From NCBI GenBank assembly GCA_964550425.1, contig CAZJZB010000004.1, positions 1 through 63,261 on the forward strand: DNA of 63,261 nt, written 5' to 3'. Both the position numbers and the translations under genes were made by a program. The stretch is from an uncultured Candidatus Saccharibacteria bacterium. Its GTDB lineage: Bacteria > Patescibacteriota > Minisyncoccia > Phycocordibacterales > Phycocordibacteraceae. The notes below the pieces were generated by a model that worked only from the letters and a program-made list of their open reading frames with translations, was not told where the DNA came from and made no database searches. Positions within the stretch are counted from its first letter, which is position 1, and each line of letters starts with the position of its first letter. Of the stretch, positions 1 through 63,261 are shown in pieces.

Positions 1-60
1 ACGCCGTTAGAAGTATTTAATCAGGGTGTTGCACTTCAATGTTGAATGTACCTTTCTGAT

Positions 61-98
61 GTTCTTATCAACAACCGGTCGGCAGAGATTAGAATATT
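61..98 (+). repeat. ATTCTTAT / CGGTCGG / ATAAGAAT palindromic element, copy A
   Basis: Left arm gttcttatc (61-69), core cggtcgg (76-82), right arm gattagaatatt (87-98). The arms are inverted repeats with 1 mismatch. The same architecture recurs at 704-743, 21258-21297 and 55491-55527. Confidence 0.55.
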
Positions 99-107
99 TG
101 CATTAGA

Positions 108-698
108 ATGTCAGTGATGGGCAAGCTCGAAGTAGCATCTCAGAAAAGACGGAAGAAACAGAATGTTCAACACGCGGTGCTTGCCGCTGTGGCAGTTACT
201 GGTCTGCTTGTTCTTGCGGCCGTTGCGCCGAACACCTTGCAACTTCTCAAGTATCTGCCTAAAGAAAAATACAATCTCGCCTATCGAGCCAAGACAGCTA
301 CTGTGCGCCTTGTCGCAAAAGGGTACGCAGTGTGGGTCGAGCGGGATGGCAAGAAATATCTGCGTCTGACTCCGGCCGGCCGCAAGGCATTTGAATTTGA
401 ACAAGCGAAGGTTGCGCTCAAGAATCAAAAGATGAAATGGGATGGGCGATGGCGGATGATTGTTTTTGATGTGCCGGAGCGAAGAAGCCGTATCAGGGTC
501 TGCTTGCGTGCCGTCATGCGCGACATTGGGTTTGTTCGGTTACAGGACAGTGTGTGGGTCTATCCGTATGATTGCGAGGACTTCGTCGCGCTTCTTAAGG
601 CGGAGCTCAAGATAGGCAAGGACGTGCTTTATGCAATTGCCGATACAATAGAGCACGATAGGAATCTTCGTCGGCACTTCAATTTGTTGGGTGCATAA
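108..698 (+). CDS. PaaX-like transcriptional regulator (winged-helix N-terminus, PaaX_C-like C-terminus)
   Basis: 196-aa ORF. The motif WDGRWRMIVFDVPERRSRIRVCLRAVMRDIGFVRLQDSVWVYPYDC matches the PaaX-family C-terminal signature as I recall it. Confidence 0.6.
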   Translation: MSVMGKLEVASQKRRKKQNVQHAVLAAVAVTGLLVLAAVAPNTLQLLKYLPKEKYNLAYRAKTATVRLVAKGYAVWVERDGKKYLRLTPAGRKAFEFEQAKVALKNQKMKWDGRWRMIVFDVPERRSRIRVCLRAVMRDIGFVRLQDSVWVYPYDCEDFVALLKAELKIGKDVLYAIADTIEHDRNLRRHFNLLGA

Positions 699-703
699 AT
701 TGT

Positions 704-743
704 AATATTCTTATAAATGACGGTCGGAAGAAATAAGAATATT
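704..743 (+). repeat. ATTCTTAT / CGGTCGG / ATAAGAAT palindromic element, copy B
   Basis: Perfect 11-bp inverted arms aatattcttat (704-714) and ataagaatatt (733-743) flank the core cggtcgg (721-727). It sits between the PaaX-like gene and the methyltransferase gene. Confidence 0.65.
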
Positions 744-799
744 TGTTTGTGCTGTTGATTGCGCGGCCCGCCGCGGGTCGCGTGTGGTATTTTATAGGC

Positions 800-1336
800 A
801 TGAGCGCTTCATTCAGCAGTCCGCACGAGAACGTGTTGCAGCTAGGCTTGCGCGAGGGAATGAAAGTCGGCGATTTCGGAGCGGGCTCCGGCCACTACGC
901 GCGGGCAGCAGCCGCCGCCGTCGGGCACAGCGGGAGAGTGTATGCGATTGATGTGCAGGAGGATGTACTGAAACATCTGAAGCTAAACACCCGCGCTCAT
1001 CATCAGAGCACCATTGACACGATCTGGGGAGACATCGAGAAGCTGGGCGGCACGCATCTGCGCGACGCATCGCTCGACGCCGTTATACTCGCTAATACGT
1101 TCTTTCAAATTGAGAATCGTTTTGGACTCTTGGGAGAGATGAAGCGCACTCTGAAGTCGGGCGGCAAGACCATGATTGTGGACTGGGCTGGCAGCTACGG
1201 CGGCATGGGGCCCACGCAGGAGCAAGTCGTGTCCGAACATACCGCAGAAGAATTTTTCATCAAAGGCGGTTTTCATAAGGTAAAGTCGTTTCGCGCAGGG
1301 CCGCACCATTACGGCATCATTTTTACCTCTCCATGA
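800..1336 (+). CDS. class I SAM-dependent methyltransferase
   Basis: Contains the SAM-binding motif I, VGDFGAGSGHYA. The ATG at 800 is in frame with the 743 ORF, and the upstream part of that ORF overlaps repeat copy B. The stop overlaps the next start (ATGA). Confidence 0.7.
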   Translation: MSASFSSPHENVLQLGLREGMKVGDFGAGSGHYARAAAAAVGHSGRVYAIDVQEDVLKHLKLNTRAHHQSTIDTIWGDIEKLGGTHLRDASLDAVILANTFFQIENRFGLLGEMKRTLKSGGKTMIVDWAGSYGGMGPTQEQVVSEHTAEEFFIKGGFHKVKSFRAGPHHYGIIFTSP

Positions 1337-2640
1337 AAATCTCACTCTTCCAGGGTATTCTGTTTGGCATATTCGGCCTCAGCGCGCTTGTCGGTCTCTT
1401 CGTTTTCGCGACCTATACGAGTACGGGCGATACGAACACGGTCGGCACGGTCGTCATGTGGGGCACACTGCCCTCGGAAGGCATGCAATCCGCGCTTGCC
1501 GCCACAATGCAAATCGATGAAACCCTCAAGAATGTCTCATATGTGCAAAAAGATCCTGCGACGCTACTCTCGAATGTCGCGACCGCGATAGCCACTGGTG
1601 TCGCACCCGACCTCATCCTCGCTTCGCACGAGGAGCTTCATGCGCTTACGAAATTCATCATGCCGATACCGCAATCAACGCTCTCTACAAACACATTCGT
1701 GAATACGTTTGTTGAAGAGGGACGTATCTTTATGATGCCAGACGGATCCGGTTACTACGGCATACCGTTTCTCGTTGACCCGCTCGTACTCTTTTCAAAT
1801 CGTTCCATTCTCGCGAGCAGCGGCATCGCGAAGCCGCCCGCAACCTGGGAGGCGCTTATAGGTCTTGTGCCGAATGTCGCTATACTGACGCCTTCGCGGC
1901 AGATCACTCGCGGTCTCATCGCGCTCGGCACCTACGATAACGTTCGTGATGCGCGCGGCATACTCTCCGCACTCTTTCTGCAACAGGGAATTCCAATCTC
2001 TTCATATTCGGCGAACGGCGTCCTCGCGGCTGATCTTGGCGAGACGTCTTCTGGCAGCGCGTCGCTCGGGTCGGCAGTGCTCGGTTTCTATACCCAATTC
2101 GCCGATCCTTCAAAGGTTTCATATACCTGGAATACTTCATTGCCTGATTCCGAGCAGATGTTTCTTGCAGGCGATCTTGCGCTCTACCTCGGCTATGCGT
2201 CTCGCGCGCGCTATCTGCAAGAGGCAAATCCAAATCTCAACTTCAGCGTAACGCCTTTGCCGCAAAGCGCGACTACAAAGGAGAAAAGCGCCTACGGCCT
2301 CATCTACGCATTTATGATTCCACGCGGAGCAAAGAACCCTTCTGGCGCCTATCAATCCGCCACACTCCTTACTAACTCTGCCGAGCAATCCATCGCGGCG
2401 GGAGCGACAGGGCTTGCGCCCGCAACGTTGAGTGAACTTGCCACTATTCCTCTCACCGATCCTGTTGCTGCGGTCGCATACGCCGAGGCGCTCTACAGCA
2501 AAGGATGGCTATCCCCAATGTCTAGCGATGTCAACCGTATTTTCTCGGGTATGATTGGGGATGTGATAAGCGGTCGTTCAACGGTCGATGATGTGCTTGG
2601 GAGCGCTGCGCGTTCTTTGAATCCGCTTCTGCAACAATAA
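1333..2640 (+). CDS. membrane-anchored extracellular solute-binding protein-like (SBP family 1-like), no ABC permease or ATPase nearby
   Basis: N-terminal TM helix followed by an SBP-like pattern (VVMWGT, APDLIL, GIPFLVDPLVLFSNRSILASSGIAKPPATWEAL). Confidence 0.6.
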   Translation: MKISLFQGILFGIFGLSALVGLFVFATYTSTGDTNTVGTVVMWGTLPSEGMQSALAATMQIDETLKNVSYVQKDPATLLSNVATAIATGVAPDLILASHEELHALTKFIMPIPQSTLSTNTFVNTFVEEGRIFMMPDGSGYYGIPFLVDPLVLFSNRSILASSGIAKPPATWEALIGLVPNVAILTPSRQITRGLIALGTYDNVRDARGILSALFLQQGIPISSYSANGVLAADLGETSSGSASLGSAVLGFYTQFADPSKVSYTWNTSLPDSEQMFLAGDLALYLGYASRARYLQEANPNLNFSVTPLPQSATTKEKSAYGLIYAFMIPRGAKNPSGAYQSATLLTNSAEQSIAAGATGLAPATLSELATIPLTDPVAAVAYAEALYSKGWLSPMSSDVNRIFSGMIGDVISGRSTVDDVLGSAARSLNPLLQQ

Positions 2641-2642
2641 TC

Positions 2643-3164
2643 ATGGGTCTTTTTTTTACCTTTTCGTTCACCACTTTCGTGTTTGTTATAGTCGCGGCGG
2701 GCGCTGCGCCCGCCGCGCTTGCGCAATCCTGTCCGCCTGGATGCAGCGAATCATTTGCTGGCGGCTGTGTTTTGAGCGCGGATCTTATAAAAGGTGTTAT
2801 AACGGCCTGCCCGACACAGTCCGGGGTCTCTAATCTTCCACAAAAACAAACAGGTGTATCAAACACCAATAATTCTGCCTCTAAAACCACCCTCATCAAC
2901 CCGCTTGGTCCAAAAACGACCACCCTTTCCAAATTCCTCGAAAGTATTCTTGATATCATCATTCGTGTCGGTTCCGTTATCGTTATTCTCATGCTGGTTT
3001 TTGTCGGATTCAAATTCGTTACCGCGCGGGGCGAACCGGGAGAAATCTCCGAAGCGAAGCAGATGCTTCTCTGGACCGTCGTTGGCGCTTTGATACTTCT
3101 TGGCGCCAAGGTCATTGCGGCCGGCATTGAGGCGACCGTAAAGGCGCTCTCCACTGGCGGCTGA
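2643..3164 (+). CDS. T4SS-type (TrbC/VirB2-like) pilin family protein, paralog 1
   Basis: Signal peptide, a Cys-containing extracellular segment, then two TM helices separated by a charged loop (TARGEPGEISEAKQMLLW). It is the first of six tandem paralogs. Confidence 0.6.
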   Translation: MGLFFTFSFTTFVFVIVAAGAAPAALAQSCPPGCSESFAGGCVLSADLIKGVITACPTQSGVSNLPQKQTGVSNTNNSASKTTLINPLGPKTTTLSKFLESILDIIIRVGSVIVILMLVFVGFKFVTARGEPGEISEAKQMLLWTVVGALILLGAKVIAAGIEATVKALSTGG

Positions 3165-3165
3165 T

Positions 3166-3453
3166 ATGAATTTGTCCGGCGGCACGACGTTCAGGGAATG
3201 GGTGGGCGGCGGTACTGCCGGCATCATCGGCCTTCTCAATACCGTCATCGTGCCGACTATCTTCGCCTTCGCCTTTGCAGCCTTTATTTGGGGCGTCGTG
3301 AACTATTTCTTTCTCCATGGAGGCGATGAAGGGAAGCGCGCAGAAGGGCGGCAGTTCGTCCTCTGGGGTATTCTCGGAATGGTAGTGCTCTTCTCGGTGT
3401 GGGGATTCGTGCATATATTGTTATCCACGCTCGGCATCGCGCCTGCGAAATAA
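3166..3453 (+). CDS. pilin-like small 2-TM protein, paralog 2
   Basis: TM1, then the loop GGDEGKRAEGRQFVLWGILG, then TM2 ending FSVWGFV. The start is 2 nt after the previous stop. Confidence 0.6.
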   Translation: MNLSGGTTFREWVGGGTAGIIGLLNTVIVPTIFAFAFAAFIWGVVNYFFLHGGDEGKRAEGRQFVLWGILGMVVLFSVWGFVHILLSTLGIAPAK

Positions 3454-3454
3454 T

Positions 3455-3979
3455 ATGCCATACTCTCCGCATATGCGATCAATTGCCCATACTGCTCTCG
3501 TGTTCATCGCACTTCTCGCACCAGCTCCTACATACGCATTAAGTGACGCATCATATACACTCACAACACCGGGCATTAGCTCTCAATCATCGCAATTTTT
3601 CACGACCGGCGTCTTCGGTATGCCATTTGGCGGCGGATTCGGACTCGGCGGATATAGTAGCGGCTGCGCAAATTCCATCTATTGCATCGCGGGGAACGTT
3701 ATCTACATCATCAATAGCGTGTTGGTGCCGGTACTTTTCGCAATTTCTTTTATCGTATTTCTCTACGGCATCACCCGCGCGTATATTTTTTCCGCAGGCG
3801 ATCCGGAGAAGGTGAAGGAGGGGCATAAGATTATCCTCTGGGGCCTCATCGGGTTCGCCGTGATGGTATCCATATGGGGGCTGGTGAATGTCGTCTCCAA
3901 TACTTTCGGCCTTCAGGGCTCGTACGCGCCGTTTCTGCCGATGTCGCCTTCTCCCTTTTTAGGGCCGGCGCCTCGATAA
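3455..3979 (+). CDS. pilin-like protein, paralog 3 (longer N-terminal extracellular part)
   Basis: Signal peptide and a Gly-rich segment, followed by the shared module VLVPVLFAISFIVFLYG...GDPEKVKEGHKIILWGLIGFAVMVSIWGLVN. Confidence 0.6.
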   Translation: MPYSPHMRSIAHTALVFIALLAPAPTYALSDASYTLTTPGISSQSSQFFTTGVFGMPFGGGFGLGGYSSGCANSIYCIAGNVIYIINSVLVPVLFAISFIVFLYGITRAYIFSAGDPEKVKEGHKIILWGLIGFAVMVSIWGLVNVVSNTFGLQGSYAPFLPMSPSPFLGPAPR

Positions 3980-3991
3980 TTATAGAAACAC

Positions 3992-4279
3992 ATGGATTTG
4001 ACAAAACTTAAACAATATTCCGGAGAAATTATCGGTTTCATCAATTCTTTTCTCGTTCCGGCTTTGATGGCGATAGCGTTCATCACCTTCTTATATGGTG
4101 TCTATAAATATTTTATTCTTGGCGCTGCGAGCGATACCGAGCGTGCAGAAGGGCGGCAATTTGTCCTGTGGGGCATTATCGGTCTTGTTGTTATCTTCTC
4201 TGTCTGGGGGCTGGTGTTCCTTGTTAGCGGCACGCTCTATCTCGTGCCGAGAGGTGCGCCCTCGTATCCGCTATTGTGA
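3992..4279 (+). CDS. pilin-like small 2-TM protein, paralog 4
   Basis: Shared module LVPALMAIAFITFLYG...SDTERAEGRQFVLWGIIGLVVIFSVWGLV. Confidence 0.6.
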   Translation: MDLTKLKQYSGEIIGFINSFLVPALMAIAFITFLYGVYKYFILGAASDTERAEGRQFVLWGIIGLVVIFSVWGLVFLVSGTLYLVPRGAPSYPLL

Positions 4280-4367
4280 TTCTCCGATATCCCCACGGGG
4301 TGAGAGGGTATAGTTGACTCTGTTTCCAGGGACGTTACAATTACCCCATTATCCACTTATCAACACT

Positions 4368-4751
4368 ATGAAAAAAGCCCTCGCCCTCGTTTCAGGAACA
4401 TTTGCCGCACTCGCTCTGCCGCTCGTCTCTTTCGCACAAACAGTTAGTAATCTCTCGAGCGCCGGTACTTTGATTATCAATACCATTAATAATGTCCTCG
4501 TCCCTGTTCTTTTTGCCATTGCTTTCATCGTGTTCCTGTGGGGCGCGTTCCAGACCTTCATCGTTGGCGCCAACGACGAGGAAGTGAAGACACATGGTAA
4601 GAATCTCATGCTCTGGGGCCTCATCGGCTTTTTCGTCATGGTCTCTCTCTGGGGTCTCGTGAACATTCTTACCGGCACTGTTAGCTTTGGGACCAGTTCT
4701 GGACCATCGAGCGGCCTTCCAAAGGCAGGTGTCCAAGTAGGTGGTTTTTAA
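4368..4751 (+). CDS. pilin-like protein, paralog 5
   Basis: The ATG at 4368 gives the signal peptide MKKALALVSGTFAALALPLVSFA. Shared module VLVPVLFAIAFIVFLWG...NDEEVKTHGKNLMLWGLIGFFVMVSLWGLVN. Confidence 0.6.
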   Translation: MKKALALVSGTFAALALPLVSFAQTVSNLSSAGTLIINTINNVLVPVLFAIAFIVFLWGAFQTFIVGANDEEVKTHGKNLMLWGLIGFFVMVSLWGLVNILTGTVSFGTSSGPSSGLPKAGVQVGGF

Positions 4752-5021
4752 ATGCCCGTTCTCAACGAGTTTCTCCAGAAAGTCGTCGTGGAGGTCGTCA
4801 ATCCGATTATCCTGCTGCTCGTCGCAGGAGCGTTTATTGTGTTCTTGTGGGGCGTATTTGAGTTTATCCGACAGGCGGGAGATGAAGGGAAGCGCGAGGA
4901 GGGCAAGAGCGCCATTCTCTATGGCCTCATAGGCCTCGTCATCATCTTCGGTGCTTACGGCATTATCAATCTAGCTCTCGGGACCTTCGGTATCCCGACA
5001 ATTCAGAAAATTTCGAAGTGA
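4752..5021 (+). CDS. pilin-like small 2-TM protein, paralog 6
   Basis: Shared module NPIILLLVAGAFIVFLWG...GDEGKREEGKSAILYGLIGLVIIFGAYGIIN. The start directly follows the previous stop. Confidence 0.6.
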   Translation: MPVLNEFLQKVVVEVVNPIILLLVAGAFIVFLWGVFEFIRQAGDEGKREEGKSAILYGLIGLVIIFGAYGIINLALGTFGIPTIQKISK

Positions 5022-5044
5022 TGGTCGTGAAGAGACAAAGAAGG

Positions 5045-5127
5045 TGCTGGGGAGAGGACTCGAACCTCCAATGGATTGCTCCACATGGTCCTAAGCCATG
5101 CGCGTCTACCAATTTCGCCACCCCAGC
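5045..5127 (-). tRNA. tRNA-Leu (anticodon TAG), type II with long variable arm
   Basis: The reverse complement folds by hand: acceptor GCTGGGG/CCCCAGC, anticodon stem CATGG/CCATG, loop CTTAGGA, T-loop TTCGAGT. No CCA is encoded. Confidence 0.85.
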
Positions 5128-5160
5128 GCTTGTGGAACTATAGCAAGCGTAATTACTTTG

Positions 5161-5233
5161 TGCGCCCACCAGGGTTCGGACCTGGGACCTTCTCGTTAAG
5201 AGCGAGCTGCTCTACCAACTGAGCTATGGGCGC
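5161..5233 (-). tRNA. tRNA-Lys (anticodon CTT)
   Basis: Reverse complement GCGCCCATAGCTCAGTTGGTAGAGCAGCTCGCTCTTAACGAGAAGGTCCCAGGTCCGAACCCTGGTGGGCGCA. Acceptor GCGCCCA/TGGGCGC and anticodon loop CTCTTAA. Confidence 0.85.
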
Positions 5234-5964
5234 GCGTCGATATTTACTGACGGTCGTTTAATTGTCTTTAGGTGCGACCAACGCAGCATAGTTGATTCTA
5301 TTGTGGGAACCAAATCCTGTAAAGCAGCATGAATCCACGCGAGCGTTTTATATCGCATATCCGTACCCTTAGGTACATACACCTTAATGGTTCCGTAATA
5401 TAAATTGTTTTTCTTAAATCCCTTATTTGCAGGTTTGATGAAGCTTTTCCCAAAGTTCTCAATCGGAATTCCCGTGATATCCGACCAAAACTTCTTTACT
5501 TCCGCCTCGTTTTGTTGGGAATAGATGTTGAGATGCGCTTTAAGTGTCGAAGGAGGAACATCAAACATTTTTTTGAACCAATGCGTCATGAATACAATAA
5601 GAACAGGATCGGAGTTTGTAATGGCAAAGTTCTTTGTTTTGCTTCCTTCCGCCCAATAAAGGGCCGCACCCAGAAAGCGGTAAGTCTCTGATGAGAGTGG
5701 TAGCAGAATCTCTTTCCGTGCGTTTTCAGTAATCAGTGCAACCTCCTTTTTTCTACGCTCGACCTGGCTCGGTGTCCCGCGCGAGAGGATTTGTATCTGT
5801 TTTGTATAAAGACGCGCACGATGCTTGGGTGAAAGGCGGACGTTCTTAAGCCAAAGGCTAAGCGAGCTTTTCGCGATAGGTACTTGTTGGCGTATTTCGT
5901 TGTAACTTAATCCCTTTTTTCGCAGTGTGATTGCCATCCTGCGCATACCGGTTTTCTGTTTCAT
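5224..5964 (-). CDS. LAGLIDADG-type homing endonuclease-like protein with N-terminal HTH
   Basis: N-terminal HTH (GLSYNEIRQQVPIAKSSLSLWL) and the motif GAALYWAEGSK. The gene is visibly more AT-rich than its flanks, and its last 10 nt overlap the 5' end of tRNA-Lys. Confidence 0.6.
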   Translation of the reverse strand: MKQKTGMRRMAITLRKKGLSYNEIRQQVPIAKSSLSLWLKNVRLSPKHRARLYTKQIQILSRGTPSQVERRKKEVALITENARKEILLPLSSETYRFLGAALYWAEGSKTKNFAITNSDPVLIVFMTHWFKKMFDVPPSTLKAHLNIYSQQNEAEVKKFWSDITGIPIENFGKSFIKPANKGFKKNNLYYGTIKVYVPKGTDMRYKTLAWIHAALQDLVPTIESTMLRWSHLKTIKRPSVNIDARP

Positions 5965-6068
5965 ACCTCTGATTATACGCTATATACCAACTGGTCTAAC
6001 TCTCAAATTCATTACAAAAGTGGATAAAGTAAGTGCGCTTCAGATTCTCAGAGAGGTGTACAAACTAT

Positions 6069-6890
6069 TTATAGGACCGCTTTTTCAACTCGCATCGCTC
6101 TGCCGAAAAGTTTGGCTCCCAAACGTTTGAAATTGTCGGTACTGTCAGTCGAGTAGAAACGGATACTCGACCGCTTACCGAATGTCTTTTCAAGATCGGT
6201 GTGTTTTTCCAAATACCTCTTTAATTTCTTCGGCACAACTCTCGCTTCTGATATAAGGGCGATATCCGGCCCTATGATTTTGCGAATTCTTCTTTCTAGA
6301 ATTCCATAATGCGTACAGCCGAGGATAAGCGCATCAATTTTCTTATGAGTTAATGGTCGCAGATATTTCTCCAATATCGTTTGTATCTCCGGAGAGTTTT
6401 GCCTTCCCGCCTCTACGAGCGGGACCAGAAGCGGGCACGCCTTCTGGAATACTTTTATGCCCGAATCAAGTTTCGTAAGTTCTCGGACGAACGCGTTTGA
6501 TGCGACAGTGGCCTCTGTCGCGATAACGCCCACTCTCTGGCTTTTGGTTTTCCGTGCCGCTTCTTCAGCCGCGGGAATAAGTACGCCAAGTATCTTCTTC
6601 GGACCGCGCGACTTCATATATTCTTGTTGTATTGTGCGAAGTGCGTCGCTCGAAGCGGTATTGCAGGCGATGATCACCATTCCGCACTCGTGCCGGAAAA
6701 GGAATTGCACCGCCTGTTTCGTGAACGCATGTATTGTCTCCTGCGACCGGTGTCCATAGGGAGCGCGGGCGGTATCGCCCAGATATACGTAGTCGTACCG
6801 CGGAAGCATACGCACAATAGAGCGGAGGATATCCAATCCTCCGAATCCGGAATCAAAAATCCCTATGCGCAGATGTTTCTTCTTTTGCAT
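6069..6890 (-). CDS. murI: glutamate racemase
   Basis: Motifs IGIFDSGFGGL, IIACNTASS and LGCTHYG. I chose the start MQKKKHLRIG at 6890 because the longer ORF (to 6941) is a translation of the adjacent tRNA. Confidence 0.9.
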   Translation of the reverse strand: MQKKKHLRIGIFDSGFGGLDILRSIVRMLPRYDYVYLGDTARAPYGHRSQETIHAFTKQAVQFLFRHECGMVIIACNTASSDALRTIQQEYMKSRGPKKILGVLIPAAEEAARKTKSQRVGVIATEATVASNAFVRELTKLDSGIKVFQKACPLLVPLVEAGRQNSPEIQTILEKYLRPLTHKKIDALILGCTHYGILERRIRKIIGPDIALISEARVVPKKLKRYLEKHTDLEKTFGKRSSIRFYSTDSTDNFKRLGAKLFGRAMRVEKAVL

Positions 6891-6896
6891 GTTTTG

Positions 6897-6984
6897 TGCC
6901 GAGGGTGGGAATCGAACCCACAAGAGCCGATTAAAGCTCACAACGTTTTAAGCGTCGCGTGTCTACCAGTTTCACCACCTCGGC
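6897..6984 (-). tRNA. tRNA-Leu (anticodon TAA), type II
   Basis: Acceptor GCCGAGG/CCTCGGC, anticodon stem CGACG/CGTTG, loop CTTAAAA, long variable arm, T-loop TTCGATT. Confidence 0.85.
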
Positions 6985-7459
6985 GAACATTCTTATTTCT
7001 ACCACGATGGGTGGATTTCAAGCTATGACAGTTGGGACAAAGGATTCGTAGGTTTTCAAGTCGATTATCAGAATGATTTCCATTTATATGATCAATTTCG
7101 ATAGGAATACGACCGTCTTCACTCCGTTTTGCCCAACCGCATTCCTCACATTTTGGTCTCTTAAGACCAGCTTGGAACAATCGCTTTTTTAGTTGATAAA
7201 TTGAGAAATTACTGTTTGTAACGAGAATTTCTTCAAGAGTGCGAACAGGTTTTTTAGGAACATTTTTATTTTTACTCCATCCTTTCCCTAAGAAGTGGCC
7301 CGTATCTATCTCGTATTCTTCAACGAACTTTTCGAAATAACGGTAGTTGCCTCCAGCACCCCGTAGATTCATTTTTTGCAAAGCATCACGGATGCTTTGT
7401 GAGGAGGCAATTACTTTTCGTAAGGACTTTTCTTCCCAATGCTTTTTAATGGGTCTCAC
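6938..7459 (-). CDS. HNH homing endonuclease
   Basis: HNH motif EIDHINGNHSDNRLENLRILCPNCHS plus CEECG. The gene is AT-rich, and its 3' 47 nt run into tRNA-Leu(TAA). Confidence 0.75.
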   Translation of the reverse strand: MRPIKKHWEEKSLRKVIASSQSIRDALQKMNLRGAGGNYRYFEKFVEEYEIDTGHFLGKGWSKNKNVPKKPVRTLEEILVTNSNFSIYQLKKRLFQAGLKRPKCEECGWAKRSEDGRIPIEIDHINGNHSDNRLENLRILCPNCHSLKSTHRGRNKNVRRGGETGRHATLKTL

Positions 7460-7524
7460 ACATGTATACTATCATGTGTGCGTCTACCATTTTAGTAAGC
7501 ATAATCAACTGTGTATAACCCGTG

Positions 7525-7596
7525 AGGCCCGGGCGGGAATTGAACCCGCGCATAACAGTTTTGCAGACTGTCGTGTTACCACTTCACCACCGGGCC
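7525..7596 (-). tRNA. tRNA-Cys (anticodon GCA)
   Basis: Acceptor GGCCCGG/CCGGGCC, anticodon stem ACAGT/ACTGT, loop CTGCAAA, T-loop TTCAATT. Confidence 0.85.
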
Positions 7597-7610
7597 GTTT
7601 TCGAATAATA

Positions 7611-7943
7611 CTAACTTTTAGGAGGTTCGCCTAGCTGCTCTCCGTTATCCAGAAGGAAATCAACGCGCGGGAGGCGGAGGTGTGCGTGAGATTTTAAATA
7701 ATCCGAGAACGCTTCGCGCTGCCGCTCAAGAAACGCGAGCGCCGCGCGAGTTTTATCCACGGGGAAAACGCTTACGAAGACCATGATGCGCTCACCGTGC
7801 ACTACGCTCTGTGCCCGGATGACGGTGATGAGGGATTCAGTGCCGGCCTCGCGCGTGATAAATTGCGCGGCCTCGCGCGCGACGATTTCGGCGGCGCGAT
7901 TGCTTTGTCGGCGCGGGCTGCGTGTTCTGTCGGAATGCATCAT
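7611..7943 (-). CDS. rbfA: ribosome-binding factor A
   Basis: 110-aa ORF immediately downstream of infB with a 4-nt ATGA overlap. Size and synteny are typical of rbfA. Confidence 0.65.
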   Translation of the reverse strand: MMHSDRTRSPRRQSNRAAEIVAREAAQFITREAGTESLITVIRAQSVVHGERIMVFVSVFPVDKTRAALAFLERQREAFSDYLKSHAHLRLPRVDFLLDNGEQLGEPPKS

Positions 7944-9409
7944 GATTCGGTAACGACGAAGGCGATTATTTCGTCGCCGTAGGCAGCATTCTCGCGCGCT
8001 TCGATCTCAATGCCGAAGTCACCCTCGGTTTTTATCTCTTTAGCATCCGCGCGCGCCTGCTGCAGGTTCGTGATGCTGCCGCGCGCGATTTCTGCCTCGC
8101 GGCGAAGTATTTTCATGCGATTTCCGACAGCGAGGATGCCGGAAACATAGCGCGCACCGAGGACTTGTTTCTTCCCGCTTGACGAGAAGGATTTCAGCAC
8201 CATCGCGCGCCCCAGTTCTTTCTCGGAGGCGATAACAGGAACACGTCCAACGAGGAGTCCGGCTATTTTCTCAGCAAGTTCGTAAATAATGGAGAAAGAA
8301 AGGATATCGATATGGTCCCGTTCTGCGAGCTCGCTGGCGATAGCATCAATTGATACGTTAAATGCGACGATAACTCCGCCGGCGGCGTACGCGGTCTTGA
8401 CATCGGTTTCCGAGACGCTGCCGACACCGGAAGAAACGATGCGGATGGAAGCCCGTTCATGGGTGATTTTCTTCAGTTCGTGCGCGATGGCATCCACCGA
8501 TCCTGCAACATCCGCCTTCACGATAAGGGGAAGTTCGGTGATGCCTTCGATTGCCGCAGTACGCTCCGGTGCTGTCATAATCGTTTTCGCATATTCATTC
8601 GCAAGAAGTTCCGCCTCCTTTTTATTCTTTGCGATGCTGAAAAGCGAACCCGCCGTGGGGAGTTTGCTGAACCCAGAAATTCGCACCGGTTCCGAAGGCC
8701 CTGCGGTCTCCACGCGCTTGCCGCGAAAATCCTCTATGAATCGTATTGGGGCGAACGCGTCGCCGGCGACAACAAATCCATCGAGCGTTAGTGTCCCGTC
8801 TTTTATGATGAGTGTCGCCGATGCGCCGCGCTTGGCATCCTGCGTCGATTCAAGTATGAAGCCGGTCGCGCTCGCGGCCGGATCGGCAGTGAACTCCGCG
8901 AGGTCAGCGGAGAGGAGGACCAGATCCAGAAGTTCCGGAATACCTTCGCCGGTTTTGGAGGAGACAAGCGCAAATGCGATATCGCCACCCATACCTTCTA
9001 TGAATATGCCGTGCTCAATAAGCGAATTTTTGGTATGGCCGATGTCAGCGTTGTTCTTGTCTATCTTGGTGATAGCCACGATATAGGGAATCTTCGCTTC
9101 GGTGATGGCTGCGAGCGCGTCGAGTGTCTGTGGCATCACACCCTCGTCCGCGGCGACAACGAGGATGGCGATATCTGCTGCTGCCGCGCCGCGAGTGCGC
9201 AGCGCCTTGAAGGCCTCGTGCCCGGGCGTGTCGAGGAAGGTGACCGGCCGGCCGTTGTGGAGCGCAATGTATGCGGCGACATGCTGTGTGATGCCTCCCG
9301 CCTCGCCCGCGACAATATTCGCCTTCCGGATGTAATCCAGAAGCGACGACTTACCATGGTCTATGTGGCCCATCACCGCGATGATGGGCGGTCTTGGGAC
9401 TCGCGCCAT
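7940..9409 (-). CDS. infB: translation initiation factor IF-2 (short form lacking the long N-terminal region)
   Basis: G-domain motifs [20 protein letters not shown] and TKID, followed by C-terminal IF-2 domains. Confidence 0.9.
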
Positions 9410-9484
9410 AATGGTTCTATTTCATCACAAAAATGATACGATTGCAATTTTGTACCAAGCGGCCCTAAGGGATAGAATGAGAAA

Positions 9485-10663
9485 ATGTTTTGGAAGCGGA
9501 GAATATATCTTGATAATGCTGCAGGCGTGATGCCTAACCCGTCATCGCCGCATGAAGAGGGAAGGCGGGCTAAGAACATGTTGGAAGACGCGCGGACGGT
9601 TATCGCGCGCCTCGTCGAGGTACAACCGGACGATGTTATTTTCACGAGCGGCGCGACCGAGAGTAACGCGCTCGCCATTCTTGGGCATGTGCGAGCTCTT
9701 CGTGCGGCAGGAACGAAAGATATTCATATGTTATATCTGCCGAGCGCGCATGCATCTATCGTTGAAAATGCAAAAATGCTTTCTGCGGAAGGTGTAAAGG
9801 TAGATATTCTTCCAGTGAAGGATTATCGCGTTGATATAGAAGAGCTTAAGAAGATGCTTACGCCTGAGACAGTGCTCGTTTCCATGGAGGCGGTGTGCGG
9901 TGAGACGGGAGTCGTGTGGAACACACGCGAGGTCGCGGGGATGTTGAAAAAATTTAGCACGGGCGCACTGAAAAAAGGAAGCGCTCAGGCCGCTAGGCCG
10001 ATTCAACATCCTTTTTTCAGTGCGCCCGTGCTGCATGTTGACGCGAGCCAGGCACCTCTGACCGAGAAAATAACGCGCGCGCATTTCGCCGCGGATATGC
10101 TCACACTTGATGCGGCAAAGGTCTCCACTGCTCGCGGCATCGGCGCGTTTATTGCACACCGCACAATTCCAATCGTTCCTCTCTACGCGGGCGGCGGCCA
10201 AGAACGCGGATTACGTTCAGGAAGCGAGGCGCCGGAACTCGCGAGGAGTTTTGCGGCGGCGGTTGCCGCCGCTGCATCCGGGCGCGAGAAGTTCCGTGCT
10301 TCTGCCGAGCGTGATCGTGCGAACCTTATCAGCATGATTGTTGCCGGTATTCCGAATGTGCAAGTGCAAGAGGGCCGATTTCAGGCACCCCACATTCTCA
10401 ATCTTTCGTTTCCGAACCGTGACACCGATTATCTCGTCGCGCTCCTTGATGAAGCGGGTTTCGCCGTCTCGTCGCGGAGCGCCTGCGAGACGGATTCGCA
10501 GGTGGGTTCGCGGGCCGTTCTGGTCCTGACCGGCGACCCGGAGCGCACCCGTGCGACACTGCGTATATCCTGGGGCCCCAATGTTTCTCCGCATTCGTTT
10601 ACTCGCTTTGCCCGTGCGCTTCAAGAGACCGTTGCGTTTATTGACAGTGACGGCCGAAGGTAG
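9485..10663 (+). CDS. class V aminotransferase / cysteine desulfurase-like (NifS/IscS-like)
   Basis: Motifs IYLDNAAG and FTSGATESNALAI, with the overall class V layout. It carries the in-frame hairpin insertion at 9961-10027. Confidence 0.7.
   Translation: MFWKRRIYLDNAAGVMPNPSSPHEEGRRAKNMLEDARTVIARLVEVQPDDVIFTSGATESNALAILGHVRALRAAGTKDIHMLYLPSAHASIVENAKMLSAEGVKVDILPVKDYRVDIEELKKMLTPETVLVSMEAVCGETGVVWNTREVAGMLKKFSTGALKKGSAQAARPIQHPFFSAPVLHVDASQAPLTEKITRAHFAADMLTLDAAKVSTARGIGAFIAHRTIPIVPLYAGGGQERGLRSGSEAPELARSFAAAVAAAASGREKFRASAERDRANLISMIVAGIPNVQVQEGRFQAPHILNLSFPNRDTDYLVALLDEAGFAVSSRSACETDSQVGSRAVLVLTGDPERTRATLRISWGPNVSPHSFTRFARALQETVAFIDSDGRR
9961..10027 (+). repeat. in-frame hairpin element, copy 1 (19-bp perfect stem, conserved 29-nt loop)
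   Basis: gggcgcactgaaaaaagga (9961-9979) is the exact reverse complement of tccttttttcagtgcgccc (10009-10027). The loop agcgctcaggccgctaggccgattcaaca is identical to 28806-28834. Confidence 0.8.
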
Positions 10664-10675
10664 CATTATGGGAGC

Positions 10676-11449
10676 ATGAATATAGAGGAACTCTCAAAGT
10701 CCCAACTCATTCTTCTCACGATCCTTGTGAACTTTGTGACCTCGGTTGCAACCGGCATCTTGACGATTTCGTTGCTTAACAAGGCGCCGCCTTTTGTTGT
10801 GCAAACAGTGAATCGTGTTGTCGAGCGTACGATCGAGACGGTTGCGCAAGTGGCGCCTGCCGCGGTTCTCCAGGCACCCGCGCCTTCCAATCAAGATCTC
10901 GTCATGAATGCGCTTGGCCTGGACGCATCCCGCATTGTTGCAATCTATGTCGCGGAGAGCGGCACCTCAACGCCAGCCGTCTCCGTCGGCACCTATCTTT
11001 CCAAGACGCGCGCTGTTGTGACCGCGGCGCAGGACGTATTGCCGAAGGAGGCGCTTATCAAGTTCCCGAACGGCGCTTTCATTGCTGCATCTCTCGCACA
11101 CGAAGGCGGCGGCATCACTATTTACGGTTTCGCGGATGATGCAGTATTGCCGAAAGCTACGTCGCCGATCCTCGTCGCTGCGGGCGACTTGAAACTCGGT
11201 CAAACGGCGCTTGCTCTCGGTGCTGACGGTTCTGCTTCTACCGGCATCGTCGCGCGCGTCGGCGATAAAAGTATTCACACGACGCTGCCGGATATAGGTA
11301 CTGGAAGCGCCGCAGTAGATCTTGCAGGTAATCTTATCGGCATTGCCGCCGGAGGGACGCCGGGGCTTCTTATTCCTACGAACAAAATAACCGCGCTTCT
11401 TACTGCGACAACGACCGCTGCAACTTCAACACCAATCGCACTAAAATAA
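10676..11449 (+). CDS. membrane-anchored hypothetical protein with a degenerate trypsin-like (S1C-like) domain
   Basis: N-terminal TM helix. The C-terminal segment GTGSAAVDLAGNLIGIAAGG resembles the GNSGGPL..G.VIGI serine-protease motif, but the catalytic Ser position is not conserved. Confidence 0.4.
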   Translation: MNIEELSKSQLILLTILVNFVTSVATGILTISLLNKAPPFVVQTVNRVVERTIETVAQVAPAAVLQAPAPSNQDLVMNALGLDASRIVAIYVAESGTSTPAVSVGTYLSKTRAVVTAAQDVLPKEALIKFPNGAFIAASLAHEGGGITIYGFADDAVLPKATSPILVAAGDLKLGQTALALGADGSASTGIVARVGDKSIHTTLPDIGTGSAAVDLAGNLIGIAAGGTPGLLIPTNKITALLTATTTAATSTPIALK

Positions 11450-11459
11450 CCTTTCACGT

Positions 11460-14144
11460 ATGATGCCCCCTTTCAATAATTTCACTACCAAAGCCAAAGA
11501 AGCGGTGCGCCGCGCGCATGAGATTGCGATAGAACGCGGACAAAATCACGTTTCGCCGCTCCATCTGCTCGCTGCCCTCGTTCTCCAGGAAGAATCACTC
11601 GTCTTTTCCATGCTCGACAAAATGGAAGTGGATACCAACATGCTTGCGGACGCTGTGCTTGAACATCTTGAGACGCCCGAAAATGCATCAGTTCTCTCGC
11701 CCGCATATCAGATCTATCTTACGCCCGATCTCGCACAGGCGCTTGAAGCATCTGGAAAAATAGCTGCAAGGATGAACGACACGTTCGTCGGCACCGAACA
11801 TCTCTTTCTTGCCGTCATTGAACATCCGGGTAGCGCCGCGGACATTTTCACTCGTTTTTCAATAGGCCGTGACGCTGCAATCGCCATCCTCAAAGAACTC
11901 AAAAGTTCCAAGGATGGACAAATCGTAGAACCAAAGCGTTTCCGCGCGCTCGCCAAGTATGCGCGCAACCTCACCAAGCTCGCCGCCGAGAATAAACTCG
12001 ATCCGGTCATCGGCCGCGATCAGGAGATTAATCGAGTTATTCAAATTCTCGCGCGCCGAACGAAGAACAACCCGGTTCTCATCGGCGAAGCGGGTGTAGG
12101 GAAGACGGCGATTGCCGAAGGGCTCGCTGCGCGCATGGCGGCGAATGACGTTCCCGAATCGCTCAAAAGCAAGGAGCTTCTCTCGCTCGATCTGGGGCTT
12201 ATGATTGCCGGCACCAAATATCGCGGTGAGTTTGAAGAGCGGATGAAGAATGTCATGAAAGAAGTGGAGCGCGCTGAAGGGAAGGTGATTCTCTTCGTAG
12301 ACGAACTCCACACGCTCGTTGGCGCCGGCGGCGCTGAGGGCTCTTTGGATGCGTCAAATATGCTAAAGCCGGCTCTTTCTCGCGGCGAGATTCGTGTGAT
12401 TGGCGCGACGACGCTGAAGGAATATCAGAAATATATTGAGAAGGATGCCGCGCTCACGCGCCGTTTCCAATCGGTATTCGTGCAAGAGCCGTCGGTTGAA
12501 GATGGTATCGCCATTCTCCGCGGACTGCGCGACAAATACGAACTCTTTCACGGCGTGCGTATCACCGATGGCGCCATTGTCGCCGCCGTCGAGCTCTCGT
12601 CGCGGTATATCAGCGACCGCTATCTTCCGGACAAGGCCATCGATCTCATTGACGAGGCGGCATCAGGGCTTCGCATTGCGCTTGAGAACAAACCGCCTCT
12701 CTTGGAAGAGACCGATCGCAAGATACGCCGTCTTGAGATTGAGCGGCAAGCGCTTCAAAAAGACCTGGAGGGCGAACATGCTAAAGAGATTAAAGAACGC
12801 ATCAAGACCATTGATGCAGACATTGCCGACTTTAAGGAGAAAACGAGCGAGCTTGAACTCAAATGGAAAAATGAGAAAGATATATTGGGCGGTATCCGCG
12901 CCGCTAAGACCGAGCTTGAAGCACTGAAAATACAGGCCGATAATGCCGAGGTCGCCGCCGACCTCGGTACGGTCGCAGAGATTCGTTACGGCCGCATCCC
13001 GCATATCCAGAAAGATCTGGAGACGAAGCTGAAGCGCCTGAAGATGCTGCAGAAGTCGCGTCGCGTCCTAAATGAAGAGGTGGCCGAACAAGATATTGCC
13101 GGTGTTGTCTCGCGTTGGACCGGAATCCCGGTCTCGCGCATGCTTGAAGAAGAGGTCGTGAAGCTTACCCGCATGGAGGAAACACTGAGGAGCAGCATCA
13201 TCGGTCAGGATATCGCGGTAAAGAAAGTTACCGATGCTGTGAAGCGCTCGCGCGTTGGCATTAGCGACCCGAATCGCCCTATTGGCTCCTTCCTTTTCCT
13301 CGGCCCCACCGGTGTCGGGAAGACCGAATTATCAAGAAAGCTCGCAGAGTTTATGTTTAATGATACGGATGCTCTGGTGCGTGTGGATATGAGCGAATTT
13401 ATGGAAAAGCATTCGGTCGCTAAGCTTATCGGCGCGCCTCCCGGGTATGTCGGCTACGAGGAGGCAGGTACGCTCACCGAACGTATCCGGCACCGCCCAT
13501 ACGCCGTGGTGCTCTTTGATGAGATTGAGAAGGCGCATCCCGAAGTATTCAATATCCTGCTTCAGGTGTTGGATTCCGGCCACCTGACCGACAGCAAGGG
13601 GCGCAAGGTTAATTTCAAGAACACGATTATCGTACTCACCAGCAACATCGGCGGGGAATTTATCGATCGGCTCGCGCATATCGGTTTTGGTACCGCAGGT
13701 GCGACCGACGCGACTCGTTATGAAGAGACAAAGGAGAAGGTCATGGATGCGCTCAAAGAGCACTTCCGCCCCGAGTTCCTCAACCGGCTCGATGACATCA
13801 TTATCTTCGATGTACTTGCGAAGGAGGCGCTTATCCGAATCGTTGATACCCACATCGAGGAAGTGGTAAAGCGGCTCGCACAGAAACGCATTGCGCTCGC
13901 GCTTGCGCCCGAGCTGCGAACATGGCTTGCAGGGAAGGGGTACAATCCGCAATATGGCGCTCGTCCTTTGCGCCGCACAATTCAGGATAAAATACTCACG
14001 CCGCTTGCTTCACTCATGGTTGATCAGGGTCTGATGGAGGGTGGTACGGTGACGGTCTCCATCAAGAATGACGAACCGCATTTTGAGGTGAGCAAGAAGC
14101 GCGTGTCGAAGATGGCGCGCGCAAAAGAAGCGACAGTTGCTTAA
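11460..14144 (+). CDS. clpB: ATP-dependent chaperone ClpB
   Basis: Clp N domain, two AAA+ modules (GEAGVGKTAI and GPTGVGKTEL), and a long coiled-coil M domain between them. Confidence 0.9.
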   Translation: MMPPFNNFTTKAKEAVRRAHEIAIERGQNHVSPLHLLAALVLQEESLVFSMLDKMEVDTNMLADAVLEHLETPENASVLSPAYQIYLTPDLAQALEASGKIAARMNDTFVGTEHLFLAVIEHPGSAADIFTRFSIGRDAAIAILKELKSSKDGQIVEPKRFRALAKYARNLTKLAAENKLDPVIGRDQEINRVIQILARRTKNNPVLIGEAGVGKTAIAEGLAARMAANDVPESLKSKELLSLDLGLMIAGTKYRGEFEERMKNVMKEVERAEGKVILFVDELHTLVGAGGAEGSLDASNMLKPALSRGEIRVIGATTLKEYQKYIEKDAALTRRFQSVFVQEPSVEDGIAILRGLRDKYELFHGVRITDGAIVAAVELSSRYISDRYLPDKAIDLIDEAASGLRIALENKPPLLEETDRKIRRLEIERQALQKDLEGEHAKEIKERIKTIDADIADFKEKTSELELKWKNEKDILGGIRAAKTELEALKIQADNAEVAADLGTVAEIRYGRIPHIQKDLETKLKRLKMLQKSRRVLNEEVAEQDIAGVVSRWTGIPVSRMLEEEVVKLTRMEETLRSSIIGQDIAVKKVTDAVKRSRVGISDPNRPIGSFLFLGPTGVGKTELSRKLAEFMFNDTDALVRVDMSEFMEKHSVAKLIGAPPGYVGYEEAGTLTERIRHRPYAVVLFDEIEKAHPEVFNILLQVLDSGHLTDSKGRKVNFKNTIIVLTSNIGGEFIDRLAHIGFGTAGATDATRYEETKEKVMDALKEHFRPEFLNRLDDIIIFDVLAKEALIRIVDTHIEEVVKRLAQKRIALALAPELRTWLAGKGYNPQYGARPLRRTIQDKILTPLASLMVDQGLMEGGTVTVSIKNDEPHFEVSKKRVSKMARAKEATVA

Positions 14145-14171
14145 TAGTATCTTTTTTGCTACCTTTTTCAT

Positions 14172-14327
14172 ATGTCACAAGATCGCCTGCTCCGGCTCAA
14201 GTCCACAAAGTCCAAACACGTCATATGGACTCGCAAGAATAAGAAGTCAACTGAACGCAAAATCGAACTCATAAAGTTTGATCCGACACTGCGCAAGCGC
14301 GTTATCTTCAAAGAAGCGAAGAGATAA
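14172..14327 (+). CDS. rpmG: 50S ribosomal protein L33
   Basis: The hand translation is MSQDRLLRLKSTKSKHVIWTRKNKKSTERKIELIKFDPTLRKRVIFKEAKR (51 aa). It falls below the ORF-track cutoff and is followed by a strong terminator. Confidence 0.8.
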   Translation: MSQDRLLRLKSTKSKHVIWTRKNKKSTERKIELIKFDPTLRKRVIFKEAKR

Positions 14328-14331
14328 CATC

Positions 14332-14367
14332 AAAACAGAAACCGCCCGAAAGGGCGGTTTCTGTTTT
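14332..14367. terminator. bidirectional intrinsic terminator hairpin
   Basis: Perfect 16-bp stem aaaacagaaaccgccc/gggcggtttctgtttt with a GAAA loop, flanked by an A-tract and a T-tract. Confidence 0.8.
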
Positions 14368-14369
14368 GG

Positions 14370-14440
14370 CGGGCCCACCAGGGATCGGACCTGGGCTGTC
14401 GGTTTTGGAGACCGATGTACTACCACTATACGATGGACCC
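14370..14440 (-). tRNA. tRNA-Trp (anticodon CCA)
   Basis: Acceptor GGGTCCA/TGGGCCC, anticodon stem TCGGT/ACCGA, loop CTCCAAA, T-loop TCCGATC. Confidence 0.8.
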
Positions 14441-14509
14441 GTGTAAGAAAGATAACAGATAAGGGAGTGGGGGAAAAGCCGCGCACCAGCAGCTGGTGCG
14501 CGGTATGAT

Positions 14510-15676
14510 ATGACCATGCGTTCCCGCGTTCCATTATTTGCACTCCTGTTCGTAGCAGGTTCGCTTGTACTACCTCTTGTCGCGCATGCGGGCGGGATAC
14601 CGTTCCTCGGTCCTATTATTCCGCAGGGCACTTTCATTCCCGAAGGTACTATTGGTCCCACCACTATGTCTCAGGCAACCTGCCCACTCGGCTGGGGAGC
14701 ACTCATAAATGTCATCAACAACATCATCAGTTTTCTCATCACGATCGCTATCGTCTTTATCGCGCCCTTGATGATTGCCTATTCCGGATTCCTCTTCGTC
14801 GTGAATCCGGTAAACCCGAGCGGCAGAGAGGATGCGAAGAATATTCTTAGCCACACGATCGTCGGCATCGTCATCGCGCTTTCCGGATGGCTCATTGTTA
14901 GTGCTGTTATGGCAGTGCTCTACGATTCAAAAGCATTCGGCAAAAACTGGTCGGATCTCATCACTTCGGACGGCGTCTCCTGTCTCGAGCAAGCGGGCGC
15001 ACTTGGAGAAACGTCAAGTCAAGTCAGTCGCGCGCCGACTCTTACTGTCGCACCACAACCAAGCATACCGACTTCTGATATATTGCAAAAGCCACCATCC
15101 GAACCGACTACCGCGCTACCATTTAAGCCCACTATGACCGAGGGAGCAATTAAAAGCGCCGCTCTCGGTGCAAAGGCCTTTAAAGATTTTGCATGTGCCA
15201 CTGCCATGAAGGAAGGTATTCCAGGAGAGTGCAATCAAATTCTCGGAATCATTGCTATCGAATCAGAAGGAAACCAGAACATTATTAGTCCTAAGGGAGC
15301 CATTGGTGTTATGCAACTCATTCCAACCACAGCTGCTGGTGCGGGCGTCTCTGCTTGTAAAGGATCAACAAATATCAACCCATCGCCAGAGTGCGTTTCC
15401 GCACTAAGAGACCCAAAGACCAATATACAGGCCGGTGTAATGGAGTATGCAAAGCTTTATAAAAAGTTCAACAATAATACGACGAATGCCACGGCAGCAT
15501 ATAATGCCGGAAGCGGGAGCGGTTTGACTCAAGATGGAAAGAAAAATGCATTTGCGCCAAGTACCGATTGTCCAGGATTAGTAGCGTGGCAGTGCCCAAT
15601 AAATCCAGGCGGACTTATCGAAACGCAGAGATATGTCCCGAACGTGGCGGCAGCCGCAAAGTTTCTTTCAAGCTAA
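14510..15676 (+). CDS. fusion protein: pilin-like 2-TM N-terminal domain plus C-terminal lytic transglycosylase (SLT, VirB1-like) domain
   Basis: Signal peptide and two TM helices with the loop NPVNPSGREDAKNIL, as in the pilin paralogs. A P/S/T linker follows, then SLT motifs IIAIESEGN, GVMQLIP and AYNAGSG. Confidence 0.7.
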   Translation: MTMRSRVPLFALLFVAGSLVLPLVAHAGGIPFLGPIIPQGTFIPEGTIGPTTMSQATCPLGWGALINVINNIISFLITIAIVFIAPLMIAYSGFLFVVNPVNPSGREDAKNILSHTIVGIVIALSGWLIVSAVMAVLYDSKAFGKNWSDLITSDGVSCLEQAGALGETSSQVSRAPTLTVAPQPSIPTSDILQKPPSEPTTALPFKPTMTEGAIKSAALGAKAFKDFACATAMKEGIPGECNQILGIIAIESEGNQNIISPKGAIGVMQLIPTTAAGAGVSACKGSTNINPSPECVSALRDPKTNIQAGVMEYAKLYKKFNNNTTNATAAYNAGSGSGLTQDGKKNAFAPSTDCPGLVAWQCPINPGGLIETQRYVPNVAAAAKFLSS

Positions 15677-15702
15677 TTCCCATTCTCGGCGTGCAGTAAA
15701 AA

Positions 15703-16575
15703 TTAGGACATCGGATGTCCTAACTTGCGCAGCCAGGCTTTTTGGCGTCTGGCATACTGCCAAAGTTTCGCCGAGAGGGCCGGTAGGAGTACTTCGCTGC
15801 GCTCAGTACCTCCGGCGCGTAGATACTCTCCGATTATGCGATACTCGAGCCCAAATTCGTTGAGCCGTATATCGCCGACCATTTCTCGAATAGTGCGTAC
15901 TTCATCAATAAGTCCGCGCGCAAACGCGCTTTCCAGCCGCGTGTCTATTCTCGCGCGCAACTCTTCTTTTGGCGGGTCAATCACTATCCATTCAACAAGG
16001 TATCCACAACTTGTGCCTATAGGCACATCTTTTGGATACCTTGATGGGACGGTGCCGAGTGAGGCGATTATTTCCAAGGCGCGGATGAGTCGGCGGCGGT
16101 TTTTAGGATCCAATTCTGCCCCTCGGCGCGCGTCCGCCAAGCGGACACGCGCATAGAGTTCGTTCGTGGAAAGCGTTTCAAGTTCTTCGCGAAGCAGGGG
16201 ATTTGCATCAATACCCATCGGCAGGCCGTGAAGAAGTGCATGGAAATAGAAATGCGTTCCTCCGACAAGGATGGGAAGTTTTCCGCGATCCGAAATATCT
16301 TCAATAAGGCGTGTCGCATCCGCCACGAAGTCACCTGCAGAATACGCCTCATGCGGGTCGCGGATATCGATAAGATGATGGGGAACGCCACACATCTCCT
16401 CGGCGGTTATTTTTTCTGTGCCAATATCAAGTTCGTGGTATACTTGTCGCGAATCAACCGAAATAATCTCGCCACCACGCACAAGTGCTTCTTCAATTGC
16501 CCGCGAGGATTTGCCCGAAGCAGTTGGGCCTACTACGCATACAATTTGCCTTGCCATTGCGCACGATGGTATCAT
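15703..16575 (-). CDS. miaA: tRNA dimethylallyltransferase
   Basis: Motifs VVGPTASGKSS, ISVDSRQVYHELDIGTEKIT, VPHHLIDI and PILVGGTHFY. The start may instead be the second Met, at 16554 (codon 16552-16554). Confidence 0.85.
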   Translation of the reverse strand: MIPSCAMARQIVCVVGPTASGKSSRAIEEALVRGGEIISVDSRQVYHELDIGTEKITAEEMCGVPHHLIDIRDPHEAYSAGDFVADATRLIEDISDRGKLPILVGGTHFYFHALLHGLPMGIDANPLLREELETLSTNELYARVRLADARRGAELDPKNRRRLIRALEIIASLGTVPSRYPKDVPIGTSCGYLVEWIVIDPPKEELRARIDTRLESAFARGLIDEVRTIREMVGDIRLNEFGLEYRIIGEYLRAGGTERSEVLLPALSAKLWQYARRQKAWLRKLGHPMS

Positions 16576-16586
16576 GAGAATAGCTA

Positions 16587-16649
16587 TTAGGCGCTAGGCT
16601 TTAGGCATTAGATATAACAAAAAGCTAACGCCTAGTGCCTAACGCTTAA
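16587..16649. promoter_or_regulatory. 25-bp imperfect inverted repeat built from TAGGC units, in the miaA / peroxiredoxin divergent intergenic region
   Basis: ttaggcgctaggctttaggcattag (16587-16611) matches the reverse complement of ctaacgcctagtgcctaacgcttaa (16625-16649) at 20 of 25 positions, with a 13-nt spacer. Confidence 0.45.
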
Positions 16650-16661
16650 CCAACTATTTTT

Positions 16662-17321
16662 ATGAAAGAGACCAAAAGCAATTATTGCGAGAACTGCGGC
16701 GAGTTCCATGATTTCGTGCGCGATCACACTTCACAGGTGAAGGTCGGCGCCCCGATACCCGATTTTGAATTTGAGGCCTATCATCAGGGAACCATTACCA
16801 CCATGAGCATCTCGCAACTGCGCGGGAAGTGGGTGGTTCTCGTTTTCTACCCCGCTGACTTCACCTTCATCTGTCCGACAGAGCTTGAAGAGCTCGCGGG
16901 ACTCTATTCGAAGTTCAAAGAATTGAACGCCGAGATCGTCTCATGCTCCACGGATACCGTCTTTACGCATAAGGCATGGCACGATACTTCCTCCGGTATT
17001 AAAAAGATTTCGTATCCGATGGCGGCGGATCCTTCCGGCAAGCTCGCGTACGCCTTTGGCGTCCTTGTTGAAGGCGGCGAGACAACATTCACTCCGGACG
17101 AGGGATTGGCGCTTCGCGGCACCTTCATCATTGATCCGGCTGGTATTCTGCGTTCGATGGAAATAAACGATAATTCAATCGGCCGTAAGGGCGCCGAGAC
17201 GCTCCGCAAGCTCCAAGCGGCGCAGTATGTGGAAACGCATAAGGGGAAAGTATGTCCCGCTTCCTGGGAGCCAGGGGGCGATACGCTTGAGCCGGGGTTG
17301 GATTTGGTAGGGAAGTTATAG
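16662..17321 (+). CDS. typical 2-Cys peroxiredoxin (AhpC/Prx1 type) with a Cys-containing N-terminal extension
   Basis: Motif FYPADFTFICPTELEE and resolving-Cys region VCPASW. The N-terminal extension is NYCENCGEFHDF. Confidence 0.85.
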   Translation: MKETKSNYCENCGEFHDFVRDHTSQVKVGAPIPDFEFEAYHQGTITTMSISQLRGKWVVLVFYPADFTFICPTELEELAGLYSKFKELNAEIVSCSTDTVFTHKAWHDTSSGIKKISYPMAADPSGKLAYAFGVLVEGGETTFTPDEGLALRGTFIIDPAGILRSMEINDNSIGRKGAETLRKLQAAQYVETHKGKVCPASWEPGGDTLEPGLDLVGKL

Positions 17322-17353
17322 AGGGACAATCTGTTTTTCGACAAAAAGAGAAA

Positions 17354-17383
17354 GGGCGCATCACTCGTGAGAATGATGCGCCC
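17354..17383 (+). terminator. hairpin downstream of the peroxiredoxin gene
   Basis: gggcgcatca / tgatgcgccc forms a 10-bp stem with a 10-nt loop. The following T-tract is weak. Confidence 0.45.
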
Positions 17384-17515
17384 GTGGTTGTTCCTTGGAA
17401 CGAGGGGAGCGGTTCTTGTTCTGTCCACTCCTCCTGCTATGGAGGGAGGTACAATTACCCGTTTAGGAGTCCTCTCAACGAGAACTCACCCCATCGTCCT
17501 TTCGGAACTTGCAGA

Positions 17516-17728
17516 CTAGCTCCGCTTTTTGGGCTTTGCGAATGCTTCCTCGACCAACTCGCGAATGATGTCTTCCGTGAACTCCATGGCTTCCTCGATG
17601 GAAATATCGATGGCCTTGGCGGTGTTACCGACCTCTCGCCGAAGATCCGGCGTGATGCGGATACCTTTCTCGCGGAGATTGTTCTTGAGATAGGCGAAAG
17701 CGATCTGCCCTTTGCGAATATCGTCCAT
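17516..17728 (-). CDS. small hypothetical protein (70 aa)
   Basis: The ATG at 17728 is preceded by a strong RBS (caggaggttcgttATG). The longer ORF start at 17791 has no RBS. Confidence 0.5.
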   Translation of the reverse strand: MDDIRKGQIAFAYLKNNLREKGIRITPDLRREVGNTAKAIDISIEEAMEFTEDIIRELVEEAFAKPKKRS

Positions 17729-17872
17729 AACGAACCTCCTGTGAATGTACTGTTGCCACGAACCCTTCGTAGCCAGGATTCCCAAGTTCATCTTAGGAAC
17801 ACCTTATTTTTAGCAGAAAATGTCTTCTTGTCAAGTTTTTGGCGTCAGGGAGACTCGGTTACGAATTGCGGG

Positions 17873-18445
17873 CTATGCTTTATAGAGCCGTAATGCGCTA
17901 AGAAACTTTTTAGCATCTCGCGAGAGGCGGACAGTGTACTTAAAGTTTTTGCCGTTCAGTATCTTTGAGAAATTCGGCTTGAACCCAAGGTTCTCCATCA
18001 TTCTACGCACATCAAGCGCTAGGATTTCGATATTGTTGGTAAAATTTACCATCCGATAGCCACGATCGCTGTAAATGCATCCATCGGTTTGAATGAGTCC
18101 CCGCAGACATGCCCCTGAGAATTTTTTATCCGCGAGAATCCAATGCGGAACGTGTGCCTGTTGTTTGATTTTCGAACCCTTGCCAGCTTCCCACAGCATC
18201 CATTCTTTTAGCTTGTTTGAGTATACGCTTATATCGAAACAACGACCTTGCCGCTTTACAATCGAGATCTTGTTGCGTGGGAGCAATATCCGAATTGTTT
18301 GCAGAATCTCATCTGCGATTTTCGGATAACCTGAGAAACAGCTGATTCGAAGTCGAATGGCTCGACCATTCGGATTTGAGAGATTACCGTCCCCGAGGGC
18401 TACGCCGATAAGGTACGCAAGCTTTTCTTTCTCGGCTTGATTCAT
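17873..18445 (-). CDS. LAGLIDADG homing endonuclease (two-motif, single-chain type)
   Basis: Motifs LAYLIGVALGDGNL and CLRGLIQTDGCI. The ATG at 18445 lies 3 nt beyond the 3' end of tRNA-Leu(CAA). The upstream part of the 18556 ORF is a translation of that tRNA. Confidence 0.8.
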   Translation of the reverse strand: MNQAEKEKLAYLIGVALGDGNLSNPNGRAIRLRISCFSGYPKIADEILQTIRILLPRNKISIVKRQGRCFDISVYSNKLKEWMLWEAGKGSKIKQQAHVPHWILADKKFSGACLRGLIQTDGCIYSDRGYRMVNFTNNIEILALDVRRMMENLGFKPNFSKILNGKNFKYTVRLSRDAKKFLSALRLYKA

Positions 18446-18448
18446 GAG

Positions 18449-18531
18449 TGGGCGAGGAGGGAATCGAACCCTCACCCCTTGCGGGACACGGTTTTGAGTC
18501 GTGCGCGTATAACCAATTCCGCCACTCGCCC
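18449..18531 (-). tRNA. tRNA-Leu (anticodon CAA), type II
   Basis: Acceptor GGGCGAG/CTCGCCC, anticodon loop CTCAAAA (the stem has one A-C mismatch), long variable arm, T-loop TTCGATT. Confidence 0.75.
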
Positions 18532-18586
18532 ATCCGTGCACAGTACCATTTCGCAATCATATTTTCATCATGTTAGAATTGCGTTA

Positions 18587-19594
18587 ATGAATGATGATGC
18601 GCACTATGTTCCGACCAAGTACGATTCGGTCTTTTGGATTGAGGTTAGTCGGATACAGCCGAACCCATATCAGCCGCGGCGGGACTTCAATGAGGAAGGC
18701 CTCAAGTCGCTCGCGGAGAGTATTCGCCAGTACGGCGTGCTGCAGCCGCTTGTCGTCAGCCGCACTGATGTCGAAAAGCCCGAAGGCGGTCTTGAGAGCG
18801 TCTATGAACTCATCGCCGGCGAGCGGCGTTTGCGGGCGAGCAAACTCGCCGGCCTCACTCAGATACCGGTGGTGATTCGCCATGGGGAAAACAATCTGAC
18901 CAAGCTCGAACTCGCCATTATCGAAAATCTCCAACGGGAAGACCTTAACGCAATTGATCGAGCAAAAGCGCTCAAAAAGCTTATTGAGGAATTCGGCATC
19001 TCGCACGCCGAGACCGCAGCGAAGATTGGCAAAAGCCGCGAATATGTCTCAAACTCGCTCCGCCTTCTTTCGTTGCCCGAGCATATGCAGAGCGCCATCG
19101 TGGGGAAGGAAATGAGCGAGGGTCACGCGCGACCTCTCTTGGCGCTCAACAGTCGGCCGGAGGAGCGCGAAACACTCTTCAAAGAAATTATCTTAAAGCG
19201 GCTCTCGGTCCGCGCCGCCGAATATATTGCACGATCCATCGCGCAAGAGCGTGTGCGAACCTATCATAGGAAAACGCGCGAAATGGTTGAACTCGAGAAA
19301 TCATTGACCGAAACGCTTGGCACGCGCGTTATTATTGAGAGCAATGCTGAAGGCGGCCGTCTCGTTATTGATTTCTTTTCACCAGACGATCTCTTGCATC
19401 TGGCCGCATCGCTTTCCGAGCACTCGGCTATCCGTGAACCGAACGCCCTGCTCACAGAAGCTGTTGCGGAAAAGGGCGCATATATGCCAATCTTTCCGAA
19501 TACAACACAACTCTCGAGCGACCCTGTTCCACCCGCTGCTATTGAAGAATCAAACGATAACGAATTATATTCGGTTAGCGGCTTTACCGTTTAG
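18587..19594 (+). CDS. parB: ParB/Spo0J chromosome partitioning protein
   Basis: ParB box ELIAGERRLRASKLAG and HTH ETAAKIGKSREYVSNSLRLL. The ATG at 18587 lies after the tRNA. No parA is present in the window. Confidence 0.85.
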   Translation: MNDDAHYVPTKYDSVFWIEVSRIQPNPYQPRRDFNEEGLKSLAESIRQYGVLQPLVVSRTDVEKPEGGLESVYELIAGERRLRASKLAGLTQIPVVIRHGENNLTKLELAIIENLQREDLNAIDRAKALKKLIEEFGISHAETAAKIGKSREYVSNSLRLLSLPEHMQSAIVGKEMSEGHARPLLALNSRPEERETLFKEIILKRLSVRAAEYIARSIAQERVRTYHRKTREMVELEKSLTETLGTRVIIESNAEGGRLVIDFFSPDDLLHLAASLSEHSAIREPNALLTEAVAEKGAYMPIFPNTTQLSSDPVPPAAIEESNDNELYSVSGFTV

Positions 19595-19602
19595 ATACTA
19601 CC

Positions 19603-21192
19603 TTACTTCTCTTTTCTCGAGTGTCGCCGCTTTCGCTCTGACGCTTTTGTCGGATCGCTCATGCCGAGTGTTGCGCGGATGTGACGTCTGGCGAGCGCAG
19701 TCCGTGCAATCTCGAGCCATTTGACCGATGGGTGCGCAGCATCGCGCCGCACTATCTCAACGACCTCGCCATTACCAAGTACGGTATCAAAAGAGACAAG
19801 TTTTCCGTTGACCTTTGCCCCTTGAAGATGATCTCCAAGGTCGCTATGTATCGCGTAGGCAAAATCAATCGGCGTTGATTCCGCCGGCAAGTCAATAACG
19901 TCACCTTTGGGGGTAAACACAAACACTCGATGCGAAAAGAAATCTTCTCTAAGTCCGGCAACAAATTCTTTAGAGCCGGCGACTTCCGTATGCGCCTCGG
20001 CAAGCTCGGCAAGCCATGGAGGCACTTTGGCTACACTTTTCACTCCCTCCTCCTTTTTCGAAACCTTCATGAGCGATGGGATGAGCGAGCGGACCCACGA
20101 GAAAGAAAGCGATGAAAATCTGCTTTTTTGAACCTCCTTACCGAAATTTTCAATCCCTTTCCCCAGTTGCTTATATGACATATGCGACGCGATGCCGAAT
20201 TGTGCGCGACGATGCATTTCTTCTGTGCGAATTTGAATTTCGACGATGCCCGCCTCCGGCGTTACGACCGTCGTATGGAGCGATTGATACCCATTCGGCT
20301 TGGGGAAGGCGATATAGTCCTTGAATTCTCCCGGCAGCGGCTTATAGAGCGCATGTACCATGCCGAGTGTCGCGTAACAATCTTCGATAGTCGGTACGAT
20401 GAGGCGCAGTGCGGCAATGTCATGAATGAGGTTGATATCATCACGCTTTCTTTTGAGCTTCTGGTGCATGCTCCACAACCCTTTCATGCGAATATCGGTG
20501 CGAAACATCGTCAGGCCTTTTTTTGCGAGTTCATTCTCGAGTTCTTTTTGTACTTTGGCGAGCCCGTCTTCGGTCTCTTCCGTCTTCAATTTGCGCACTT
20601 CGGCGGTATGGTGCGCGGCATCAGAATCGACAAAGGGAAATGCGAGATCTTCGAGATCGCGTTTCAAGGTGCCCATTCCGAGACGGTCGGCGATAGGGGC
20701 GTAAATCTCCAGCGTCTCGAGCGCGATACGGCTGCGTTTATGCTCCGGCACATGCTTTAAGGTCTGCATGTTGTGGTAGCGGTCAGCGAGCTTCACGATG
20801 AGCACGCGTATGTCGCTTGCCGTTGCGACGAGAAGTCGTCGAAGCGATTCTGCATGGCGCTCGGCACCGCGATATTTATGTTTGCCAAGCTTCGTCACGC
20901 CATCAACGATGAAAAGTAATTCGTTCCCGAATTCTTTTTCAATCTCTTCGCGCGAGACACGCGCGTCTTCGACGGCATCATGCAAGAGACCGGCGGCAAT
21001 CGTGGTCGCATCCATGCCGTATTCAGCGAGAATTTTTGCGGTCGCCGCCGCATGGATGAAATAGGGCTCACCCGAGTAGCGGGTTTGACCCTCGTGCGCC
21101 TTCTGGGAAAACTCGTATGCCTTCTCGACAAATGCGATGTCCTCGGTCGAGGCATCCGACATTTCGCCAATAATCTCCTTAACGGGCGTCAT
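19603..21192 (-). CDS. bifunctional (p)ppGpp synthetase/hydrolase, RelA/SpoT homolog without ACT domain
   Basis: HD domain (HDAVED), synthetase motif DYIAFPKPNGYQSLHTTV, and TGS domain VFVFTPKGDVIDLP. Confidence 0.85.
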   Translation of the reverse strand: MTPVKEIIGEMSDASTEDIAFVEKAYEFSQKAHEGQTRYSGEPYFIHAAATAKILAEYGMDATTIAAGLLHDAVEDARVSREEIEKEFGNELLFIVDGVTKLGKHKYRGAERHAESLRRLLVATASDIRVLIVKLADRYHNMQTLKHVPEHKRSRIALETLEIYAPIADRLGMGTLKRDLEDLAFPFVDSDAAHHTAEVRKLKTEETEDGLAKVQKELENELAKKGLTMFRTDIRMKGLWSMHQKLKRKRDDINLIHDIAALRLIVPTIEDCYATLGMVHALYKPLPGEFKDYIAFPKPNGYQSLHTTVVTPEAGIVEIQIRTEEMHRRAQFGIASHMSYKQLGKGIENFGKEVQKSRFSSLSFSWVRSLIPSLMKVSKKEEGVKSVAKVPPWLAELAEAHTEVAGSKEFVAGLREDFFSHRVFVFTPKGDVIDLPAESTPIDFAYAIHSDLGDHLQGAKVNGKLVSFDTVLGNGEVVEIVRRDAAHPSVKWLEIARTALARRHIRATLGMSDPTKASERKRRHSRKEK

Positions 21193-21257
21193 GCACGATA
21201 TTATACACCTGCTGCTTTGTTTTTGTATTTAGCGTTTCGAAATTTGTCGATACTCAC

Positions 21258-21297
21258 ATATTCTTATTATTGCCGACCGGATGTAGATAAGAATGTT
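21258..21297 (-). repeat. ATTCTTAT / CGGTCGG / ATAAGAAT palindromic element, copy C (core inverted)
   Basis: Arms atattcttat (21258-21267) and ataagaatgtt (21287-21297). The core ccgaccg (21273-21279) is the reverse complement of cggtcgg. Confidence 0.6.
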
Positions 21298-21310
21298 GTC
21301 ATTGAAAAAT

Positions 21311-21339
21311 TTGACAGAATTTAAACGTCGTGATATATA
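21311..21339 (+). promoter_or_regulatory. sigma70-like promoter upstream of the pilin-like gene
   Basis: TTGACA (21311-21316), a 17-nt spacer, then TATATA (21334-21339), about 60 nt upstream of the ATG at 21399, which has the RBS aaggaaggag. Confidence 0.5.
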
Positions 21340-21398
21340 AAAATCAGAACGATCTGCCTAATTTCACCCCCTGATTCTAACTAAGGAAGGAGATACTA

Positions 21399-21707
21399 AT
21401 GTTGAATGATCGTGGCTTTACATTGGTTGAGCTGGTAACGGTAATCATTCTTGTTTTCTTCGTAGTTTTTGGTGTCATCGGGGCATTCCTCATGGGGAAC
21501 CAATGGTTCACGGAGGAGGGGATTCTACGAAAGATACGGCTGAATCACCCCGATATTAGTCGGGCTATAGAGGTTCTAGATTCAGAGCGGAATTTTTTTG
21601 CCCCCTCAGTTATTACTGTGGAGGAGAATGGCGGTCAGCGGAAAAAGTTCTGTTTTGACTCGAACATCTTCTTCAGCTACACGGAAACCAAATGCAACGA
21701 TGAGTAA
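21399..21707 (+). CDS. type IV pilin / pseudopilin-like protein with prepilin N-terminal methylation motif
   Basis: N-terminus MLNDRGFTLVELVTVIILVFF, which is the G|FTLVE prepilin peptidase site plus a hydrophobic helix. Confidence 0.75.
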   Translation: MLNDRGFTLVELVTVIILVFFVVFGVIGAFLMGNQWFTEEGILRKIRLNHPDISRAIEVLDSERNFFAPSVITVEENGGQRKKFCFDSNIFFSYTETKCNDE

Positions 21708-21775
21708 GTGATAATCAACAAAAAAGAGGGCATCCTATGAATTCGAGAGCCGTATGATACGTTCAGCGGCTCTCT

Positions 21776-24202
21776 CTATTTCAGATATTCGGCCGCTTCG
21801 GTAGGGGAGAATGAATCCGCTTTTATTGTCTCGGGCAGATAAATACGGCGCAGGCCTTTTTTCAGGAACAGCCCCTGTTTTGATTTATAGAGTACGAGAT
21901 TCTTTCCGGTGCGTGGATGCTTGCCGATTTCTTTTACGATCTCGACACCCTTTGGTGGAAGTTTCGGCTTAGCGAGGAGTGCTAGAGCATCATCAAGCGT
22001 GATGGTATAGGGATCGCCCACAGTCGCTTTGAGAGAACGGAACTCGCCATCGCTGCCCACGTACGGCCCAAAACGTCCGGTCGAGGCAAATACGGGTTTA
22101 TCAGTTGAAGGATGCATCCCCAGCTCGCGTGGTAGTGAGAGATATTTGAGCGCATCGGCAAGAGTGATTTGGGCGAGGTCGGTCCCGGCCGGGATACTTG
22201 CGCGTTTTGCAACTTTTTTCGGGCGACCCTTACCGCGTTTCTTTTTTTCTTTCTTCTTTTCTGTATTTTCACTGCCTACTGCTTCCTGATTACTACCTTC
22301 TTCCTCTAACGCCATTTCCACATACGGTCCGAAACGTCCGGTCTTTATATAAATCGGTGCGCCTGTCTTTGGATCGTGCCCGATAGGCACATCGCTCTTA
22401 AGTTCAGTGCCTTCCTCGGTGCGCGCGCCGAGGCAGTCAGGATATTTTTTGCAACTCATGAAGACGCCGCCGCGACCAAGCTTGAACTCCATCGGACTCC
22501 CGCAGAGCGGGCAGGGGAATTCCGCTTGAGCATCGCCAAGGGAAGTCGCTTTTGGAAGTTTATCTTTCGCGCGTACGGCCTTCTCAAACGGACCGTAAAA
22601 TTCGACAAGCGTTTCAGTATAGCCGCGTTCGCCTCGCGCTATTTCGTCTAATTCATCCTCCATCTCTGCAGTGAAGGTATCGCTCACATACTTCGGGAAA
22701 TGTTCTTCAAGCCAACCCGAGACAACCATACCGGTCGCTGTCGGCTTCAAGGCGCGCCCGAGTTTCTCCACATAGCCGCGATCCTGGATGGTTTTCATGA
22801 TAGAAGCATACGTTGAAGGGCGGCCGATACCGCGCTTCTCAAGCTCCTTGATGAGACCCGCCTCGGTGTAGCGGTTCGGCGGCTCGGTCTGCTTCTCTTG
22901 CGAGGAGAGTGAAAGAAGCGTGAGCGGATCGCCCGCGACAATCCTCGGCAGCTCCACATCTTCTCCGCGCGCCATTGTGTCGAGCGCAAGCCAGCCGGGG
23001 AAGAGTGTACGGGAACCGTTTGCGGTGAAGAGAGGGATCTGTGCATTCGCTTTTGTCGCAACGTTTGTGCGCATGATGCGCGCGGCAGACATCTGCGAAG
23101 CGAGAGCTCGCGTTCGGATGAGTTCGTACAACTCTACTTCCTCAGGCGTTGAGCCGGCGTGCGTATGAGACGGATCGGTGGGGCGGACGGCTTCGTGTGC
23201 TTCTTGAGCATTCTTGCTGGTCGTTTTGTATGCGCGCACTTGGAGATATTCTTTACCAAATTCTTTTTCAATGATGCTCGCCATTTTTGCGACCGCTTCA
23301 GCCCCGAGGTTTACCGAATCGGTACGCATATACGTTATATGACCCGCCTCATAGAGTTTTTGCGCCGCGCGCATCGTCTTTGACGGAGCGAAGCCGAGAC
23401 GAGTCGACGCGGTTTGTTGGAGAGTAGATGTGGTGAACGGCGGTCGGGGATTACGCTCCTCGGCTTTTTCGCTAACATCGGCGACGCTCCAGTGCGCACT
23501 CCTGCCGGCCCGCACGATCCGTTCAGCATCTTCTTTTGTGGACGGCTGTTCGGTGCAGGTCGTAAGTAACTCACACGTTTTTGATTTTTCGCCGGAGGCG
23601 GATCCGCCTTTGGCGGAGAAAAGTGCTGAAAGCACAAAATACGTTACCGGTAGAAATGCTTTAATTTCCCGCTCGCGTTCTGCGATGATGCGGAGCGCCG
23701 GCGACTGCACCCTGCCTGCTGACAATCCATACCTTACTTTTTTCCAAATCAAGCCAGATAAATCATAACCAACTATTCGATCAAGAACCCGGCGGGCTTC
23801 TTGCGCGCGGCGCAAATGCTCGTCTATCACTCGAGGATGCGCGAGCGCCTCTTTAATGGCGGCTTTGGTAATCTCATGGAAAACGACACGTTTCGGCTTT
23901 TCTAGATTGGCGACTTCTTTAATGTGCCACGCTATCGCTTCGCCCTCGCGGTCGGGGTCGGTTGCAAGATAGATCTCATCGGCCTTTGCCGCAGCATGCT
24001 GTATTTTCTCTATCACTTCCCGTTTCTCGGCGGGGATGACGTAACGGGGGATGAAGCCACCCTCAATATCGACAGCGTCTTTGTTACTCTTCGGCAAGTC
24101 GCGCACGTGCCCGACCGAAGCGAGGACGGTGTAGTCCTTGCCGAGGTAGTGCCCAATAGTTCTCGCTTTGGTGGGCGATTCGACGATAAGCAGTTTTTTC
24201 AT
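21776..24202 (-). CDS. topA: DNA topoisomerase I
   Basis: TOPRIM N-terminus MKKLLIVESPTKARTI...HVRDLP, a type IA core, C-terminal Zn-ribbon Cys pairs, and a Lys-rich insert. Confidence 0.9.
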   Translation of the reverse strand: MKKLLIVESPTKARTIGHYLGKDYTVLASVGHVRDLPKSNKDAVDIEGGFIPRYVIPAEKREVIEKIQHAAAKADEIYLATDPDREGEAIAWHIKEVANLEKPKRVVFHEITKAAIKEALAHPRVIDEHLRRAQEARRVLDRIVGYDLSGLIWKKVRYGLSAGRVQSPALRIIAEREREIKAFLPVTYFVLSALFSAKGGSASGEKSKTCELLTTCTEQPSTKEDAERIVRAGRSAHWSVADVSEKAEERNPRPPFTTSTLQQTASTRLGFAPSKTMRAAQKLYEAGHITYMRTDSVNLGAEAVAKMASIIEKEFGKEYLQVRAYKTTSKNAQEAHEAVRPTDPSHTHAGSTPEEVELYELIRTRALASQMSAARIMRTNVATKANAQIPLFTANGSRTLFPGWLALDTMARGEDVELPRIVAGDPLTLLSLSSQEKQTEPPNRYTEAGLIKELEKRGIGRPSTYASIMKTIQDRGYVEKLGRALKPTATGMVVSGWLEEHFPKYVSDTFTAEMEDELDEIARGERGYTETLVEFYGPFEKAVRAKDKLPKATSLGDAQAEFPCPLCGSPMEFKLGRGGVFMSCKKYPDCLGARTEEGTELKSDVPIGHDPKTGAPIYIKTGRFGPYVEMALEEEGSNQEAVGSENTEKKKEKKKRGKGRPKKVAKRASIPAGTDLAQITLADALKYLSLPRELGMHPSTDKPVFASTGRFGPYVGSDGEFRSLKATVGDPYTITLDDALALLAKPKLPPKGVEIVKEIGKHPRTGKNLVLYKSKQGLFLKKGLRRIYLPETIKADSFSPTEAAEYLK

Positions 24203-24343
24203 TTGCGTTTGGTCACTCGTTCACTCATAGCGCGTCTACCTATATATGGTCAAGTGCTTGCGCTCAAAAATCAATCAAAAAAGAATCCTCACGCGGTAGT
24301 CCGGTGACACCGCGCAAGGATTCGTTCATTTGCGTTTCCATTC

Positions 24344-24697
24344 TCATTTCGAAAAGAGATTTTCCCGCGCGCTCGGTTTTACGCGCACGATAAATCCGTA
24401 CCCGGCCTCCGTTTCGAAAAATCGAACCGGAAAAGAAAATCCGCCCGCGCTCTCTTCCCGAACACCGAACCCATGAAGCACCACTTCATGATACGTTGCA
24501 TGAAGCGATTTTTGGAAACGGCATTCGTAAAAGATTACGAACCAGCCGTTTGCTGTCGTGTCCCACCCGACTTCATTTACGGATGAGAAATGCATAAGTT
24601 CTCCGGAAATGGGTTCAGACCTTGTCGGAAAAGGGTTTCCGATGATGGCACCTATAAACAAAACAAGCGCGATCGCAGCGAGCGACAATCGTTTCAT
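24344..24697 (-). CDS. hypothetical exported protein
   Basis: N-terminal signal or anchor MKRLSLAAIALVLFIGAIIG. I recognise no family. A long imperfect hairpin at 24290-24331 follows. Confidence 0.45.
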   Translation of the reverse strand: MKRLSLAAIALVLFIGAIIGNPFPTRSEPISGELMHFSSVNEVGWDTTANGWFVIFYECRFQKSLHATYHEVVLHGFGVREESAGGFSFPVRFFETEAGYGFIVRVKPSARENLFSK

Positions 24698-24809
24698 CTC
24701 ACACCTCCTTTTTATGCATTGGCCACTCGTTGTCCCGCCCTATGCGAGAATTCGGGGCGGTGAAAGAACAGAGGAACTTATGGAGTGATAAACTTTCCGG
24801 TCGTAAAAG

Positions 24810-25613
24810 TCAATAGTGCGGGATCGTGGCAGGGCTATGTAATGAGAGAGTAACCAGTATTGGGTGATGGTCGGAGCCGATACGATCGGGCAAGACAGAA
24901 GCATCTTTAATCGATAATGAGTGCGAAACGAGGATATGATCAAGCTGTGAGCGCGAGAGCGGATGAGTGTCTTTGCCGCGGAGCGGATTGCTGAGTTCGT
25001 GGGAAATGAAACGTTTTTCAATATGAGTTCGTTCACGCGTCCAGAAAAGCGTATCATTAAAGCGCCCGCCGAGAAGCCAGTTTAAAATAGTAATTTTTGG
25101 TGACTCGAGAATGTTGAAATCGCCGCAGACAATGGTCGGCCGCGTAGTATCGCGCTCGGCCATCGCCATCTCAAATTCCTCCAGACGCCACTTGGGCTGC
25201 GCGAGGATCAGATGGAGATTGAAAACGCGCAGGGCGTGTTCGCCCACCGCAACGTCCGCATAAAGGCCGCCTCGGTTGCGGATCTTTGAGAAATGGAGCG
25301 GCCGCATGAGATATATGAAGAGGTGTGTGCGTAGTGGTACGAGCTCTCCGTAGTCGGGATAGGGTATCTCGCCCTGGGTTTTAATAGGATGCTTTGATAG
25401 GATGACGACAAAGAGATGTTTGGTGCCTTTTGCGAAGAGCCGCTCCACATCGGTGCGGAAAACGATAAAATAGGGGAGCGTCTGCAATCGTTTGAGAAAT
25501 ACTTCGGGCACTTCCTGCAGGCAGAAAATATCGAAATCGCTTTTTGAAATGAACTCAAATGCGCGATCGAGTTCCTTATTACGAAACAGCATGTTCCAGG
25601 AATAAATTTTCAT
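24810..25613 (-). CDS. endonuclease/exonuclease/phosphatase (EEP) family protein
   Basis: Motifs MKIYSWNM, FCLQEV, GDFN and SDHHPI. The ATG at 25613 lies 1 nt after the dprA stop. Confidence 0.7.
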   Translation of the reverse strand: MKIYSWNMLFRNKELDRAFEFISKSDFDIFCLQEVPEVFLKRLQTLPYFIVFRTDVERLFAKGTKHLFVVILSKHPIKTQGEIPYPDYGELVPLRTHLFIYLMRPLHFSKIRNRGGLYADVAVGEHALRVFNLHLILAQPKWRLEEFEMAMAERDTTRPTIVCGDFNILESPKITILNWLLGGRFNDTLFWTRERTHIEKRFISHELSNPLRGKDTHPLSRSQLDHILVSHSLSIKDASVLPDRIGSDHHPILVTLSLHSPATIPHY

Positions 25614-25614
25614 A

Positions 25615-26496
25615 TCATACTTTGCGCCAGGCGCCGAATTCTTCTTTGACAAGTCCACGAAGCTCTAGGGCGACAAGTGCGGTAAGCAGCTCGCCCGCGC
25701 CGGCTAGCTTCCCTTCGGAAGTCCCGATGCGGGAGCCGGCGCGCAGTATCTCATCTCGGGTCTTTGGTTCTGCAAGCATACTCCAAATTTCAAGCTCCAC
25801 ATCCTCAAGATCTGTCGGTGCGGTCGTCGTGGTCGTCTCGCGCGGCACAATATGCAATGCTTCAAGAATATGCAACGGTTCGCTCACGAGCGCCGCGCCC
25901 AGACGGATAAATAAGTGCGGGCCAAACGCGTGTGGATCACCGATACGGTGGGGGATGCAGAGCAGGTCGCGATTATACTCGCCCGCGAGCCGCGCAGTGA
26001 TGAGTGTGCCGGACTTCTCTCCGGCCTCAACGATGAGCACCGCATGGCTCATGCCGACCATCAGACGATTGCGCGATGGGAATTCTTTCAGCCACGGCTT
26101 GTGCAGAGGTTCCTGCTCCGACACGAGCGCTCCGCCCGCTTTCAGAATGTCTTTCGCAAGTCCCACATTGGAGCGCGGGCTGATGACGGAATCGTCGAGT
26201 CCCGAGCCGGGTATGGCGATGGTGTGGAGCCCCGCCGCAAGAGCGGCTCTGTGCGCGCATCCGTCCACGCCGAGTGCGAGACCGCTCACGATGGACACAG
26301 GATAGCCCGCAAGGCCGGTAATAAGTTTCTCACACGCTTCTTGTCCGTAGCGTGTCATCGCGCGACTGCCGACGACTGCGAGAAGTTTTGTTCCCTCTGC
26401 GGGCATAGTGCCGCGAACCCACAGCCGCTCGGGCGGCTGCGGTATCTCGAGTAGTTGCTCCGGCCACTCGCTCTTTTTCAATTCTCGTATTCCCAT
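25615..26496 (-). CDS. dprA: DNA-processing protein DprA (Smf)
   Basis: Motifs SGLALGVDGCAHRAAL, FPSRNRLMVGMS and IVEAGEKSGTLITA, plus a C-terminal winged-helix-like tail. Confidence 0.85.
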   Translation of the reverse strand: MGIRELKKSEWPEQLLEIPQPPERLWVRGTMPAEGTKLLAVVGSRAMTRYGQEACEKLITGLAGYPVSIVSGLALGVDGCAHRAALAAGLHTIAIPGSGLDDSVISPRSNVGLAKDILKAGGALVSEQEPLHKPWLKEFPSRNRLMVGMSHAVLIVEAGEKSGTLITARLAGEYNRDLLCIPHRIGDPHAFGPHLFIRLGAALVSEPLHILEALHIVPRETTTTTAPTDLEDVELEIWSMLAEPKTRDEILRAGSRIGTSEGKLAGAGELLTALVALELRGLVKEEFGAWRKV

Positions 26497-26503
26497 TCAT
26501 GCA

Positions 26504-26509
26504 GTATAA
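26504..26509 (+). promoter_or_regulatory. TATAAT -10 box 10 nt upstream of the serS ATG (short-leader or leaderless transcript)
   Basis: Sequence context is gcagTATAATgtacggcacATG. This is positional only, and no -35 element was assessed. Confidence 0.35.
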
Positions 26510-26519
26510 TGTACGGCAC

Positions 26520-27788
26520 ATGCTTGACATACATTTTATTCGGGAGAATGCGGACATCGTGAAAGCGGGTGCGGTGAAAAAACACATTGACACGGATATT
26601 GATCGCTTGCTCGCGGTCGATGATGAACGCAAGCTCTTGCGGCAGGAACTTGATGCCAAACGTGCGGAACAGAACAGACGGAGTAATGAGATCCAGCGCG
26701 CAAGCGGCTTTGAACGCGAGAAGGTCATTGAAGCGATGCAGCAACTAAAGCGCGGCATGGCCGAGAGCGAAGAGCGTCTGAAACAGGTTATGGTCGAATG
26801 GCAGAGAATCATGCTTACAGTGCCGAACATTCCGGATATGTCGGTGCCGGACGGCGCAAGCGATGCGGACAATATTGAGGTGAAGAAGTGGGGAGAGCCG
26901 GCGGCCTTTGCGTTCGCGCCACAGAACCATGTTGAGCTTATGACCGCTCTCGACATCGCCGATTTCGAGCGCGGCGCGAAGGTTGCCGGCTTCCGCGGAT
27001 ACTTCCTCAAAGGCGACGGAGTTCTCCTCATGAACGCCGTATGGCAGTTGGCACTCAAGCATTTTTCCACAAAAGGTTTAACACTGATGAATGTGCCGTC
27101 TTTGGTGCGCCGGGAGGCATTTCTCGGTACCGGTTACCTGCCGCAGGGCGAAGAGGATCTCTATAAGACGCAAGACGGCGAATATCTCGCGGGTACCAGC
27201 GAGGTCTCTATGATGGGCTATCACATGGACGAGACGCTTGACATGAATGCATTCCCCATACAATTTCTCGCGTTCTCGCCCTGCTTCCGCCGCGAGGCCG
27301 GTGCGCACGGAAAGGATGTGCACGGCCTTATTCGCGTGCACGAGTTTTTTAAATGGGAGCAGGTCGTCCTCTGTAGGGCGGAACATGACGAGTCGGTTCG
27401 TCTGCATGAGCGGCTCAATCGCAACACCGAGGAATTTATCGAGGCACTGAATATTCCCTATCGTACGGTCGTGAATTGTGGCGGCGATCTCGGACTCGGA
27501 CAGGTGAAGAAATATGACATTGAACTCTGGGTGCCGGGAGAGAATACCTATCGGGAAATAAGTTCCGCGTCTTATTTCCATGATTTCCAAACGCGCCGGC
27601 TCAATATCCGGTATCGCGATGCGGAAGGGAATATGCGTTTCCCGCACTCTCTCAATTCCACCGCCATTCCCACGCCGCGCATTCTGGTTTCCATCGTTGA
27701 GAACTATCAGCAGGCGGACGGCACGATCAAAGTGCCGGAGGCCCTCGTGCCGTATGTCGGAAAGAGTGTCATTGGAACCGCGCGGTAG
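26520..27788 (+). CDS. serS: seryl-tRNA synthetase
   Basis: N-terminus MLDIHFIREN, a coiled-coil arm, and class II motifs (FRREAG, GLIRVHEF, GSGLAV-like GDLGLGQ). Confidence 0.9.
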   Translation: MLDIHFIRENADIVKAGAVKKHIDTDIDRLLAVDDERKLLRQELDAKRAEQNRRSNEIQRASGFEREKVIEAMQQLKRGMAESEERLKQVMVEWQRIMLTVPNIPDMSVPDGASDADNIEVKKWGEPAAFAFAPQNHVELMTALDIADFERGAKVAGFRGYFLKGDGVLLMNAVWQLALKHFSTKGLTLMNVPSLVRREAFLGTGYLPQGEEDLYKTQDGEYLAGTSEVSMMGYHMDETLDMNAFPIQFLAFSPCFRREAGAHGKDVHGLIRVHEFFKWEQVVLCRAEHDESVRLHERLNRNTEEFIEALNIPYRTVVNCGGDLGLGQVKKYDIELWVPGENTYREISSASYFHDFQTRRLNIRYRDAEGNMRFPHSLNSTAIPTPRILVSIVENYQQADGTIKVPEALVPYVGKSVIGTAR

Positions 27789-28623
27789 TGAGCGCCTGCC
27801 TGTCGGCAGGCAGGGCCTTTCCGAACGGCGCCGGTTACGGCGCCGCCGAGTCATCATAGTGCTCACTATTCTCATCTTCGTCTGTCTCGGAGCGGTCGCG
27901 CATGGTCTCGGGCAGAGTGCCGTGCGCATCTCACGCATAGATGTTTTTGGAGCCGATGCTACGCTCGCCGCGTATGCAACGAGCGCGATGCAGGGATGGT
28001 ATGGCGGCATCATTCCGCGCGACTCAACATTTTTCCTGCCTGCTGCGCGCATTCGCGCTGGCATCCTTGCTGCGCATCCGGACATAGCCGCCGTTTCAAT
28101 ATTTCGCAACGGACTAACCGGTCTTTCAATCAGAGTGGACAATCGTGTTCCCATCGCGCGTTGGTGCGGTACGCCCTCGGATGCGTCATTCGGCATTAGT
28201 ACCAGTACGCCGCTCGGCAAGGACTGCTATTTTTTTGATGCGAGCGGCGTTATCTACGCGACGACAAGTACCGCGCAGCCGCTAAATTCTTTCACTGTGT
28301 ATCAATCTTTCGCGAATGAGGATGGTCTTATCGGTTCAACGCTTCCGAATATCGGGACATTTTCCGCAGCTTTTGACTTCGCACGACAGCTCGAGACATT
28401 TGGCTCGTCGGTTTCTTCAATCGTTTTTCGCAACGATGAAGTTGATGAGTACCTTCAGAGCGGCACACGTGTTACGTACGTGCTCGGAAATGAACAGAAC
28501 GCTTCCACTGCGCTTGTGTCTGCGCGCGCGAATTTAAATCTCGCGAACGGTTCTATCGAATACATTGATCTGCGCTTTGACGGCAAGGTGTATGTGAAGA
28601 AGAGAAGTGATAAGGTGCAATAA
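27766..28623 (+). CDS. FtsQ/DivIB-like cell division protein (TM helix plus POTRA-like domain)
   Basis: Arg-rich cytoplasmic N-terminus, TM helix VIIVLTILIFVCLGAVA, then a POTRA-like segment VRISRIDVFGA. The GTG start at 27766 is tentative; alternatives are TTG at 27772 or the GTG inside the TM helix. Confidence 0.5.
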   Translation: MSLEPRGSERLPVGRQGLSERRRLRRRRVIIVLTILIFVCLGAVAHGLGQSAVRISRIDVFGADATLAAYATSAMQGWYGGIIPRDSTFFLPAARIRAGILAAHPDIAAVSIFRNGLTGLSIRVDNRVPIARWCGTPSDASFGISTSTPLGKDCYFFDASGVIYATTSTAQPLNSFTVYQSFANEDGLIGSTLPNIGTFSAAFDFARQLETFGSSVSSIVFRNDEVDEYLQSGTRVTYVLGNEQNASTALVSARANLNLANGSIEYIDLRFDGKVYVKKRSDKVQ

Positions 28624-29711
28624 TGTCATTCTGGCAGAAACTCAATAAGCCATTTATTGTGATGGCGCCAATGAAAGACGTGACCGATGTCGCTTTCCGA
28701 CAACTCGTCGCGAAGAGTGGCGCCCCCGACGTATTCTGGACCGAATTCGTTTCGGCTGACGGTCTCTACTACACGCAAGAAATCGCCGGCAAGTCAGAAA
28801 AATCAAGCGCTCAGGCCGCTAGGCCGATTCAACATGATTTTTCTGACTCACCGGCTCATAAAAGCAACAATCCGCTCGTGCGCGATCTGGCGTTCATGGA
28901 GGAACAGCGGCCAATAGTCGCGCAAATTTTTTCAAGCAAGCCGGAGATGATTGCGTATGCGACGAAACTTGTCGCAGGTCTCGGGTTTGACGGCGTTGAT
29001 ATCAACATGGGCTGTCCGGACCGAACGGTTGAGAAGCAGGGCGCTGGCGCCGCGATGATTAAAAATCCGAAGCTCGCTCAAGAGATCATTCGCACCGCCA
29101 AACAAGCGGCTCTCGAAGCGGCAATACCAAATCCGTCCTATAGGACGGATTTGGTACTGTCACGATTTCCGATTCCTGTGTCGGTAAAAACACGCATTGG
29201 CTACAACACTGAATCGCTCGACGAGTGGCTCACGGCGCTTCTGGAAGCAGGCCCCGCCGCCATCACGCTCCATCTGCGCACGCGCAAGGACATGTCGCTC
29301 GTGTCGGCGGATTGGGAACAAATGAAAAAGGCCGTTGAGATTCGCAATCGTGTGAATCCGGACGTGCTCCTCATCGGCAATGGCGACGTGCAGGACCTCG
29401 CTGATGCGCGTGCGAAGGCGATCGAATCAGGATGCGACGGCGTAATGCTTGGTCGCGCGATGTTCGGGAATCCATGGGTTTTCGCTGGCCGAAAAAGCGA
29501 AGACACGCCGCTCGCTGAGAAGCTCGCGGCGCTTATTGAGCTCGCGCATTCCTTTGAGAAAATCTCGCCGCCCAAGAACTTCTCAATACTGAAAAAGCAC
29601 ATCAAGGCATTCGTCACCGGCTTCAATGGTGCCGCCGAACTCCGCGCGCTCCTGATGCAGGCCGAGAATGCATTCGAGCTAGAGCGCATTCTGCGCGAGA
29701 ATCCAGTATAA
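28623..29711 (+). CDS. tRNA-dihydrouridine synthase
   Basis: Motifs MAPMKDVTDVAFRQL, GVDINMGCP and the Dus TIM-barrel pattern. It carries the in-frame hairpin insertion at 28793-28847. Confidence 0.8.
   Translation: MSFWQKLNKPFIVMAPMKDVTDVAFRQLVAKSGAPDVFWTEFVSADGLYYTQEIAGKSEKSSAQAARPIQHDFSDSPAHKSNNPLVRDLAFMEEQRPIVAQIFSSKPEMIAYATKLVAGLGFDGVDINMGCPDRTVEKQGAGAAMIKNPKLAQEIIRTAKQAALEAAIPNPSYRTDLVLSRFPIPVSVKTRIGYNTESLDEWLTALLEAGPAAITLHLRTRKDMSLVSADWEQMKKAVEIRNRVNPDVLLIGNGDVQDLADARAKAIESGCDGVMLGRAMFGNPWVFAGRKSEDTPLAEKLAALIELAHSFEKISPPKNFSILKKHIKAFVTGFNGAAELRALLMQAENAFELERILRENPV
28793..28847 (+). repeat. in-frame hairpin element, copy 2 (13-bp stem, same 29-nt loop)
   Basis: Stem gtcagaaaaatca (28793-28805) / tgatttttctgac (28835-28847). 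The loop at 28806-28834 is identical to 9980-10008. Confidence 0.8.
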
Positions 29712-29718
29712 TCCGCCT

Positions 29719-30855
29719 ATGGCGCATCAGTCCCTTTATCGTATTCACCGGCCTGCCACCTTCGCGGATGTCATCGGGCAGGAGCAGGTGACGAAGCCAC
29801 TTGAAGAAGCGGCAAAAGCGAAGAAGATCGGTCACGCCTATCTCTTTGCTGGCAGCCGCGGTCTCGGGAAGACCTCGGTCGCGCGCATCTTCGCAAGCGC
29901 CATCGGCTGCACCGAGAATGATCTCTACGAGGTCGATGCCGCGAGCAACAACAGCGTGGAAGACATACGCACACTCACAGAGGGTGTTTACACATTGCCG
30001 TTTCAGTCGCCCTACAAGGTCTATATTTTGGACGAGGTGCACATGCTCTCCAAGGGCGCGTGGAATGCATTTCTGAAGACGCTTGAAGAACCGCCTGCGT
30101 ATGCGGTCTTCATCCTAGCGACCACCGAGCTTGAGAAGGTGCCGGAGACGGTACAGTCGCGGTGCCAAGTATTTGAATTCAAGAAGCCGACGCGGGCGGT
30201 GCTAGCTTCGATGACCATGGCGGTAGCTTCGAAAGAAGGGTACACGCTCGCGCATGATTCCGCCGAGCTCATCGCGATACTCGCTGAGGGTTCGTACCGC
30301 GATGCGCTCTCGGTGTTGCAAAAGGTGTTCGCCGCGACAAAAGGGAAGACGTTGTCACGCGAGACAGTGGAAGCGGCGACCGGCGCGCCGCGCCGTGAGC
30401 AGGTGCATGCGCTCGTGAGCGCGCTCGCCGCGGCTCCGCCAGCTGGCGGACGCAGCAAGGCACTTGCCGCCATTGAACAGGCGGCAAAATCCGGTGCGGA
30501 CATGAAGCTCTTCTTGGAACTTGTACTAGAAGCGCTGCGCGCCACACTCCTCATTCGCTACGCACCAGAACTTCGCACCTCGCTCGCGGACGAGCTCGGC
30601 GCGGACGAATTTTCGGCGCTTGAGAAATTTGCCACTTCGACTTCCTTCGATAAAACTCAGGACAAGTCGCTCAGTGCAGGAAAAGGGAACCCCTCGACGG
30701 ATTCGATACACTCACCGCAGGCAGGGCTCGGGGCAGGAGGCATCACCCACGCGACCATGCTCGCTTTCCTTACTGCTGCCGAACGCATCCGCTACGCGCC
30801 CATTCCCGCGCTCCCTCTGGAGCTCGCCGTCTTGGAACTCTTCCCGAACGAATGA
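29719..30855 (+). CDS. dnaX: DNA polymerase III subunit gamma/tau (short form)
   Basis: Motifs YRIHRPATFADVIGQE, HAYLFAGSRGLGKTS, YILDEVHMLS and SRCQVFEF. Confidence 0.85.
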   Translation: MAHQSLYRIHRPATFADVIGQEQVTKPLEEAAKAKKIGHAYLFAGSRGLGKTSVARIFASAIGCTENDLYEVDAASNNSVEDIRTLTEGVYTLPFQSPYKVYILDEVHMLSKGAWNAFLKTLEEPPAYAVFILATTELEKVPETVQSRCQVFEFKKPTRAVLASMTMAVASKEGYTLAHDSAELIAILAEGSYRDALSVLQKVFAATKGKTLSRETVEAATGAPRREQVHALVSALAAAPPAGGRSKALAAIEQAAKSGADMKLFLELVLEALRATLLIRYAPELRTSLADELGADEFSALEKFATSTSFDKTQDKSLSAGKGNPSTDSIHSPQAGLGAGGITHATMLAFLTAAERIRYAPIPALPLELAVLELFPNE

Positions 30856-30868
30856 TAGAGTGTTCTTA

Positions 30869-30990
30869 TTGCCCGATCGTCTAATGGTAAGCCCTATGGG
30901 CTTTCTGCCGGCGCTCGCCTCGCATGAGCAAGTGAAGACACTTACTCATGAACTCGACTCGCTTGGCAGTAGGACAGCGGCCTTTGAAGC
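30869..30990 (+). pseudogene. disrupted duplicate of the tRNA-Gln 5' half (positions 1-39) split by a 79-nt insertion in the D-loop
   Basis: 30869-30889 is identical to 31023-31043, and 30969-30990 is identical to 31041-31062. The triplet gta is present at both junctions. No T-arm or 3' acceptor follows. Confidence 0.7.
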
Positions 30991-31023
30991 GCGGCTAGTA
31001 TGAGTTAGTGTGTTTCAGTACCT

Positions 31024-31094
31024 TGCCCGATCGTCTAATGGTAGGACAGCGGCCTTTGAAGCCGTTAATTGGGGTCCGAATCCCTGTCGGGCAG
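31024..31094 (+). tRNA. tRNA-Gln (anticodon TTG)
   Basis: Acceptor TGCCCGA/TCGGGCA, D-stem GTCT/GGAC, anticodon stem GCGGC/GCCGT, loop CTTTGAA, T-loop TCCGAAT. Confidence 0.8.
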
Positions 31095-31120
31095 CTCGCA
31101 AGTTTGTGTATACTCTTCAT

Positions 31121-31591
31121 ATGGAAAGTTCGACAGTATTAATCCCGTATTCCGATGAGTGGAAATTCCTATATGAAAAAGAATCAACTTTGATAAAAGA
31201 AATCCTCGGATCGTACCTGATCGACATTCAGCACATCGGAAGCACATCAGTACCTGATTTAATTTCTAAACCAATTATCGATATCGCCGCTCAAATAGAA
31301 AAACATACGGACGCCGACAAGTTCATTGAGCCACTACAAACGGTAGGATATACCTACAAACCAGATCTATCTTCGGCGGAAAGACACTTTTTCCAAAAAG
31401 GGAGTCCAGTTCAATTTCACTTATCTATCTCATATCTTGATCGGGGCGGTTATTGGAGGAGACAAATTGCTTTCCGTGATTATCTTGTTGGTCATCCAGA
31501 AGCGCGGAGAGAGTACGAACAAATTAAGCTGAATTCGGTCGATAAGTCTGAATTTATTCAGAAAATCTTAGCTTTGGCCGAATCGAAATAG
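31121..31591 (+). CDS. GrpB-family (UPF0157) nucleotidyltransferase-fold protein
   Basis: Pattern IQHIGSTSVPDLISKPIIDI ... RHFFQKG ... FRDYLVGHPEARREYEQIK is typical of GrpB. The ATG at 31121 lies after the tRNA. Confidence 0.7.
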   Translation: MESSTVLIPYSDEWKFLYEKESTLIKEILGSYLIDIQHIGSTSVPDLISKPIIDIAAQIEKHTDADKFIEPLQTVGYTYKPDLSSAERHFFQKGSPVQFHLSISYLDRGGYWRRQIAFRDYLVGHPEARREYEQIKLNSVDKSEFIQKILALAESK

Positions 31592-31632
31592 GTTCCCACG
31601 TCGTATCAGACGGCCAGCCGGTTTGGTATAAT

Positions 31633-31827
31633 GTGAGTATGAAAATCTTTAGAACGTGGACATTCCAGTGGTGGGAGGTGAGTATAATCAAGCTCTGCCT
31701 CATCTCACTAGGCATTTTATTGGGTCTTTATTTCTACGACTATCTTGTTGACCTTATGTGGTTATGGTGGAGCGTCTTTATTGTTACTTCAATCTATCTC
31801 ATCACACGTTTCGTGAAGGAAGGATAA
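31633..31827 (+). CDS. small 2-TM membrane protein (holin-like by size, topology and position)
   Basis: 64 aa with two hydrophobic helices and a charged C-terminus (RFVKEG). It ends 15 nt upstream of the SH3b-M23 peptidase gene. Confidence 0.45.
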   Translation: MSMKIFRTWTFQWWEVSIIKLCLISLGILLGLYFYDYLVDLMWLWWSVFIVTSIYLITRFVKEG

Positions 31828-31842
31828 TTTCGAAATAAACTT

Positions 31843-32484
31843 ATGAAGTTTAAAGCGACAGACATTATAAATCTTCGGTCTGGCCCGAGCATTGCAAGCC
31901 CTAAAATAGGGAGTATTCCAGCAGGAACTGTTGTAGAAAGCGACGAGTACGTATGGAAGGCCGTAACTCTTCCCAATGACACGAAGGGATTCTGTGCCGC
32001 AAGTTATCTCGAACCTCTGAAGAGTAAGTGGTTTGCTCCAATACGTGCCGATAAATTCAAGGTCTTTCAAAAGTTTTTGCAGCCAGATGCGGATACTTAT
32101 CCTAAAACAGGACACCACCCCGGCGTGGATTACAGCACCAAGCAAGAAAATGGCGTCCCCCTCTATTTTTGTGCCGATGGTGAAGTGATTGAAAGTGGTT
32201 CCCACGCTCAATTTGGAAATTATTTCTTTTTCTACGTTCCTGAGGTAGACAGAACGTTTGTCTACTTCCATTTGCGCGATGCAGCTCCGATAAAAGGTCA
32301 GTACAAGGGTGGAGCTCAGTGCGGCATCACAGGTACTACTGGCAAATCCACCGGTATACATTTGCACTTGGAGTGCATGAAAGGAAGAAAAACATCCGCA
32401 AACCGCTCATCCCTTTATATTTCTAAAGAAGCACTGATGGCTGCCGCAGAAGATGCGGATGCGTTTATACGATCTCGCTTGTAA
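31843..32484 (+). CDS. SH3b-domain M23 (LytM-type) peptidoglycan endopeptidase without signal peptide
   Basis: SH3b-like N-terminus (INLRSGPSIASPKIGSIPAGTVVE). M23 motifs HPGVDY (HxxxD) and GIHLHLE (HxH). No N-terminal signal sequence. Confidence 0.75.
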   Translation: MKFKATDIINLRSGPSIASPKIGSIPAGTVVESDEYVWKAVTLPNDTKGFCAASYLEPLKSKWFAPIRADKFKVFQKFLQPDADTYPKTGHHPGVDYSTKQENGVPLYFCADGEVIESGSHAQFGNYFFFYVPEVDRTFVYFHLRDAAPIKGQYKGGAQCGITGTTGKSTGIHLHLECMKGRKTSANRSSLYISKEALMAAAEDADAFIRSRL

Positions 32485-32561
32485 TTATTGTTTCTACTAT
32501 CGTTCAAGACAATCAGCACTACTTGACTCGGAGGGTTGAACTTGTTTGGTATAATTGACCA

Positions 32562-33194
32562 ATGTCGATAGAAAGCCCACAACAGAAGAAAAACCTTGAA
32601 TCACTAAAAACAACCTATGAACCCCTGCTCTGGCAAAGAGCAGAAGAGCTATCGGAGCTGAGAACTCAATTGAAAGAGCACCAACAAGACGTATATGAGC
32701 AGACATCTGAAATGAAATCCCGCTCACTGAATCTGTACGAACGTGACGTGCTGAATGAAAAGGAAGCTGAATTTTGGCGCATAGAGGGAAAGTTGCAAGA
32801 AATTATAAAATCTGAAGATCAGGTGCAACGGGCGTTGCAACAGCTCGAAGAAGGAACAATCAACGAGTCGGCATTAAAATCTATCACACCCCCAATCCCA
32901 GAGAAGACAGAGCAATTGTCAAAAAGAAAGGCGCGTATCCTGGAAGAACAACAAAGGATTGGTTTGGATCAACGGGAAATTGCTTATGATATGTATGCGG
33001 AATTTGGATATCAACCAACAACTCATTTAACAACGGGCCGCCATCAGAAACGCATCAAAGGGAATCTAAATTCACTAACCGCTGGAAACGAGTTTTTCCA
33101 TCGCACCGCTGATACTCATGGTGGAAAAGTTAACTACGGAAAGAAAAGCGGTTACTTTACGAACGCCAGTGGGAAACGAATACGAAAGAGATAA
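32562..33194 (+). CDS. hypothetical coiled-coil protein with basic C-terminus
   Basis: 210-aa ORF that is Glu/Gln/Lys-rich with a heptad-like composition. I recognise no family. Confidence 0.45.
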   Translation: MSIESPQQKKNLESLKTTYEPLLWQRAEELSELRTQLKEHQQDVYEQTSEMKSRSLNLYERDVLNEKEAEFWRIEGKLQEIIKSEDQVQRALQQLEEGTINESALKSITPPIPEKTEQLSKRKARILEEQQRIGLDQREIAYDMYAEFGYQPTTHLTTGRHQKRIKGNLNSLTAGNEFFHRTADTHGGKVNYGKKSGYFTNASGKRIRKR

Positions 33195-33348
33195 TTTCAA
33201 GTCCTCTGACGAAGAGATTTCTAAAATGAAAAAGCGCACTATTTTCTTCTGATCGCCTATATACGCAGTTAGAAATAGAGGTTGGGAGATATAGCTATCA
33301 ACACCTGTGGCAAGTGTGCAGGGTATAATCCTGTACAATGAAAAGCAT

Positions 33349-33573
33349 ATGGACCAACCGAAACCGCCTTATCTTTTCGTGCTTGTCGGCATCGTTGCCG
33401 GCCTTATCATCGGCATCCCATTAGGGTATGTGGCAGGAACGAAAGTGACACCGGTTCCCCTTGTTGAATCAAACATTGCCGACGAAAATCCTCTAAGCGG
33501 CGTATCGGCCAATCCTCTCGATGACGTGAAGATCAACCCATACGAGGGCGTGAAGTATAACCCTTTCGAATAA
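33349..33573 (+). CDS. small single-TM protein
   Basis: MDQPKPPYLFVLVGIVAGLIIGIPLGYVAG followed by an acidic tail with NP repeats. The stop is 1 nt before the next start. Confidence 0.45.
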   Translation: MDQPKPPYLFVLVGIVAGLIIGIPLGYVAGTKVTPVPLVESNIADENPLSGVSANPLDDVKINPYEGVKYNPFE

Positions 33574-33574
33574 C

Positions 33575-35164
33575 ATGTCCCGCAGAATATTTGCGACGAA
33601 CTTTCTTGCGTTCGCACTGCTTGTCGGAGGCGTAGCGTACGCCGCGGAGGCCGATATCATATTCCCGGTCGCAGAACTTGGCGGTTGCGAATCGAAGGAA
33701 GCATGCAAAACATATTGCGATCTCAAAGCGAACATAAACCAATGTCTCTCTTTCGCTGAAGCGCACGATCTGATTGGCAAGGAGGACGCAGCGATAGCTC
33801 GGAAAATCGGCAGTACCGAAGGCCCGGGGGGCTGCATGGGGGTGGAGTGCCGAGCGTACTGTGAAGTCGAGGAACATTTTGAAGAATGTATCGCCTTTGC
33901 CGAGGAACATGGGATCATAAAAGCGGAGGATGCTAAATATGCGCGGATCCTCAAAGAGAAGTCAGGACCAGGCGGTTGTCGGGGTATTGAATGCAAAGCG
34001 TACTGCGAGAACGATGCACACTTTGACAAATGTCTCGCGTTTGCGGAGGAAAATGGGTTCATCTCAAAAGAGGAGGCGGTCATGGCAAAGAAGATAGGAA
34101 CCGAAGCGGGTCCTGGCGGCTGTAAGAGAGAGGAATGTCGAACGTACTGCGAGGATGTCTCGCACGCGGAGGCGTGTCTTGCTTTTGCAGAAGAGCATGG
34201 ACTCATGTCGCAAGAAGATCTTGTCAAAGCAAAACACTTTATCGGCAAAACCGGTCCGGGAGGTTGCAGAGGCGTTGAGTGCAAAACCTATTGCGAAGAT
34301 TCCACTCATGGCGATGAGTGCCTCGCGTTCGCGGAAGAGAACGGCCTCATTTCGAAAGAGGATGGCGAGCGCGCACGGAAATTCATGAATATCGAGGGTC
34401 CCGGCGGTTGCCACGGAGAAAAATGCCGCACATACTGTGACAATCCAGACAATCGCGAAGTGTGCTTTGCTTTTGCCAAAGAGCACGATCTTATTCCACA
34501 AGAACAGCTCGATCAGTCCGAGAAACTTTTCAATAGTACCGGCCCGGGCGGTTGCAAAGGATTTGAGTGCAAAACGTATTGCGAGGATACATCACATCAA
34601 AGTGAATGTCAGAAATTTGCCGAAGAACATGGCTTCATGCAGCGTTCTGACGGGCCTCTTCCTCCGGAGGGGATGATGCAAGAATTTGAGGGCGAGCAGG
34701 GTTCCCGCGGCACCGAGGAGGGAATAGAGGGCCTTCCCCGCGGGGTGATGCACGGAAGACAAGGAGGCGTACCGGACGGAGCGATGTCTCTTCCTCCAAA
34801 TACCGGGGACTTTCGGAATCAATATCAAGACGAGTATCAGAAGCAATACGGAGAGCAATACCAAAACCAGTACCAGCAGGAATATCAGAAGCAGTATGAG
34901 TCCGAGTATCAGAAATACCAGCAAGATCCAAATGCATACCCGTCACCTTCATATTCTCCGTCTTCAGGAGGTACTGGAACCTACGAAGAAAAGAGTCAGT
35001 CCTCACCGGACAGTTCATACGCGCCACCGCCTTCTGGAAACACCTATTCTGACAGTAGTTCCTATGTATCGTCGCCTTCTCCACTAACCTCCACCAGCTT
35101 TGATCGCGGGCTGTTGATTGGCTCCGCATATGCGGCGGTCTTCAATTTACTCTTTAGTAAATGA
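33575..35164 (+). CDS. secreted repeat protein: seven 48-aa Cys4 repeats plus a Q/Y-rich low-complexity tail and a C-terminal hydrophobic segment
   Basis: Signal peptide, then 7 copies of GPGGC-x4-C-x3-C-x8-C-xFAEEHG-(I/L). Next comes a (E)YQ(K/N)QY-rich stretch, an S/P-rich stretch, and a terminal hydrophobic helix. Confidence 0.7.
   Translation: MSRRIFATNFLAFALLVGGVAYAAEADIIFPVAELGGCESKEACKTYCDLKANINQCLSFAEAHDLIGKEDAAIARKIGSTEGPGGCMGVECRAYCEVEEHFEECIAFAEEHGIIKAEDAKYARILKEKSGPGGCRGIECKAYCENDAHFDKCLAFAEENGFISKEEAVMAKKIGTEAGPGGCKREECRTYCEDVSHAEACLAFAEEHGLMSQEDLVKAKHFIGKTGPGGCRGVECKTYCEDSTHGDECLAFAEENGLISKEDGERARKFMNIEGPGGCHGEKCRTYCDNPDNREVCFAFAKEHDLIPQEQLDQSEKLFNSTGPGGCKGFECKTYCEDTSHQSECQKFAEEHGFMQRSDGPLPPEGMMQEFEGEQGSRGTEEGIEGLPRGVMHGRQGGVPDGAMSLPPNTGDFRNQYQDEYQKQYGEQYQNQYQQEYQKQYESEYQKYQQDPNAYPSPSYSPSSGGTGTYEEKSQSSPDSSYAPPPSGNTYSDSSSYVSSPSPLTSTSFDRGLLIGSAYAAVFNLLFSK
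33677..34670 (+). repeat. 7 tandem 144-nt coding repeats (48-aa Cys4 module)
   Basis: The repeats are seen in translation and have diverged at the nucleotide level. Boundaries are approximate. Confidence 0.7.
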
Positions 35165-35217
35165 TCATTGTTCTAGTGTTGCTCCGAAAGACAAAAGCGT
35201 TTTGCTATACTTCCCTT

Positions 35218-35762
35218 ATGCAGAGCGAGAAACTTAGGCCGCATTTTCTCATGGTTCTTCTTGTTGGAGCGATTATCCTCGTGACGTTTATATTCGCACC
35301 GTTCCTCAAGCCGCTCGCGCTTGCCGCGGTGTTCGCCGTCGTACTGCAAGGGCTCTATGGAAGAATATCAAACATGCTTGGCGATTGGCCGAGCATCGCA
35401 GCATTTTTGGAATTCCAAACGGTTTTCTCTGGGGAACGGTTGCTGCGATTGCGGCCCTTATTCCCGGCATCGGGACGGCGCTTGTGTTCATCCCCGCGAT
35501 CGCCTTTCTTTTTTTTATCGGGAACATACCGCAGGCGCTCGGACTTCTCGCCTGGGGTGCTCTTGCGGTCGGACTTATCGATAATATTCTCGGGCCGAAG
35601 CTTGTCGGAAGAGGGATGCAACTTCATTCACTTCTCGTTCTTCTCTCGGTCCTCGGCGAAATAATATTCTTCGGTCCAAGTGGCATCTTCCTTGGCCCCT
35701 TGTCGCTGAGTTTGCTTTTTGTTCTCCTCTCAATCTATGCTGATGTCTCGCGCAGATTTTAG
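35218..35762 (+). pseudogene. AI-2E family transporter (PerM/UPF0118) remnant with internal deletion and frameshift
   Basis: An N-terminal ~60 aa (MQSEKLRPHFLMVLLVGAIIL...) is in one frame. The C-terminal ~120 aa (GIPNGFLWGTVAAIAALIPGIGTALVFIPA...GPKLVGRGMQLHSL) is in another frame. The middle ~150 aa of a normal family member are missing. Confidence 0.55.
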
Positions 35763-35864
35763 GACTTTATAAAAATAGTCTTCTAAGACCGGTGTATGTT
35801 AGAATTCTACGACAGGGAATTAGGACGGGACTCTTTTTATCAAAAATTCATTTAAACGCAATGT

Positions 35865-36593
35865 ATGGAAACAGGTTCAAAGCAAAATAGTTTATCAATT
35901 TCTTCTGCCATTGTGATCGCCGGAGTTCTCATCGCCGGAGCGATATTTCTTAGCGGCAATCCCAAGACCGTTACCGGCACGCAGCCGCAAGCGGTACCGC
36001 CAGTGGGGGCGGCACAGGCAAGTGACTTGGATAAGATGAGGCCGATCAGCACAGAAGATCACATTCGAGGCAATCCTGATGCCCCGATTAAAATCGTTGA
36101 GTACTCTGATACTGAATGCCCATTCTGCAAACGATTTCACGAGACCATGAAGCAAGTCATGGATGAATACGGCAAAGACGGAAGGGTTGCATGGGTCTAT
36201 CGTAATTTCCCTCTGGATCAACTGCATCCGAAGGCGCGGAGCGAAGCGGTCGCTCTTGAATGTGCCAACGATCAGGGCGGCAACGACTCATTTTGGGCCT
36301 ACACAGATCGTCTCTATGAAGTGACCCCATCCAATAACGGACTTGATCCGGCCGAGCTTCAGAACATAGCCGCATACGTAGGCCTGAATATGGCGAAGTT
36401 CAACACCTGTCTCACGAGCGGGAAATTCACCAAGCATATTGAAGACAGTGTTCAGGATGCTGCTGCTACTGGCGGTAACGGAACGCCATGGAGCATCGTG
36501 GTCGCAAAAAACGGAAAGAAATATCCATTATCCGGTGCACAACCGTACTCCGCGGTGAAGCAACTCATTGATCTAGCACTACAGGGGAAATAA
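35865..36593 (+). CDS. membrane-anchored DsbA-family thiol:disulfide oxidoreductase
   Basis: N-terminal TM helix and the thioredoxin-fold active site EYSDTECPFCKRFH. Confidence 0.8.
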   Translation: METGSKQNSLSISSAIVIAGVLIAGAIFLSGNPKTVTGTQPQAVPPVGAAQASDLDKMRPISTEDHIRGNPDAPIKIVEYSDTECPFCKRFHETMKQVMDEYGKDGRVAWVYRNFPLDQLHPKARSEAVALECANDQGGNDSFWAYTDRLYEVTPSNNGLDPAELQNIAAYVGLNMAKFNTCLTSGKFTKHIEDSVQDAAATGGNGTPWSIVVAKNGKKYPLSGAQPYSAVKQLIDLALQGK

Positions 36594-36595
36594 CT

Positions 36596-37138
36596 ATGAT
36601 CGTTCACGTTTTGCAAAAAGTATTTCAAAAGCCACCATACATACTTATTGCTCTTGCGACAAGCGTTATCGTGTTTGTCTTTGCCGTATGGCTCCCAAAC
36701 ATTCCATTGATTGTGGAAGTTATGGGACATTCAAGCGTGTCCTTTTCACAGAGGATTGATCTGCCGATTAGCTTGCTTGGTTCTATTGCAACCAACTTCA
36801 CGCTACTTTCTGCCTCGTATACAATTGCTATTGCCGTTTTGTTCGGCATCAACCTCGCCATGATTATCTATTTCTTGCGTCGCAGGATAGTTGAAGTGAA
36901 ACAGAGCGGGATCGCAACTGGATTTTTAGGAATAACGAGCGGCGTGGTCGGTATGGGGTGTGCTGCATGCGGATCGCTTCTTCTCATGAGCATTCTTTCG
37001 GTCTTTGGCGCATCTTGGATACTCTCGTTTCTGCCGTTTAACGGTGGCGAATTCGGCATTCTTGGCGTGATACTGCTTGCGACCTCTCTTTCTATGATTG
37101 CAAAACAAATCCAAAATCCTGCGGTATGCAGAATTTAA
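36596..37138 (+). CDS. polytopic membrane protein with an intramembrane CxxC (GMGCAACGS)
   Basis: About 5 predicted TM helices with a single CAAC pair in a Gly-rich helix. The start is 2 nt after the DsbA stop. Confidence 0.5.
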   Translation: MIVHVLQKVFQKPPYILIALATSVIVFVFAVWLPNIPLIVEVMGHSSVSFSQRIDLPISLLGSIATNFTLLSASYTIAIAVLFGINLAMIIYFLRRRIVEVKQSGIATGFLGITSGVVGMGCAACGSLLLMSILSVFGASWILSFLPFNGGEFGILGVILLATSLSMIAKQIQNPAVCRI

Positions 37139-37153
37139 TTATCTTATAAAAAT

Positions 37154-37750
37154 ATGGACTCACAACAGAAACGTAATTTCCAGAAAATTGTCTCATGGGT
37201 TTTGGGCGGCGGTCTGACGATTGCAGCGATCGGAGGTCTTATATGGTTCGTTGCGACACGACCTCCCATTCCGGAATCTGAAATCATTTCGAAAAAAGGC
37301 ATCCACTGGCATTCAGAACTTACTATCTATATGAAAGGAGTAAAACAAGAAATCCCGGCAAATATCGGCATTGGCGCTGTCCATCAGCCGATACATACGC
37401 ATGACGCGATAGGAACGATACATCTTGAGTTCCAGGGACTGGTTCGCAAACAGGATATTACTCTTGGTCAATTCTTCAAAAATTGGGGCAAGGATATGCA
37501 ATCATTCGGATCGAATATGCGACCGAGCGATGAGCGAGGAAGTACTGAGGCCAGCAGGTCGAATATGCGACCGAGCGATGAGCGAGGAAGTACTGAGGCC
37601 AGCAGGTCGAATATGCGACCGAGCGATGAGCGAGGAAGTACTGAGGCCAGCAGGCCGAATGTGAGAATGACCGTCAACGGCGAAGAAAACATTGAGTACG
37701 AGAACTACGTCATGCACGACAAGGACATCATCGAGTTGCGCTTCGAATAA
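37154..37750 (+). CDS. membrane-anchored protein with a His-rich motif and a 3x16-aa tandem repeat insert
   Basis: TM anchor, the motif HWHSELTIY...HQPIHTHDAIGTIHLE, then SNMRPSDERGSTEASR three times. Confidence 0.55.
   Translation: MDSQQKRNFQKIVSWVLGGGLTIAAIGGLIWFVATRPPIPESEIISKKGIHWHSELTIYMKGVKQEIPANIGIGAVHQPIHTHDAIGTIHLEFQGLVRKQDITLGQFFKNWGKDMQSFGSNMRPSDERGSTEASRSNMRPSDERGSTEASRSNMRPSDERGSTEASRPNVRMTVNGEENIEYENYVMHDKDIIELRFE
37511..37654 (+). repeat. perfect 48-bp x 3 tandem repeat (in frame)
   Basis: tcgaatatgcgaccgagcgatgagcgaggaagtactgaggccagcagg is repeated three times without mismatch, followed by a degenerate partial unit. Confidence 0.9.
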
Positions 37751-37771
37751 GGAAGGTTTCCGTGTACTTGT

Positions 37772-39877
37772 ATGAAAAATTCCCACGATACACATTCATA
37801 TACTTGTCCGATGCATCCGGAGATTGTGAGAAATGTGGCTGGCATGTGCCCGGAGTGCGGGATGAATCTCATCCCGACCGATGCAAAGAAAACTGACGGG
37901 CACGAAGAGCACAATAAGCACGCAGGCCATCAAACCGAATCGTTCCTGAGGAAGTTTTGGGTTGCTTTTGCGCTTACTATTCCGATTTTCTTTTATTCGG
38001 AAATGGCGAAAATGATTTTTAACATACAGGCACCGGAGTTCCCCGGATCGCAGTATGTTTTCCTCGCTATTGGAAGTTTCGTCTTCTTCTATTGCGGATG
38101 GATTTTCCTCGCGAGTGCGTACCGCGAACTGCAGGCCCGATTGCCCGGGATGATGACACTCATCGCGATTGCCATCACGGCCGCGTACCTCTACAGTTTC
38201 TTTTCAATACTTCTGGGCGGGCATCACGATCTATTGTTTGAACTCTCATCGCTTATCGCCATCATGCTTCTGGGGCATTGGATAGAGATGAAGTCGGTGC
38301 AGGGCGCCCAGGGAGCGTTACGGGAGTTGGCAAAGCTCTTGCCCGATACAGCAGAAGTCATGAGAGGGAATAAGACCGAGATCATACCTCTCGGCGAACT
38401 TTGGGCGGGCGATGTTGTGTTGATAAAGCCGGGGGCAAAAATCCCCGCTGATGGAAAAATCATCGAGGGGAGATCGGATATCAATGAATCCGTCATTACT
38501 GGTGAATCAAGACCGGTGGAAAAATCTACAGGTGCGATGGTCATCGCCGGCTCCATTAATGGCGATGGAAGCATCAAAGTAGAAATAGAAAAGATAGGCG
38601 AGCACACATTTCTTGCCGGGGTTATGCGACTTGTTGCCGATGCGGAAGCGTCTAAGTCGCGTCTTCAGATGCTCTCGGATCAAGCGGCGTTCTATCTCAC
38701 CATTATTGCGATTGTGGTCGGCACGATTACTTTTGGCGTATGGATTCTAGTCGGAGCGGGAATCGTGATAGCAACCGAGCGGCTTGTCGCAGTTCTTGTC
38801 ATTACCTGTCCGCACGCTCTCGGGCTCGCAGTTCCTCTGGTCGCATCGATTTCAACCACGATGGCAGCGAAGAACGGCTTGCTTGTGAAAGAGCGCCGCG
38901 CGCTTGAAGCGGCTCGAAATATCGATATCGTCTTATTTGATAAAACAGGGACACTTACCAAAGGGGAATTCGGCGTAGATGCAGTCATTGCAAATGGCGG
39001 CGTTACCGAAGATGCTGTTCTCAAGATTGCGGCTTCGATTAACAACAATTCGGAACATCCATTGGCGAAGGCAATGGTGCGGGAGGCAGAAAAAAGAAAC
39101 ATCTCCCCGGTTCCGGTAAAAGATTTTTCCCGAGTCGCCGGTAAGGGAACAAGGGGAATCATTGAACAGAGCGAAACGTATGTCGGTAATGATTATTTTC
39201 TTACAGAAAACAATATAGTAATTTCAAACGAGTATCAAAATCAAATAGATACGCTATCAAAAGAAGGGAAAACGGTCATTCATGTGATTTCGGATAAAAA
39301 ACTTCTCGGCAGTATCGCGCTTGCGGATATTATCAGGGAAGAATCGCGCGAGGCGATTCAAACCCTGAAGAATCTCGGCGTCAAAACAGCGATGATCACC
39401 GGTGATTCGGAGGATGTTGCTTCGTGGGTAGCTGGAGAATTGGGCATTGACGAGTATTTTGCCAAAGTTATGCCAGGCCAAAAGGCCGAAAAAGTCAGAT
39501 TGCTCCAAAGCAAAGGCAAAAAAGTAGCGATGGTTGGAGACGGCATTAATGACGCTCCGGCTCTTACTCAAGCGGACCTCGGCATCGCGATTGGTGCCGG
39601 CACAAATGTCGCTATTGAATCAGCCGGGATTATTTTGGTAAAAAATGACCCTCGAGATATTCCGAAGATCATTAAGCTCTCAAAGCTTACCTACGCCAAG
39701 ATGATTCAGAATCTCTTTTGGGCGACCGGGTACAATGTGGTCGCCATTCCGCTTGCGGCCGGCGTACTGGCATCCAAAGGTATCGTATTGGAGCCGGCAA
39801 TCGCAGCGGTACTCATGAGCGTTTCAACGGTTATTGTGGCAATCAACGCCGTACTTCTTCGCCGCAAAGCGTTATAA
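37772..39877 (+). CDS. copper-translocating P1B-type ATPase, CopB-like (CPH motif)
   Basis: N-terminal YTCPMHPE...CPECGM metal-binding finger and a His-rich stretch. Motifs TM CPH (VITCPHALG), DKTGTLT, GDGINDAP and MSVSTVIVAINA. Confidence 0.85.
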   Translation: MKNSHDTHSYTCPMHPEIVRNVAGMCPECGMNLIPTDAKKTDGHEEHNKHAGHQTESFLRKFWVAFALTIPIFFYSEMAKMIFNIQAPEFPGSQYVFLAIGSFVFFYCGWIFLASAYRELQARLPGMMTLIAIAITAAYLYSFFSILLGGHHDLLFELSSLIAIMLLGHWIEMKSVQGAQGALRELAKLLPDTAEVMRGNKTEIIPLGELWAGDVVLIKPGAKIPADGKIIEGRSDINESVITGESRPVEKSTGAMVIAGSINGDGSIKVEIEKIGEHTFLAGVMRLVADAEASKSRLQMLSDQAAFYLTIIAIVVGTITFGVWILVGAGIVIATERLVAVLVITCPHALGLAVPLVASISTTMAAKNGLLVKERRALEAARNIDIVLFDKTGTLTKGEFGVDAVIANGGVTEDAVLKIAASINNNSEHPLAKAMVREAEKRNISPVPVKDFSRVAGKGTRGIIEQSETYVGNDYFLTENNIVISNEYQNQIDTLSKEGKTVIHVISDKKLLGSIALADIIREESREAIQTLKNLGVKTAMITGDSEDVASWVAGELGIDEYFAKVMPGQKAEKVRLLQSKGKKVAMVGDGINDAPALTQADLGIAIGAGTNVAIESAGIILVKNDPRDIPKIIKLSKLTYAKMIQNLFWATGYNVVAIPLAAGVLASKGIVLEPAIAAVLMSVSTVIVAINAVLLRRKAL

Positions 39878-39889
39878 TTATGAAAACGT

Positions 39890-40273
39890 ATGGAATTTGA
39901 TTACACTACAACCACAACAAAGGCCTTCGACGCGGCGGTCCAAAGCGTACAAGACGAAATCGCCAAAGCCGGCATGCGGGTTTTGTATATTCATGATGTA
40001 CAAAAAACGTTAGCCGAAAAGGGTTTTGAGAGAGAGCCGTTTAAAATCATCGAGTTTTGCAATGCAAAGTTCGCCAACGAGTTTTTGAGTAAAGATATTA
40101 AAATCGGTCTTTGCTTGCCCTGCAAGATAAATGTGTACGTCAAAGACGAACAAACTTTTATTTCCGGCATGCGGCCGATTATTTTGTCACAGTTCTTTCC
40201 GCAGGCCGATTTGGGCGAGAGGCCGAAAGAGATTGATCAGATCATTCAAAACATTATCAATAACGCAAAATAG
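39890..40273 (+). CDS. DUF302 domain protein
   Basis: 127 aa. The pattern FKIIEFCNAKFANEFL...LPCKINVY is typical of DUF302 as I recall it. Confidence 0.6.
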   Translation: MEFDYTTTTTKAFDAAVQSVQDEIAKAGMRVLYIHDVQKTLAEKGFEREPFKIIEFCNAKFANEFLSKDIKIGLCLPCKINVYVKDEQTFISGMRPIILSQFFPQADLGERPKEIDQIIQNIINNAK

Positions 40274-40276
40274 TTT

Positions 40277-41818
40277 ATGAAAAACAAAACACTTTTTATA
40301 TTCATTGGAATGATAATTCTCGGCGTGTTTGCGCTTGGAAATGAAAAGTTTCTAGCGCCTCCTATATCTGCCGTAGAAAGTTCAGTCGTTGATCTAAAGG
40401 ACGGCGATACTTTTGACCTCACCGCCGCATACGTCACAAAAGAAATCAGTGGAAGAAGTCAGAGGATGCTTGCCTATAATGGCTCCATCCCCGGACCGAC
40501 TATTCGTATCACGCAAGGTGCAGAAATTACTATCAACTTCAAAAACAATACCGACCTACCCGCGCTTCTTCACTCGCATGGCGTACGCATGGACAACGCC
40601 TTTGACGGTTCGCAATTACAACAAAAAGAAATGGAGCCGGGCGAGTTATTTTCCTATAAACTCAAGTTTCCTGATGCGGGCGTCTATTGGTATCATCCGC
40701 ACGCAAAGGAAGTATACGGACAGGGTCTGGGGCTCTATGGCGCTTTTATCGTTACCTCAACTGATTCGGCGTATTTCCCGCCTGTGAATCGTGAAGTACC
40801 GCTCTTTCTGTCCGATGTTCCTGTCGAAAATGGCAACATTGCGCTTGATAAAAACAAAACAAGCCATTCTCTGATGGGACACTACGGCAATGTGATGCTC
40901 ATAAACGGAGAAGAAAACTATATCCTTCGCGCAAAGTCGGGAGAGGTTGTGAGAATGTATGTGGTAAACGCGGCAAATGCCCGACCGTTTAATTTTGCGA
41001 TTAATGGATTAAAACTCAAACGCATCGGCGCGGATAGCGGCGCATACGAAAAAGCATCGTTTGTGGACAGTGTGGTACTTGGCCCGTCAGAGAGAGTAAT
41101 CGTTGATGTATTCTTGTCTATACCCGGATCGTACGAAATACAAAACAAAACTCCCGAGAAGACCTATTCTTTAGGGACTATTGTTGTGGGGAATGAAAAG
41201 ACAGACGCTTCTTACAAAAGCGAATTTAGTGTGCTTCAAAATAATGCCGCGACGACACGAAGTGTCGATTCATTCCGCGCATATTTCAACACGGAGCCGG
41301 ACAAACAGATAAAACTCTCGATAAACTTTATGGGAAATATGCAGAGCATGATGGGTGGCGGACATATGATGCCCGACGGCACGGTGATGGGAGGATCTAT
41401 GATGATGAGCGCGCCCAAAGAAGGGATTGAGTGGGAAGACGATATGCAGATGATGAATCAGATGGCAAACGCCAATATGGTGAAGTGGAAAATAATCGAT
41501 CAAGACACAAGCAAAGAGAATATGGATATTGACTGGTCGTTCAAACAAGGCGAACCAGTGAAGATCCGGATTTTCAACGATCCAACATCAATGCATCCAA
41601 TGCAACACCCGATCCACTTCCACGGACAGCGATTTCTCGTGATTGCTCGAAATGGGGTGACACAAACAAATCTTGTATGGAAAGATACGACCTTAGTGAA
41701 GTCGGGAGAAACGGTTGATATCATTCTCGATCCATCAAACCCGGGTACGTGGATGGCACATTGTCACATCTCGGAGCATTTGGAGGCCGGGATGATGTTC
41801 AGCTTCGAGGTGCAATAA
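40277..41818 (+). CDS. multicopper oxidase (CueO/laccase-like) with a Met-rich insert
   Basis: Copper ligand motifs HSHG, YWYHPH, HPIHFHG and HCHISEHLEAGMM. The Met-rich segment is MGNMQSMMGGGHMMPDGTVMGGSMMM. Confidence 0.85.
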   Translation: MKNKTLFIFIGMIILGVFALGNEKFLAPPISAVESSVVDLKDGDTFDLTAAYVTKEISGRSQRMLAYNGSIPGPTIRITQGAEITINFKNNTDLPALLHSHGVRMDNAFDGSQLQQKEMEPGELFSYKLKFPDAGVYWYHPHAKEVYGQGLGLYGAFIVTSTDSAYFPPVNREVPLFLSDVPVENGNIALDKNKTSHSLMGHYGNVMLINGEENYILRAKSGEVVRMYVVNAANARPFNFAINGLKLKRIGADSGAYEKASFVDSVVLGPSERVIVDVFLSIPGSYEIQNKTPEKTYSLGTIVVGNEKTDASYKSEFSVLQNNAATTRSVDSFRAYFNTEPDKQIKLSINFMGNMQSMMGGGHMMPDGTVMGGSMMMSAPKEGIEWEDDMQMMNQMANANMVKWKIIDQDTSKENMDIDWSFKQGEPVKIRIFNDPTSMHPMQHPIHFHGQRFLVIARNGVTQTNLVWKDTTLVKSGETVDIILDPSNPGTWMAHCHISEHLEAGMMFSFEVQ

Positions 41819-41881
41819 TTGCAGCAGAAGGGTTATAATGAACAGAGGTCGATTACTACAGTGAACTAATCATAGCAACTT

Positions 41882-42016
41882 ATGATGGGATATGGATATG
41901 GCTACGAAGGCATGATGGGAGGAGTGGGATCGTTCGGCTTCCTCACATGGCTGGTAGTGTTTGCGGATCTCGTTCTTGTGGGTATCTGGCTCTGGCAGCA
42001 GGTTTCAAAGAAGTAA
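41882..42016 (+). CDS. small Gly/Tyr/Met-rich single-TM peptide (44 aa)
   Basis: Hand translation MMGYGYGYEGMMGGVGSFGFLTWLVVFADLVLVGIWLWQQVSKK. It falls below the ORF-track cutoff and lies directly after the multicopper oxidase. Confidence 0.4.
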   Translation: MMGYGYGYEGMMGGVGSFGFLTWLVVFADLVLVGIWLWQQVSKK

Positions 42017-42078
42017 GGACGCTTCACTATTTAGCGTTTCCATACATCTGTTTTGAACTTTGTGTTTTTACGCAAATA

Positions 42079-42104
42079 AAAGACCACCCCGTAAGGTGGT
42101 CTTT
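42079..42104 (-). terminator. intrinsic terminator for the minus-strand gene 42133-42492
   Basis: aaagaccacc / ggtggtcttt forms a 10-bp stem. On the minus strand it is followed by ttttatttg. Confidence 0.65.
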
Positions 42105-42132
42105 GTCGGACGATACTTCGCTTGGCGCATCA

Positions 42133-42492
42133 TCAATCGACAGTGATGATGCTTCCATTCGGGGCGGGCTTTTTCTCGCAGACGGGACAGTAGGGAACGT
42201 TCTCATAGGAACATTGCCCACCTCCCGAGAGCGGGAATGGTCCGTCGTGAATCGGATGCTCGACTCTCGCTCCGAGTATGACTGTCGCGCACTTCACACA
42301 TTTCCAACTGGCGTCATGTTTTGCTTTTGCCACATAGATGTGGTTCTGGTTGTACTTTTTGCGGACGTAGAAAAATCCGGCTCGGCTCGGTAAATCCGCC
42401 CGCTCAAGCTTGTGATCGTCATTGGGAGATCCAACGTCGGACCAACGTGCCTGAGCGAGTTCTTGCAGTAATGCAAAAGTTGTTTCCATCAT
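42133..42492 (-). CDS. hypothetical protein with two Cys pairs (CVKC ... CPVC)
   Basis: 119-aa ORF followed by a terminator. The Cys pairs suggest a Zn-ribbon-like fold. I recognise no family. Confidence 0.45.
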   Translation of the reverse strand: MMETTFALLQELAQARWSDVGSPNDDHKLERADLPSRAGFFYVRKKYNQNHIYVAKAKHDASWKCVKCATVILGARVEHPIHDGPFPLSGGGQCSYENVPYCPVCEKKPAPNGSIITVD

Positions 42493-42642
42493 TGCGCCTC
42501 CCTTGGGTTATGTGTACTTCCAGTAGCGAAACTACCATGTGTTCTGAACATTATCAACGATATGCACCCAATCAAAATAAGAACCAATTGCAGAGTATTT
42601 TGTTTGGCTCTTTCGGCGCGTTTCAGCTAGAATAACTCCTGT

Positions 42643-43704
42643 ATGTCATTATTGATACGAGATGCAAGTATGGGTATTGTTGCACTCGCACTTATTTACG
42701 CCGCCAGCTTCTCAAACCTCTTTGCAACGGAATACCGATCAGAGGCGGCCGACGCGCCGGAACGTTTTATTCCGCTGCCAGTACTGGACAAGGCCGATTA
42801 TGATGCGCGACTCCTCGCGCTTGCACATGTCGCGACGTCTACTATGGCGACCTCGACCGCGGACATGGCGTCAAGCACGCCGCGCCTCTGGCCGGTAAAG
42901 ACGGTCTATCCGAACGCCGACGCCATACTGCCATTCAAACGCATCGTCGCCTACTACGGCAATTTTTATTCTAAAGGGATGGGAGTATTGGGAGAATATC
43001 CGACCGACCAAATGCTCGCGATGCTCGCAAGCACAACGGCGAAGTGGGCCGTAGCCGATCCAACGACGCCAGTGGTGCCGGCCATTCACTACATCGCAGT
43101 GGTGGCGCAGGCGACTGCGGGTAAGGAAGGAAAATATGTTCTACGGATGCCGGACGACCAGATAGAGCACGCGCTCGATCTCGCGGACCGGATACACGGC
43201 ATCGTATTTCTCGATGTGCAGGTGGGGAAGAGTACTCTGCAACATGAGCTCCCGATGCTTGAGAAATATCTGAAGATGCCTCAGGTGCATCTCGCCATTG
43301 ACCCGGAATTCTCAATGAAATTCGGCAACCGGCCCGGTACGGTCATCGGCACCTTTGACGCGGATGATGTGAACTACGCCGCCGAATATCTCGCGGGTCT
43401 CGTGCGGGACAATCATCTGCCGCCGAAGATTCTCGTCATACATCGCTTTACGCAGAAAATGGTGACCAATTACAAAAAGATACAGCCGCTACCGGAGGTT
43501 GAGATAGTGATGGATATGGACGGTTGGGGATCGCAGGAAAAGAAAAAGGGAACCTATAACCGGGTCATCGCGCCGGAACCGGTGCAATTCACGGGCATCA
43601 AGCTATTTTATAAAAACGATATTAAGCCGCCTTCCACCGGTCTCTTGACGACCGAAGAAGTGCTTAACCTCACCCCAGCACCAATCTATATTCAGTATCA
43701 ATAA
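42643..43704 (+). CDS. hypothetical exported protein
   Basis: N-terminal hydrophobic anchor or signal and a 353-aa globular region. I cannot assign a family with confidence. Confidence 0.5.
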   Translation: MSLLIRDASMGIVALALIYAASFSNLFATEYRSEAADAPERFIPLPVLDKADYDARLLALAHVATSTMATSTADMASSTPRLWPVKTVYPNADAILPFKRIVAYYGNFYSKGMGVLGEYPTDQMLAMLASTTAKWAVADPTTPVVPAIHYIAVVAQATAGKEGKYVLRMPDDQIEHALDLADRIHGIVFLDVQVGKSTLQHELPMLEKYLKMPQVHLAIDPEFSMKFGNRPGTVIGTFDADDVNYAAEYLAGLVRDNHLPPKILVIHRFTQKMVTNYKKIQPLPEVEIVMDMDGWGSQEKKKGTYNRVIAPEPVQFTGIKLFYKNDIKPPSTGLLTTEEVLNLTPAPIYIQYQ

Positions 43705-43732
43705 TCTTACCGCATGGTATCATCGTTCCCAT

Positions 43733-44431
43733 ATGGAGACCAATGAAACGGAAAGTAATTTTTTACCAATAGTAGTTGTAATCACCGGACTTCTTATTGT
43801 TGCGGGTGCGGTCGTCTGGAACGGGTTGCGTCCGGCAGGATCACCGCAAGAAGATAATGGAGCAGCACAAAAAGTTGATATTAAAAATGTGAAGACCGAT
43901 GGCGATGCTTTCATCGGCGCTGTTGATGCACCGGTCACAATCGCATCATGGAGCGATTTTCAGTGTCCAAGATGCAAACAATTTGAACTCGATACTCTAC
44001 CGCAAATAATCACAGAGTACGTAGATACAGGGAAAGTAAAACTCGTGTTTATGGACTTCGCGTTCTTGGGTAACGATTCCATCACCGCCGCTCTGTATGG
44101 CCGTTCGATATGGAAACTCTATCCGAGCCAGTACCTCGCATGGCGTACCGCGATGTACATTGCACAGGACGAAGAGGGCGATAAAGGATTTGGCAATGCC
44201 GAATCAATCGACACATTGAATGCTACAATCGCCGGCTTCGATGCTGTGAAGATTGCCGCTGACGTGAAGGAGAATACGAATATTTATCGGGCAGCGATAG
44301 ATGCCGACCGTGTCGAAGTCAAGAAAGCACACATCACAGGGACGCCTTCTTTCGTGATTGGCACGCAACTCATTCAGGGTGCCCATCCTTATCCGACGTT
44401 CAAAGACGCAATCGATCCGCTCTTGAAGTGA
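43733..44431 (+). CDS. membrane-anchored DsbA-family thiol:disulfide oxidoreductase (second paralog)
   Basis: TM anchor and the active site WSDFQCPRCKQF. Confidence 0.8.
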   Translation: METNETESNFLPIVVVITGLLIVAGAVVWNGLRPAGSPQEDNGAAQKVDIKNVKTDGDAFIGAVDAPVTIASWSDFQCPRCKQFELDTLPQIITEYVDTGKVKLVFMDFAFLGNDSITAALYGRSIWKLYPSQYLAWRTAMYIAQDEEGDKGFGNAESIDTLNATIAGFDAVKIAADVKENTNIYRAAIDADRVEVKKAHITGTPSFVIGTQLIQGAHPYPTFKDAIDPLLK

Positions 44432-44451
44432 CCTCGGTATATCATTTCTGA

Positions 44452-45165
44452 ATGAATATCCTCTTTATTGCTCTCGCCGCTTCAGCCGCTACGTTTGTTG
44501 GCGGATTTTTCGCGCTGCGGTTCCGCGACAAACTCCATCTTATCCTCGGTTTCTCGGCGGGTGCAGTCGCGGGCGTCGCGCTCTTTGACCTCCTGCCTGA
44601 GGCAATTGAACTTGGCGCGCAGTATCACGACGCTTCGACCATCGCGCTTTTCATCGCGTTTGGCCTCTTCGGTTATCTTATCCTCGACCGGCTCATTTTT
44701 TTGCATACGCATGAGGAAGATGAGGAAGCGAATACTCCGCGCGGCTCTTTCGGCGCGCTAACGCTCTCGGCTCATAGTTTTCTTGACGGTGTTGCCATTG
44801 GCGTCGGCTTCCAGGCCTCCGTTGTAGTGGGAGTCGTGGTGACTGCGGCGGTCTTGACGCATGATTTCTCGGACGGCATCAACACGGTGAATCTCGTCCT
44901 GCGTAATGGTGGGAGCTGGAAACAGGCGTTTCAATGGCTTCTTGTCGATGCGGCAGCGCCAGTGCTCGGCGTGGCTTCCACGCTATATTTGCGCATTCCC
45001 GAATCGGCTATCGGGCTTGTACTCGCCGTATTTGTCGGCACATTCCTTTATCTCTCTGCAAGCGATCTCATTCCTGAGAGTCATCATCGGCATCCCCGCG
45101 CGCTTACGACCATCATGACGCTTCTCGGAGCGGCGCTAATCTATCTCGTCGTACATCTCGTATAA
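44452..45165 (+). CDS. ZIP family divalent metal transporter (ZupT-like)
   Basis: Motifs HSFLDGVAIGVGF and THDFSDGINT, with about 8 TM helices. Confidence 0.8.
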   Translation: MNILFIALAASAATFVGGFFALRFRDKLHLILGFSAGAVAGVALFDLLPEAIELGAQYHDASTIALFIAFGLFGYLILDRLIFLHTHEEDEEANTPRGSFGALTLSAHSFLDGVAIGVGFQASVVVGVVVTAAVLTHDFSDGINTVNLVLRNGGSWKQAFQWLLVDAAAPVLGVASTLYLRIPESAIGLVLAVFVGTFLYLSASDLIPESHHRHPRALTTIMTLLGAALIYLVVHLV

Positions 45166-45186
45166 TTTTCAATAAAAACTTCTCGA

Positions 45187-45804
45187 TTAGACCGCGCTTT
45201 TTTTGCGAGCGAGATTTATGAGGATAGGGGAGAAAGAGAGTACGATGATAACCAGCGAGAGTGGGAGTATGTATTTTTCACTATTCGGAATCACCGAACC
45301 GAGAAAGTATCCGAGCGCTATCATACCCATGCCCCAGAGGAATCCGCCGAGTATGTTATAGGCGAGAAATACTCGATATTTCATAGAGCCGGCGCCAGCG
45401 AGAATCGGCGCGATAGTACGCACAATAGGGACAAATCGCGCGAGTATAATCGCGCGTCCGCCATACTTCTGGTAGAAAAGCTCGGTGCGTTTCAGATATT
45501 CCTGTTTGAAAAAGCGTGAATCCTCGCGTAAGGAAAGGCGGTTGCCCGCCTTGGCGCCGAACCAATATCCTACCGAGTCGCCGAGTATCGCCGCGACTAC
45601 TACCACTAGTATAAGAGAACTCGGAGCAAGAAATCCTCCGGCAGATAGGAGACCGGCTGCGAAGAGGAGAGAATCACCAGGAAAGAATATGCCGATAAGA
45701 AGTCCGCTCTCGGCGAAAACAATCAATGCGATGCCAAGATAACTCCCCGTCTTCACTATGGCGAGCGGGTCGAGATGCACAGTTGCGAGTAGAAAGTCGA
45801 GCAT
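45187..45804 (-). CDS. DedA family membrane protein
   Basis: FAESGLLIGIFFPGDSLLFAAGLL and RFVPIVRTIAPILAGAG are typical of DedA. I chose the start at MLDFLL (45804). Confidence 0.75.
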   Translation of the reverse strand: MLDFLLATVHLDPLAIVKTGSYLGIALIVFAESGLLIGIFFPGDSLLFAAGLLSAGGFLAPSSLILVVVVAAILGDSVGYWFGAKAGNRLSLREDSRFFKQEYLKRTELFYQKYGGRAIILARFVPIVRTIAPILAGAGSMKYRVFLAYNILGGFLWGMGMIALGYFLGSVIPNSEKYILPLSLVIIVLSFSPILINLARKKSAV

Positions 45805-45827
45805 TCCGATGCAGTATACTAGAACGA

Positions 45828-48602
45828 ATGGAATCGACACCAAAGTTGTCCACGCCCGAGGAGGAGCTCGCGTATTTACGCGAGCAAGTAGCGCGCAAGG
45901 AAGCGGAGCTTGCCGAAAAGGGAAGGGTGCCTGACTTGCTCGAGCGCACACACATCATTTCCGAACAGATCAAGGAGCATCATGCCGCACCCGAGGACAT
46001 ACTCGTACCCGAGTATCGCATCAGCGAAGCGACGAAGCGCGGCGAGGCGGATGCGATACTTACCGAACTCAATCTCGACGGAAGCGAGAAAGCGATAAAG
46101 GGTCTGCAGCAAACGATGGAAGAGAAGGGAATAAAGAACGCGCTTTCAGTGCTCGAGAAACTCCATGACCCGCATATCGCTGACGACTTCCATCGCTACC
46201 TCGTGCGCTATGTCGCGGCAGGGCTCACCGCTCCCGGCATTGACGAGAAGGCGCCGCGCTTTCAGGCGCTTAAAATGACGCTGTATGAAATCGCGCTTCC
46301 CGAGCCCAAAAGTGCGGAACAGGGCGGACGTACGAAAACGCTCAAAGAGCTTATTTCCGGCATGGAACAATTCTACGCGGGACTCTTATCAGTTGAGGAT
46401 GCTGCGAGCGGCGAGCCGCACTACTATGCGCTCGAGCTCGCGGTGCCGGCAAACAGTCCCGAGCTCCAGTTCTACGCGGCGGTGCCAAATGGAAAATGCA
46501 ATCTTTTTGAGAAACAACTCCTCGCCATATTTCCCGATGCGCATTTGACGCAGCAACCCTTTGACTACAACGTCTTCGCTCAGGGCAGAGTCGCGCTCGC
46601 TTCGGTCGCGCGCTTCGCCGAGAATCCCTCCCTCCCCTTGAAAGATTATGGAGATTTTGATTATGATCCTTTGAACGCCATAACCAATGCTTTTGCAAAA
46701 ATAGAGCGCCAAGGGGAGGGAGCGGCGCTTCAGATTATCATTGAGCCGAGGGCGGAGCGGCATGTCAAGCATTACCGAAAAATTCTTCAGGCCCTGCGCA
46801 AGGGAGAGAAGCATTCGTCGGCATTCAGTACACCAGAGACCATGCTCGGTGAATTTGCACGCGATATTGGTCGAACTCTTTTTTCAAACAAACCGAAGGA
46901 CGAACAGAAAGCGAAGGAGGCCGAGACCCGCCAGATAGAGGCGAACAAGATATACATAGAACAGGTGGAGAAGAAAACCGCAGCGCCTATCGTCGGCGCG
47001 ACGATACGGCTCGTTGTTTCTTCGAGCAACGAGCGCAAGGCGGGGCAAGTGCTTGGCGAGCTTGAGGCGGCGTTTAATCAATTTGCGAATACGCAAGGGA
47101 ACAAGTTGCTGTTTACGCGTCCGTCTGCCGGCAAACAGGCGCAGAACGTTTTCAACGACTTTTCCTTTCGTCTGCCCAGTTCTTCAGCTCTTCCTTTGTC
47201 GCTGCGCGAACTGACGACTATGTATCATTTCCCGCCCTCCGGTATCGAGTCCTCGCCGCATCTGAAACAAGCGCGCTTCACCCATGCGAGCGCGCCGCTC
47301 TCGCTGCCGCACACAGGCGTACTTCTCGGTATCAATAATTATCGCGGACAGACGACAAACATCTATCTCGATCCTGAAGACCGTTTGCGCCATCTCTACA
47401 TCATTGGCCAGACCGGTACCGGCAAGACCGGACTTATGAAGTCGATGATTATTCAGGACATCAAACATGGAGAGGGATGCTGCTTTATTGATCCGCACGG
47501 TTCCGACATCTTGGATGTTCTCGCTGCGGTGCCGCCCGAGCGGTACAAGGACGTTATTTATTTCGACCCCGCTGATCTCTCGCGCCCATTCGGTCTTAAC
47601 TTCCTCGAATACGATCTCTCGCGGCCGGAGCAGAAGACCTTTATCGTGAACGAACTCCTGATGATTTTCCGGCGGCTCTACGGCGATGTGCCGGAGAGCA
47701 TGGGTCCGGCTTTTGAACAATATTTCCGCAACGCGACTCTTCTCGTGATGGAGGACCCGGGCAGCGGTTCGACCATTCTCGATATTGCGCGTGTGCTTAG
47801 CAACAGCGAATTCCGTCGCGAGAAGCTCGCAAAAAGCATGAATCCGGTCGTGAACCAATTCTGGAACGAGATAGCGACGAAGGCCGGCGGCGATGCCGCG
47901 CTCGAAAATATCGTCCCGTACATCACCAATAAGTTTGATGATTTCACGGCGAACGACTTTATTCGTCCCATAGTAGGGCAGCAAGAATCGTCGTTTAAGT
48001 TCCGCGAAGTGATGGACACGAAGAAGATACTGCTTATCAATCTCTCCAAAGGCCGCCTCGGCGAAAAGAACGCGAACCTTCTCGGGCTCATCATCGTCGG
48101 GAAACTCTTTATGGCGGCGCTTTCTCGTGCGGATAATCCGCGTGCCGCGCATATACCCTTCTATCTCTACATCGACGAGTTCCAGAATGTTACAACCGAT
48201 TCCATTCCCGGCATTCTCTCCGAAGCGCGCAAGTACAAACTCTCGCTTTCCATGGCGCATCAGTTTCTTGCGCAGATAGAGGAAAAGACGCGCGAGGCGG
48301 TATTCGGCAACGTGGGCAACATTGCGGTCTTCCGCGTGGGCGAAGAGGACGCAGAATTCTTTGCGAAGCAATTCGCGCCGGTTTTTGAAACGCTCGATTT
48401 CGTCAACATAGAAAACCGCAATGCGTATGTGAAGATTCTTGCTGGCGGCGTACCGCAGAAGCCGTTTGATATGAAAACGCCGGATTTGCCGCAGGCAAAT
48501 CCAGCGCAAATAGACGACCTTATTCACCTCTCGTCACTCACCTACGGCCGCAATCGTGCTACAGTTGAGAACATGATTCGGGAACGTTACCTTTCGCAAT
48601 AA
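45828..48602 (+). CDS. VirD4/TraG/TraD-like (T4SS coupling protein-type) P-loop ATPase with a ~480-aa N-terminal domain of unknown function and no TM segment
   Basis: Walker A IIGQTGTGKTG, then FIDPHGS, Walker B FYLYIDEFQN, and SLSMAHQFLAQI. The ATG at 45828 is 23 nt from the divergent dedA start. Confidence 0.6.
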   Translation: MESTPKLSTPEEELAYLREQVARKEAELAEKGRVPDLLERTHIISEQIKEHHAAPEDILVPEYRISEATKRGEADAILTELNLDGSEKAIKGLQQTMEEKGIKNALSVLEKLHDPHIADDFHRYLVRYVAAGLTAPGIDEKAPRFQALKMTLYEIALPEPKSAEQGGRTKTLKELISGMEQFYAGLLSVEDAASGEPHYYALELAVPANSPELQFYAAVPNGKCNLFEKQLLAIFPDAHLTQQPFDYNVFAQGRVALASVARFAENPSLPLKDYGDFDYDPLNAITNAFAKIERQGEGAALQIIIEPRAERHVKHYRKILQALRKGEKHSSAFSTPETMLGEFARDIGRTLFSNKPKDEQKAKEAETRQIEANKIYIEQVEKKTAAPIVGATIRLVVSSSNERKAGQVLGELEAAFNQFANTQGNKLLFTRPSAGKQAQNVFNDFSFRLPSSSALPLSLRELTTMYHFPPSGIESSPHLKQARFTHASAPLSLPHTGVLLGINNYRGQTTNIYLDPEDRLRHLYIIGQTGTGKTGLMKSMIIQDIKHGEGCCFIDPHGSDILDVLAAVPPERYKDVIYFDPADLSRPFGLNFLEYDLSRPEQKTFIVNELLMIFRRLYGDVPESMGPAFEQYFRNATLLVMEDPGSGSTILDIARVLSNSEFRREKLAKSMNPVVNQFWNEIATKAGGDAALENIVPYITNKFDDFTANDFIRPIVGQQESSFKFREVMDTKKILLINLSKGRLGEKNANLLGLIIVGKLFMAALSRADNPRAAHIPFYLYIDEFQNVTTDSIPGILSEARKYKLSLSMAHQFLAQIEEKTREAVFGNVGNIAVFRVGEEDAEFFAKQFAPVFETLDFVNIENRNAYVKILAGGVPQKPFDMKTPDLPQANPAQIDDLIHLSSLTYGRNRATVENMIRERYLSQ

Positions 48603-48605
48603 CGT

Positions 48606-51194
48606 ATGAAAGAACCAGGATTCCCGCCGCCCGGAGGTAAAAAAAAGCTCGAAGACGCAGATACAGTCGACTATAAACGTGCCGCACATCGCCTTGCGGA
48701 AACACTCTATCGCAAGCCGCAGGAAAAGGGTGCTGCCGTTAATAATGCCGCCGAAGGGGGAATTATTGAACCCAAACAGAATGAAGAGTCAAAAGTTAGC
48801 CAAATGCCCGACTCTATCCAGAGTTTGCGGGCGGAAATACGAGATTTAGAAGCAGAGGCGACGCAGCCGGGGGCGGATAAGAATATTGAGCCGGAAATTC
48901 TCAAGCGTGAGGATAAACTCCGTACACTCGAAACGGCAAAACATGCGTCCGCAAAACATGAAGCAAAAGCCAATCGGATAAAGGAAATTCGTCAGCGCCT
49001 CTCGACGCTTGAATACCAAGCGGCGCATCCGGCCGAATATTCGCGCAATCACGATGAATTGGAAAATGAAGTCCTGACGGCTGAAAAAGAGTTGAGAGAT
49101 TTGGAATCGGCCGGGCGGCCTGTAGAGGGTACGCCGAAAGAGTTGCGTAATAAGTTTCGCGACAAATTACGCAAACTCATCGGTGGTGTGACAGAACGTC
49201 TCAACATGGGTGAGCGCGCCGGACGTTTACAAGCATATTTCGCAGAACGTTCGAAAAGTTTGAATGAGAAAGCGGAGGGGTATGGACCGAAGATTGCGGC
49301 ATTCATCGGTTCAGGGATCGAAAAATACAATAAGCTGCATTGGCTGACGAAACTTACCATCACGGGCGGTCTTGTCGCCGGCGTTTCGCTCACCTCGATG
49401 GTTGCACCGATCGTCTCCGGGATACTTGCTACAACTCTTTATGGCCAGCGCGTCGTCGGTGCGGCCGGTTTCGCCATAAATAAACGTAAGAAGATTGACG
49501 CGAAAATCGCAGAGAACTCTAAATATTGGCTAGCGAACAAATCGGAGACCATGAAAAATACCTATGCGACCGTATTCGCTGCGGTATATATGGGAGGTAC
49601 GGCTTTTGCCGTGCACGAAGGTGTCGAGGCGCTCAATGCGCTCGGAGTGAATGAATGGTTTGGCAACGCGCCTGGACCCGACGCTCCTCCACAGGTCGTC
49701 GCGCCCACAAAACCGGAAATTCCTGATGCATCACCGGCTCCAGCACCGACGGAAACACCAGCGCCCGAAACGCTTGTTCCTGATGAATCAGCCACCGAAT
49801 TGACAGAAGCACGAGCCGTCACAGATCGCGCGTTTGCTAATCTTAAAGAACGTGTAGCTGAAGCTCAAAAGTTGGCTTCCGAACAACAAGTCGCCATCGA
49901 CAAGGCGCTTGAAGCAGCCAATCCACCTGAAACGACTGGAGTTCCCGATGATTTGGGTACAACCGGAGCCGTTGCGGGTCTTGATGCAGACCAGAGACCA
50001 AGTGATGCTCTGGATAAAATCAAAGCGGAGAAGTTTGAAATTGAACAACATGTAGCTGAATCCGATGCTGCTTTGGATAGATATAATGCAGCTAACGATC
50101 TTACTGACGAATTCAATGCACGTGTCGCGGAACTTGATACTAAAATTGAAGACGCCTTGGGGCGGCACAATGCTCTTTTGGATGAATATGGAGCGGCTGG
50201 ACGCGAGGCCATAGAATCAAACCAAAGAGCCAATCAACTTCATACTGATGCAAATAGTGCGTTTGAGAATGCCAAAGAACATATGGAAAAGTATAAAGAT
50301 ATAATAAAAAATACAAAGGATAGTGACATCGATGCGAACGAAGCGCAAATACGCGCGGAAATACGGGGAGATCAAGAGGTGCTTGAACGTGATGCTGAAG
50401 AAGCGGCGAAGGCCTATGACGATGCTGAAGCCATCATTGACGATAAGTTTAAGCGCGCCGAATATCTTAAATCTCAAGCCGCAGATGCCAAGAACGCTTA
50501 TGAAGATCTCGCGGCTCAAAAGAAAGCCGCTTTTGAAGCATTAAATGCCGACAAGCCGTTAGAAAGTATCTTGCCTGCTTCGCCGGCTGAACAGCAGAGT
50601 GACAGTGGGGATATATCCGGAGCAGAGCAAGCAGGTAGAACTTCAGAGTCCCCATTCGGACGCGACGCCAATGGACATCCTTTCCCGTCTGAGCAAGAGG
50701 CAAAGGATTATGACGATCTCATACATAAAGGGATACGCGATCCGAGAGAAACGGGTGCGTGGCCTCCCGAACCCTCACAAGAAAAAGGATTTCTCGATAA
50801 AATTTCAGATTGGTTTAAAGAAGATAAGAATACAACAGAAATGAGCGATACTCATTTTGAAACAAACGCATCAGGATTAGCGGTCGATACCGCCCACGCA
50901 AATGCGTATCTTGATGCACAAGGCAATCACATCATTTTCGGCGGTTCCCTTGAAGATCGGATGAAAACGGCGCTTCAATTAGCCGCCAAAGATCGTTCCA
51001 TCGCCGTGTATTTCGACTCAACACGGCCCGGCGGCCTATTCGGATGGTTCCAGGAGCATCATTTAAGCAAAGCATATTCTCCTGAAGGTTCAGCCCTGCC
51101 GCAAATTGTAGACGACATAGCCGATGCAACACTGCGAGGTGTCAATCTCCCAAGCATTGATGATCTTAAAGAAGTGTATAAACCTATTAAATAA
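48606..51194 (+). CDS. large membrane protein: cytoplasmic coiled coil, ~3 TM helices, Pro-rich linker, long acidic coiled coil, C-terminal globular domain
   Basis: 862-aa ORF starting 3 nt after the ATPase stop. TM region at about aa 245-345, a PAPAPTETPAPE linker, and Asp/Glu/Ala-rich heptad-like segments. Confidence 0.6.
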   Translation: MKEPGFPPPGGKKKLEDADTVDYKRAAHRLAETLYRKPQEKGAAVNNAAEGGIIEPKQNEESKVSQMPDSIQSLRAEIRDLEAEATQPGADKNIEPEILKREDKLRTLETAKHASAKHEAKANRIKEIRQRLSTLEYQAAHPAEYSRNHDELENEVLTAEKELRDLESAGRPVEGTPKELRNKFRDKLRKLIGGVTERLNMGERAGRLQAYFAERSKSLNEKAEGYGPKIAAFIGSGIEKYNKLHWLTKLTITGGLVAGVSLTSMVAPIVSGILATTLYGQRVVGAAGFAINKRKKIDAKIAENSKYWLANKSETMKNTYATVFAAVYMGGTAFAVHEGVEALNALGVNEWFGNAPGPDAPPQVVAPTKPEIPDASPAPAPTETPAPETLVPDESATELTEARAVTDRAFANLKERVAEAQKLASEQQVAIDKALEAANPPETTGVPDDLGTTGAVAGLDADQRPSDALDKIKAEKFEIEQHVAESDAALDRYNAANDLTDEFNARVAELDTKIEDALGRHNALLDEYGAAGREAIESNQRANQLHTDANSAFENAKEHMEKYKDIIKNTKDSDIDANEAQIRAEIRGDQEVLERDAEEAAKAYDDAEAIIDDKFKRAEYLKSQAADAKNAYEDLAAQKKAAFEALNADKPLESILPASPAEQQSDSGDISGAEQAGRTSESPFGRDANGHPFPSEQEAKDYDDLIHKGIRDPRETGAWPPEPSQEKGFLDKISDWFKEDKNTTEMSDTHFETNASGLAVDTAHANAYLDAQGNHIIFGGSLEDRMKTALQLAAKDRSIAVYFDSTRPGGLFGWFQEHHLSKAYSPEGSALPQIVDDIADATLRGVNLPSIDDLKEVYKPIK

Positions 51195-51220
51195 AAAAAT
51201 TAGTAATAATTGACTATGCT

Positions 51221-51529
51221 ATGATGTCACCTATGCACGATGAATTGACAGCTGCGATTGCCACCGATCTCGGTATTGCGGATCTCCCGTCCGAGGAGCA
51301 GCAGGCGCTCATCGCGCAGTTCGGCGAGGTGGCGCTCAAGGCAGCGACGCTTGCGGTCGTGGGCAAGCTCGAGGGCGGCAAGCAAGAAGAATTCGTGAAG
51401 ATCTCCGAAGCGGGCGATGCGACGGCGCTCAGAGCGTTCCTTGATCGCGAGGTTCCCGCTCATGAGGCAATCGCGAAGCAGGCGGTTGCCGAGGAGGTCG
51501 GGCGATTTAAAGATTTTCAAAAACCATAA
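51221..51529 (+). CDS. small acidic helical protein (resembles the CPR-restricted DUF5663 type; from memory, unverified)
   Basis: 102 aa containing LGIADLPSEEQQALIAQFGEVALKAATLAV. Confidence 0.45.
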   Translation: MMSPMHDELTAAIATDLGIADLPSEEQQALIAQFGEVALKAATLAVVGKLEGGKQEEFVKISEAGDATALRAFLDREVPAHEAIAKQAVAEEVGRFKDFQKP

Positions 51530-51556
51530 TATAATCAAGGCATAACATCACACCTT

Positions 51557-52084
51557 ATGAAACCAACCCAGACAGGCATTGCTGTGGCACTCGCACTCGT
51601 AGTGGTCGCCATACTCTTCTTTTCTCAGGACTTTTCGCCTTTTAGTCAATTGCCGTCGCAAACAGGGACGACCGAACAAGGTCAGGCATTACAAGCTGCT
51701 GCTATCCAATATCAACCTACATCAATCACTATGCCTACCGATGCTACACAACTCCAGACGACCGATGATGTTATCGGTACCGGTGCCACTGCCGCAGTAG
51801 GCGATAGCGTAACTGTGAACTATGTCGGTTCGCTCACCAACGGAACCGTCTTTGACGCTTCCGCCAATCATGGAACGACTGGCTTCACATTCAATCTCGG
51901 CGCAGGGCAGGTTATCAAGGGTTGGGACCTCGGCATCGTCGGTATGAAAGAAGGAGGCAAGCGCACACTTGTCATTCCCGCGCCGCTCGCATACGGCGAC
52001 CAGGCAGTCGGCCCAGTCATTCCCGCAAATGCAACGCTCATCTTCCAAGTGGAACTCTTGAAAGTGCAAAAACCGACTCGCTAA
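51557..52084 (+). CDS. membrane-anchored FKBP-type peptidyl-prolyl cis-trans isomerase
   Basis: Motifs GDSVTVNYVGSLTNGTVFDAS, GAGQVIKGWDLGIVGMKEGGKR and LIFQVELLKV. Confidence 0.85.
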   Translation: MKPTQTGIAVALALVVVAILFFSQDFSPFSQLPSQTGTTEQGQALQAAAIQYQPTSITMPTDATQLQTTDDVIGTGATAAVGDSVTVNYVGSLTNGTVFDASANHGTTGFTFNLGAGQVIKGWDLGIVGMKEGGKRTLVIPAPLAYGDQAVGPVIPANATLIFQVELLKVQKPTR

Positions 52085-52102
52085 CGCTGTATATAAAAGT
52101 AG

Positions 52103-52146
52103 AATCGCATGGCCCCCAGAGGGAACCATGCGATTTTGTTTTTGAG
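52103..52146. terminator. bidirectional terminator between convergent genes
   Basis: aatcgcatgg / ccatgcgatt forms a 10-bp stem, followed by ttttgttttt. Confidence 0.65.
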
Positions 52147-52152
52147 CCCGCA

Positions 52153-52752
52153 CTATCGTTGCGCAGGGCTCCCAGAGGAGACCGGCCCATGCCAGTTCAT
52201 CTGCTGGGCGAGCTTTGGTGCCGGATCGTCCTGGTTGTTGCGACTCCGGATGAACGCCGCAACAACGTGGAGCCGACGGAACAGCTTCTTCCCGTCGCGC
52301 TCTTCGTCTCGCAACGTGTCCTCGACCGCTTTGCCGAGGGCATACACGTTCGCATACGAAGCCGTTACGGCTCCATTTACACCGCCACCAAGCCCATACA
52401 CCGTGGCGGTGATGACGGTCCCGGGAACTGTCAACCCGGGGAAATAGAGTCCCTGTGTTGCCCCGCCTCCCGCGCCAGCGGCGGCGTATGGGACAGCCGA
52501 CGACAAGATCGCCTCAGCCGTCGAGGACAGTTGCCCATCTATCCTCGCCCCCATTTTTTTGGCGATTTTCTGAATCGCCACATACTGCTCCTTTGTAGGA
52601 GCAGTATCATCAGTCCGATAGATGACGAGCTGTGTCATCCTATCGTCTGCAAGTCCGTTGAAAATGCCGGGTGCCGTCGTGCACCCTGCAGCAAGCATCG
52701 CGAGGATCGCGATGCTCACAATAAGCGCCAATGCACGTCGCACATCCACCAT
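52153..52752 (-). CDS. hypothetical lipoprotein
   Basis: Signal peptide with the lipobox LAAGC, and a Gly/Ala-rich mature protein. The overlapping plus-strand ORF (51922-52815) is Arg-rich nonsense. Confidence 0.6.
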   Translation of the reverse strand: MVDVRRALALIVSIAILAMLAAGCTTAPGIFNGLADDRMTQLVIYRTDDTAPTKEQYVAIQKIAKKMGARIDGQLSSTAEAILSSAVPYAAAGAGGGATQGLYFPGLTVPGTVITATVYGLGGGVNGAVTASYANVYALGKAVEDTLRDEERDGKKLFRRLHVVAAFIRSRNNQDDPAPKLAQQMNWHGPVSSGSPAQR

Positions 52753-52891
52753 GGCAGGGCTCCTTTCATTGAGCCGGCTCGCAGCGAGCCGGCGGGTTGT
52801 GTCGGTTTTTGTTGAAACATCTGTCCGGACATAAGGATACTCAATTATTCTAGTTTGTCAAGCCATACAAAACACGATAAGGTAGAGCATA

Positions 52892-54121
52892 ATGAGTGCG
52901 ATTGATTTTAAAATAGAGAAGCGCGCGGCGCGAAGCGCCGCGCGTGCGGGCGTACTCGCTACGTCTCACGGCGATATTCACACACCCGCTTTTGCGCCGG
53001 TGGGTACCAAAGCAAATGTAAAAGGCATTCTTCCCGAACAATTGAAGCGGCTCGGCGCCGAAGTCGTACTTGCGAACACCTACCATCTCTATCTTCAACC
53101 GGGCGAGAAAATCGTGCATGGGGCCGGCTGGCTCGGAACATTCATGGGCTGGGATGGTCCCACCATGACCGATTCGGGAGGTTTCCAGGTCTTCTCGCTT
53201 GGTGCCGCGTTCGGAAAGACCATCTCAAAGTTCGTTAAAGAGGACGCTCCCGAAGTCGAGTCGGTTGCCGTGTATGACGAAAATGTTGCAAGTCAACATG
53301 GGCAACTCGCCATTATTGATGACGAGGGTGTTTCGTTTACCTCGCACCTTGATGGCTCGCTCCACCGCTTCACTCCCGAGCGTTCGGTGGAGATCCAGCA
53401 TGCGCTTGGCGCGGATATTTTCTTTGCGTTTGATGAATGCACTTCGCCGACAGCCGCGTATGAGTATCAGCGGGAGGCGATGGAGCGCACGCACCGCTGG
53501 GCGGCGCGTTCCCTTACGGCGCATCGGCAGAATATAGACGCGAACAAGCGACAAGCATTGTTCGGCATCGTGCAGGGAGGTCGGCACGAGGACCTGCGCA
53601 GGGAATCAGCGCGCGAGATTTCCTCGCTCGGTTTTGACGGCATCGGCATCGGCGGTTCTTTCTCTAAGGAGGATATGCGCGGCGCGCTTACCGCCGCGGT
53701 AACTGAGCTTCCCGAAGAGTTGCCACGGCATTTTCTCGGCATCGGCGAGCCGTGTGACATTCTGGAAGGCATCGCGAACGGCATGGATCTCTTTGACTGC
53801 GTCGCCGCAACCCGGCTCGGCCGCCATGGTTCCATCTACACAAAGCATGGTCTCATTCACTTAAAGAATGAAAAATATCGCACCGACTTCACCTCACTTG
53901 AGGAACATGTGGACTTACGAAGTCCACATTTCACACGGGCGTATGTGGCGCATCTTTTGCGTTCAGGGGAAATGCTTGGGGCCGTCATCGCCTCCATGCA
54001 CAATGTTGGCTTCATTCTGAACCTCGTCTCCGGCGCGCGGCAGGCCATCCTCGATGGACGATTTGACGAATATCGTGCAGATTTCATTCGCAATTACTCC
54101 AATACCAACTCTGTCCTATAG
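52892..54121 (+). CDS. tgt: tRNA-guanine transglycosylase (queuine tRNA-ribosyltransferase)
   Basis: Motifs TPAFAPVGTKANVKG, TMTDSGGFQVFSL and FAFDECT. Confidence 0.85.
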   Translation: MSAIDFKIEKRAARSAARAGVLATSHGDIHTPAFAPVGTKANVKGILPEQLKRLGAEVVLANTYHLYLQPGEKIVHGAGWLGTFMGWDGPTMTDSGGFQVFSLGAAFGKTISKFVKEDAPEVESVAVYDENVASQHGQLAIIDDEGVSFTSHLDGSLHRFTPERSVEIQHALGADIFFAFDECTSPTAAYEYQREAMERTHRWAARSLTAHRQNIDANKRQALFGIVQGGRHEDLRRESAREISSLGFDGIGIGGSFSKEDMRGALTAAVTELPEELPRHFLGIGEPCDILEGIANGMDLFDCVAATRLGRHGSIYTKHGLIHLKNEKYRTDFTSLEEHVDLRSPHFTRAYVAHLLRSGEMLGAVIASMHNVGFILNLVSGARQAILDGRFDEYRADFIRNYSNTNSVL

Positions 54122-54186
54122 GACGAAATTGGTATTTTGAATGCGGTATGTTCAATTATCCTATACACTCCCCTCACACGCGCATC

Positions 54187-56286
54187 ATGACCAACTTTAA
54201 ACTCCACACGCCGTGGGCGCCTGCGGGCGATCAACCGAAGGCCATCAAGGCGCTTGCGCAGGGCCTTGAGCGCGGATTGCGGCATCAAACCCTTTTTGGC
54301 GTGACCGGAAGCGGGAAGACCTTTACCGTAGCGAATGTCATAGCTTCGCATGACAAACCGACGCTTGTGCTCGCGCATAATAAGACGCTTGCGGCGCAGC
54401 TCGCGCAAGAATATCGGGAATTTTTTCCCGAGAACGCGGTGCACTATTTCGTTTCCTACTACGATTACTATCAGCCGGAAGCGTATATCGCGCACTCGGA
54501 TACGTATATTGAGAAGGAAGCGATGATAAATGCCGAGATAGACCGTCTGCGGCACGCCGCGACACAAGCGCTTCTCACAAGGAAAGACGTCATCATCGTC
54601 GCATCGGTCTCCGCCATCTACGGCCTCGGCTCGCCAGAGGAATACGAGAAGGTGCATGTGAAGATCGAAAAAGGCGGTGTTGAAAATCGCGCGGCTTTGA
54701 TACGCAAACTCGTCAATATCTATTTTGAACGCACGAATGCCGACCTTAATCCCGGGCAGTTGCGCGCCATCGGAAACTCTCTTGAATTCATGCCGGTCAA
54801 CGAGCGCGCGATCTATCGCGTTACCTTTGACGGCGACGATATTGCGCATATTGATCAGCTTGATCCGATTTCGCGCGCAAAGATAAGAGAACCGAAATCG
54901 GTTTTCGTTTTTCCGGCGAAACACTTCATCACGAGCAAGGATGAGCGCGAACGCGCGATTGAAGATATCAAGCTGGAACTTGAAGAACAGCTTGCGAAGT
55001 TCAAGCGCGAGGAGAAACCCTTGGAAGCCGAACGGCTGAAGCGCCGCACGCTCCATGACCTTGCACTTATCCGCGAGCTCGGCTACACAAGTGGTATTGA
55101 GAATTATTCCCGCCATTTCGACGGACGGAAATCAGGGCAACCGCCGCACACACTCCTGTCCTATTTTCCCCATAAGAAAGACGGTTCAGCGGACTTTCTC
55201 ACGGTCATTGATGAATCACACGTTACCGTCCCGCAGATAGGCGGCATGTATGCGGGCGACAAGTCGCGCAAGGACGTGCTGGTTGCATACGGCTTTCGTC
55301 TTCCTTCGGCGCGCGATAATCGCCCGCTCCGCTTTGAAGAGTTTGAGGAACGCATTGGACAAGTATTGTATACGAGCGCGACACCAGGGCCGTACGAACG
55401 CAAGCATTCCGAACAGATAGTGGAACAGGTCATCCGCCCAACCGGCCTCATTGACCCAGAGCTTACCACTCGTCCCGTTTCCGAAGGGGCGTTCTTATCT
55501 TTAACGGTCGGAAATAATAAGAATATTGAATCGCAGGGATACCGGGGGCAGATTGTAGATTTTATCAGTGAGGCAGAGATGGTCATCAAACGCAGCGGTC
55601 GCGCGCTTGCAACAACGCTCACGAAGCAGATGGCAGAAGATCTTTCTTCATTTTTGCGTGAAAAGGGGATTAAAGCCGAATATCTTCATTCGGATGTAAA
55701 AACAATAGACCGCATCGATATCCTTACCAATTTCCGTAAAGGCATATTCGATATTCTGGTCGGCGTAAATCTATTGCGCGAAGGACTCGATCTGCCGGAA
55801 GTTGAGCTTATTGGAATATTGGATGCCGACAAAGAAGGATTCCTCCGAAGCGAAACATCACTCATTCAAACCATCGGCCGTGCGGCGCGTAACGTGCTCG
55901 GACGCGTCATTCTCTATGCCGATGTCATGACCGGTTCACTCGAAAGAGCTATCGGCGAGACGAATCGCCGTCGCTCTCTCCAGCTCGCGTATAACGAGAA
56001 GCATGGCATCACTCCGCAAACAATCAGAAAAGAAATTCATGACATCGCCGCATCGATGCGCACGGAACATCAACGGACCATTGATGAACTTCTCGTGCTT
56101 GATACGCTTGCGTACAGGGAAGATCCAAAATCGTTTATTAAACGGAAAAGAGAAGAGATGGAAGAGGCGGTAGAAAAACTCGATTTCGAAACCGCCGCGC
56201 TCATCCGTGATGAGATATACAAATTGGAAGGCACCGGCCCGAAGGCCCGTAAGCCCCGCGCTCGCAAACCGCTTTCAGGCGCATAG
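54187..56286 (+). CDS. uvrB: excinuclease ABC subunit B
   Basis: Motifs GDQPKAI, GVTGSGKTFT, DESHVT and a C-terminal UVR domain. It contains palindromic element copy D in frame. Confidence 0.9.
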   Translation: MTNFKLHTPWAPAGDQPKAIKALAQGLERGLRHQTLFGVTGSGKTFTVANVIASHDKPTLVLAHNKTLAAQLAQEYREFFPENAVHYFVSYYDYYQPEAYIAHSDTYIEKEAMINAEIDRLRHAATQALLTRKDVIIVASVSAIYGLGSPEEYEKVHVKIEKGGVENRAALIRKLVNIYFERTNADLNPGQLRAIGNSLEFMPVNERAIYRVTFDGDDIAHIDQLDPISRAKIREPKSVFVFPAKHFITSKDERERAIEDIKLELEEQLAKFKREEKPLEAERLKRRTLHDLALIRELGYTSGIENYSRHFDGRKSGQPPHTLLSYFPHKKDGSADFLTVIDESHVTVPQIGGMYAGDKSRKDVLVAYGFRLPSARDNRPLRFEEFEERIGQVLYTSATPGPYERKHSEQIVEQVIRPTGLIDPELTTRPVSEGAFLSLTVGNNKNIESQGYRGQIVDFISEAEMVIKRSGRALATTLTKQMAEDLSSFLREKGIKAEYLHSDVKTIDRIDILTNFRKGIFDILVGVNLLREGLDLPEVELIGILDADKEGFLRSETSLIQTIGRAARNVLGRVILYADVMTGSLERAIGETNRRRSLQLAYNEKHGITPQTIRKEIHDIAASMRTEHQRTIDELLVLDTLAYREDPKSFIKRKREEMEEAVEKLDFETAALIRDEIYKLEGTGPKARKPRARKPLSGA
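55491..55527 (+). repeat. ATTCTTAT / CGGTCGG / ATAAGAAT palindromic element, copy D, inside the uvrB coding sequence
   Basis: Arms gttcttat (55491-55498) and ataagaatatt (55517-55527) with core cggtcgg (55505-55511). It is translated as FLSLTVGNNKNIE. Confidence 0.65.
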
Positions 56287-56371
56287 CAGAGGTATAGTGA
56301 GAGTGATATACTCATCCCGTACCTGCCCCGCCACGGGCAGGAGGTCGCGTTTCAATCGACATAAACGCGAC

Positions 56372-59116
56372 ATGATTTCGCAAAATCAAATGAAAAAGCA
56401 GACCAAACAAGAAGAACATAAGCATAAGCACGGGAGCGATTGGCTCACTGTGAAGGGTGCGCGTACTCATAACTTGAAGAATATTTCAGTCGAGATGCCG
56501 CGCGGCGCTATGACCGTCATCACCGGCCTTTCGGGGAGCGGGAAGTCATCGCTCGCGTTCGATACTATCTTTGCTGAAGGACAGCGGCGGTATGTTGAAT
56601 CACTCTCCGCGTATGCACGGCAATTTCTCAATCAGATGGCGAAGCCGGATGTGGACGAGATTATCGGCCTCTCTCCGGCGATTTCTATAGATCAGAAGAG
56701 CCGCTCGAACAATCCGCGTTCCACAGTGGCGACCGTCACCGAGATTTACGACTATTTGCGCGTTCTCTATGCGCGCGCGGGGCAACCGTACTGTATTCAT
56801 CACGATGTGCCCATCGTACGGCTCTCAAAAGAGGAGATGATAAAAATGGTATTCGCACGTGTGGAAGCCCGACACACTTCGCCCAGTGTGGCGGGTCCTA
56901 CTCCACGCGCTGGAAGCGTCATGGGTGTGGCAGTAGATAAGAGTGTCGTTACTATTTATGCGCCAGTCGTGGTCGGCAGGAAAGGCGAATACTACCAGTT
57001 GCTCTACGACCTTCTTGGTAAGGGCTATGAAAAAGTTGTCATAGACGGCAAGATCCAGTCGCTCCGCGAGAAAATCGTGCTTGATCGGAATAAGCGCCAC
57101 AGCATTGATGCGGTTGTTGATTCTATTTTTATTTCTGAATTTACGAGGGCAAGCGTTGGAGCTCGCGAACGGCTCTCGGAGGCGCTCGAGCTCGCACTCA
57201 AACAAGCAGATGGTTTGGTGAAGATTCAGCACGCCGACGGCACACTTGAAACGCTTTCTTCCAAATTCATTTGTCCGGAAGACGGCGCGTCTTTTCCAGA
57301 AGTAGAACCGCGTCTCTTTTCTTTCAATTCACCCTACGGCGCATGTCCGGCGTGTCACGGCCTCGGCACCGAATCGCTCTTTTCAGAAGAAGTGTGTCCC
57401 ATATGTGAGGGTAAGCGTCTTCGTCCCGAGGCGTTGCGTGTTTATCTCAAAAGCAACCCTACTTCGCGTAAAGCTTCGAAGGGTCAAGAAAAAGACAAAG
57501 ACCTACCTGCCGGCAGGCAGGCGCTCGGAAAGAGCATCGTTGACTTCACCGATATGTCGATACGGGAGGCGAAAGAGTTTGTAGATACCATCGAGCTCTC
57601 CGAGATGAAGAAAGATATCGCCGCACCCATTTTGAAAGAAATAGACAGTCGTTTGTCATTTATGTTAAACGTCGGACTTGATTATCTGACGCTCAACCGC
57701 TCTGCCGCGACGCTCTCCGGCGGGGAAGCGCAGCGCATCCGCCTCGCTTCGCAGCTCGGCAGCGGACTGACCGGTGCACTCTATGTGCTTGATGAGCCCA
57801 CGATCGGGCTGCACCAACGCGACAATGATCGTCTCATTAAGACGTTGCTTGTCTTGAAGGAACTCGGGAACACTATCATTGTCGTGGAGCATGATGAAGA
57901 GACCATTTTCTCTTCCGATTACATCGTTGATATCGGTCCGGGCGCTGGCATCCATGGAGGAACGGTCGTCGCTTCCGGATGGCTGGATGATTTATTGACT
58001 TCCGAAAAAAACGAAAGCGATTCCCTCACGCTCTCGTATTTGCGACAAGAAAAAGAAATACCCGTTCCCGAGGCGCGTCGCACAAGCGAAAAGGGTTGGA
58101 TACAGGTGCGTGGCGCAACGCTTCACAATCTGACGAACCAGAACATTGATGTGCCTTTGGGAAAACTCGTCTGTATCACGGGCGTTTCTGGGAGCGGAAA
58201 ATCAACATTTTTGTACGATATTCTGCATCGCAACATTGCCGGGCGATTTGCGCGCCGTGAAGCAAAACTTGAACACATTGCATCAATGACAGGAACCGAA
58301 TATGTCGGCCGCGCAGTTCTCATTGACCAATCGCCTATCGGTCGTACACCGCGCTCCAATCCCGCGACGTATACTGGCGCCTTTACGCATATCCGCGACC
58401 TCTTCGCCGCGACTCCCGAAGCGCGCGCTCGAGGGTGGAAACCCGGACGATTCTCATTTAATGTCCCTGGCGGGCGCTGCGAAGCGTGTCAAGGAAACGG
58501 CTCCATCGCGGTAGAAATGCACTTCTTACCAACGGTGTATGTGACATGTGATATTTGTACGGGCAAGCGTTTTATGAAGGAGACGCTCGAAATTACCTTT
58601 CGCGATAAGAATATTTACGAAGTACTTCAGATGACTATTGAAGAAGCGGAAACATTTTTCGGTGATATTCCGGCGATTGCCGAGCGTTTGATGAGTTTGA
58701 ACTCAACGGGACTTCAATACCTTACACTTGGGCAAAGTGCGACGACGCTCTCCGGCGGAGAAGCACAGCGTGTGAAGATATCTAGTGAACTGTATCGTTC
58801 TCAGACAATGAAGACGATATATCTCCTGGACGAGCCGACGGTCGGTCTCCACTACGAGGATGTACGCAAGCTTATTGAGATTCTTCAGGAGCTCGTGCTC
58901 CGCGGCAACACGGTGGTTGTCATCGAGCACAATCTTGATGTGATAAAAAGTTCCGATTATCTTATTGACTTCGGTCCCGAGGGCGGTGCGGGTGGTGGCA
59001 AAGTTATCGCACAAGGGACACCGGAAGAAGTTGCGAATACTGAGGGCTCGTACACCGGCGAATATCTGTCAAAAGTGTTACAACGCCATGCAAAAAAACG
59101 ATCTACAAAAATATAA
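56372..59116 (+). CDS. uvrA: excinuclease ABC subunit A
   Basis: Two ABC modules ([12 protein letters not shown] and [11 protein letters not shown]), LSGGEAQR twice, and Zn-finger Cys pairs. The ATG at 56372 lies after the uvrB stop. Confidence 0.9.
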
Positions 59117-60344
59117 TCTGCCGGAGGTGCCGGGCGTGTATCTGTTCAAACAGGGGCGGAACGTATTGTATGTCGGCAAAGCGACGAATCTGCGCGACCG
59201 CGTACGCTCTTATTTTGACGATGATCTGATAGCGACTCGGGGGCCGCGCGTGGTGGATATGGTGACAAAAGCCGATCGGATAGTCCATGAGCCGACACCG
59301 ACCGTGCTCGAAGCGCTCGTGCGCGAAGCGGCGCTCATCAAGAAATATCATCCGCCTGCGAACGCGGAGGGGAAAGACGACAGAACGTTCCTCTATGCAA
59401 TCATCACGGAAGAAGAAATCCAGCGAGTGCTCGTCGTGCGCGGTAAAGACCTTGATTTCAAGGCGAAACGTATAAGTGGTGGCCAAAAAATAAAAGCGTC
59501 CTACGGCCCATTTCCTTCCGGGGCTCAGTTACGCGAGGGTTTGCGGCTCATACGGCGCATCTTTCCATTTTTTGATACCCCCAAACCGATCGGGACGAGG
59601 AGCAAACATCAGGCGGCAAAGATAGAATTCAATACACAGATCAAGCAGTATCCACGGATATTTTCAGTAAAGGAATATGGCCGCACGATACGCCGCATTA
59701 TGCTTTTTCTCAGCGGCCGCGGGAAGGAATTGCGCGCAATGCTTGAGAAGGAGATGCGGCAGGCAGCCACAGAAGAACGTTTCGAGGATGCGTCGCAAGC
59801 GCGTCGGGAACTGTTCGCGCTCGACCATATTCAGGACGTCTCGCTTATCAAGGACGAAAACCGGTATCCCAATAATAACGCTATAGCAGGAAATAGTGGA
59901 TATCGGATAGAGGCCTATGACACCGCGCATCTCTCGGGCACCAATGCTATTGGCGTGATGACCGTTCTAGTCGGCAGTGCTCCGCATAAAAATGAATATC
60001 GGACGTTTCGTATCCGCGGTATGAAGAAAAATGACGACATCGCTTCGTTGAAAGAAATTCTCTCACGACGACTAAACCACCGAGAGTGGCCGTTGCCGAA
60101 AATAGTCGTTGTGGATGGCGGCACGACGCATAAAAAGGTCGCAGAGAGCGTGCTCACAGTGGCAGGTATACACATCCCCGTTGTCGCGGTAGTGAAGGAT
60201 GAGCGGCACCGTCCGCGCGAAGTCATCGGCGCGCTGCGCGCCGGCATCACCGAAGCGGACGCTGTGTTAGCAAACAGTGAAGCGCATCGTTTTTCACTGT
60301 CACGGCACCGGATTGCTCGCTCAAAAAGTTTACGGGCAAAATAG
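59088..60344 (+). CDS. uvrC: excinuclease ABC subunit C, short form (GIY-YIG, UVR and endonuclease domains; no C-terminal HhH2)
   Basis: GIY-YIG motif PGVYLFKQGRNVLYVGKATNLRDRVRSYF, UVR segment EERFEDASQARREL, and RIEAYDTAHL. It overlaps the uvrA end by 29 nt. Confidence 0.8.
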   Translation: MQKNDLQKYNLPEVPGVYLFKQGRNVLYVGKATNLRDRVRSYFDDDLIATRGPRVVDMVTKADRIVHEPTPTVLEALVREAALIKKYHPPANAEGKDDRTFLYAIITEEEIQRVLVVRGKDLDFKAKRISGGQKIKASYGPFPSGAQLREGLRLIRRIFPFFDTPKPIGTRSKHQAAKIEFNTQIKQYPRIFSVKEYGRTIRRIMLFLSGRGKELRAMLEKEMRQAATEERFEDASQARRELFALDHIQDVSLIKDENRYPNNNAIAGNSGYRIEAYDTAHLSGTNAIGVMTVLVGSAPHKNEYRTFRIRGMKKNDDIASLKEILSRRLNHREWPLPKIVVVDGGTTHKKVAESVLTVAGIHIPVVAVVKDERHRPREVIGALRAGITEADAVLANSEAHRFSLSRHRIARSKSLRAK

Positions 60345-60380
60345 AAACTTCTTTCCACTGTGCATAGTTGTTATTGGGGC

Positions 60381-60650
60381 ATGACGATGATAAAAATTGT
60401 TACCGTTATTTTATCTTTAGCGGTCACCTGTTTAGGGCTCACCGCACAAGTACAAAAGAATTACAAAAATAAAAGCGTAGAAGGCCTCTCGTTTTTCTAT
60501 TTTATACTCCTAGCAATTTCGTATTCATTTTGGAGCATATATGGTTTTTTGCAACAAGATCTCGTTCTTATTGTGCCTATGTCACTAGGGATGATAATGA
60601 GTTGGATAGTCGTGGGCCAATTTGTTAGATATAGAGTTAGACCAATCTAG
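60381..60650 (+). CDS. SemiSWEET / PQ-loop family small transporter
   Basis: 3 TM helices and the motif AQVQKNYKNKSVEGLS (PQ-loop-like). Confidence 0.6.
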   Translation: MTMIKIVTVILSLAVTCLGLTAQVQKNYKNKSVEGLSFFYFILLAISYSFWSIYGFLQQDLVLIVPMSLGMIMSWIVVGQFVRYRVRPI

Positions 60651-60668
60651 CTTTGCTATACTATCCGC

Positions 60669-61640
60669 ATGCAAACCATCGTCGGCGTGCTGCGGGGCGG
60701 GCCGTCGCGCGAGCATGAGGTCTCGCTCAAGACGGGTGCCGCTATTCTTGCAAATCTGCCAGCCGAGCGATACATCGCGCACGATATTTATATTGATAAA
60801 AATGGGCAGTGGCACGATCGAGGGCGGCCCATTTCTCCCGAGCGCGTGCTACGACAACTCGACGCCGTCCTCATTGGTCTTCATGGCGAATATGGGGAAG
60901 ATGGGGAAGTACAGAAGATTCTCGAGCGTTTCGGCGTGCCGTATGCCGGTGCGGACTCATTCGGTTCCTACCTCGCAATGCATAAACTCATGGCGAAGAT
61001 CCGTGCGAAGGAGGCCGGACTGCTCACGCCGGAATCCCGCTATATTGAAAGGAGTGAAGACAGTGCGGAAGTCGCGCGCGACGTCATCCGCAGTTTCCAT
61101 CAGCCGGTCGTCGTGAAGCCCGTCGGGTGGGGTTCCTCCGTTGGCGTCTCCATTGTTGGCGGGTACGCTCCGGTACTTACCGCTATCGAACGGCTTTTTA
61201 CCGACGGTGCGCAGAGCGTCCTCGTCGAAGAATACATTCAAGGGAAAGAGGCGACCACTGGTGTCGTGGAGGGATTGCGCGGCGAAGCGCTCTACACGCT
61301 CCCATCAGTCGAAATTATTCCGCCCGCAGACGATTTCTTTTCCTACGATGCGAAATATTCCGGCGAAACGCGCGAAGTGTGTCCCGGTAATTTTTCCCGC
61401 GTTGCTGCCGAGGAGTTGCAACGGTCTGCGAAAGTGATACATCGCGCCCTCGGTTTGCGCCACTATTCGCGCAGCGACTTCATCGTTACCCCGAAAGGCA
61501 TCTATTATCTGGAAACCAACACCTTGCCCGGACTCACAGCCGAATCGCTCTTGCCGAAATCCCTCGCCGCTGTCGGTGTCCCGTTTCCCGCTTTTCTGGA
61601 CCATCTGGTCAATCTCGCGCTTGGAAGAGAATCAAAATGA
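60669..61640 (+). CDS. ddl: D-alanine--D-alanine ligase
   Basis: N-terminus VLRGGPSREHEVSLKTG and the ATP-grasp pattern (HGEYGEDGEVQ, VVKP..GSSVGV, ETNTLPG). Confidence 0.85.
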   Translation: MQTIVGVLRGGPSREHEVSLKTGAAILANLPAERYIAHDIYIDKNGQWHDRGRPISPERVLRQLDAVLIGLHGEYGEDGEVQKILERFGVPYAGADSFGSYLAMHKLMAKIRAKEAGLLTPESRYIERSEDSAEVARDVIRSFHQPVVVKPVGWGSSVGVSIVGGYAPVLTAIERLFTDGAQSVLVEEYIQGKEATTGVVEGLRGEALYTLPSVEIIPPADDFFSYDAKYSGETREVCPGNFSRVAAEELQRSAKVIHRALGLRHYSRSDFIVTPKGIYYLETNTLPGLTAESLLPKSLAAVGVPFPAFLDHLVNLALGRESK

Positions 61641-62053
61641 ATAAAAAAGTTGATATACATAAAGCAGGTGGAATTTTAATCAGAGATCGAAAATTTCTTG
61701 TGGGAAGATCGAAAGGTAAAAGTTCCTTTATAAGTCCAGGAGGGAAATTGGAGCCGGGTGAAACCGCCGAGAAGGCACTGGTGCGAGAGTTACATGAAGA
61801 GTTTAGTATTGAAGTAGCAGTATCAGATTTGAAAAGTTTCGGAACATTCTATGCGCCTGCTACCGGGCAAGAAGATAAATACTTGCAGATGGATGTATTT
61901 CTCGTCTCTCGATGGAAAGGTGATATACAGGTAAACAATGAGATAGAAGAAATCATGTGGATTAGTTCGCGCATACCGGATAAAATAAATCTAGGTTCCA
62001 TATTTGAGCATGATGTGCTTCCTCGACTCAAGAAGATGGACCTGATAGATTGA
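61637..62053 (+). CDS. NUDIX hydrolase
   Basis: Nudix box GGKLEPGETAEKALVRELHEEFSIEV. The gene is AT-rich. Confidence 0.8.
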   Translation: MNKKVDIHKAGGILIRDRKFLVGRSKGKSSFISPGGKLEPGETAEKALVRELHEEFSIEVAVSDLKSFGTFYAPATGQEDKYLQMDVFLVSRWKGDIQVNNEIEEIMWISSRIPDKINLGSIFEHDVLPRLKKMDLID

Positions 62054-62067
62054 AGCAGAAGACACAC

Positions 62068-62140
62068 GGGCCTGTAGCTCAATTGGTAGAGCGCCTCATT
62101 TGCAATGAGGAGGTAACCGGTTCGAAACCGGTCAGGTCCA
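62068..62140 (+). tRNA. tRNA-Ala (anticodon TGC)
   Basis: Acceptor GGGCCTG/CAGGTCC with the G3:U70 identity pair, anticodon stem CCTCA/TGAGG, loop TTTGCAA, T-loop TTCGAAA. Confidence 0.9.
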
Positions 62141-62142
62141 CA

Positions 62143-62844
62143 ATGAACGGCATTGCGATTATAGGACCAACTACGTCGGGGAAGACTGAAATTGCCTACG
62201 AAGTGGCAAGACGGCTTAATGGAGAGGTTATTAATTTTGATCTCACACAAACATATAAATATTTCGAAATAAGTTCTGGTGCATCAGATGCACACAAGGA
62301 GAATGACGTTATCAAACATCTTTATTGTTTCTTGAATCCAGACGAAAATCCACTTACTCCAAAACAATATGTAATAAAGGTAATACAAACAGCAAAACAA
62401 ATTCTCAGTCGCGGAAAGATTCCTATTATAGAAGGAGGGGCGGTAAAATATTTTAAATCTCTGTTTGAAGAAAACAAAAAGATAATGCTATTTAATCCAA
62501 TCTTTTGTGTACACAGGGAAATCGATACCGTACTCAAGCATGCCATATTGAAAAGAGTTAACGCCATGATCGATGAAGGATTGTTTCTTGAGATTAAACG
62601 AAATCTAGCGAAAGGTTATCAAAATACTAAGTTCATGAAGGAAAGCAAGGTCATTGTGCCGGCCATTGCATATCTAGAGGGGAGGATAAGTCTCTCTGAT
62701 ATGAAAAAGGAGATTGTTTACGGCACTTTGGAGTTAAAAAAGTATCAGGAGCAGGCATTTTCTCGTTACCCCGGATTGATCAGGGTGGTGAATAAGGGAA
62801 TCAGCGGATCAGTTAAGGAAATCGCCGAACGCGTAAAATGCTAG
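62143..62844 (+). CDS. divergent MiaA/IPT-family P-loop protein (second isopentenyltransferase-like paralog)
   Basis: IIGPTTSGKTEIA, VINFDLTQTYKYFEISSG, KHLYCFL and IPIIEGGAVKYF run parallel to the miaA motifs at 15703-16575. The ATG lies 2 nt after tRNA-Ala. The gene is AT-rich. Confidence 0.55.
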   Translation: MNGIAIIGPTTSGKTEIAYEVARRLNGEVINFDLTQTYKYFEISSGASDAHKENDVIKHLYCFLNPDENPLTPKQYVIKVIQTAKQILSRGKIPIIEGGAVKYFKSLFEENKKIMLFNPIFCVHREIDTVLKHAILKRVNAMIDEGLFLEIKRNLAKGYQNTKFMKESKVIVPAIAYLEGRISLSDMKKEIVYGTLELKKYQEQAFSRYPGLIRVVNKGISGSVKEIAERVKC

Positions 62845-62845
62845 G

Positions 62846-63199
62846 ATGCGTTATATACTCTTTTTGTATACGAATATGAATAAAACCTACCAAATTTTTC
62901 TAAACTCAATTCCGGTCTTGCTGATGATTGGGTTGATATCATTCGTACCGGACGATTATGTTCTTACTCTTCTGTACGTTGTTATTATCGCCGTCGCGTT
63001 TGCTTTAAGGCGAGACCCGAATGAGTTGCTTGTCTTTGTATTTGGATTTGTGGTGATGATCGTTTCTGAATATTTGTTTATCAGTACCGGCGTTGAAACA
63101 TTCAATAGAAATAGCTTATTTGGACTCATGCCGCTTTGGCTCCCATTTTTATGGGGATACGGGTTTGTGGCTATAAAACGCTCTGTCGAAATACTATAA
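62846..63199 (+). CDS. hypothetical polytopic membrane protein
   Basis: 117-aa ORF with 3-4 hydrophobic helices. The start may instead be MNKTYQ at 62876. Confidence 0.45.
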   Translation: MRYILFLYTNMNKTYQIFLNSIPVLLMIGLISFVPDDYVLTLLYVVIIAVAFALRRDPNELLVFVFGFVVMIVSEYLFISTGVETFNRNSLFGLMPLWLPFLWGYGFVAIKRSVEIL

Positions 63200-63217
63200 C
63201 TCTAGCGTTTGTTTTTG

Positions 63218-63261
63218 TCGGGCCGCCGGGAATCGAACCCGGTCTACACGCACCCGAAGCG
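63218..63261 (-). tRNA. tRNA-Arg (probable anticodon TCG), 3' part only, truncated by the window end
   Basis: The reverse complement shows the T-arm CCGGG TTCGATT CCCGG, the 3' acceptor CGGCCCG plus A, and the anticodon loop CTTCGGG at the window edge. Confidence 0.6.

What the first reader, a model, noticed from the sequence alone, without database searches (positions are those of the whole stretch)
45828..51194. Two-gene module: a TM-less VirD4/TraG-like ATPase with a large unknown N-terminal domain, coupled to an 862-aa TM coiled-coil protein
The 924-aa ATPase has coupling-protein-type motifs: Walker A GQTGTGKT, FIDPHG, Walker B LYIDEFQN, and HQFLAQI. It lacks the usual N-terminal TM anchor and instead has a ~480-aa soluble domain that I cannot assign. 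Three nt after its stop begins a protein with a cytoplasmic coiled coil, ~3 TM helices, a Pro-rich extracellular linker, ~350 aa of acidic coiled coil and a C-terminal globular domain. It could supply the missing membrane anchor and an extracellular stalk. Pilin paralogs and the pilin-SLT fusion are elsewhere in the window, but no VirB4, VirB6 or VirB8-10 genes are visible. This may be a minimal, non-canonical secretion, DNA-uptake or attachment machine rather than a standard T4SS.
Basis: partly seen in the sequence, partly recalled or inferred. Interest (0 to 1): 0.65.

Follow-up and report, generated by a model that had tools for sequence, protein, structure and literature searches.

The report
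Orphan T4SS-type ATPase plus stalk protein
A highly conserved chromosomal motor ATPase of a candidate-phyla-radiation bacterium resembles the coupling protein of conjugation machines but has no membrane anchor. Instead it carries a VirB4-like front domain, and in this lineage only it is followed by a fast-evolving membrane 'stalk' protein, so it is an unusual variant of a known motor family rather than a proven new secretion machine.

Summary
Gene 45828-48602 encodes a 924-aa ATPase without transmembrane helices, and all four quoted motifs are present. Three nucleotides later, 48606-51194 encodes an 862-aa protein with an N-in/C-out membrane topology.

The "unassignable" N-terminal domain is Pfam DUF8128. 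Its AlphaFold model matches only the N-terminal domain of VirB4 (TrwK). The C-terminal half is a coupling-protein (T4CP, TrwB/VirD4) motor with an all-alpha domain.

The ATPase is a vertically inherited core gene of Paceibacteria. Across 80 species it is 62-89% identical, about as conserved as UvrB.

A large membrane partner starts 0-19 nt downstream in 61 of 70 evaluable related loci. Only its membrane core and a roughly 95-aa C-terminal domain are conserved. The partner was lost, together with a small DUF5663 gene, at scattered tree positions. It is absent in other orders, where the ATPase follows SecY-Adk-Map.

The partner is therefore a lineage-specific accessory, not an obligatory anchor. 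The window also holds six VirB2-like T4SS pilin genes. Distant full-length relatives occur in Bacillus phages and plasmids.

Most likely this is a membrane-recruited hexameric translocase linked to the dispersed patescibacterial T4SS. A T4SS-independent DNA translocase is a serious rival. I class it as a new variant of a known kind.

The parts
45828..48602 (+). 924-aa TM-less ATPase (DUF8128 + T4CP-type motor)
   Evidence: The ORF is. Pfam TraG-D_C scores 29.1 bits (threshold 22) and DUF87 26 bits (threshold 23.2). Homologues carry PF26449 = DUF8128. The AlphaFold2 model has mean pLDDT 82.
45828..46262 (+). N-terminal helical extension, about aa 1-145
   Evidence: The AlphaFold2 model is all-helical here. 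Many distant relatives, and the phage and plasmid homologues, only align from about aa 145-195 onward.
46263..47267 (+). DUF8128 core, about aa 146-480, an alpha/beta domain with a VirB4-NTD-like fold
   Evidence: The N-terminal model has pLDDT 85 and pTM 0.80. The only significant PDB matches are 14 TrwK/VirB4 chains with E from 1e-5 to 3e-3. The next, unrelated hit has E = 0.066. In BFVD it matches Bacillus phage proteins at E = 8e-15 and a 'component of type IV transporter system' at E = 7e-5.
47295..48599 (+). T4CP-type nucleotide-binding domain, about aa 490-924
   Evidence: Walker A lies at 47406-47429 and Walker B at 48165-48188. Foldseek aligns it to TrwB with target-normalised TM-score 0.60-0.67 and rmsd about 4.5 A. 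It also matches HerA, Cag-beta and DotL. TrwB and DotL are the best profile hits in the PDB.
47628..47948 (+). All-alpha domain inserted between Walker A and Walker B (aa 601-707)
   Evidence: The model shows six helices here. Pfam TrwB_AAD_bind matches 22 of 24 diverse family members, best E = 9.6e-11.
48606..51194 (+). 862-aa N-in/C-out membrane stalk protein (the partner)
   Evidence: The ORF starts 3 nt after the ATPase stop. Positional orthologues are present in 61 of 70 related loci. It matches no Pfam or NCBIfam family.
49098..49691 (+). Conserved partner core, aa 165-362: cytoplasmic juxtamembrane segment plus three predicted TM helices (TM region 49341-49625)
   Evidence: This is the only region hit by most relatives in BLAST. 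An iterative profile recovers it in 50 of 61 partners, counting the window's own. The conserved residues are GExYNK before TM1 and QRxxG after TM2.
49662..50645 (+). Pro-rich linker (aa 353-400) and acidic extracellular stalk, with heptad periodicity over about aa 487-648
   Evidence: Composition is. The heptad score is 0.48 against 0.215 +/- 0.043 in shuffles. Length and sequence are hypervariable among orthologues.
50823..51191 (+). Conserved C-terminal extracellular domain of the partner (about 95-120 aa)
   Evidence: An iterative profile finds it at the extreme C-terminus of 51 of 61 partners, counting the window's own. The alignment is A4. It matches nothing in the PDB or Pfam.
51221..51529 (+). 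102-aa DUF5663-like small acidic helical protein, third gene of the module
   Evidence: The window copy matches Pfam DUF5663 only weakly. The hit is marked 'weak' in the relatives L001 and L085. It is detected in 53 of the 60 loci first scored partner-positive, and also in L079, whose partner ORF was found later. Two more loci have contig-truncated copies. It is absent from all 7 compact partner-less loci. It also lies downstream of the ATPase in L085, which is from another order.
51557..52084 (+). Signal-anchored FKBP peptidyl-prolyl isomerase, same strand, 27 nt downstream; a conserved neighbour and not necessarily part of the module
   Evidence: Pfam FKBP_C is reported in the relatives. An N-terminal hydrophobic segment is present. 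The gene is retained next to the ATPase even where the partner is lost.
45187..45801 (-). Divergently transcribed DedA/VTT membrane protein; a conserved neighbour in the close clade only
   Evidence: It is absent from this position in the other orders.

Best explanation
The 924-aa protein is a soluble or peripheral member of the VirB4/VirD4 branch of the FtsK-HerA ATPases. It joins a coupling-protein-type motor to a VirB4-like N-terminal docking domain (DUF8128), which takes the place of the usual transmembrane anchor. The motor consists of a Walker A/B nucleotide-binding domain, an all-alpha domain and a TraG-D_C region.

It most likely forms a hexameric ring at the cytoplasmic face of the membrane and uses ATP to feed a polymer into an envelope channel. 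DNA or a DNA-protein complex is more likely as substrate than protein alone.

The favoured cellular context is the dispersed patescibacterial type IV secretion system. VirB2-like pilin genes of that system lie in this same window, and its gene clusters typically lack a coupling protein.

In this clade the ATPase gene is tightly coupled to two further genes. One encodes a three-TM stalk protein with a conserved juxtamembrane/TM core, a variable coiled-coil stalk and a conserved tip domain. The other encodes a small DUF5663 protein. I read these as lineage-specific accessories: an extra docking site or envelope-spanning element, and an adaptor. They are not the essential anchor.

What is shown: the domain composition, the fold similarities, the conservation, the synteny and the pattern of partner loss. 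What is inferred: the hexamer, membrane docking through the N-terminal domain, the nature of the substrate, the link to the T4SS, and any physical contact with the partner or DUF5663.
For: - Motifs are present and no TM helix is predicted.
- The ATPase half is of the T4CP type:
  - Pfam TraG-D_C and DUF87 score above threshold.
  - Across 24 diverse relatives, TrwB_AAD_bind hits 22, TraG-D_C 22, DUF87 21 and T4SS-DNA_transf 7, with no VirB4-specific family.
  - Foldseek aligns the C-terminal half to TrwB with TMt 0.60-0.67.
- The N-terminal domain looks like that of VirB4:
  - The full model's best PDB match is full-length TrwK/VirB4 over about 900 columns.
  - The N-terminal domain on its own matches only TrwK/VirB4.
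  - It also matches a viral protein annotated as a 'component of type IV transporter system'.
- The gene behaves as a core gene:
  - More than 2,245 homologues were found, and the top 120 are 80-89% identical.
  - Median identity to the window is 82%, against UvrB 85% and TGT 79%.
  - The surrounding genes are housekeeping genes.
- The partner is adjacent in 61 of 70 loci at 0-19 nt. Its core and tip domains are conserved. DUF5663 is present and absent together with it.
- T4SS pilin genes lie in the same window.
- Literature:
  - T4CP homologues occur in 2,918 of 3,035 Patescibacteria genomes, and only 148 of 5,713 are near virB4 (PMC12102498).
  - The essential Southlakia T4SS cluster lacks a recognisable coupling protein (PMC10633639).
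  - A TM-less T4CP recruited by a small membrane protein has been proposed before, for pIP501 TraJ and TraI (PMC12857230).
- A TM-less 913-aa homologue on a Bacillus subtilis plasmid lies a few genes upstream of TcpC/TcpD/TcpE-type conjugation genes.
Against: - No VirB4, VirB6, VirB8 or relaxase gene lies in the 63-kb window.
- In the literature T4CP homologues are more widespread than VirB4 (96% against 80% of genomes). The Southlakia t4cp homologue was reported as not essential although the T4SS is essential. I did not check whether that homologue carries DUF8128.
- The conservation is far higher than is usual for T4SS parts.
- In other orders the gene sits at the end of the ribosomal-protein/SecY/Adk/Map cluster.
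- Full-length relatives exist in tailed Bacillus phages, which have no T4SS.
- TM-scores for the N-terminal domain against VirB4 are low (0.30-0.33), and all the PDB hits come from a single protein.
- No interaction with the partner, with DUF5663 or with T4SS parts was tested.
Confidence: 0.4

Rival explanations
1. The ATPase is a housekeeping DNA translocase that works independently of the T4SS. A coupling-protein-derived motor would have been taken over for a core process such as chromosome segregation or resolution (an FtsK-like role), DNA uptake, or DNA repair. The stalk protein and DUF5663 would then be clade-specific additions, or unrelated.
For: - The protein is about as conserved as UvrB.
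- It appears to be a single, vertically inherited locus flanked by UvrB/UvrA here and by the spc-SecY-Adk-Map operon and NDK in other orders.
- In three of six distant loci it stands alone with no partner.
- T4CP homologues occur in 96% of Patescibacteria genomes against 80% for VirB4. The published remark is that exaptation 'cannot be ruled out'.
- Phage homologues lie among DNA-metabolism genes such as a ligase and a sigma factor.
- Weak FtsK_SpoIIIE hits appear in 9 of 24 relatives.
- Only 9 distant hits, all to the motor domain alone, were found in 2.9 million viral contigs, so the CPR gene is not carried on a mobile element.
Against: - Profile matches favour T4CP families over FtsK.
- The N-terminal domain resembles the part of VirB4 that docks on the T4SS membrane platform.
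- No FtsK gamma domain or other DNA-sequence-reading module was seen.
- Whether these genomes lack FtsK or ComFA was not testable here.
Confidence: 0.3
2. The ATPase, the stalk protein and possibly DUF5663 form a self-contained minimal machine for secretion, DNA uptake or attachment. The stalk protein supplies both the membrane anchor and an extracellular conduit or adhesin.
For: - The spacing is tight (3 nt here, 0-19 nt in 59 of 61 loci) and adjacency is kept in 87% of related species.
- The cytoplasmic juxtamembrane/TM core is conserved next to a conserved ATPase.
- The partner and DUF5663 are lost together.
- The extracellular coiled coil of about 160 aa or more is long enough to cross a cell wall.
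- The tip domain is conserved.
Against: - The ATPase stays 80-86% identical in seven species that lack the partner, and these losses are scattered on the tree.
- No TM partner is present in six loci from other orders.
- Three TM helices in a single protein are not an obvious channel.
- The partner evolves very much faster than the ATPase (median 31% identity over 22% of its length, against 82% over the full length). That fits a surface accessory better than a core stator.
Confidence: 0.12
3. The adjacency has no functional meaning. The 862-aa protein would be an independent, rapidly evolving surface fibril or adhesin gene that merely sits in a variable slot downstream of a core gene.
For: - The slot after the ATPase varies across orders. 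It holds a 53-aa ORF, a 424-aa soluble coiled-coil protein, a CYTH protein, or nothing.
- The partner is hypervariable and dispensable.
- No promoter-like or terminator-like signal above chance helps define the operon.
Against: - A spacing of 0-19 nt was kept in nearly all 61 loci while the protein sequence diverged almost beyond recognition.
- The conserved part of the partner is the cytoplasmic/TM core, not only the exposed part.
- DUF5663 is lost together with the partner, and DUF5663 reappears next to the ATPase in another order.
Confidence: 0.15

Closest known systems
Type IV coupling proteins (VirD4, TrwB of R388, TraD, DotL, Cag-beta)
   Same: The nucleotide-binding domain has Walker A/B motifs, an inserted all-alpha domain and a TraG-D_C region. 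TrwB and DotL are the best PDB sequence-profile hits. Foldseek gives TMt 0.60-0.67 to TrwB. Pfam T4CP families are hit across the whole family.
   Different: There is no N-terminal transmembrane domain. In its place is a roughly 480-aa soluble domain. The gene is chromosomal, vertically inherited and very strongly conserved. No relaxase or mating-pair genes lie beside it. NCBIfam T4CP equivalog scores are far below their cut-offs.
VirB4 (TrwK of R388)
   Same: Both have a two-domain layout: a soluble N-terminal domain of about 400-480 aa followed by a RecA-like ATPase, with no TM helices. Full-length TrwK is the best Foldseek match for the whole model. It is also the only significant PDB match for the N-terminal domain alone.
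   Different: There is no sequence-level match to VirB4 families. NCBIfam VirB4 gives E = 0.02-0.06, and no Pfam VirB4 family is hit in 24 relatives. TM-scores are low (0.3). The motor half is closer in sequence to T4CPs. According to the literature, Patescibacteria carry a separate canonical VirB4 near dnaA/dnaN.
Two-part coupling protein of pIP501 (TM-less TraJ, proposed to be anchored by the small membrane protein TraI)
   Same: It is a T4CP without its own TM helices, encoded next to a membrane protein that is proposed to tether it (PMC12857230).
   Different: TraI is a small protein with two TM helices on a conjugative plasmid. Here the neighbour is a 465-1267-aa stalk protein that is dispensable in several species. 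No homology between the two was tested or found.
Uncharacterised DUF87 proteins of Bacillus phages and plasmids (SP-10 gp203, phage G gp156, phrog_5156, and the 913-aa protein of B. subtilis plasmid CP120602.1)
   Same: These show the same TM-less architecture of a DUF8128-like N-terminal domain plus a T4CP-like motor. hhalign gives 99.8-99.9% probability over 646-690 columns. phrog_5156 matches at E = 1.4e-63. The N-terminal domain matches in BFVD at E = 8e-15.
   Different: Identity is only 21-25%. They lack the first 145-190 aa or so. They sit on mobile elements. Their function is also unknown.
FtsK/SpoIIIE and TcpA-type translocases
   Same: They belong to the same superfamily of hexameric DNA pumps. 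Weak FtsK_SpoIIIE Pfam hits appear in 9 of 24 relatives and in the Bacillus plasmid homologue.
   Different: There are no N-terminal TM helices, no linker and no gamma domain. The T4CP profiles score better.
VirB10/TonB-type envelope-spanning proteins (as an analogy for the partner's layout only)
   Same: The layout is shared: a cytoplasmic N-terminus, a membrane span, a Pro-rich spacer, an extended region and a C-terminal globular domain. This resemblance is from my own knowledge and is a lead, not a test.
   Different: The partner probably has three TM helices rather than one. Neither the full partner nor its C-terminal domain matched any Pfam family above its curated cut-off, and the C-terminal domain had no significant match to PDB sequences. 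Patescibacteria are monoderm and lack VirB10.

Membership tests
Type IV coupling protein (VirD4/TrwB/TraG/TraD) | P-loop nucleotide-binding domain with Walker A and Walker B | tested here: met
   GQTGTGKT is at aa 527 and LYIDEFQN at aa 780. The fold aligns to TrwB with TMt 0.60-0.67.
Type IV coupling protein (VirD4/TrwB/TraG/TraD) | All-alpha domain inserted in the nucleotide-binding domain | tested here: met
   The model shows a six-helix insert at aa 601-707. Pfam TrwB_AAD_bind is below threshold in this protein (18.2 against 20.5 bits) but is hit in 22 of 24 relatives, best E = 9.6e-11.
Type IV coupling protein (VirD4/TrwB/TraG/TraD) | N-terminal transmembrane anchor (usually two helices) | tested here: not met
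   No hydrophobic 19-residue window reaches 1.6 (maximum 1.57). The N-terminal 485 aa model as a soluble domain.
Type IV coupling protein (VirD4/TrwB/TraG/TraD) | TraG-D_C / T4SS-DNA_transf signature in the C-terminal part | tested here: met
   Pfam TraG-D_C scores 29.1 bits against a threshold of 22. T4SS-DNA_transf is hit in 7 of 24 relatives, best E = 7.8e-12.
Type IV coupling protein (VirD4/TrwB/TraG/TraD) | Encoded with a relaxase and/or mating-pair-formation genes, and needed for substrate transfer | tested here: not met
   No relaxase, VirB4, VirB6 or VirB8 was found in the window. Only VirB2-like pilins are present, about 41-43 kb away, plus a pilin-SLT fusion about 30 kb away. Function was not tested.
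Type IV coupling protein (VirD4/TrwB/TraG/TraD) | Curated NCBIfam equivalog or subfamily score | tested here: not met
   SXT_TraD scores 48.7 bits against a cut-off of 366. The CD1115 VirD4-like family scores 41.3 against 250.
VirB4 ATPase | Soluble N-terminal domain of VirB4 type preceding the ATPase domain | tested here: inconclusive
   By fold, the only significant PDB hits are TrwK chains, with E = 1e-5 and probability 1.0, but TM-scores are only 0.30-0.33. There is a second hit to a viral 'component of type IV transporter system' at E = 7e-5. No sequence-profile support was found.
VirB4 ATPase | Sequence membership (TIGR00929 VirB4_CagE and the Pfam VirB4 families) | tested here: not met
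   TIGR00929 gives E = 0.059 and 11.6 bits against a cut-off of 643. No VirB4 family appears among the Pfam hits of 24 relatives.
VirB4 ATPase | Adjacent VirB3-like small membrane protein, with a position inside a T4SS cluster | tested here: not met
   The neighbours are DedA, the stalk protein, DUF5663 and FKBP. Homology of the partner's TM hairpin to VirB3 was not tested.
FtsK/SpoIIIE | Pfam FtsK_SpoIIIE motor, N-terminal TM helices and a gamma domain | tested here: not met
   This protein has no FtsK hit. Hits are weak in 9 of 24 relatives. No TM helices are predicted.
HerA-type helicase (DUF87) | DUF87 central domain; HAS-barrel N-terminal domain; NurA partner | tested here: inconclusive
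   DUF87 scores 26 bits against a threshold of 23.2, but only over aa 508-558. HerA 4d2i is a weaker fold match than TrwB. No NurA-like neighbour is present.
Pfam DUF8128 (PF26449) | Match to the family model in the N-terminal half | tested here: met
   Precomputed PF26449 hits are recorded for this protein and for essentially all listed homologues. The local Pfam copy used did not report it. A search with the N-terminal 480 aa found 848 clusters at 50% identity with E <= 1e-3.
Anti-phage defence ATPases (PADLOC mad8, DndH, HerA) | Match together with the other genes of the system in the neighbourhood | tested here: not met
   mad8 matches the ATPase domain only, at E = 4e-12. No other defence components are nearby. 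The gene is a conserved core gene in housekeeping synteny.
Pfam DUF5663 (third gene) | Match to PF18908 | tested here: inconclusive
   The window copy scores 14.2 bits against a threshold of 23.7. The orthologues in L001 and L085 are listed with a hit marked 'weak'. An iterative profile links them at E = 2e-14.

The most novel reading that the evidence does not exclude
The DUF8128 ATPase may not be a T4SS part at all. It could be a previously unrecognised core DNA (or protein) translocase of Paceibacteria that descends from the common stock of VirB4 and VirD4. In that case it might stand in for FtsK or for a competence motor. In Kaiserbacteria-like lineages it would have recruited a three-TM coiled-coil stalk and DUF5663 to form a small envelope-spanning uptake, export or attachment device of a new kind. 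Its relatives in Bacillus phages and plasmids would then be the mobile-element version of the same motor.
Probability: 0.15. Interest if true: 0.85.

Novelty: new variant of a known kind. Interest (0 to 1): 0.55.

Why it matters
Patescibacteria depend on other cells, and their T4SS is the first one shown to be essential for a bacterium's own growth. Yet its gene clusters lack a recognisable coupling protein, while 'orphan' T4CP homologues are nearly universal and unexplained (PMC12102498, PMC10633639).

This work gives one such orphan a concrete anatomy:
- it has no membrane anchor;
- it has a VirB4-like docking domain fused to a T4CP motor;
- it has core-gene status;
- it has a lineage-specific stalk protein and a DUF5663 companion.

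That turns a vague category into testable hypotheses. One can ask which platform the N-terminal domain binds, whether the substrate is DNA, and whether the gene tracks the T4SS or FtsK.

A protein that combines VirB4-like and VirD4-like halves also bears on how the two T4SS ATPases diverged. The Bacillus phage and plasmid relatives offer genetically tractable surrogates.

Tried and rejected
- **Sequence search against PDB chains.** With the single protein or with a 24-sequence profile, only the P-loop region of TrwB and DotL matched. Nothing matched the N-terminal domain.
- **Defence-system reading.** PADLOC mad8, DndH and HerA hits cover the ATPase domain only and have no system context, so I rejected this reading.
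- **Mobile-element reading.** Only 9 distant hits, all to the motor domain alone, were found in IMG/VR. The flanks are housekeeping genes in all 80 or more loci, so I rejected this for the CPR gene.
- **pLS20 coupling protein as the plasmid homologue.** I rejected this. pLS20 p48 is 786 aa with two N-terminal TM helices (PMC8557374). The TM-less 913-aa protein of CP120602.1 is a different protein.
- **Partner protein.** There is no Pfam, NCBIfam, PHROG or PADLOC family for it. Its conserved C-terminal domain matches nothing in the PDB or Pfam. The SPP1_portal hit (21.5 bits against a threshold of 25.5, in 1 of 20 members) is treated as chance.
- **Promoter and terminator scans.** Counts are no higher than in shuffled sequence, so the operon limits were not established.
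- **Literature searches.** Searches for PF26449, DUF8128 and DUF87 with 'Candidate Phyla Radiation' returned nothing. Searches for FtsK in Parcubacteria or Patescibacteria gave nothing useful.
- **Cropped-homologue alignment for the N-terminal model.** This was replaced by aligning the window's N-terminal 485 aa against full-length homologues.
- **Not possible here.** The following could not be done:
  - complex prediction;
  - a whole-genome check for VirB4, FtsK or a relocated partner.

Full report

Yes. The + strand carries an ORF at 45726-48602 and a second at 48606-51194. Homologues all start at MESTPKLSTPEEEL, and the minus-strand DedA gene occupies the sequence upstream.

The four quoted motifs lie at aa 527, 553, 780 and 811. 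No 19-residue window of the ATPase is hydrophobic enough for a membrane helix. The stop codon ends at 48602 and the next ATG is at 48606.

The 862-aa protein has these features:
- a hydrophobic block of about 43 aa at 249-291, probably a hairpin;
- a loop at 291-318 with 8 Lys and 1 Arg among 28 residues;
- a third hydrophobic segment at about 319-340;
- a stretch at aa 345-400 that is 23% proline;
- an acidic region at aa 400-720 rich in A, E and D.

By the positive-inside rule this gives an N-in/C-out topology, which is an inference. A crude heptad test supports a coiled coil over about aa 487-648 (0.48 against 0.215 +/- 0.043 in shuffles). It gives only weak support for the cytoplasmic part.

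**2. What the ATPase is**

Pfam places the C-terminal half in TraG-D_C and DUF87, both above threshold, with TrwB_AAD_bind just below. NCBIfam T4CP and VirB4 models score far below their cut-offs.

Across 24 relatives that are 35-49% identical, the Pfam counts are as follows:

| Pfam family | Relatives hit (of 24) |
|---|---|
| TrwB_AAD_bind | 22 |
| TraG-D_C | 22 |
| DUF87 | 21 |
| FtsK_SpoIIIE (weak) | 9 |
| T4SS-DNA_transf | 7 |
| Any VirB4 family | 0 |

A profile search against PDB sequences finds TrwB and DotL, both coupling proteins.

The database's precomputed annotation assigns the N-terminal half to PF26449, which is DUF8128. The domain is therefore catalogued, though without a function.

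An AlphaFold2 model built on a 98-sequence alignment reaches mean pLDDT 82. It shows a helical extension at aa 1-145 and an alpha/beta domain at aa 146-480. A RecA-like domain follows, with a six-helix insert at aa 601-707 that corresponds to the all-alpha domain typical of T4CPs.

Foldseek against the PDB ranks full-length TrwK/VirB4 of R388 first, at E = 3e-14 over about 900 aligned columns. TrwB comes next, covering the C-terminal half with TMt 0.60-0.67. HerA, Cag-beta and DotL follow.

I then modelled the N-terminal 485 aa alone (pLDDT 85, pTM 0.80). Its only significant PDB matches are 14 TrwK/VirB4 chains, with E between 1e-5 and 3e-3. The next hit is unrelated, at E = 0.066.

In the viral structure library the N-terminal domain matches Bacillus phage proteins at E = 8e-15. 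It also matches a protein annotated as a 'component of type IV transporter system' at E = 7e-5.

The TM-scores against VirB4 are low (about 0.3), so I rate 'VirB4-type N-terminal domain' as probable, not proven. The picture is a hybrid: a VirB4-like front half and a VirD4-like motor, with no membrane anchor.

**3. Distribution and conservation**

The protein has more than 2,245 homologues in the 5.8-billion-protein collection. The best 120 are 80-89% identical over the full length. They come from Kaiserbacteria, Paceibacteria, Parcubacteria and Minisyncoccia records.

The N-terminal domain alone finds 848 clusters at 50% identity. Full-length members are 800-1,120 aa.

A scan of one genome per species returned 80 loci with ATPases 62-89% identical. 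Median identity to the window in the close clade is shown below.

| Gene | Median identity to window |
|---|---|
| UvrB | 85% |
| ATPase | 82% |
| TGT | 79% |
| DedA | 72% |
| DUF5663 | 70% |
| FKBP | 64% |
| Partner | 31% (over 22% of its length) |

The window itself is plain chromosome. It encodes ClpB, TopA, RelA/SpoT, IF-2, SerRS, Dus, DnaX, ParB, DprA, UvrA/B/C and Ddl. Only 9 distant hits, all to the motor domain alone, exist in 2.9 million viral contigs.

The gene is therefore a vertically inherited core gene, not part of a mobile element.

**4. Is the pair a module?**

Within the clade, yes.
- Of 70 loci with enough downstream sequence, 61 carry an ORF of 465-1,267 aa right after the ATPase gene. 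In 59 it starts 0-19 nt after the ATPase stop, in one it starts at 89 nt, and in L079 it overlaps the stop.
- Hydropathy analysis of 60 of these ORFs found a hydrophobic block in the middle of 58.
- A direct protein search found only 13 homologues of the partner.
- Iterative profiles over 61 partner sequences (the 60 analysed ORFs plus the window's own) recover two conserved islands. One is the juxtamembrane/TM core, in 50 of 61. The other is a C-terminal domain of about 95 aa, in 51 of 61.
- Everything else varies in both length and sequence. The cytoplasmic N-terminal part ranges from 94 to 680 aa, and the extracellular stalk also varies.
- The C-terminal domain matches nothing in Pfam or the PDB.

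A third gene belongs with them. A DUF5663-like protein of about 100 aa (51221-51529) was detected in 53 of the 60 loci first scored as partner-positive. It is also present in L079, whose partner ORF was only recognised later, and two more loci have contig-truncated copies. It is found in none of the seven compact loci that lack the partner.

Those seven species (L005, L006, L020, L023, L030, L034, L064) keep an ATPase that is 80-86% identical, followed directly by FKBP. They are scattered over a neighbour-joining tree of the ATPase, which argues for several independent losses. The tree is poorly resolved, however.

Outside the clade the answer is no. Six loci with ATPases 45-51% identical all place the gene between the ribosomal-protein/SecY/Adk/Map cluster and NDK. 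What follows the ATPase in these loci is:
- NDK directly, in three loci;
- a CYTH protein, in one;
- a 424-aa soluble coiled-coil protein plus a 97-aa protein, in one;
- a 53-aa ORF plus DUF5663, in one.

The stalk protein is thus a lineage-specific, dispensable addition. It cannot be the universal missing anchor.

**5. Context that bears on function**

- The window holds six tandem VirB2/TrbC-like T4SS pilin genes at 2643-5021. It also holds a pilin-SLT (VirB2-VirB1-like) fusion at 14510-15676. T4SS parts are therefore dispersed in this genome.
- A phylum-wide survey found VirB4 in 2,417 of 3,035 Patescibacteria genomes. It found 5,713 VirD4-type T4CP homologues in 2,918 genomes, only 148 of them near virB4. 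It noted that the Southlakia t4cp homologue is not essential and that exaptation cannot be excluded (PMC12102498).
- The essential Southlakia T4SS cluster lacks a recognisable coupling protein and relaxase (PMC10633639).
- A TM-less T4CP tethered by a small membrane protein has been proposed for pIP501 TraJ and TraI (PMC12857230).

**6. Unexpected relatives**

phrog_5156 matches aa 210-919 at E = 1.4e-63. Bacillus phage SP-10 gp203 (843 aa, annotated 'hypothetical') aligns to the family profile over 690 columns at 99.8% probability. The alignment includes the DUF8128 core.

A TM-less 913-aa 'DUF87' protein on a 65-kb Bacillus subtilis plasmid aligns over 646 columns at 99.9% probability. It lies a few genes upstream of TcpC/TcpD/TcpE-type conjugation genes.

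This plasmid protein is not the pLS20 coupling protein, which is 786 aa with two TM helices (PMC8557374).

The two-domain, anchor-less architecture is therefore older and wider than the CPR. It occurs both next to conjugation genes and in phages that have no T4SS.

**7. How it most likely works**

Shown: the domain make-up, the fold similarities, the lack of an anchor, the conservation, the synteny and the loss pattern.

Inferred: the protein forms a hexameric ring, like TrwB, VirB4, FtsK and HerA. The ring is brought to the membrane by protein contacts of its VirB4-like N-terminal domain. It uses ATP to thread a substrate toward an envelope channel. DNA or a nucleoprotein is the likelier substrate, given the T4CP all-alpha domain.

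My preferred context (confidence 0.4) is the dispersed patescibacterial T4SS, with the stalk protein and DUF5663 as clade-specific accessories.

The main rival (0.3) is a T4SS-independent housekeeping DNA translocase. It is supported by the extreme conservation, the spc-operon position, the wider distribution of T4CP homologues than of VirB4, and the phage relatives.

**8. Novelty and verdict**

Orphan T4CP homologues of Patescibacteria are known in bulk, and DUF8128 is a catalogued domain. I found no paper mentioning PF26449 or DUF8128, and none combining DUF87 with the 'Candidate Phyla Radiation'.

None of the papers I searched or read describes these points:
- the VirB4-like N-terminal domain;
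- the core-gene status;
- the stalk/DUF5663 module;
- the phage and plasmid relatives.

This is a new variant of a known kind, of moderate to good interest (0.55). The function is unresolved, and the decisive tests are phyletic profiling, complex prediction, and biochemistry or Bacillus surrogate genetics.

Noticed in passing
window 2643-5021 (+): Six tandem small genes (2643-3164, 3166-3453, 3455-3979, 3992-4279, 4314-4751, 4752-5021) encode paralogous VirB2/TrbC-like T4SS pilins. Two were scanned and hit Pfam T4SS_pilin/TrbC above threshold. The others share the same hydrophobic C-terminal pattern by eye. The array resembles the pilin arrays reported for Patescibacteria.
   Followed up: partly
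window 14510-15676 (+): A 388-aa fusion of a weak T4SS_pilin match (aa 67-133) with an SLT lytic transglycosylase domain (aa 242-346), that is, a VirB2-VirB1-like fusion.
   Followed up: partly
window 33575-35164 (+): A secreted 529-aa protein made of about eight tandem Cys-rich repeats of about 47 aa (GPGGCxGxECxxYCE...CLAFAEExGLIS), with no Pfam hit. It sits in a block with DsbA-like thioredoxins, a small polytopic membrane protein, a Cu-type P-type ATPase (37772-39877) and a multicopper oxidase (40277-41818). This may be a copper/thiol-redox island.
   Followed up: no
window 37154-37750 (+): A 198-aa membrane-anchored protein containing three exact copies of a 16-residue repeat, each beginning SNMRPSDERGSTEASR, followed by a degenerate fourth.
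   Followed up: no
window 25615-26496 (-) and 24810-25658 (-): DprA (DNA-processing protein A, a competence and recombination mediator) lies next to an endonuclease/exonuclease/phosphatase-family protein. This is relevant to the natural competence of CPR bacteria.
   Followed up: no
L085, L086, L087, L097, L098, L099 (ATPase at about 5001 or 8001 in each): In other Paceibacteria orders the DUF8128 ATPase gene directly follows the ribosomal-protein/SecY/Adk/Map cluster on the same strand and precedes NDK, DUF2238 and an RNase J-like beta-CASP gene. That is an unusual place for a T4SS-type ATPase.
   Followed up: partly
L084 3897-6428 (Bacillus phage SP-10 gp203); L100 8596-11337 (B. subtilis plasmid CP120602.1): Uncharacterised TM-less proteins of 843 and 913 aa on a Herelleviridae phage and a Bacillus plasmid share both the DUF8128-like domain and the T4CP-like motor with the CPR protein. 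The plasmid copy has a long acidic C-terminal tail and lies upstream of TcpC/D/E-like genes.
   Followed up: partly
L039 and L046 (both JAKAJB01, bin WY3.bin61); L014 and L062 (both JANLIU01, bin S40-23): Two separate contigs of the same metagenome bin each carry a copy of the ATPase (79-85% identical to the window). This could be a real duplication, strain mixture or bin contamination.
   Followed up: no
L002 2399-3442 and 17505-20172: The partner-less 993-kb Kaiserbacteria chromosome carries several transposase genes (rve, DDE_Tnp_IS1595) close to the ATPase neighbourhood, unlike the window.
   Followed up: no
window 42643-43704 (+): A 353-aa signal-anchored protein with no Pfam hit. A gene of the same length sits at the same position in the closest relative (L001, 3780-4841).
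   Followed up: no

Follow-up and report, generated by a model that had tools for sequence, protein, structure and literature searches.

The locus examined here raises the question of how a palindromic DNA element of about 40 bp, copies of which lie between genes, also comes to lie in frame within uvrB, and of what the element is for. A reading of the sequence alone had reported four copies in the window (the whole 63,261-nt stretch of DNA that was analyzed), had given the element the layout TTCTTAT-N5-6-CGGTCGG-N5 followed by a second arm, and had placed it at promoters.

Structure and copies of the element

The report of four copies is borne out by three exact matches and one with mismatches. 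The pattern TTCTTAT-N4-8-CGGTCGG-N4-8-ATAAGAAT matches the window exactly at 708–740 (+), 21260–21293 (–), and 55492–55524 (+), and tolerating one mismatch per block adds a copy at 62–95 (+), ATTAGAAT. None of 100 dinucleotide-preserving shuffles of the window contains the exact pattern, and no further full element is found among the other isolated half-sites within the window. The proposed layout is right in that there is a repeated element, but its dimensions need revision: the four copies, which are of identical arm type, read ATATTCTTAT-N6/7-CGGTCG-N5/6-ATAAGAATAT, a form absent from the shuffles, in which the arms reach about 10–11 bp and the spacers are 6–7 and 5–6 nt, giving a mirror-symmetric element of 36–40 bp. 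A wider pattern search, as the sequence-only reading had proposed, was run over the GTDB species representatives (596 Gb) and returned only nine exact stretches, eight of them in three Patescibacteria MAGs, with at most six exact copies in any one GTDB genome.

Copy 1 (GTTCTTATCaacaacCGGTCGgcagaGATTAGAATATT; 58–98, +) lies about 20 nt 5' of the start codon of a PaaX-like gene, contains the TATCAACA motif that is typical of upstream copies, and encloses a promoter-like match, TCAACA-16-TAGAAT, at 68–95. Copy 2 (AATATTCTTATaaatgaCGGTCGgaagaaATAAGAATATT; 704–743, +) begins 5 nt past the stop codon of the same gene, ahead of a terminator-like hairpin, rich in G+C and trailed by a T run (760–784, +), that separates it from a methyltransferase gene starting at 800. 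Copy 3 (21258–21297, –) is a solo copy and occupies the intergenic region of a divergent pair, a relA/spoT-like gene (19603–21192, –) and a small pilin-like ORF (21399–21707, +), with its TATCTACA side pointing to relA. Copy 4 (GCGTTCTTATCtttaaCGGTCGgaaatAATAAGAATATT; 55489–55528, +) is located within an insertion in uvrB and is translated as AFLSLTVGNNKNI; no promoter-like match overlaps it on the uvrB sense strand. The description of the element as a promoter feature hence suits copy 1 and possibly copy 3 but not copy 2, which is associated with a stop codon and a terminator-like hairpin.

The bracketed PaaX-like gene and its relatives

What the sequence-only reading had missed is that the element brackets the gene of a DNA-binding protein. 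The gene at 117–698 (+), between copies 1 and 2, encodes a PaaX-family protein of 193 aa, which we propose to be the cognate binding protein of the element. It has a winged helix and a Cas2-fold middle domain (Pfam PaaX_M, E = 1.4e-18) but no PaaX C-terminal domain: the protein ends at residue 193, Pfam gives no PaaX_C match in it, and the matches to PaaX and Cas2 in NCBIfam are partial, with only positions 38–137 of the 279 in PaaX being covered. When an AF2 model of the protein was searched with Foldseek, the best PDB match was E. coli PaaX (8A39, E = 1.8e-4), and the next fold matches were Rv0674, MarR-type winged helices, and Cas2. The Cas2-type motif F-D-(V/I)-P-E...Q-D-S-V-W, its aspartate included, is invariant. 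Nothing beyond weak Cas2 matches pointed to an annotation in anti-phage defense, no relatives were found on viral contigs, and there are no paa genes near the gene. The suggested link of the element to a RAYT or other transposase is not supported; the bracketed gene belongs to the PaaX_M/Cas2-like family.

The arrangement recurs in other genomes. The PaaX-like gene is flanked on both sides by the element in the window and at L003, L008, and L012/L013, and about 70–80% of 66 distinct related loci are bracketed, while none of the shuffled flanks passes. The 66–68 distinct related loci compared are at 46–82% identity and were analyzed with a site finder that allows the two spacers to differ by 1 nt, a strictly symmetric finder having undercounted the flanks. 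At the strict threshold, sites are present in 51 of 68 upstream flanks and 54 of 67 downstream flanks, and on both sides of 46 of 66 loci. The median gap is 17 nt between site and ATG on the upstream side and 5.5 nt between stop codon and site on the downstream side. The bracketed gene has a recurring neighborhood consisting of gyrA, a 157-aa ORF, the PaaX-like gene, a methyltransferase gene, and genes for solute-binding proteins, or alternatively of RNase J followed by a PaaX-like paralogue, and several paralogue/palindrome pairs occur on one contig (L082, L035, L055, and L067).

Across these loci the core of the element is constant while its arms vary. The core is CGGTCG in 55 of 116 sites, CGACCG in 52, CGGCCG in eight, and CGATCG in one, such that its center is non-palindromic (GT or AC) in 107 of them (92%) and GC and AT are also tolerated. 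The claim that a non-palindromic core gives the element an orientation is weakened by this family-wide CG-RY-CG form and by the close relatives L086 and L091, between which the orientation of the core relative to the bracketed gene is reversed. The arms, by contrast with the core, differ from locus to locus yet stay complementary (ATATTCTTAT, AATCTCACTAT, ATCTACCTAT, TATCCGCAA, ATATCAAA, and CACATCAATA). Sequence comparison, with statistics that ignore phylogeny, indicates that they co-vary with the protein lineage and with its predicted recognition helix, YRMKSVAGRL corresponding to arms with C(A/C/T)CTAT and YRAK(T/S)AAGRL to arms with T(T/C)CTTAT. A TATC[AC]ACA motif is kept in the upstream copies and is absent from the downstream ones. 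A replication origin was considered on the basis of the TTATCCACA-like motif of the upstream copies and was rejected, since a single box, together with a GC skew that is flat over 0–24 kb, is insufficient.

The uvrB insertion and other copies within genes

The uvrB gene extends from 54187 to 56286 (+); its ORF opens at 54148, but the homologues begin at M14, and 54187 is the probable start. In the uvrB frame copy 4 reads FLSLTVGNNKNI. Alignment with 9GY7, 2FDC, and 3UWX shows a 63-nt (21-codon) insertion in the gene at 55480–55542 (+). Its 21 residues, SEGAFLSLTVGNNKNIESQGY, are absent from every solved UvrB, where the sequence-only reading had given an excess of about 20; compared with the closest insert-free CPR alleles, the excess is 15 residues. 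By alignment, the insertion separates the residues that correspond to T427 and K428 in the UvrB of Bacillus caldotenax and falls in the loop that leads from the RPV strand to the (K/R)GQI helix. It is in a loop of the helicase region, as had been stated, but rather than lying between the helicase domains it is better placed where helicase domain 2 (UvrB domain 3) begins. An AF2 model of the UvrB from the window, built with 24 close homologues, had a mean pLDDT of 37, and the insert was placed by alignment to the solved structures. Among the 120 closest UvrB proteins, 55 have no insert at this position and the remainder have 6–21 extra residues. These alignments uphold the earlier view that the uvrB copy was inserted in frame at a tolerated position, here a loop.

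The same position in uvrB, as the sequence-only reading had not recognized, is a hot spot where palindromes of many kinds occur. Orthologues that are 85–96% identical have unrelated palindromes there, or nothing, and in the nine genomes compared every insert is a palindrome, with no sequence in common and, in several cases, with very high stability (–42 to –55 kcal/mol for the stretch of uvrB folded). These unrelated palindromes are without the CG-RY-CG core. Many other in-frame palindromes are also tolerated in the related genomes. A more direct comparison is provided by the relative L101, whose UvrB is 90% identical to that of the window and whose uvrB insert has the same length and frame. 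Three adjacent arm pairs differ between the two inserts, each in a compensatory way: TTCTTAT/ATAAGAA in the window versus CTCACTAT/ATAGTGAG in L101, and the latter is a known arm type of the flanks of L028–30 and L042. No target-site duplication could be established at uvrB or at the other copies; a TCCGAAG repeat that flanks the L101 insert is not general and is not taken as established. The best candidate for a target-site duplication, at the peptide level, is P0042 (AGYK...AGYR). In L097 a serine recombinase is encoded 5.6 kb downstream of uvrB, with no known link to the sites.

Solo copies are rare, with a few per genome. In about 0.95 Mb, 92 of 110 CG-RY-CG palindromes are in gene flanks and 18 are solo. 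The solo copies are polymorphic; some are intergenic, and others are in frame in UvrB, UvrC, and TsaD. Intergenic ones lie between convergent genes in L004 and L005 and downstream of ftsH in L007. None of the genes that flank the solo sites of the three GTDB genomes sharing the arm type of the window occurs within the window. The element is in frame in TsaD of other genomes, in a reading frame different from that of the uvrB copy, and 101 of 120 TsaD homologues are empty; 11 of the 13 residues of the TsaD insert are kept between proteins that are only 73% identical. In contig Ga0376277_0000251, the in-frame TsaD copy (L102 10853–10893), AATATCCTTAT...ATAAGGATATT, has the arms of the PaaX flanks of that contig (L012) and agrees with them at 10 of 14 spacer bases. 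The arms match in two contigs that have both a PaaX-like gene and an in-gene copy. The uvrB copy of Ga0376277_0000251 has arms, GTTCGTTA, that are unlike the PaaX flanks of the contig, and is either decayed or belongs to an unseen paralogue. When the UvrB and TsaD proteins are ordered by similarity, in-gene copies are scattered among nearest neighbors without an insert, yet sit at the same position and in the same frame.

A putative cognate site, its rivals, and known systems

On balance, and with moderate confidence, we favor the reading that the element is the cognate duplex-DNA binding site of the PaaX-family protein encoded at 117–698, and that the copy in uvrB got there by insertion. In favor of it are the bracketing of the gene, the constant core with varying arms, the correlation of arm type with the predicted recognition helix, the PaaX-type identity of the protein, the poor folding of the copies, the arm concordance within genomes, the compensatory arm changes in uvrB, the low copy number, and the promoter-like match inside copy 1. 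We propose that the PaaX-like protein would bind as a symmetric dimer formed through its Cas2-fold dimerization domain, with the two winged helices reading the lineage-specific outer arms of 10–11 bp and a conserved part of the dimer reading the family-constant CG-RY-CG center. The copies that bracket the gene would most plausibly serve in autoregulation, the upstream one overlapping the promoter-like signals of the gene and the downstream one, which hugs the stop codon, possibly allowing looping between the two sites. In uvrB, the site would have been inserted into a putative surface loop with which helicase domain 2 begins; this loop appears to tolerate and to keep exchanging short palindromes in this clade, and the site would be translated as about 15–21 harmless extra residues. 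Because its arms are of the type that belongs to the protein of its own genome, the uvrB copy is probably still bound and not a dead scar, and it may act, for example, as an intragenic roadblock or as an architectural site.

Several observations count against parts of this proposal. Solo copies between convergent genes, downstream of ftsH, and inside uvrB, tsaD, and uvrC make little sense as operators, and the scattered in-gene copies look like repeated gain and loss rather than a conserved regulon. The uvrB copy of Ga0376277_0000251, with arms that depart from those of the PaaX flanks on its contig, also counts against it, as does the lack of a phylogenetic correction in the co-variation statistics. 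A center that is non-palindromic in 92% of sites is not what a purely symmetric dimer predicts, and the presence of unrelated, core-less palindromes at the same uvrB position does not favor a cognate site either.

A possible but unlikely alternative is a selfish system of the REP/RAYT kind, in which the palindromes are mobile mini-elements, the Cas2-fold/winged-helix protein is a site-specific nuclease or mobilizer, and the solo copies, whether intergenic or in uvrB, tsaD, or uvrC, are products of transposition or conversion that have no function for the host. The architecture resembles RAYT-REP in having a syntenic gene within its own palindromes, lineage-specific variants, and paralogue/palindrome pairs on a contig, and the in-gene copies are polymorphic and phylogenetically scattered, yet retain position and frame. 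This alternative would also suit the similarity of the TsaD copy to the flank copy of its own genome, spacers included, the solo copies between convergent genes, the invariant Cas2-type motif with its aspartate, and the tolerance of these genomes for many other in-frame palindromes. It is opposed by the very low copy number (18 solo versus 92 flank sites in 0.95 Mb and no more than six exact copies per genome), by the failure to find a target-site duplication, and by the closest structural relative, which is a repressor whose Cas2-like domain is used for dimerization. PaaX_M domains have no known nuclease activity, which also argues against it, and the retention of 11 of 13 TsaD insert residues at 73% protein identity suggests constraint and not neutral decay. 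We regard as unlikely, too, the broader proposal that the PaaX_M proteins of Patescibacteria might form a new class of protein-guided mini-elements, each paralogue recognizing its own palindrome, with a CG-RY-CG center and private arms, and cutting, copying, or homogenizing it into a few defined loops of uvrB, uvrC, and tsaD and into intergenic gaps. It is very improbable that these are lox- or att-like sites for site-specific recombination, with the PaaX-like gene as a cassette between direct sites and the solo sites as empty landing pads. Inverted arms around a GT/AC center in 107 of 116 sites would be expected of such sites, and the flanks are directly oriented in 39 of 48 informative pairs, although these counts are confounded by phylogeny. 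Two loci would also be consistent with landing pads: in L069, downstream of RNase J, a solo site is followed by an unrelated 270-aa ORF and then by the bracketed gene, and CAYGGK01 (L004) has a solo site where other genomes have a bracketed paralogue. The bracketed gene, however, is strongly syntenic, no tyrosine or serine recombinase adjoins the sites in the window or at most loci, and the duplication in L069 reaches about 50 nt past the palindrome, unlike a site-specific exchange.

Also very improbable is a function as a nucleic acid hairpin, be it a terminator, an attenuator, or a signal for mRNA processing or stability, with hairpin potential being selected at the uvrB hot spot; we rejected a hairpin function for the element because its folding energies are weak. 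The four copies in the window fold at only –1.5 to –5.1 kcal/mol, three of them no differently from shuffles, on A+T-rich stems of 7–11 bp with loops of 17–20 nt. In favor of a hairpin are the hot-spot inserts of the nine genomes, which are all palindromic and in several cases reach –42 to –55 kcal/mol, and the 3' untranslated position of copy 2. The conserved center would be in the loop, yet is dyad-symmetric, and the Rfam families gave no match to the element, only tRNAs being found. Weak folding, together with spacers that are not complementary, fits the recognition of duplex DNA by a dimer. That the uvrB stretch is an ordinary lineage-specific loop that resembles the intergenic motif by chance or by convergence at the protein level has only the shortness of the motif in its favor and is effectively refuted, given none in 100 shuffles, nine stretches in 596 Gb, homologous inserts that differ in peptide but keep their DNA arms paired through compensatory changes, and the same element in another frame in TsaD.

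If the cognate-site proposal were confirmed, it would describe a rare kind of protein-binding site, one that is inserted into genes and read as codons of essential proteins and that still follows the specificity of its protein as this changes. A mobile system, if true, would be a non-HUH analogue of RAYT/REP with translated repeats, and in-frame operators forming a network that evolves together with its regulator would, if true, be equally new. Such insertions could account for some of the lineage-specific inserts that are common in CPR proteins. The short hypervariable inserts in uvrB, uvrC, tsaD, tgt, dus, and miaA of these genomes are palindromic DNA elements and not protein adaptations, and marker-gene alignment and annotation should treat them accordingly. 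The protein/site pairs, of which there are more than 60 distinct ones, combine a fixed center with variable arms and offer a natural data set from which a winged-helix recognition code could be decoded. The system also raises the question of whether a Cas2-fold domain outside CRISPR acts on specific DNA sites.

The literature searched contained no account of palindromes in frame in CPR genes or of PaaX/Cas2-like proteins with repeats on either side, and gave nothing specific on the structure and operators of PaaX. The Rickettsia palindromic elements (RPE) are reportedly, from work by Ogata et al. in 2000, selfish palindromic repeats that are in frame in protein-coding genes. The element resembles RPEs in being a short palindromic repeat of a reduced genome, with intergenic copies and with in-frame copies in housekeeping genes, the latter at positions that the protein tolerates and with a presence that varies among relatives; there are several palindromic copies per genome (four in 63 kb) and in-frame copies with empty orthologues. 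It differs from RPEs (about 100–150 bp, Rickettsia) in its size of 36–40 bp, very low copy number, and Patescibacteria (CPR) host, as well as in its constant 6-bp center, lineage-specific arms, and bracketed, co-varying gene for a DNA-binding protein; we know of no such protein partner for RPEs. RPEs are mentioned in PMC10969869 and PMC1779305. The likeness to REP/REPIN-RAYT systems is a single syntenic gene within its own palindrome, in a lineage-specific variant, with solo copies elsewhere. Unlike a RAYT, the bracketed gene is of the PaaX_M/Cas2 fold and not Y1_Tnp (Pfam PF01797), and unlike REPs, which number tens to hundreds per genome, the element has no conserved GTAG/CTAC foot in its arms, makes poor hairpins, and is present in a handful of copies. 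The relative L101 does have a true Y1 transposase, a genuine RAYT, that is flanked by different, GTAG-type palindromes, and tblastn with this transposase gave no match in the window.

The element has inverted arms, as do MITEs, but no target-site duplication and, in the window, no transposase with the same ends; in form, with inverted arms and a GT/AC center (107 of 116), it is like lox, dif, and att sites, and no recombinase adjoins it in the window. ParB/parS, Noc/NBS, and RTP/Ter of Bacillus subtilis are chromosomal protein/site systems whose palindromic sites are often intragenic. The element is like these in having a few to tens of dyad-symmetric sites per chromosome, some beside the gene of the binding protein and some within genes, but it was added as an insertion and is not embedded in pre-existing coding sequence, the ParB, Noc, and RTP proteins are unrelated to PaaX, and the present system is known from sequence. 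The operators of PaaX are widely spaced, inverted half-sites. The protein in the window shares with E. coli PaaX a winged helix and a Cas2-like middle domain, with 8A39 as its best fold match, its site is likewise dyad-symmetric with half-sites about three helical turns apart, and the upstream copy, as with PaaX, coincides in part with promoter-like signals of the gene that encodes the protein. It differs from PaaX (about 305–316 aa) in having 193 aa, no C-terminal effector domain, and no paa genes nearby, and its sites, unlike PaaX operators, have an additional conserved center and are located on both sides of the gene and in frame inside genes.

Palindromic sites around a PaaX-like gene

The pattern TTCTTAT-N4-8-CGGTCGG-N4-8-ATAAGAAT matches the window exactly at 708-740 (+), 21260-21293 (-) and 55492-55524 (+), and permitting one mismatch per block adds a further copy at 62-95, so that the fourfold repetition of a palindromic element noted in the sequence-only reading is confirmed. 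The pattern gave no match in 100 dinucleotide-preserving shuffles, and chance is therefore rejected as an explanation. With their flanks, the window copies read (A)ATATTCTTAT(C)-N5-7-CGGTCG-N5-7-(G)ATAAGAATAT(T); further scattered half-sites in the window are not elements. The names of its closest UvrB relatives suggest that the window comes from a CPR bacterium akin to Kaiserbacteria/Paceibacteria. The genome-wide search that the same reading had called for, carried out on 596 Gb of species-representative genomes, found the exact pattern in only nine stretches, eight of them in three Patescibacteria MAGs (REEB49, CAYGGK01 and JAQVIY01), and an Rfam search of the element matched no family. Single-strand folding of the window copies is weak (-1.5 to -5.1 kcal/mol; three of the four fold like shuffles). 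The symmetry thus agrees with a dimer that binds duplex DNA, not with a hairpin, and the hairpin-only explanation was rejected.

Copies 1 and 2 bracket a gene (117-698) for a protein of 193 residues, which Pfam assigns to PaaX_M, the Cas2-like middle domain of the PaaX repressor, and which NCBIfam aligns to PaaX positions 38-137 and, weakly, to Cas2. The AF2 model (pLDDT 70) has a winged helix followed by a beta-alpha-beta-beta-alpha-beta fold; its best fold match is E. coli PaaX (8A39, E = 1.8e-4), with Rv0674, MarR-type regulators and Cas2 proteins ranking next, and the C-terminal domain of PaaX is absent. Residues 1-45 (117-260) comprise an invariant basic N-terminus, KRRKKQN, and then a 20-residue Ala/Val/Leu/Gly-rich helix, modelled with low confidence, that may act as a membrane anchor or in dimer formation. 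No relatives of the protein were found on the viral contigs searched. The region on the 3' side of the gene (1333-5021) encodes a methyltransferase, a solute-binding protein and a series of small pilin-like proteins, an order conserved in the related loci L003, L012 and L013; the pilin-like label rests on synteny with L012, in which six genes are T4SS_pilin by Pfam.

The bracketing is a family-wide property. A profile of the PaaX-like protein scanned against metagenome contigs gave 80 loci (46-82% identity), and nearly all have a palindrome on each side of the gene, as seen likewise in L003, L008 and L012/L013. A strict palindrome threshold was passed by 51 of 68 upstream flanks, by 54 of 67 downstream flanks, on both sides by 46 of 66 loci, and by none of the shuffled flanks; most of the flanks missed are only slightly below it or contain a variant centre. 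On the upstream side, a median of 17 nt separates the right arm of the copy from the ATG, which the arm overlaps in distant lineages, and the downstream copy begins a median of 5.5 nt past the stop codon. The centre is CG-RY-CG (CGGTCG 55, CGACCG 52, CGGCCG 8, CGATCG 1), while the arms (median 11 nt) vary by lineage yet stay complementary and are identical on both sides of any given gene. C(A/C/T)CTAT arms accompany the predicted recognition helix YRMKSVAGRL and T(T/C)CTTAT arms accompany YRAK(T/S)AAGRL, and paralogues with different arms occur together on single contigs (L082, L035, L055 and L067). The GT/AC centre is oriented alike in both flanks of a gene in 39 of 48 pairs. It had been proposed that this non-palindromic core gives the element an orientation; since orientation relative to the gene flips between the close relatives L086 and L091, the centre sets no fixed polarity.

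Several features of the surroundings should be noted. The motif TTATC[AC]ACA, identical or almost identical to the DnaA-box consensus of E. coli, TTATCCACA, and similar as well to a -35 hexamer, adjoins the left arm in upstream copies (window 62-75; L015-L045) and is absent from downstream copies. In syntenic loci gyrA lies two genes 5' of the PaaX-like gene, and cumulative GC skew in the window is flat over 0-24 kb and then rises. A ATATCAAA-type paralogue and its two sites lie directly 3' of RNase J in many genomes. At this position L069 (600-2520) has, in this order, a solo site (one not flanking a PaaX-like gene), an unrelated ORF of 270 aa, a second copy of some 70 bp of the upstream context, and the bracketed gene; genome CAYGGK01 has a solo TTCTTAT-type site (L004, 499-539). 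Long perfect palindromes with 17-nt arms directly abutting a CGGTCG/CGACCG centre (L035, 2374-2412; L064, 15820-15858), both away from recognised PaaX-like genes, may be sites of more divergent paralogues.

In-frame copies and their arms

The uvrB ORF spans 54148-56286, with the starts of homologues corresponding to 54187, and relative to every solved UvrB its product has 21 extra residues, SEGAFLSLTVGNNKNIESQGY (nt 55480-55542), the middle of which is filled by the element. The copy is an in-frame insertion, as the sequence-only reading had it. By alignment it separates the residues equivalent to T427 and K428 in B. caldotenax UvrB, in a loop that links the RPT strand to the KGQIDD helix at the start of domain 3; an AF2 model built to show its exposure had a pLDDT of 37. 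The suggested ortholog alignment, made with the 120 closest proteins (85-90% identical), bears out the view that this loop tolerates insertion: 55 are insert-free and read R-G/A-V-S-E-T-G-x-Y-K-G-Q-I, and 65 have 6-21 extra residues at the same site, a hot spot for inserts of many unrelated sequence families. Every insert is palindromic among the nine uvrB alleles with DNA retrieved. The window, L101, L010 and L094 have inserts centred on CGGTCG, L095-L099 have four hairpins of quite other kinds (down to -55 kcal/mol over the folded uvrB stretch), and L100 is an empty allele. Ranking the proteins by their similarity in the rest of UvrB interleaves alleles without an insert and alleles of different insert families among proteins 93-96% identical, so that turnover is fast. 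Several insert families have an AE(P/S/R)M prefix and a P(T/S)SD centre in common. The in-frame insert of L096 (11342-11382), GACCTCGGAGGTCCTTCATCAGATGAAGGACCTCCGAGGTC, is a perfect hairpin of 41 nt, and a different genome has it between uvrB and uvrA, in the spacer (L095, 3403-3443; 93% identity).

About 0.95 Mb of related DNA holds 110 CG-RY-CG palindromes, 92 at gene flanks and 18 solo, half of the latter (9/18) within long ORFs. Solo copies lie in a divergent promoter region (window copy 3, 21258-21297), 46 nt 5' of a DHFR-like gene (L001), between convergent genes (L004, L005) and after ftsH (L007), and copies within genes keep the reading frame of three proteins, UvrB, TsaD and UvrC. The TsaD copy of L006 reads ILMNRRPSKDKNI; among 120 TsaD homologues 15 have the element type, 4 have another palindrome and 101 are empty, and the nearest neighbours of carriers are mostly empty. 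In UvrC the insert lies directly 5' of the RIEAYD motif (L095, L097, L099).

Our key result is that the in-gene copies follow the arm type of their own genome, with one counter-example. The four window copies have their arms in common. On contig Ga0376277_0000251 the PaaX flanks (L012) are AATATCCTTATC..CGGTCG..GATAAGGATATT and the TsaD copy (L102) is AATATCCTTATgaaccgaCGACCGtcgcaagATAAGGATATT, with identical arms and 10 of 14 spacer bases in common; the homologous TsaD copy of JAQVIY01 has ATATTCTTAT/ATAAGAATAT arms. The uvrB inserts of the window and L101, equal in length and frame within proteins 90% identical, differ by three consecutive compensatory arm pairs (TTCTTAT/ATAAGAA to CTCACTAT/ATAGTGAG) that also alter the encoded peptide, and the CTCACTAT/ATAGTGAG type brackets PaaX-like genes in L028-30 and L042. 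The counter-example is the uvrB copy on Ga0376277_0000251, whose GTTCGTTA arms are unlike the PaaX flanks of that contig; it may be the site of an unseen paralogue, or a relic.

Other palindromes lie in frame in the window, in genes for a class-V aminotransferase (9949-10039), miaA (15993-16046, 54 nt; centre GCCTATAGGC, arms AAGGTATCCA, encoding PSRYPKDVPIGTSCGYLVE), dus (28785-28855 and 29122-29159), tgt (53909-53927, GTGGACTTACGAAGTCCAC) and uvrC (59861-59906, centre GCTATAGC), and another spans the tgt stop codon directly 5' of uvrB (54101-54136). The uvrB finding is thus an example of something that this genome does generally, and the sole example with an identifiable, if putative, protein partner. 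The palindromes at 54101-54136 and 29122-29159 form a second family (GTCCTATAGGAC centre, AATACCAA arms); the former encodes the last Tgt residues and has the TAG within its centre, and the latter reads AIPNPSYRTDLVL in frame. L094 and L101 have related inserts centred on CCTATAGG in UvrC, and the UvrB 'PIGQNK' alleles probably have them too. The palindromes at 9949-10039 and 28785-28855 are nearly identical over a centre of 29-30 nt, AGCGCTCAGGCCGCTAGGCCGATTCAACA, which encodes SAQAARPIQH, and differ in their 21-31 bp stems, again a conserved centre with private arms. Both uvrC and tgt have their own hot spot for in-frame palindromes; the uvrC site holds CGGTCG/CGACCG-centred palindromes in L095, L097 and L099 as against the GCTATAGC centre in the window, and the tgt palindrome GTGGACTTACGAAGTCCAC has the same arm as the L097 uvrB insert.

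Proposed mechanism and comparison with known systems

Most likely, and most economically, the bracketed protein binds the palindrome as a dimer and the palindrome is its cognate site. We propose that the winged helices of the dimer would read the variable arms and that a conserved part would read the constant centre, with the invariant basic N-terminus and a Cas2-fold dimer on the dyad axis as candidates. Upstream copy 1 holds a promoter-like match (TCAACA-16-TAGAAT, 68-95) together with the conserved TATC[AC]ACA motif, which fits autorepression, and downstream copy 2 precedes a terminator-like hairpin (760-784). The solo sites, including that in uvrB, would be extra binding sites brought in by insertion, and the loop in UvrB would do no more than tolerate them. 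Binding there might form a roadblock to tgt-uvrB-uvrA-uvrC transcription, play an architectural role or have no effect.

A selfish system like REP/RAYT, in which the Cas2-fold protein mobilises or homogenises its own palindrome, could also account for gains that are scattered yet position-specific and for copies away from promoters; however, the very low copy number, the absence of target duplications and the repressor-like fold fit it poorly. The asymmetric centre and the arrangements in L069 and L004 suggest lox-like recombination sites, against which stand stable synteny and the lack of a recombinase partner. The observation behind the sequence-only reading is confirmed and its overall interpretation partly supported: the RAYT-like mobiliser that it suggested looking for is not borne out, as the bracketed gene is PaaX_M and the RAYT of L101 has different palindromes, GTAGCAAGGGCTACCCTTGCTAC. 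This RAYT-like Y1 transposase (3516-4175; HUH motif HFHLL) is encoded between uvrB and uvrA, with GTAGCAAGGGCTACCCTTGCTAC on either side and an adjoining duplicate of the uvrB 3' end; the window has no homologue of it. A genuine RAYT with such flanks shows that RAYT and the present element are distinct systems.

A literature search for a system of this element and its bracketed gene found no description. The element resembles Rickettsia palindromic elements (RPEs) in being palindromic and in frame but differs in size and host; it resembles REP/RAYT in bracketing a gene but has no Y1 transposase, GTAG foot or high copy number; and its bracketed protein resembles PaaX but has no effector domain and no paa genes nearby. 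It fails defining features of each of the three and is best described as a protein-matched palindromic site that doubles as an in-frame insert, a variation on known kinds with a real chance of being novel in mechanism.
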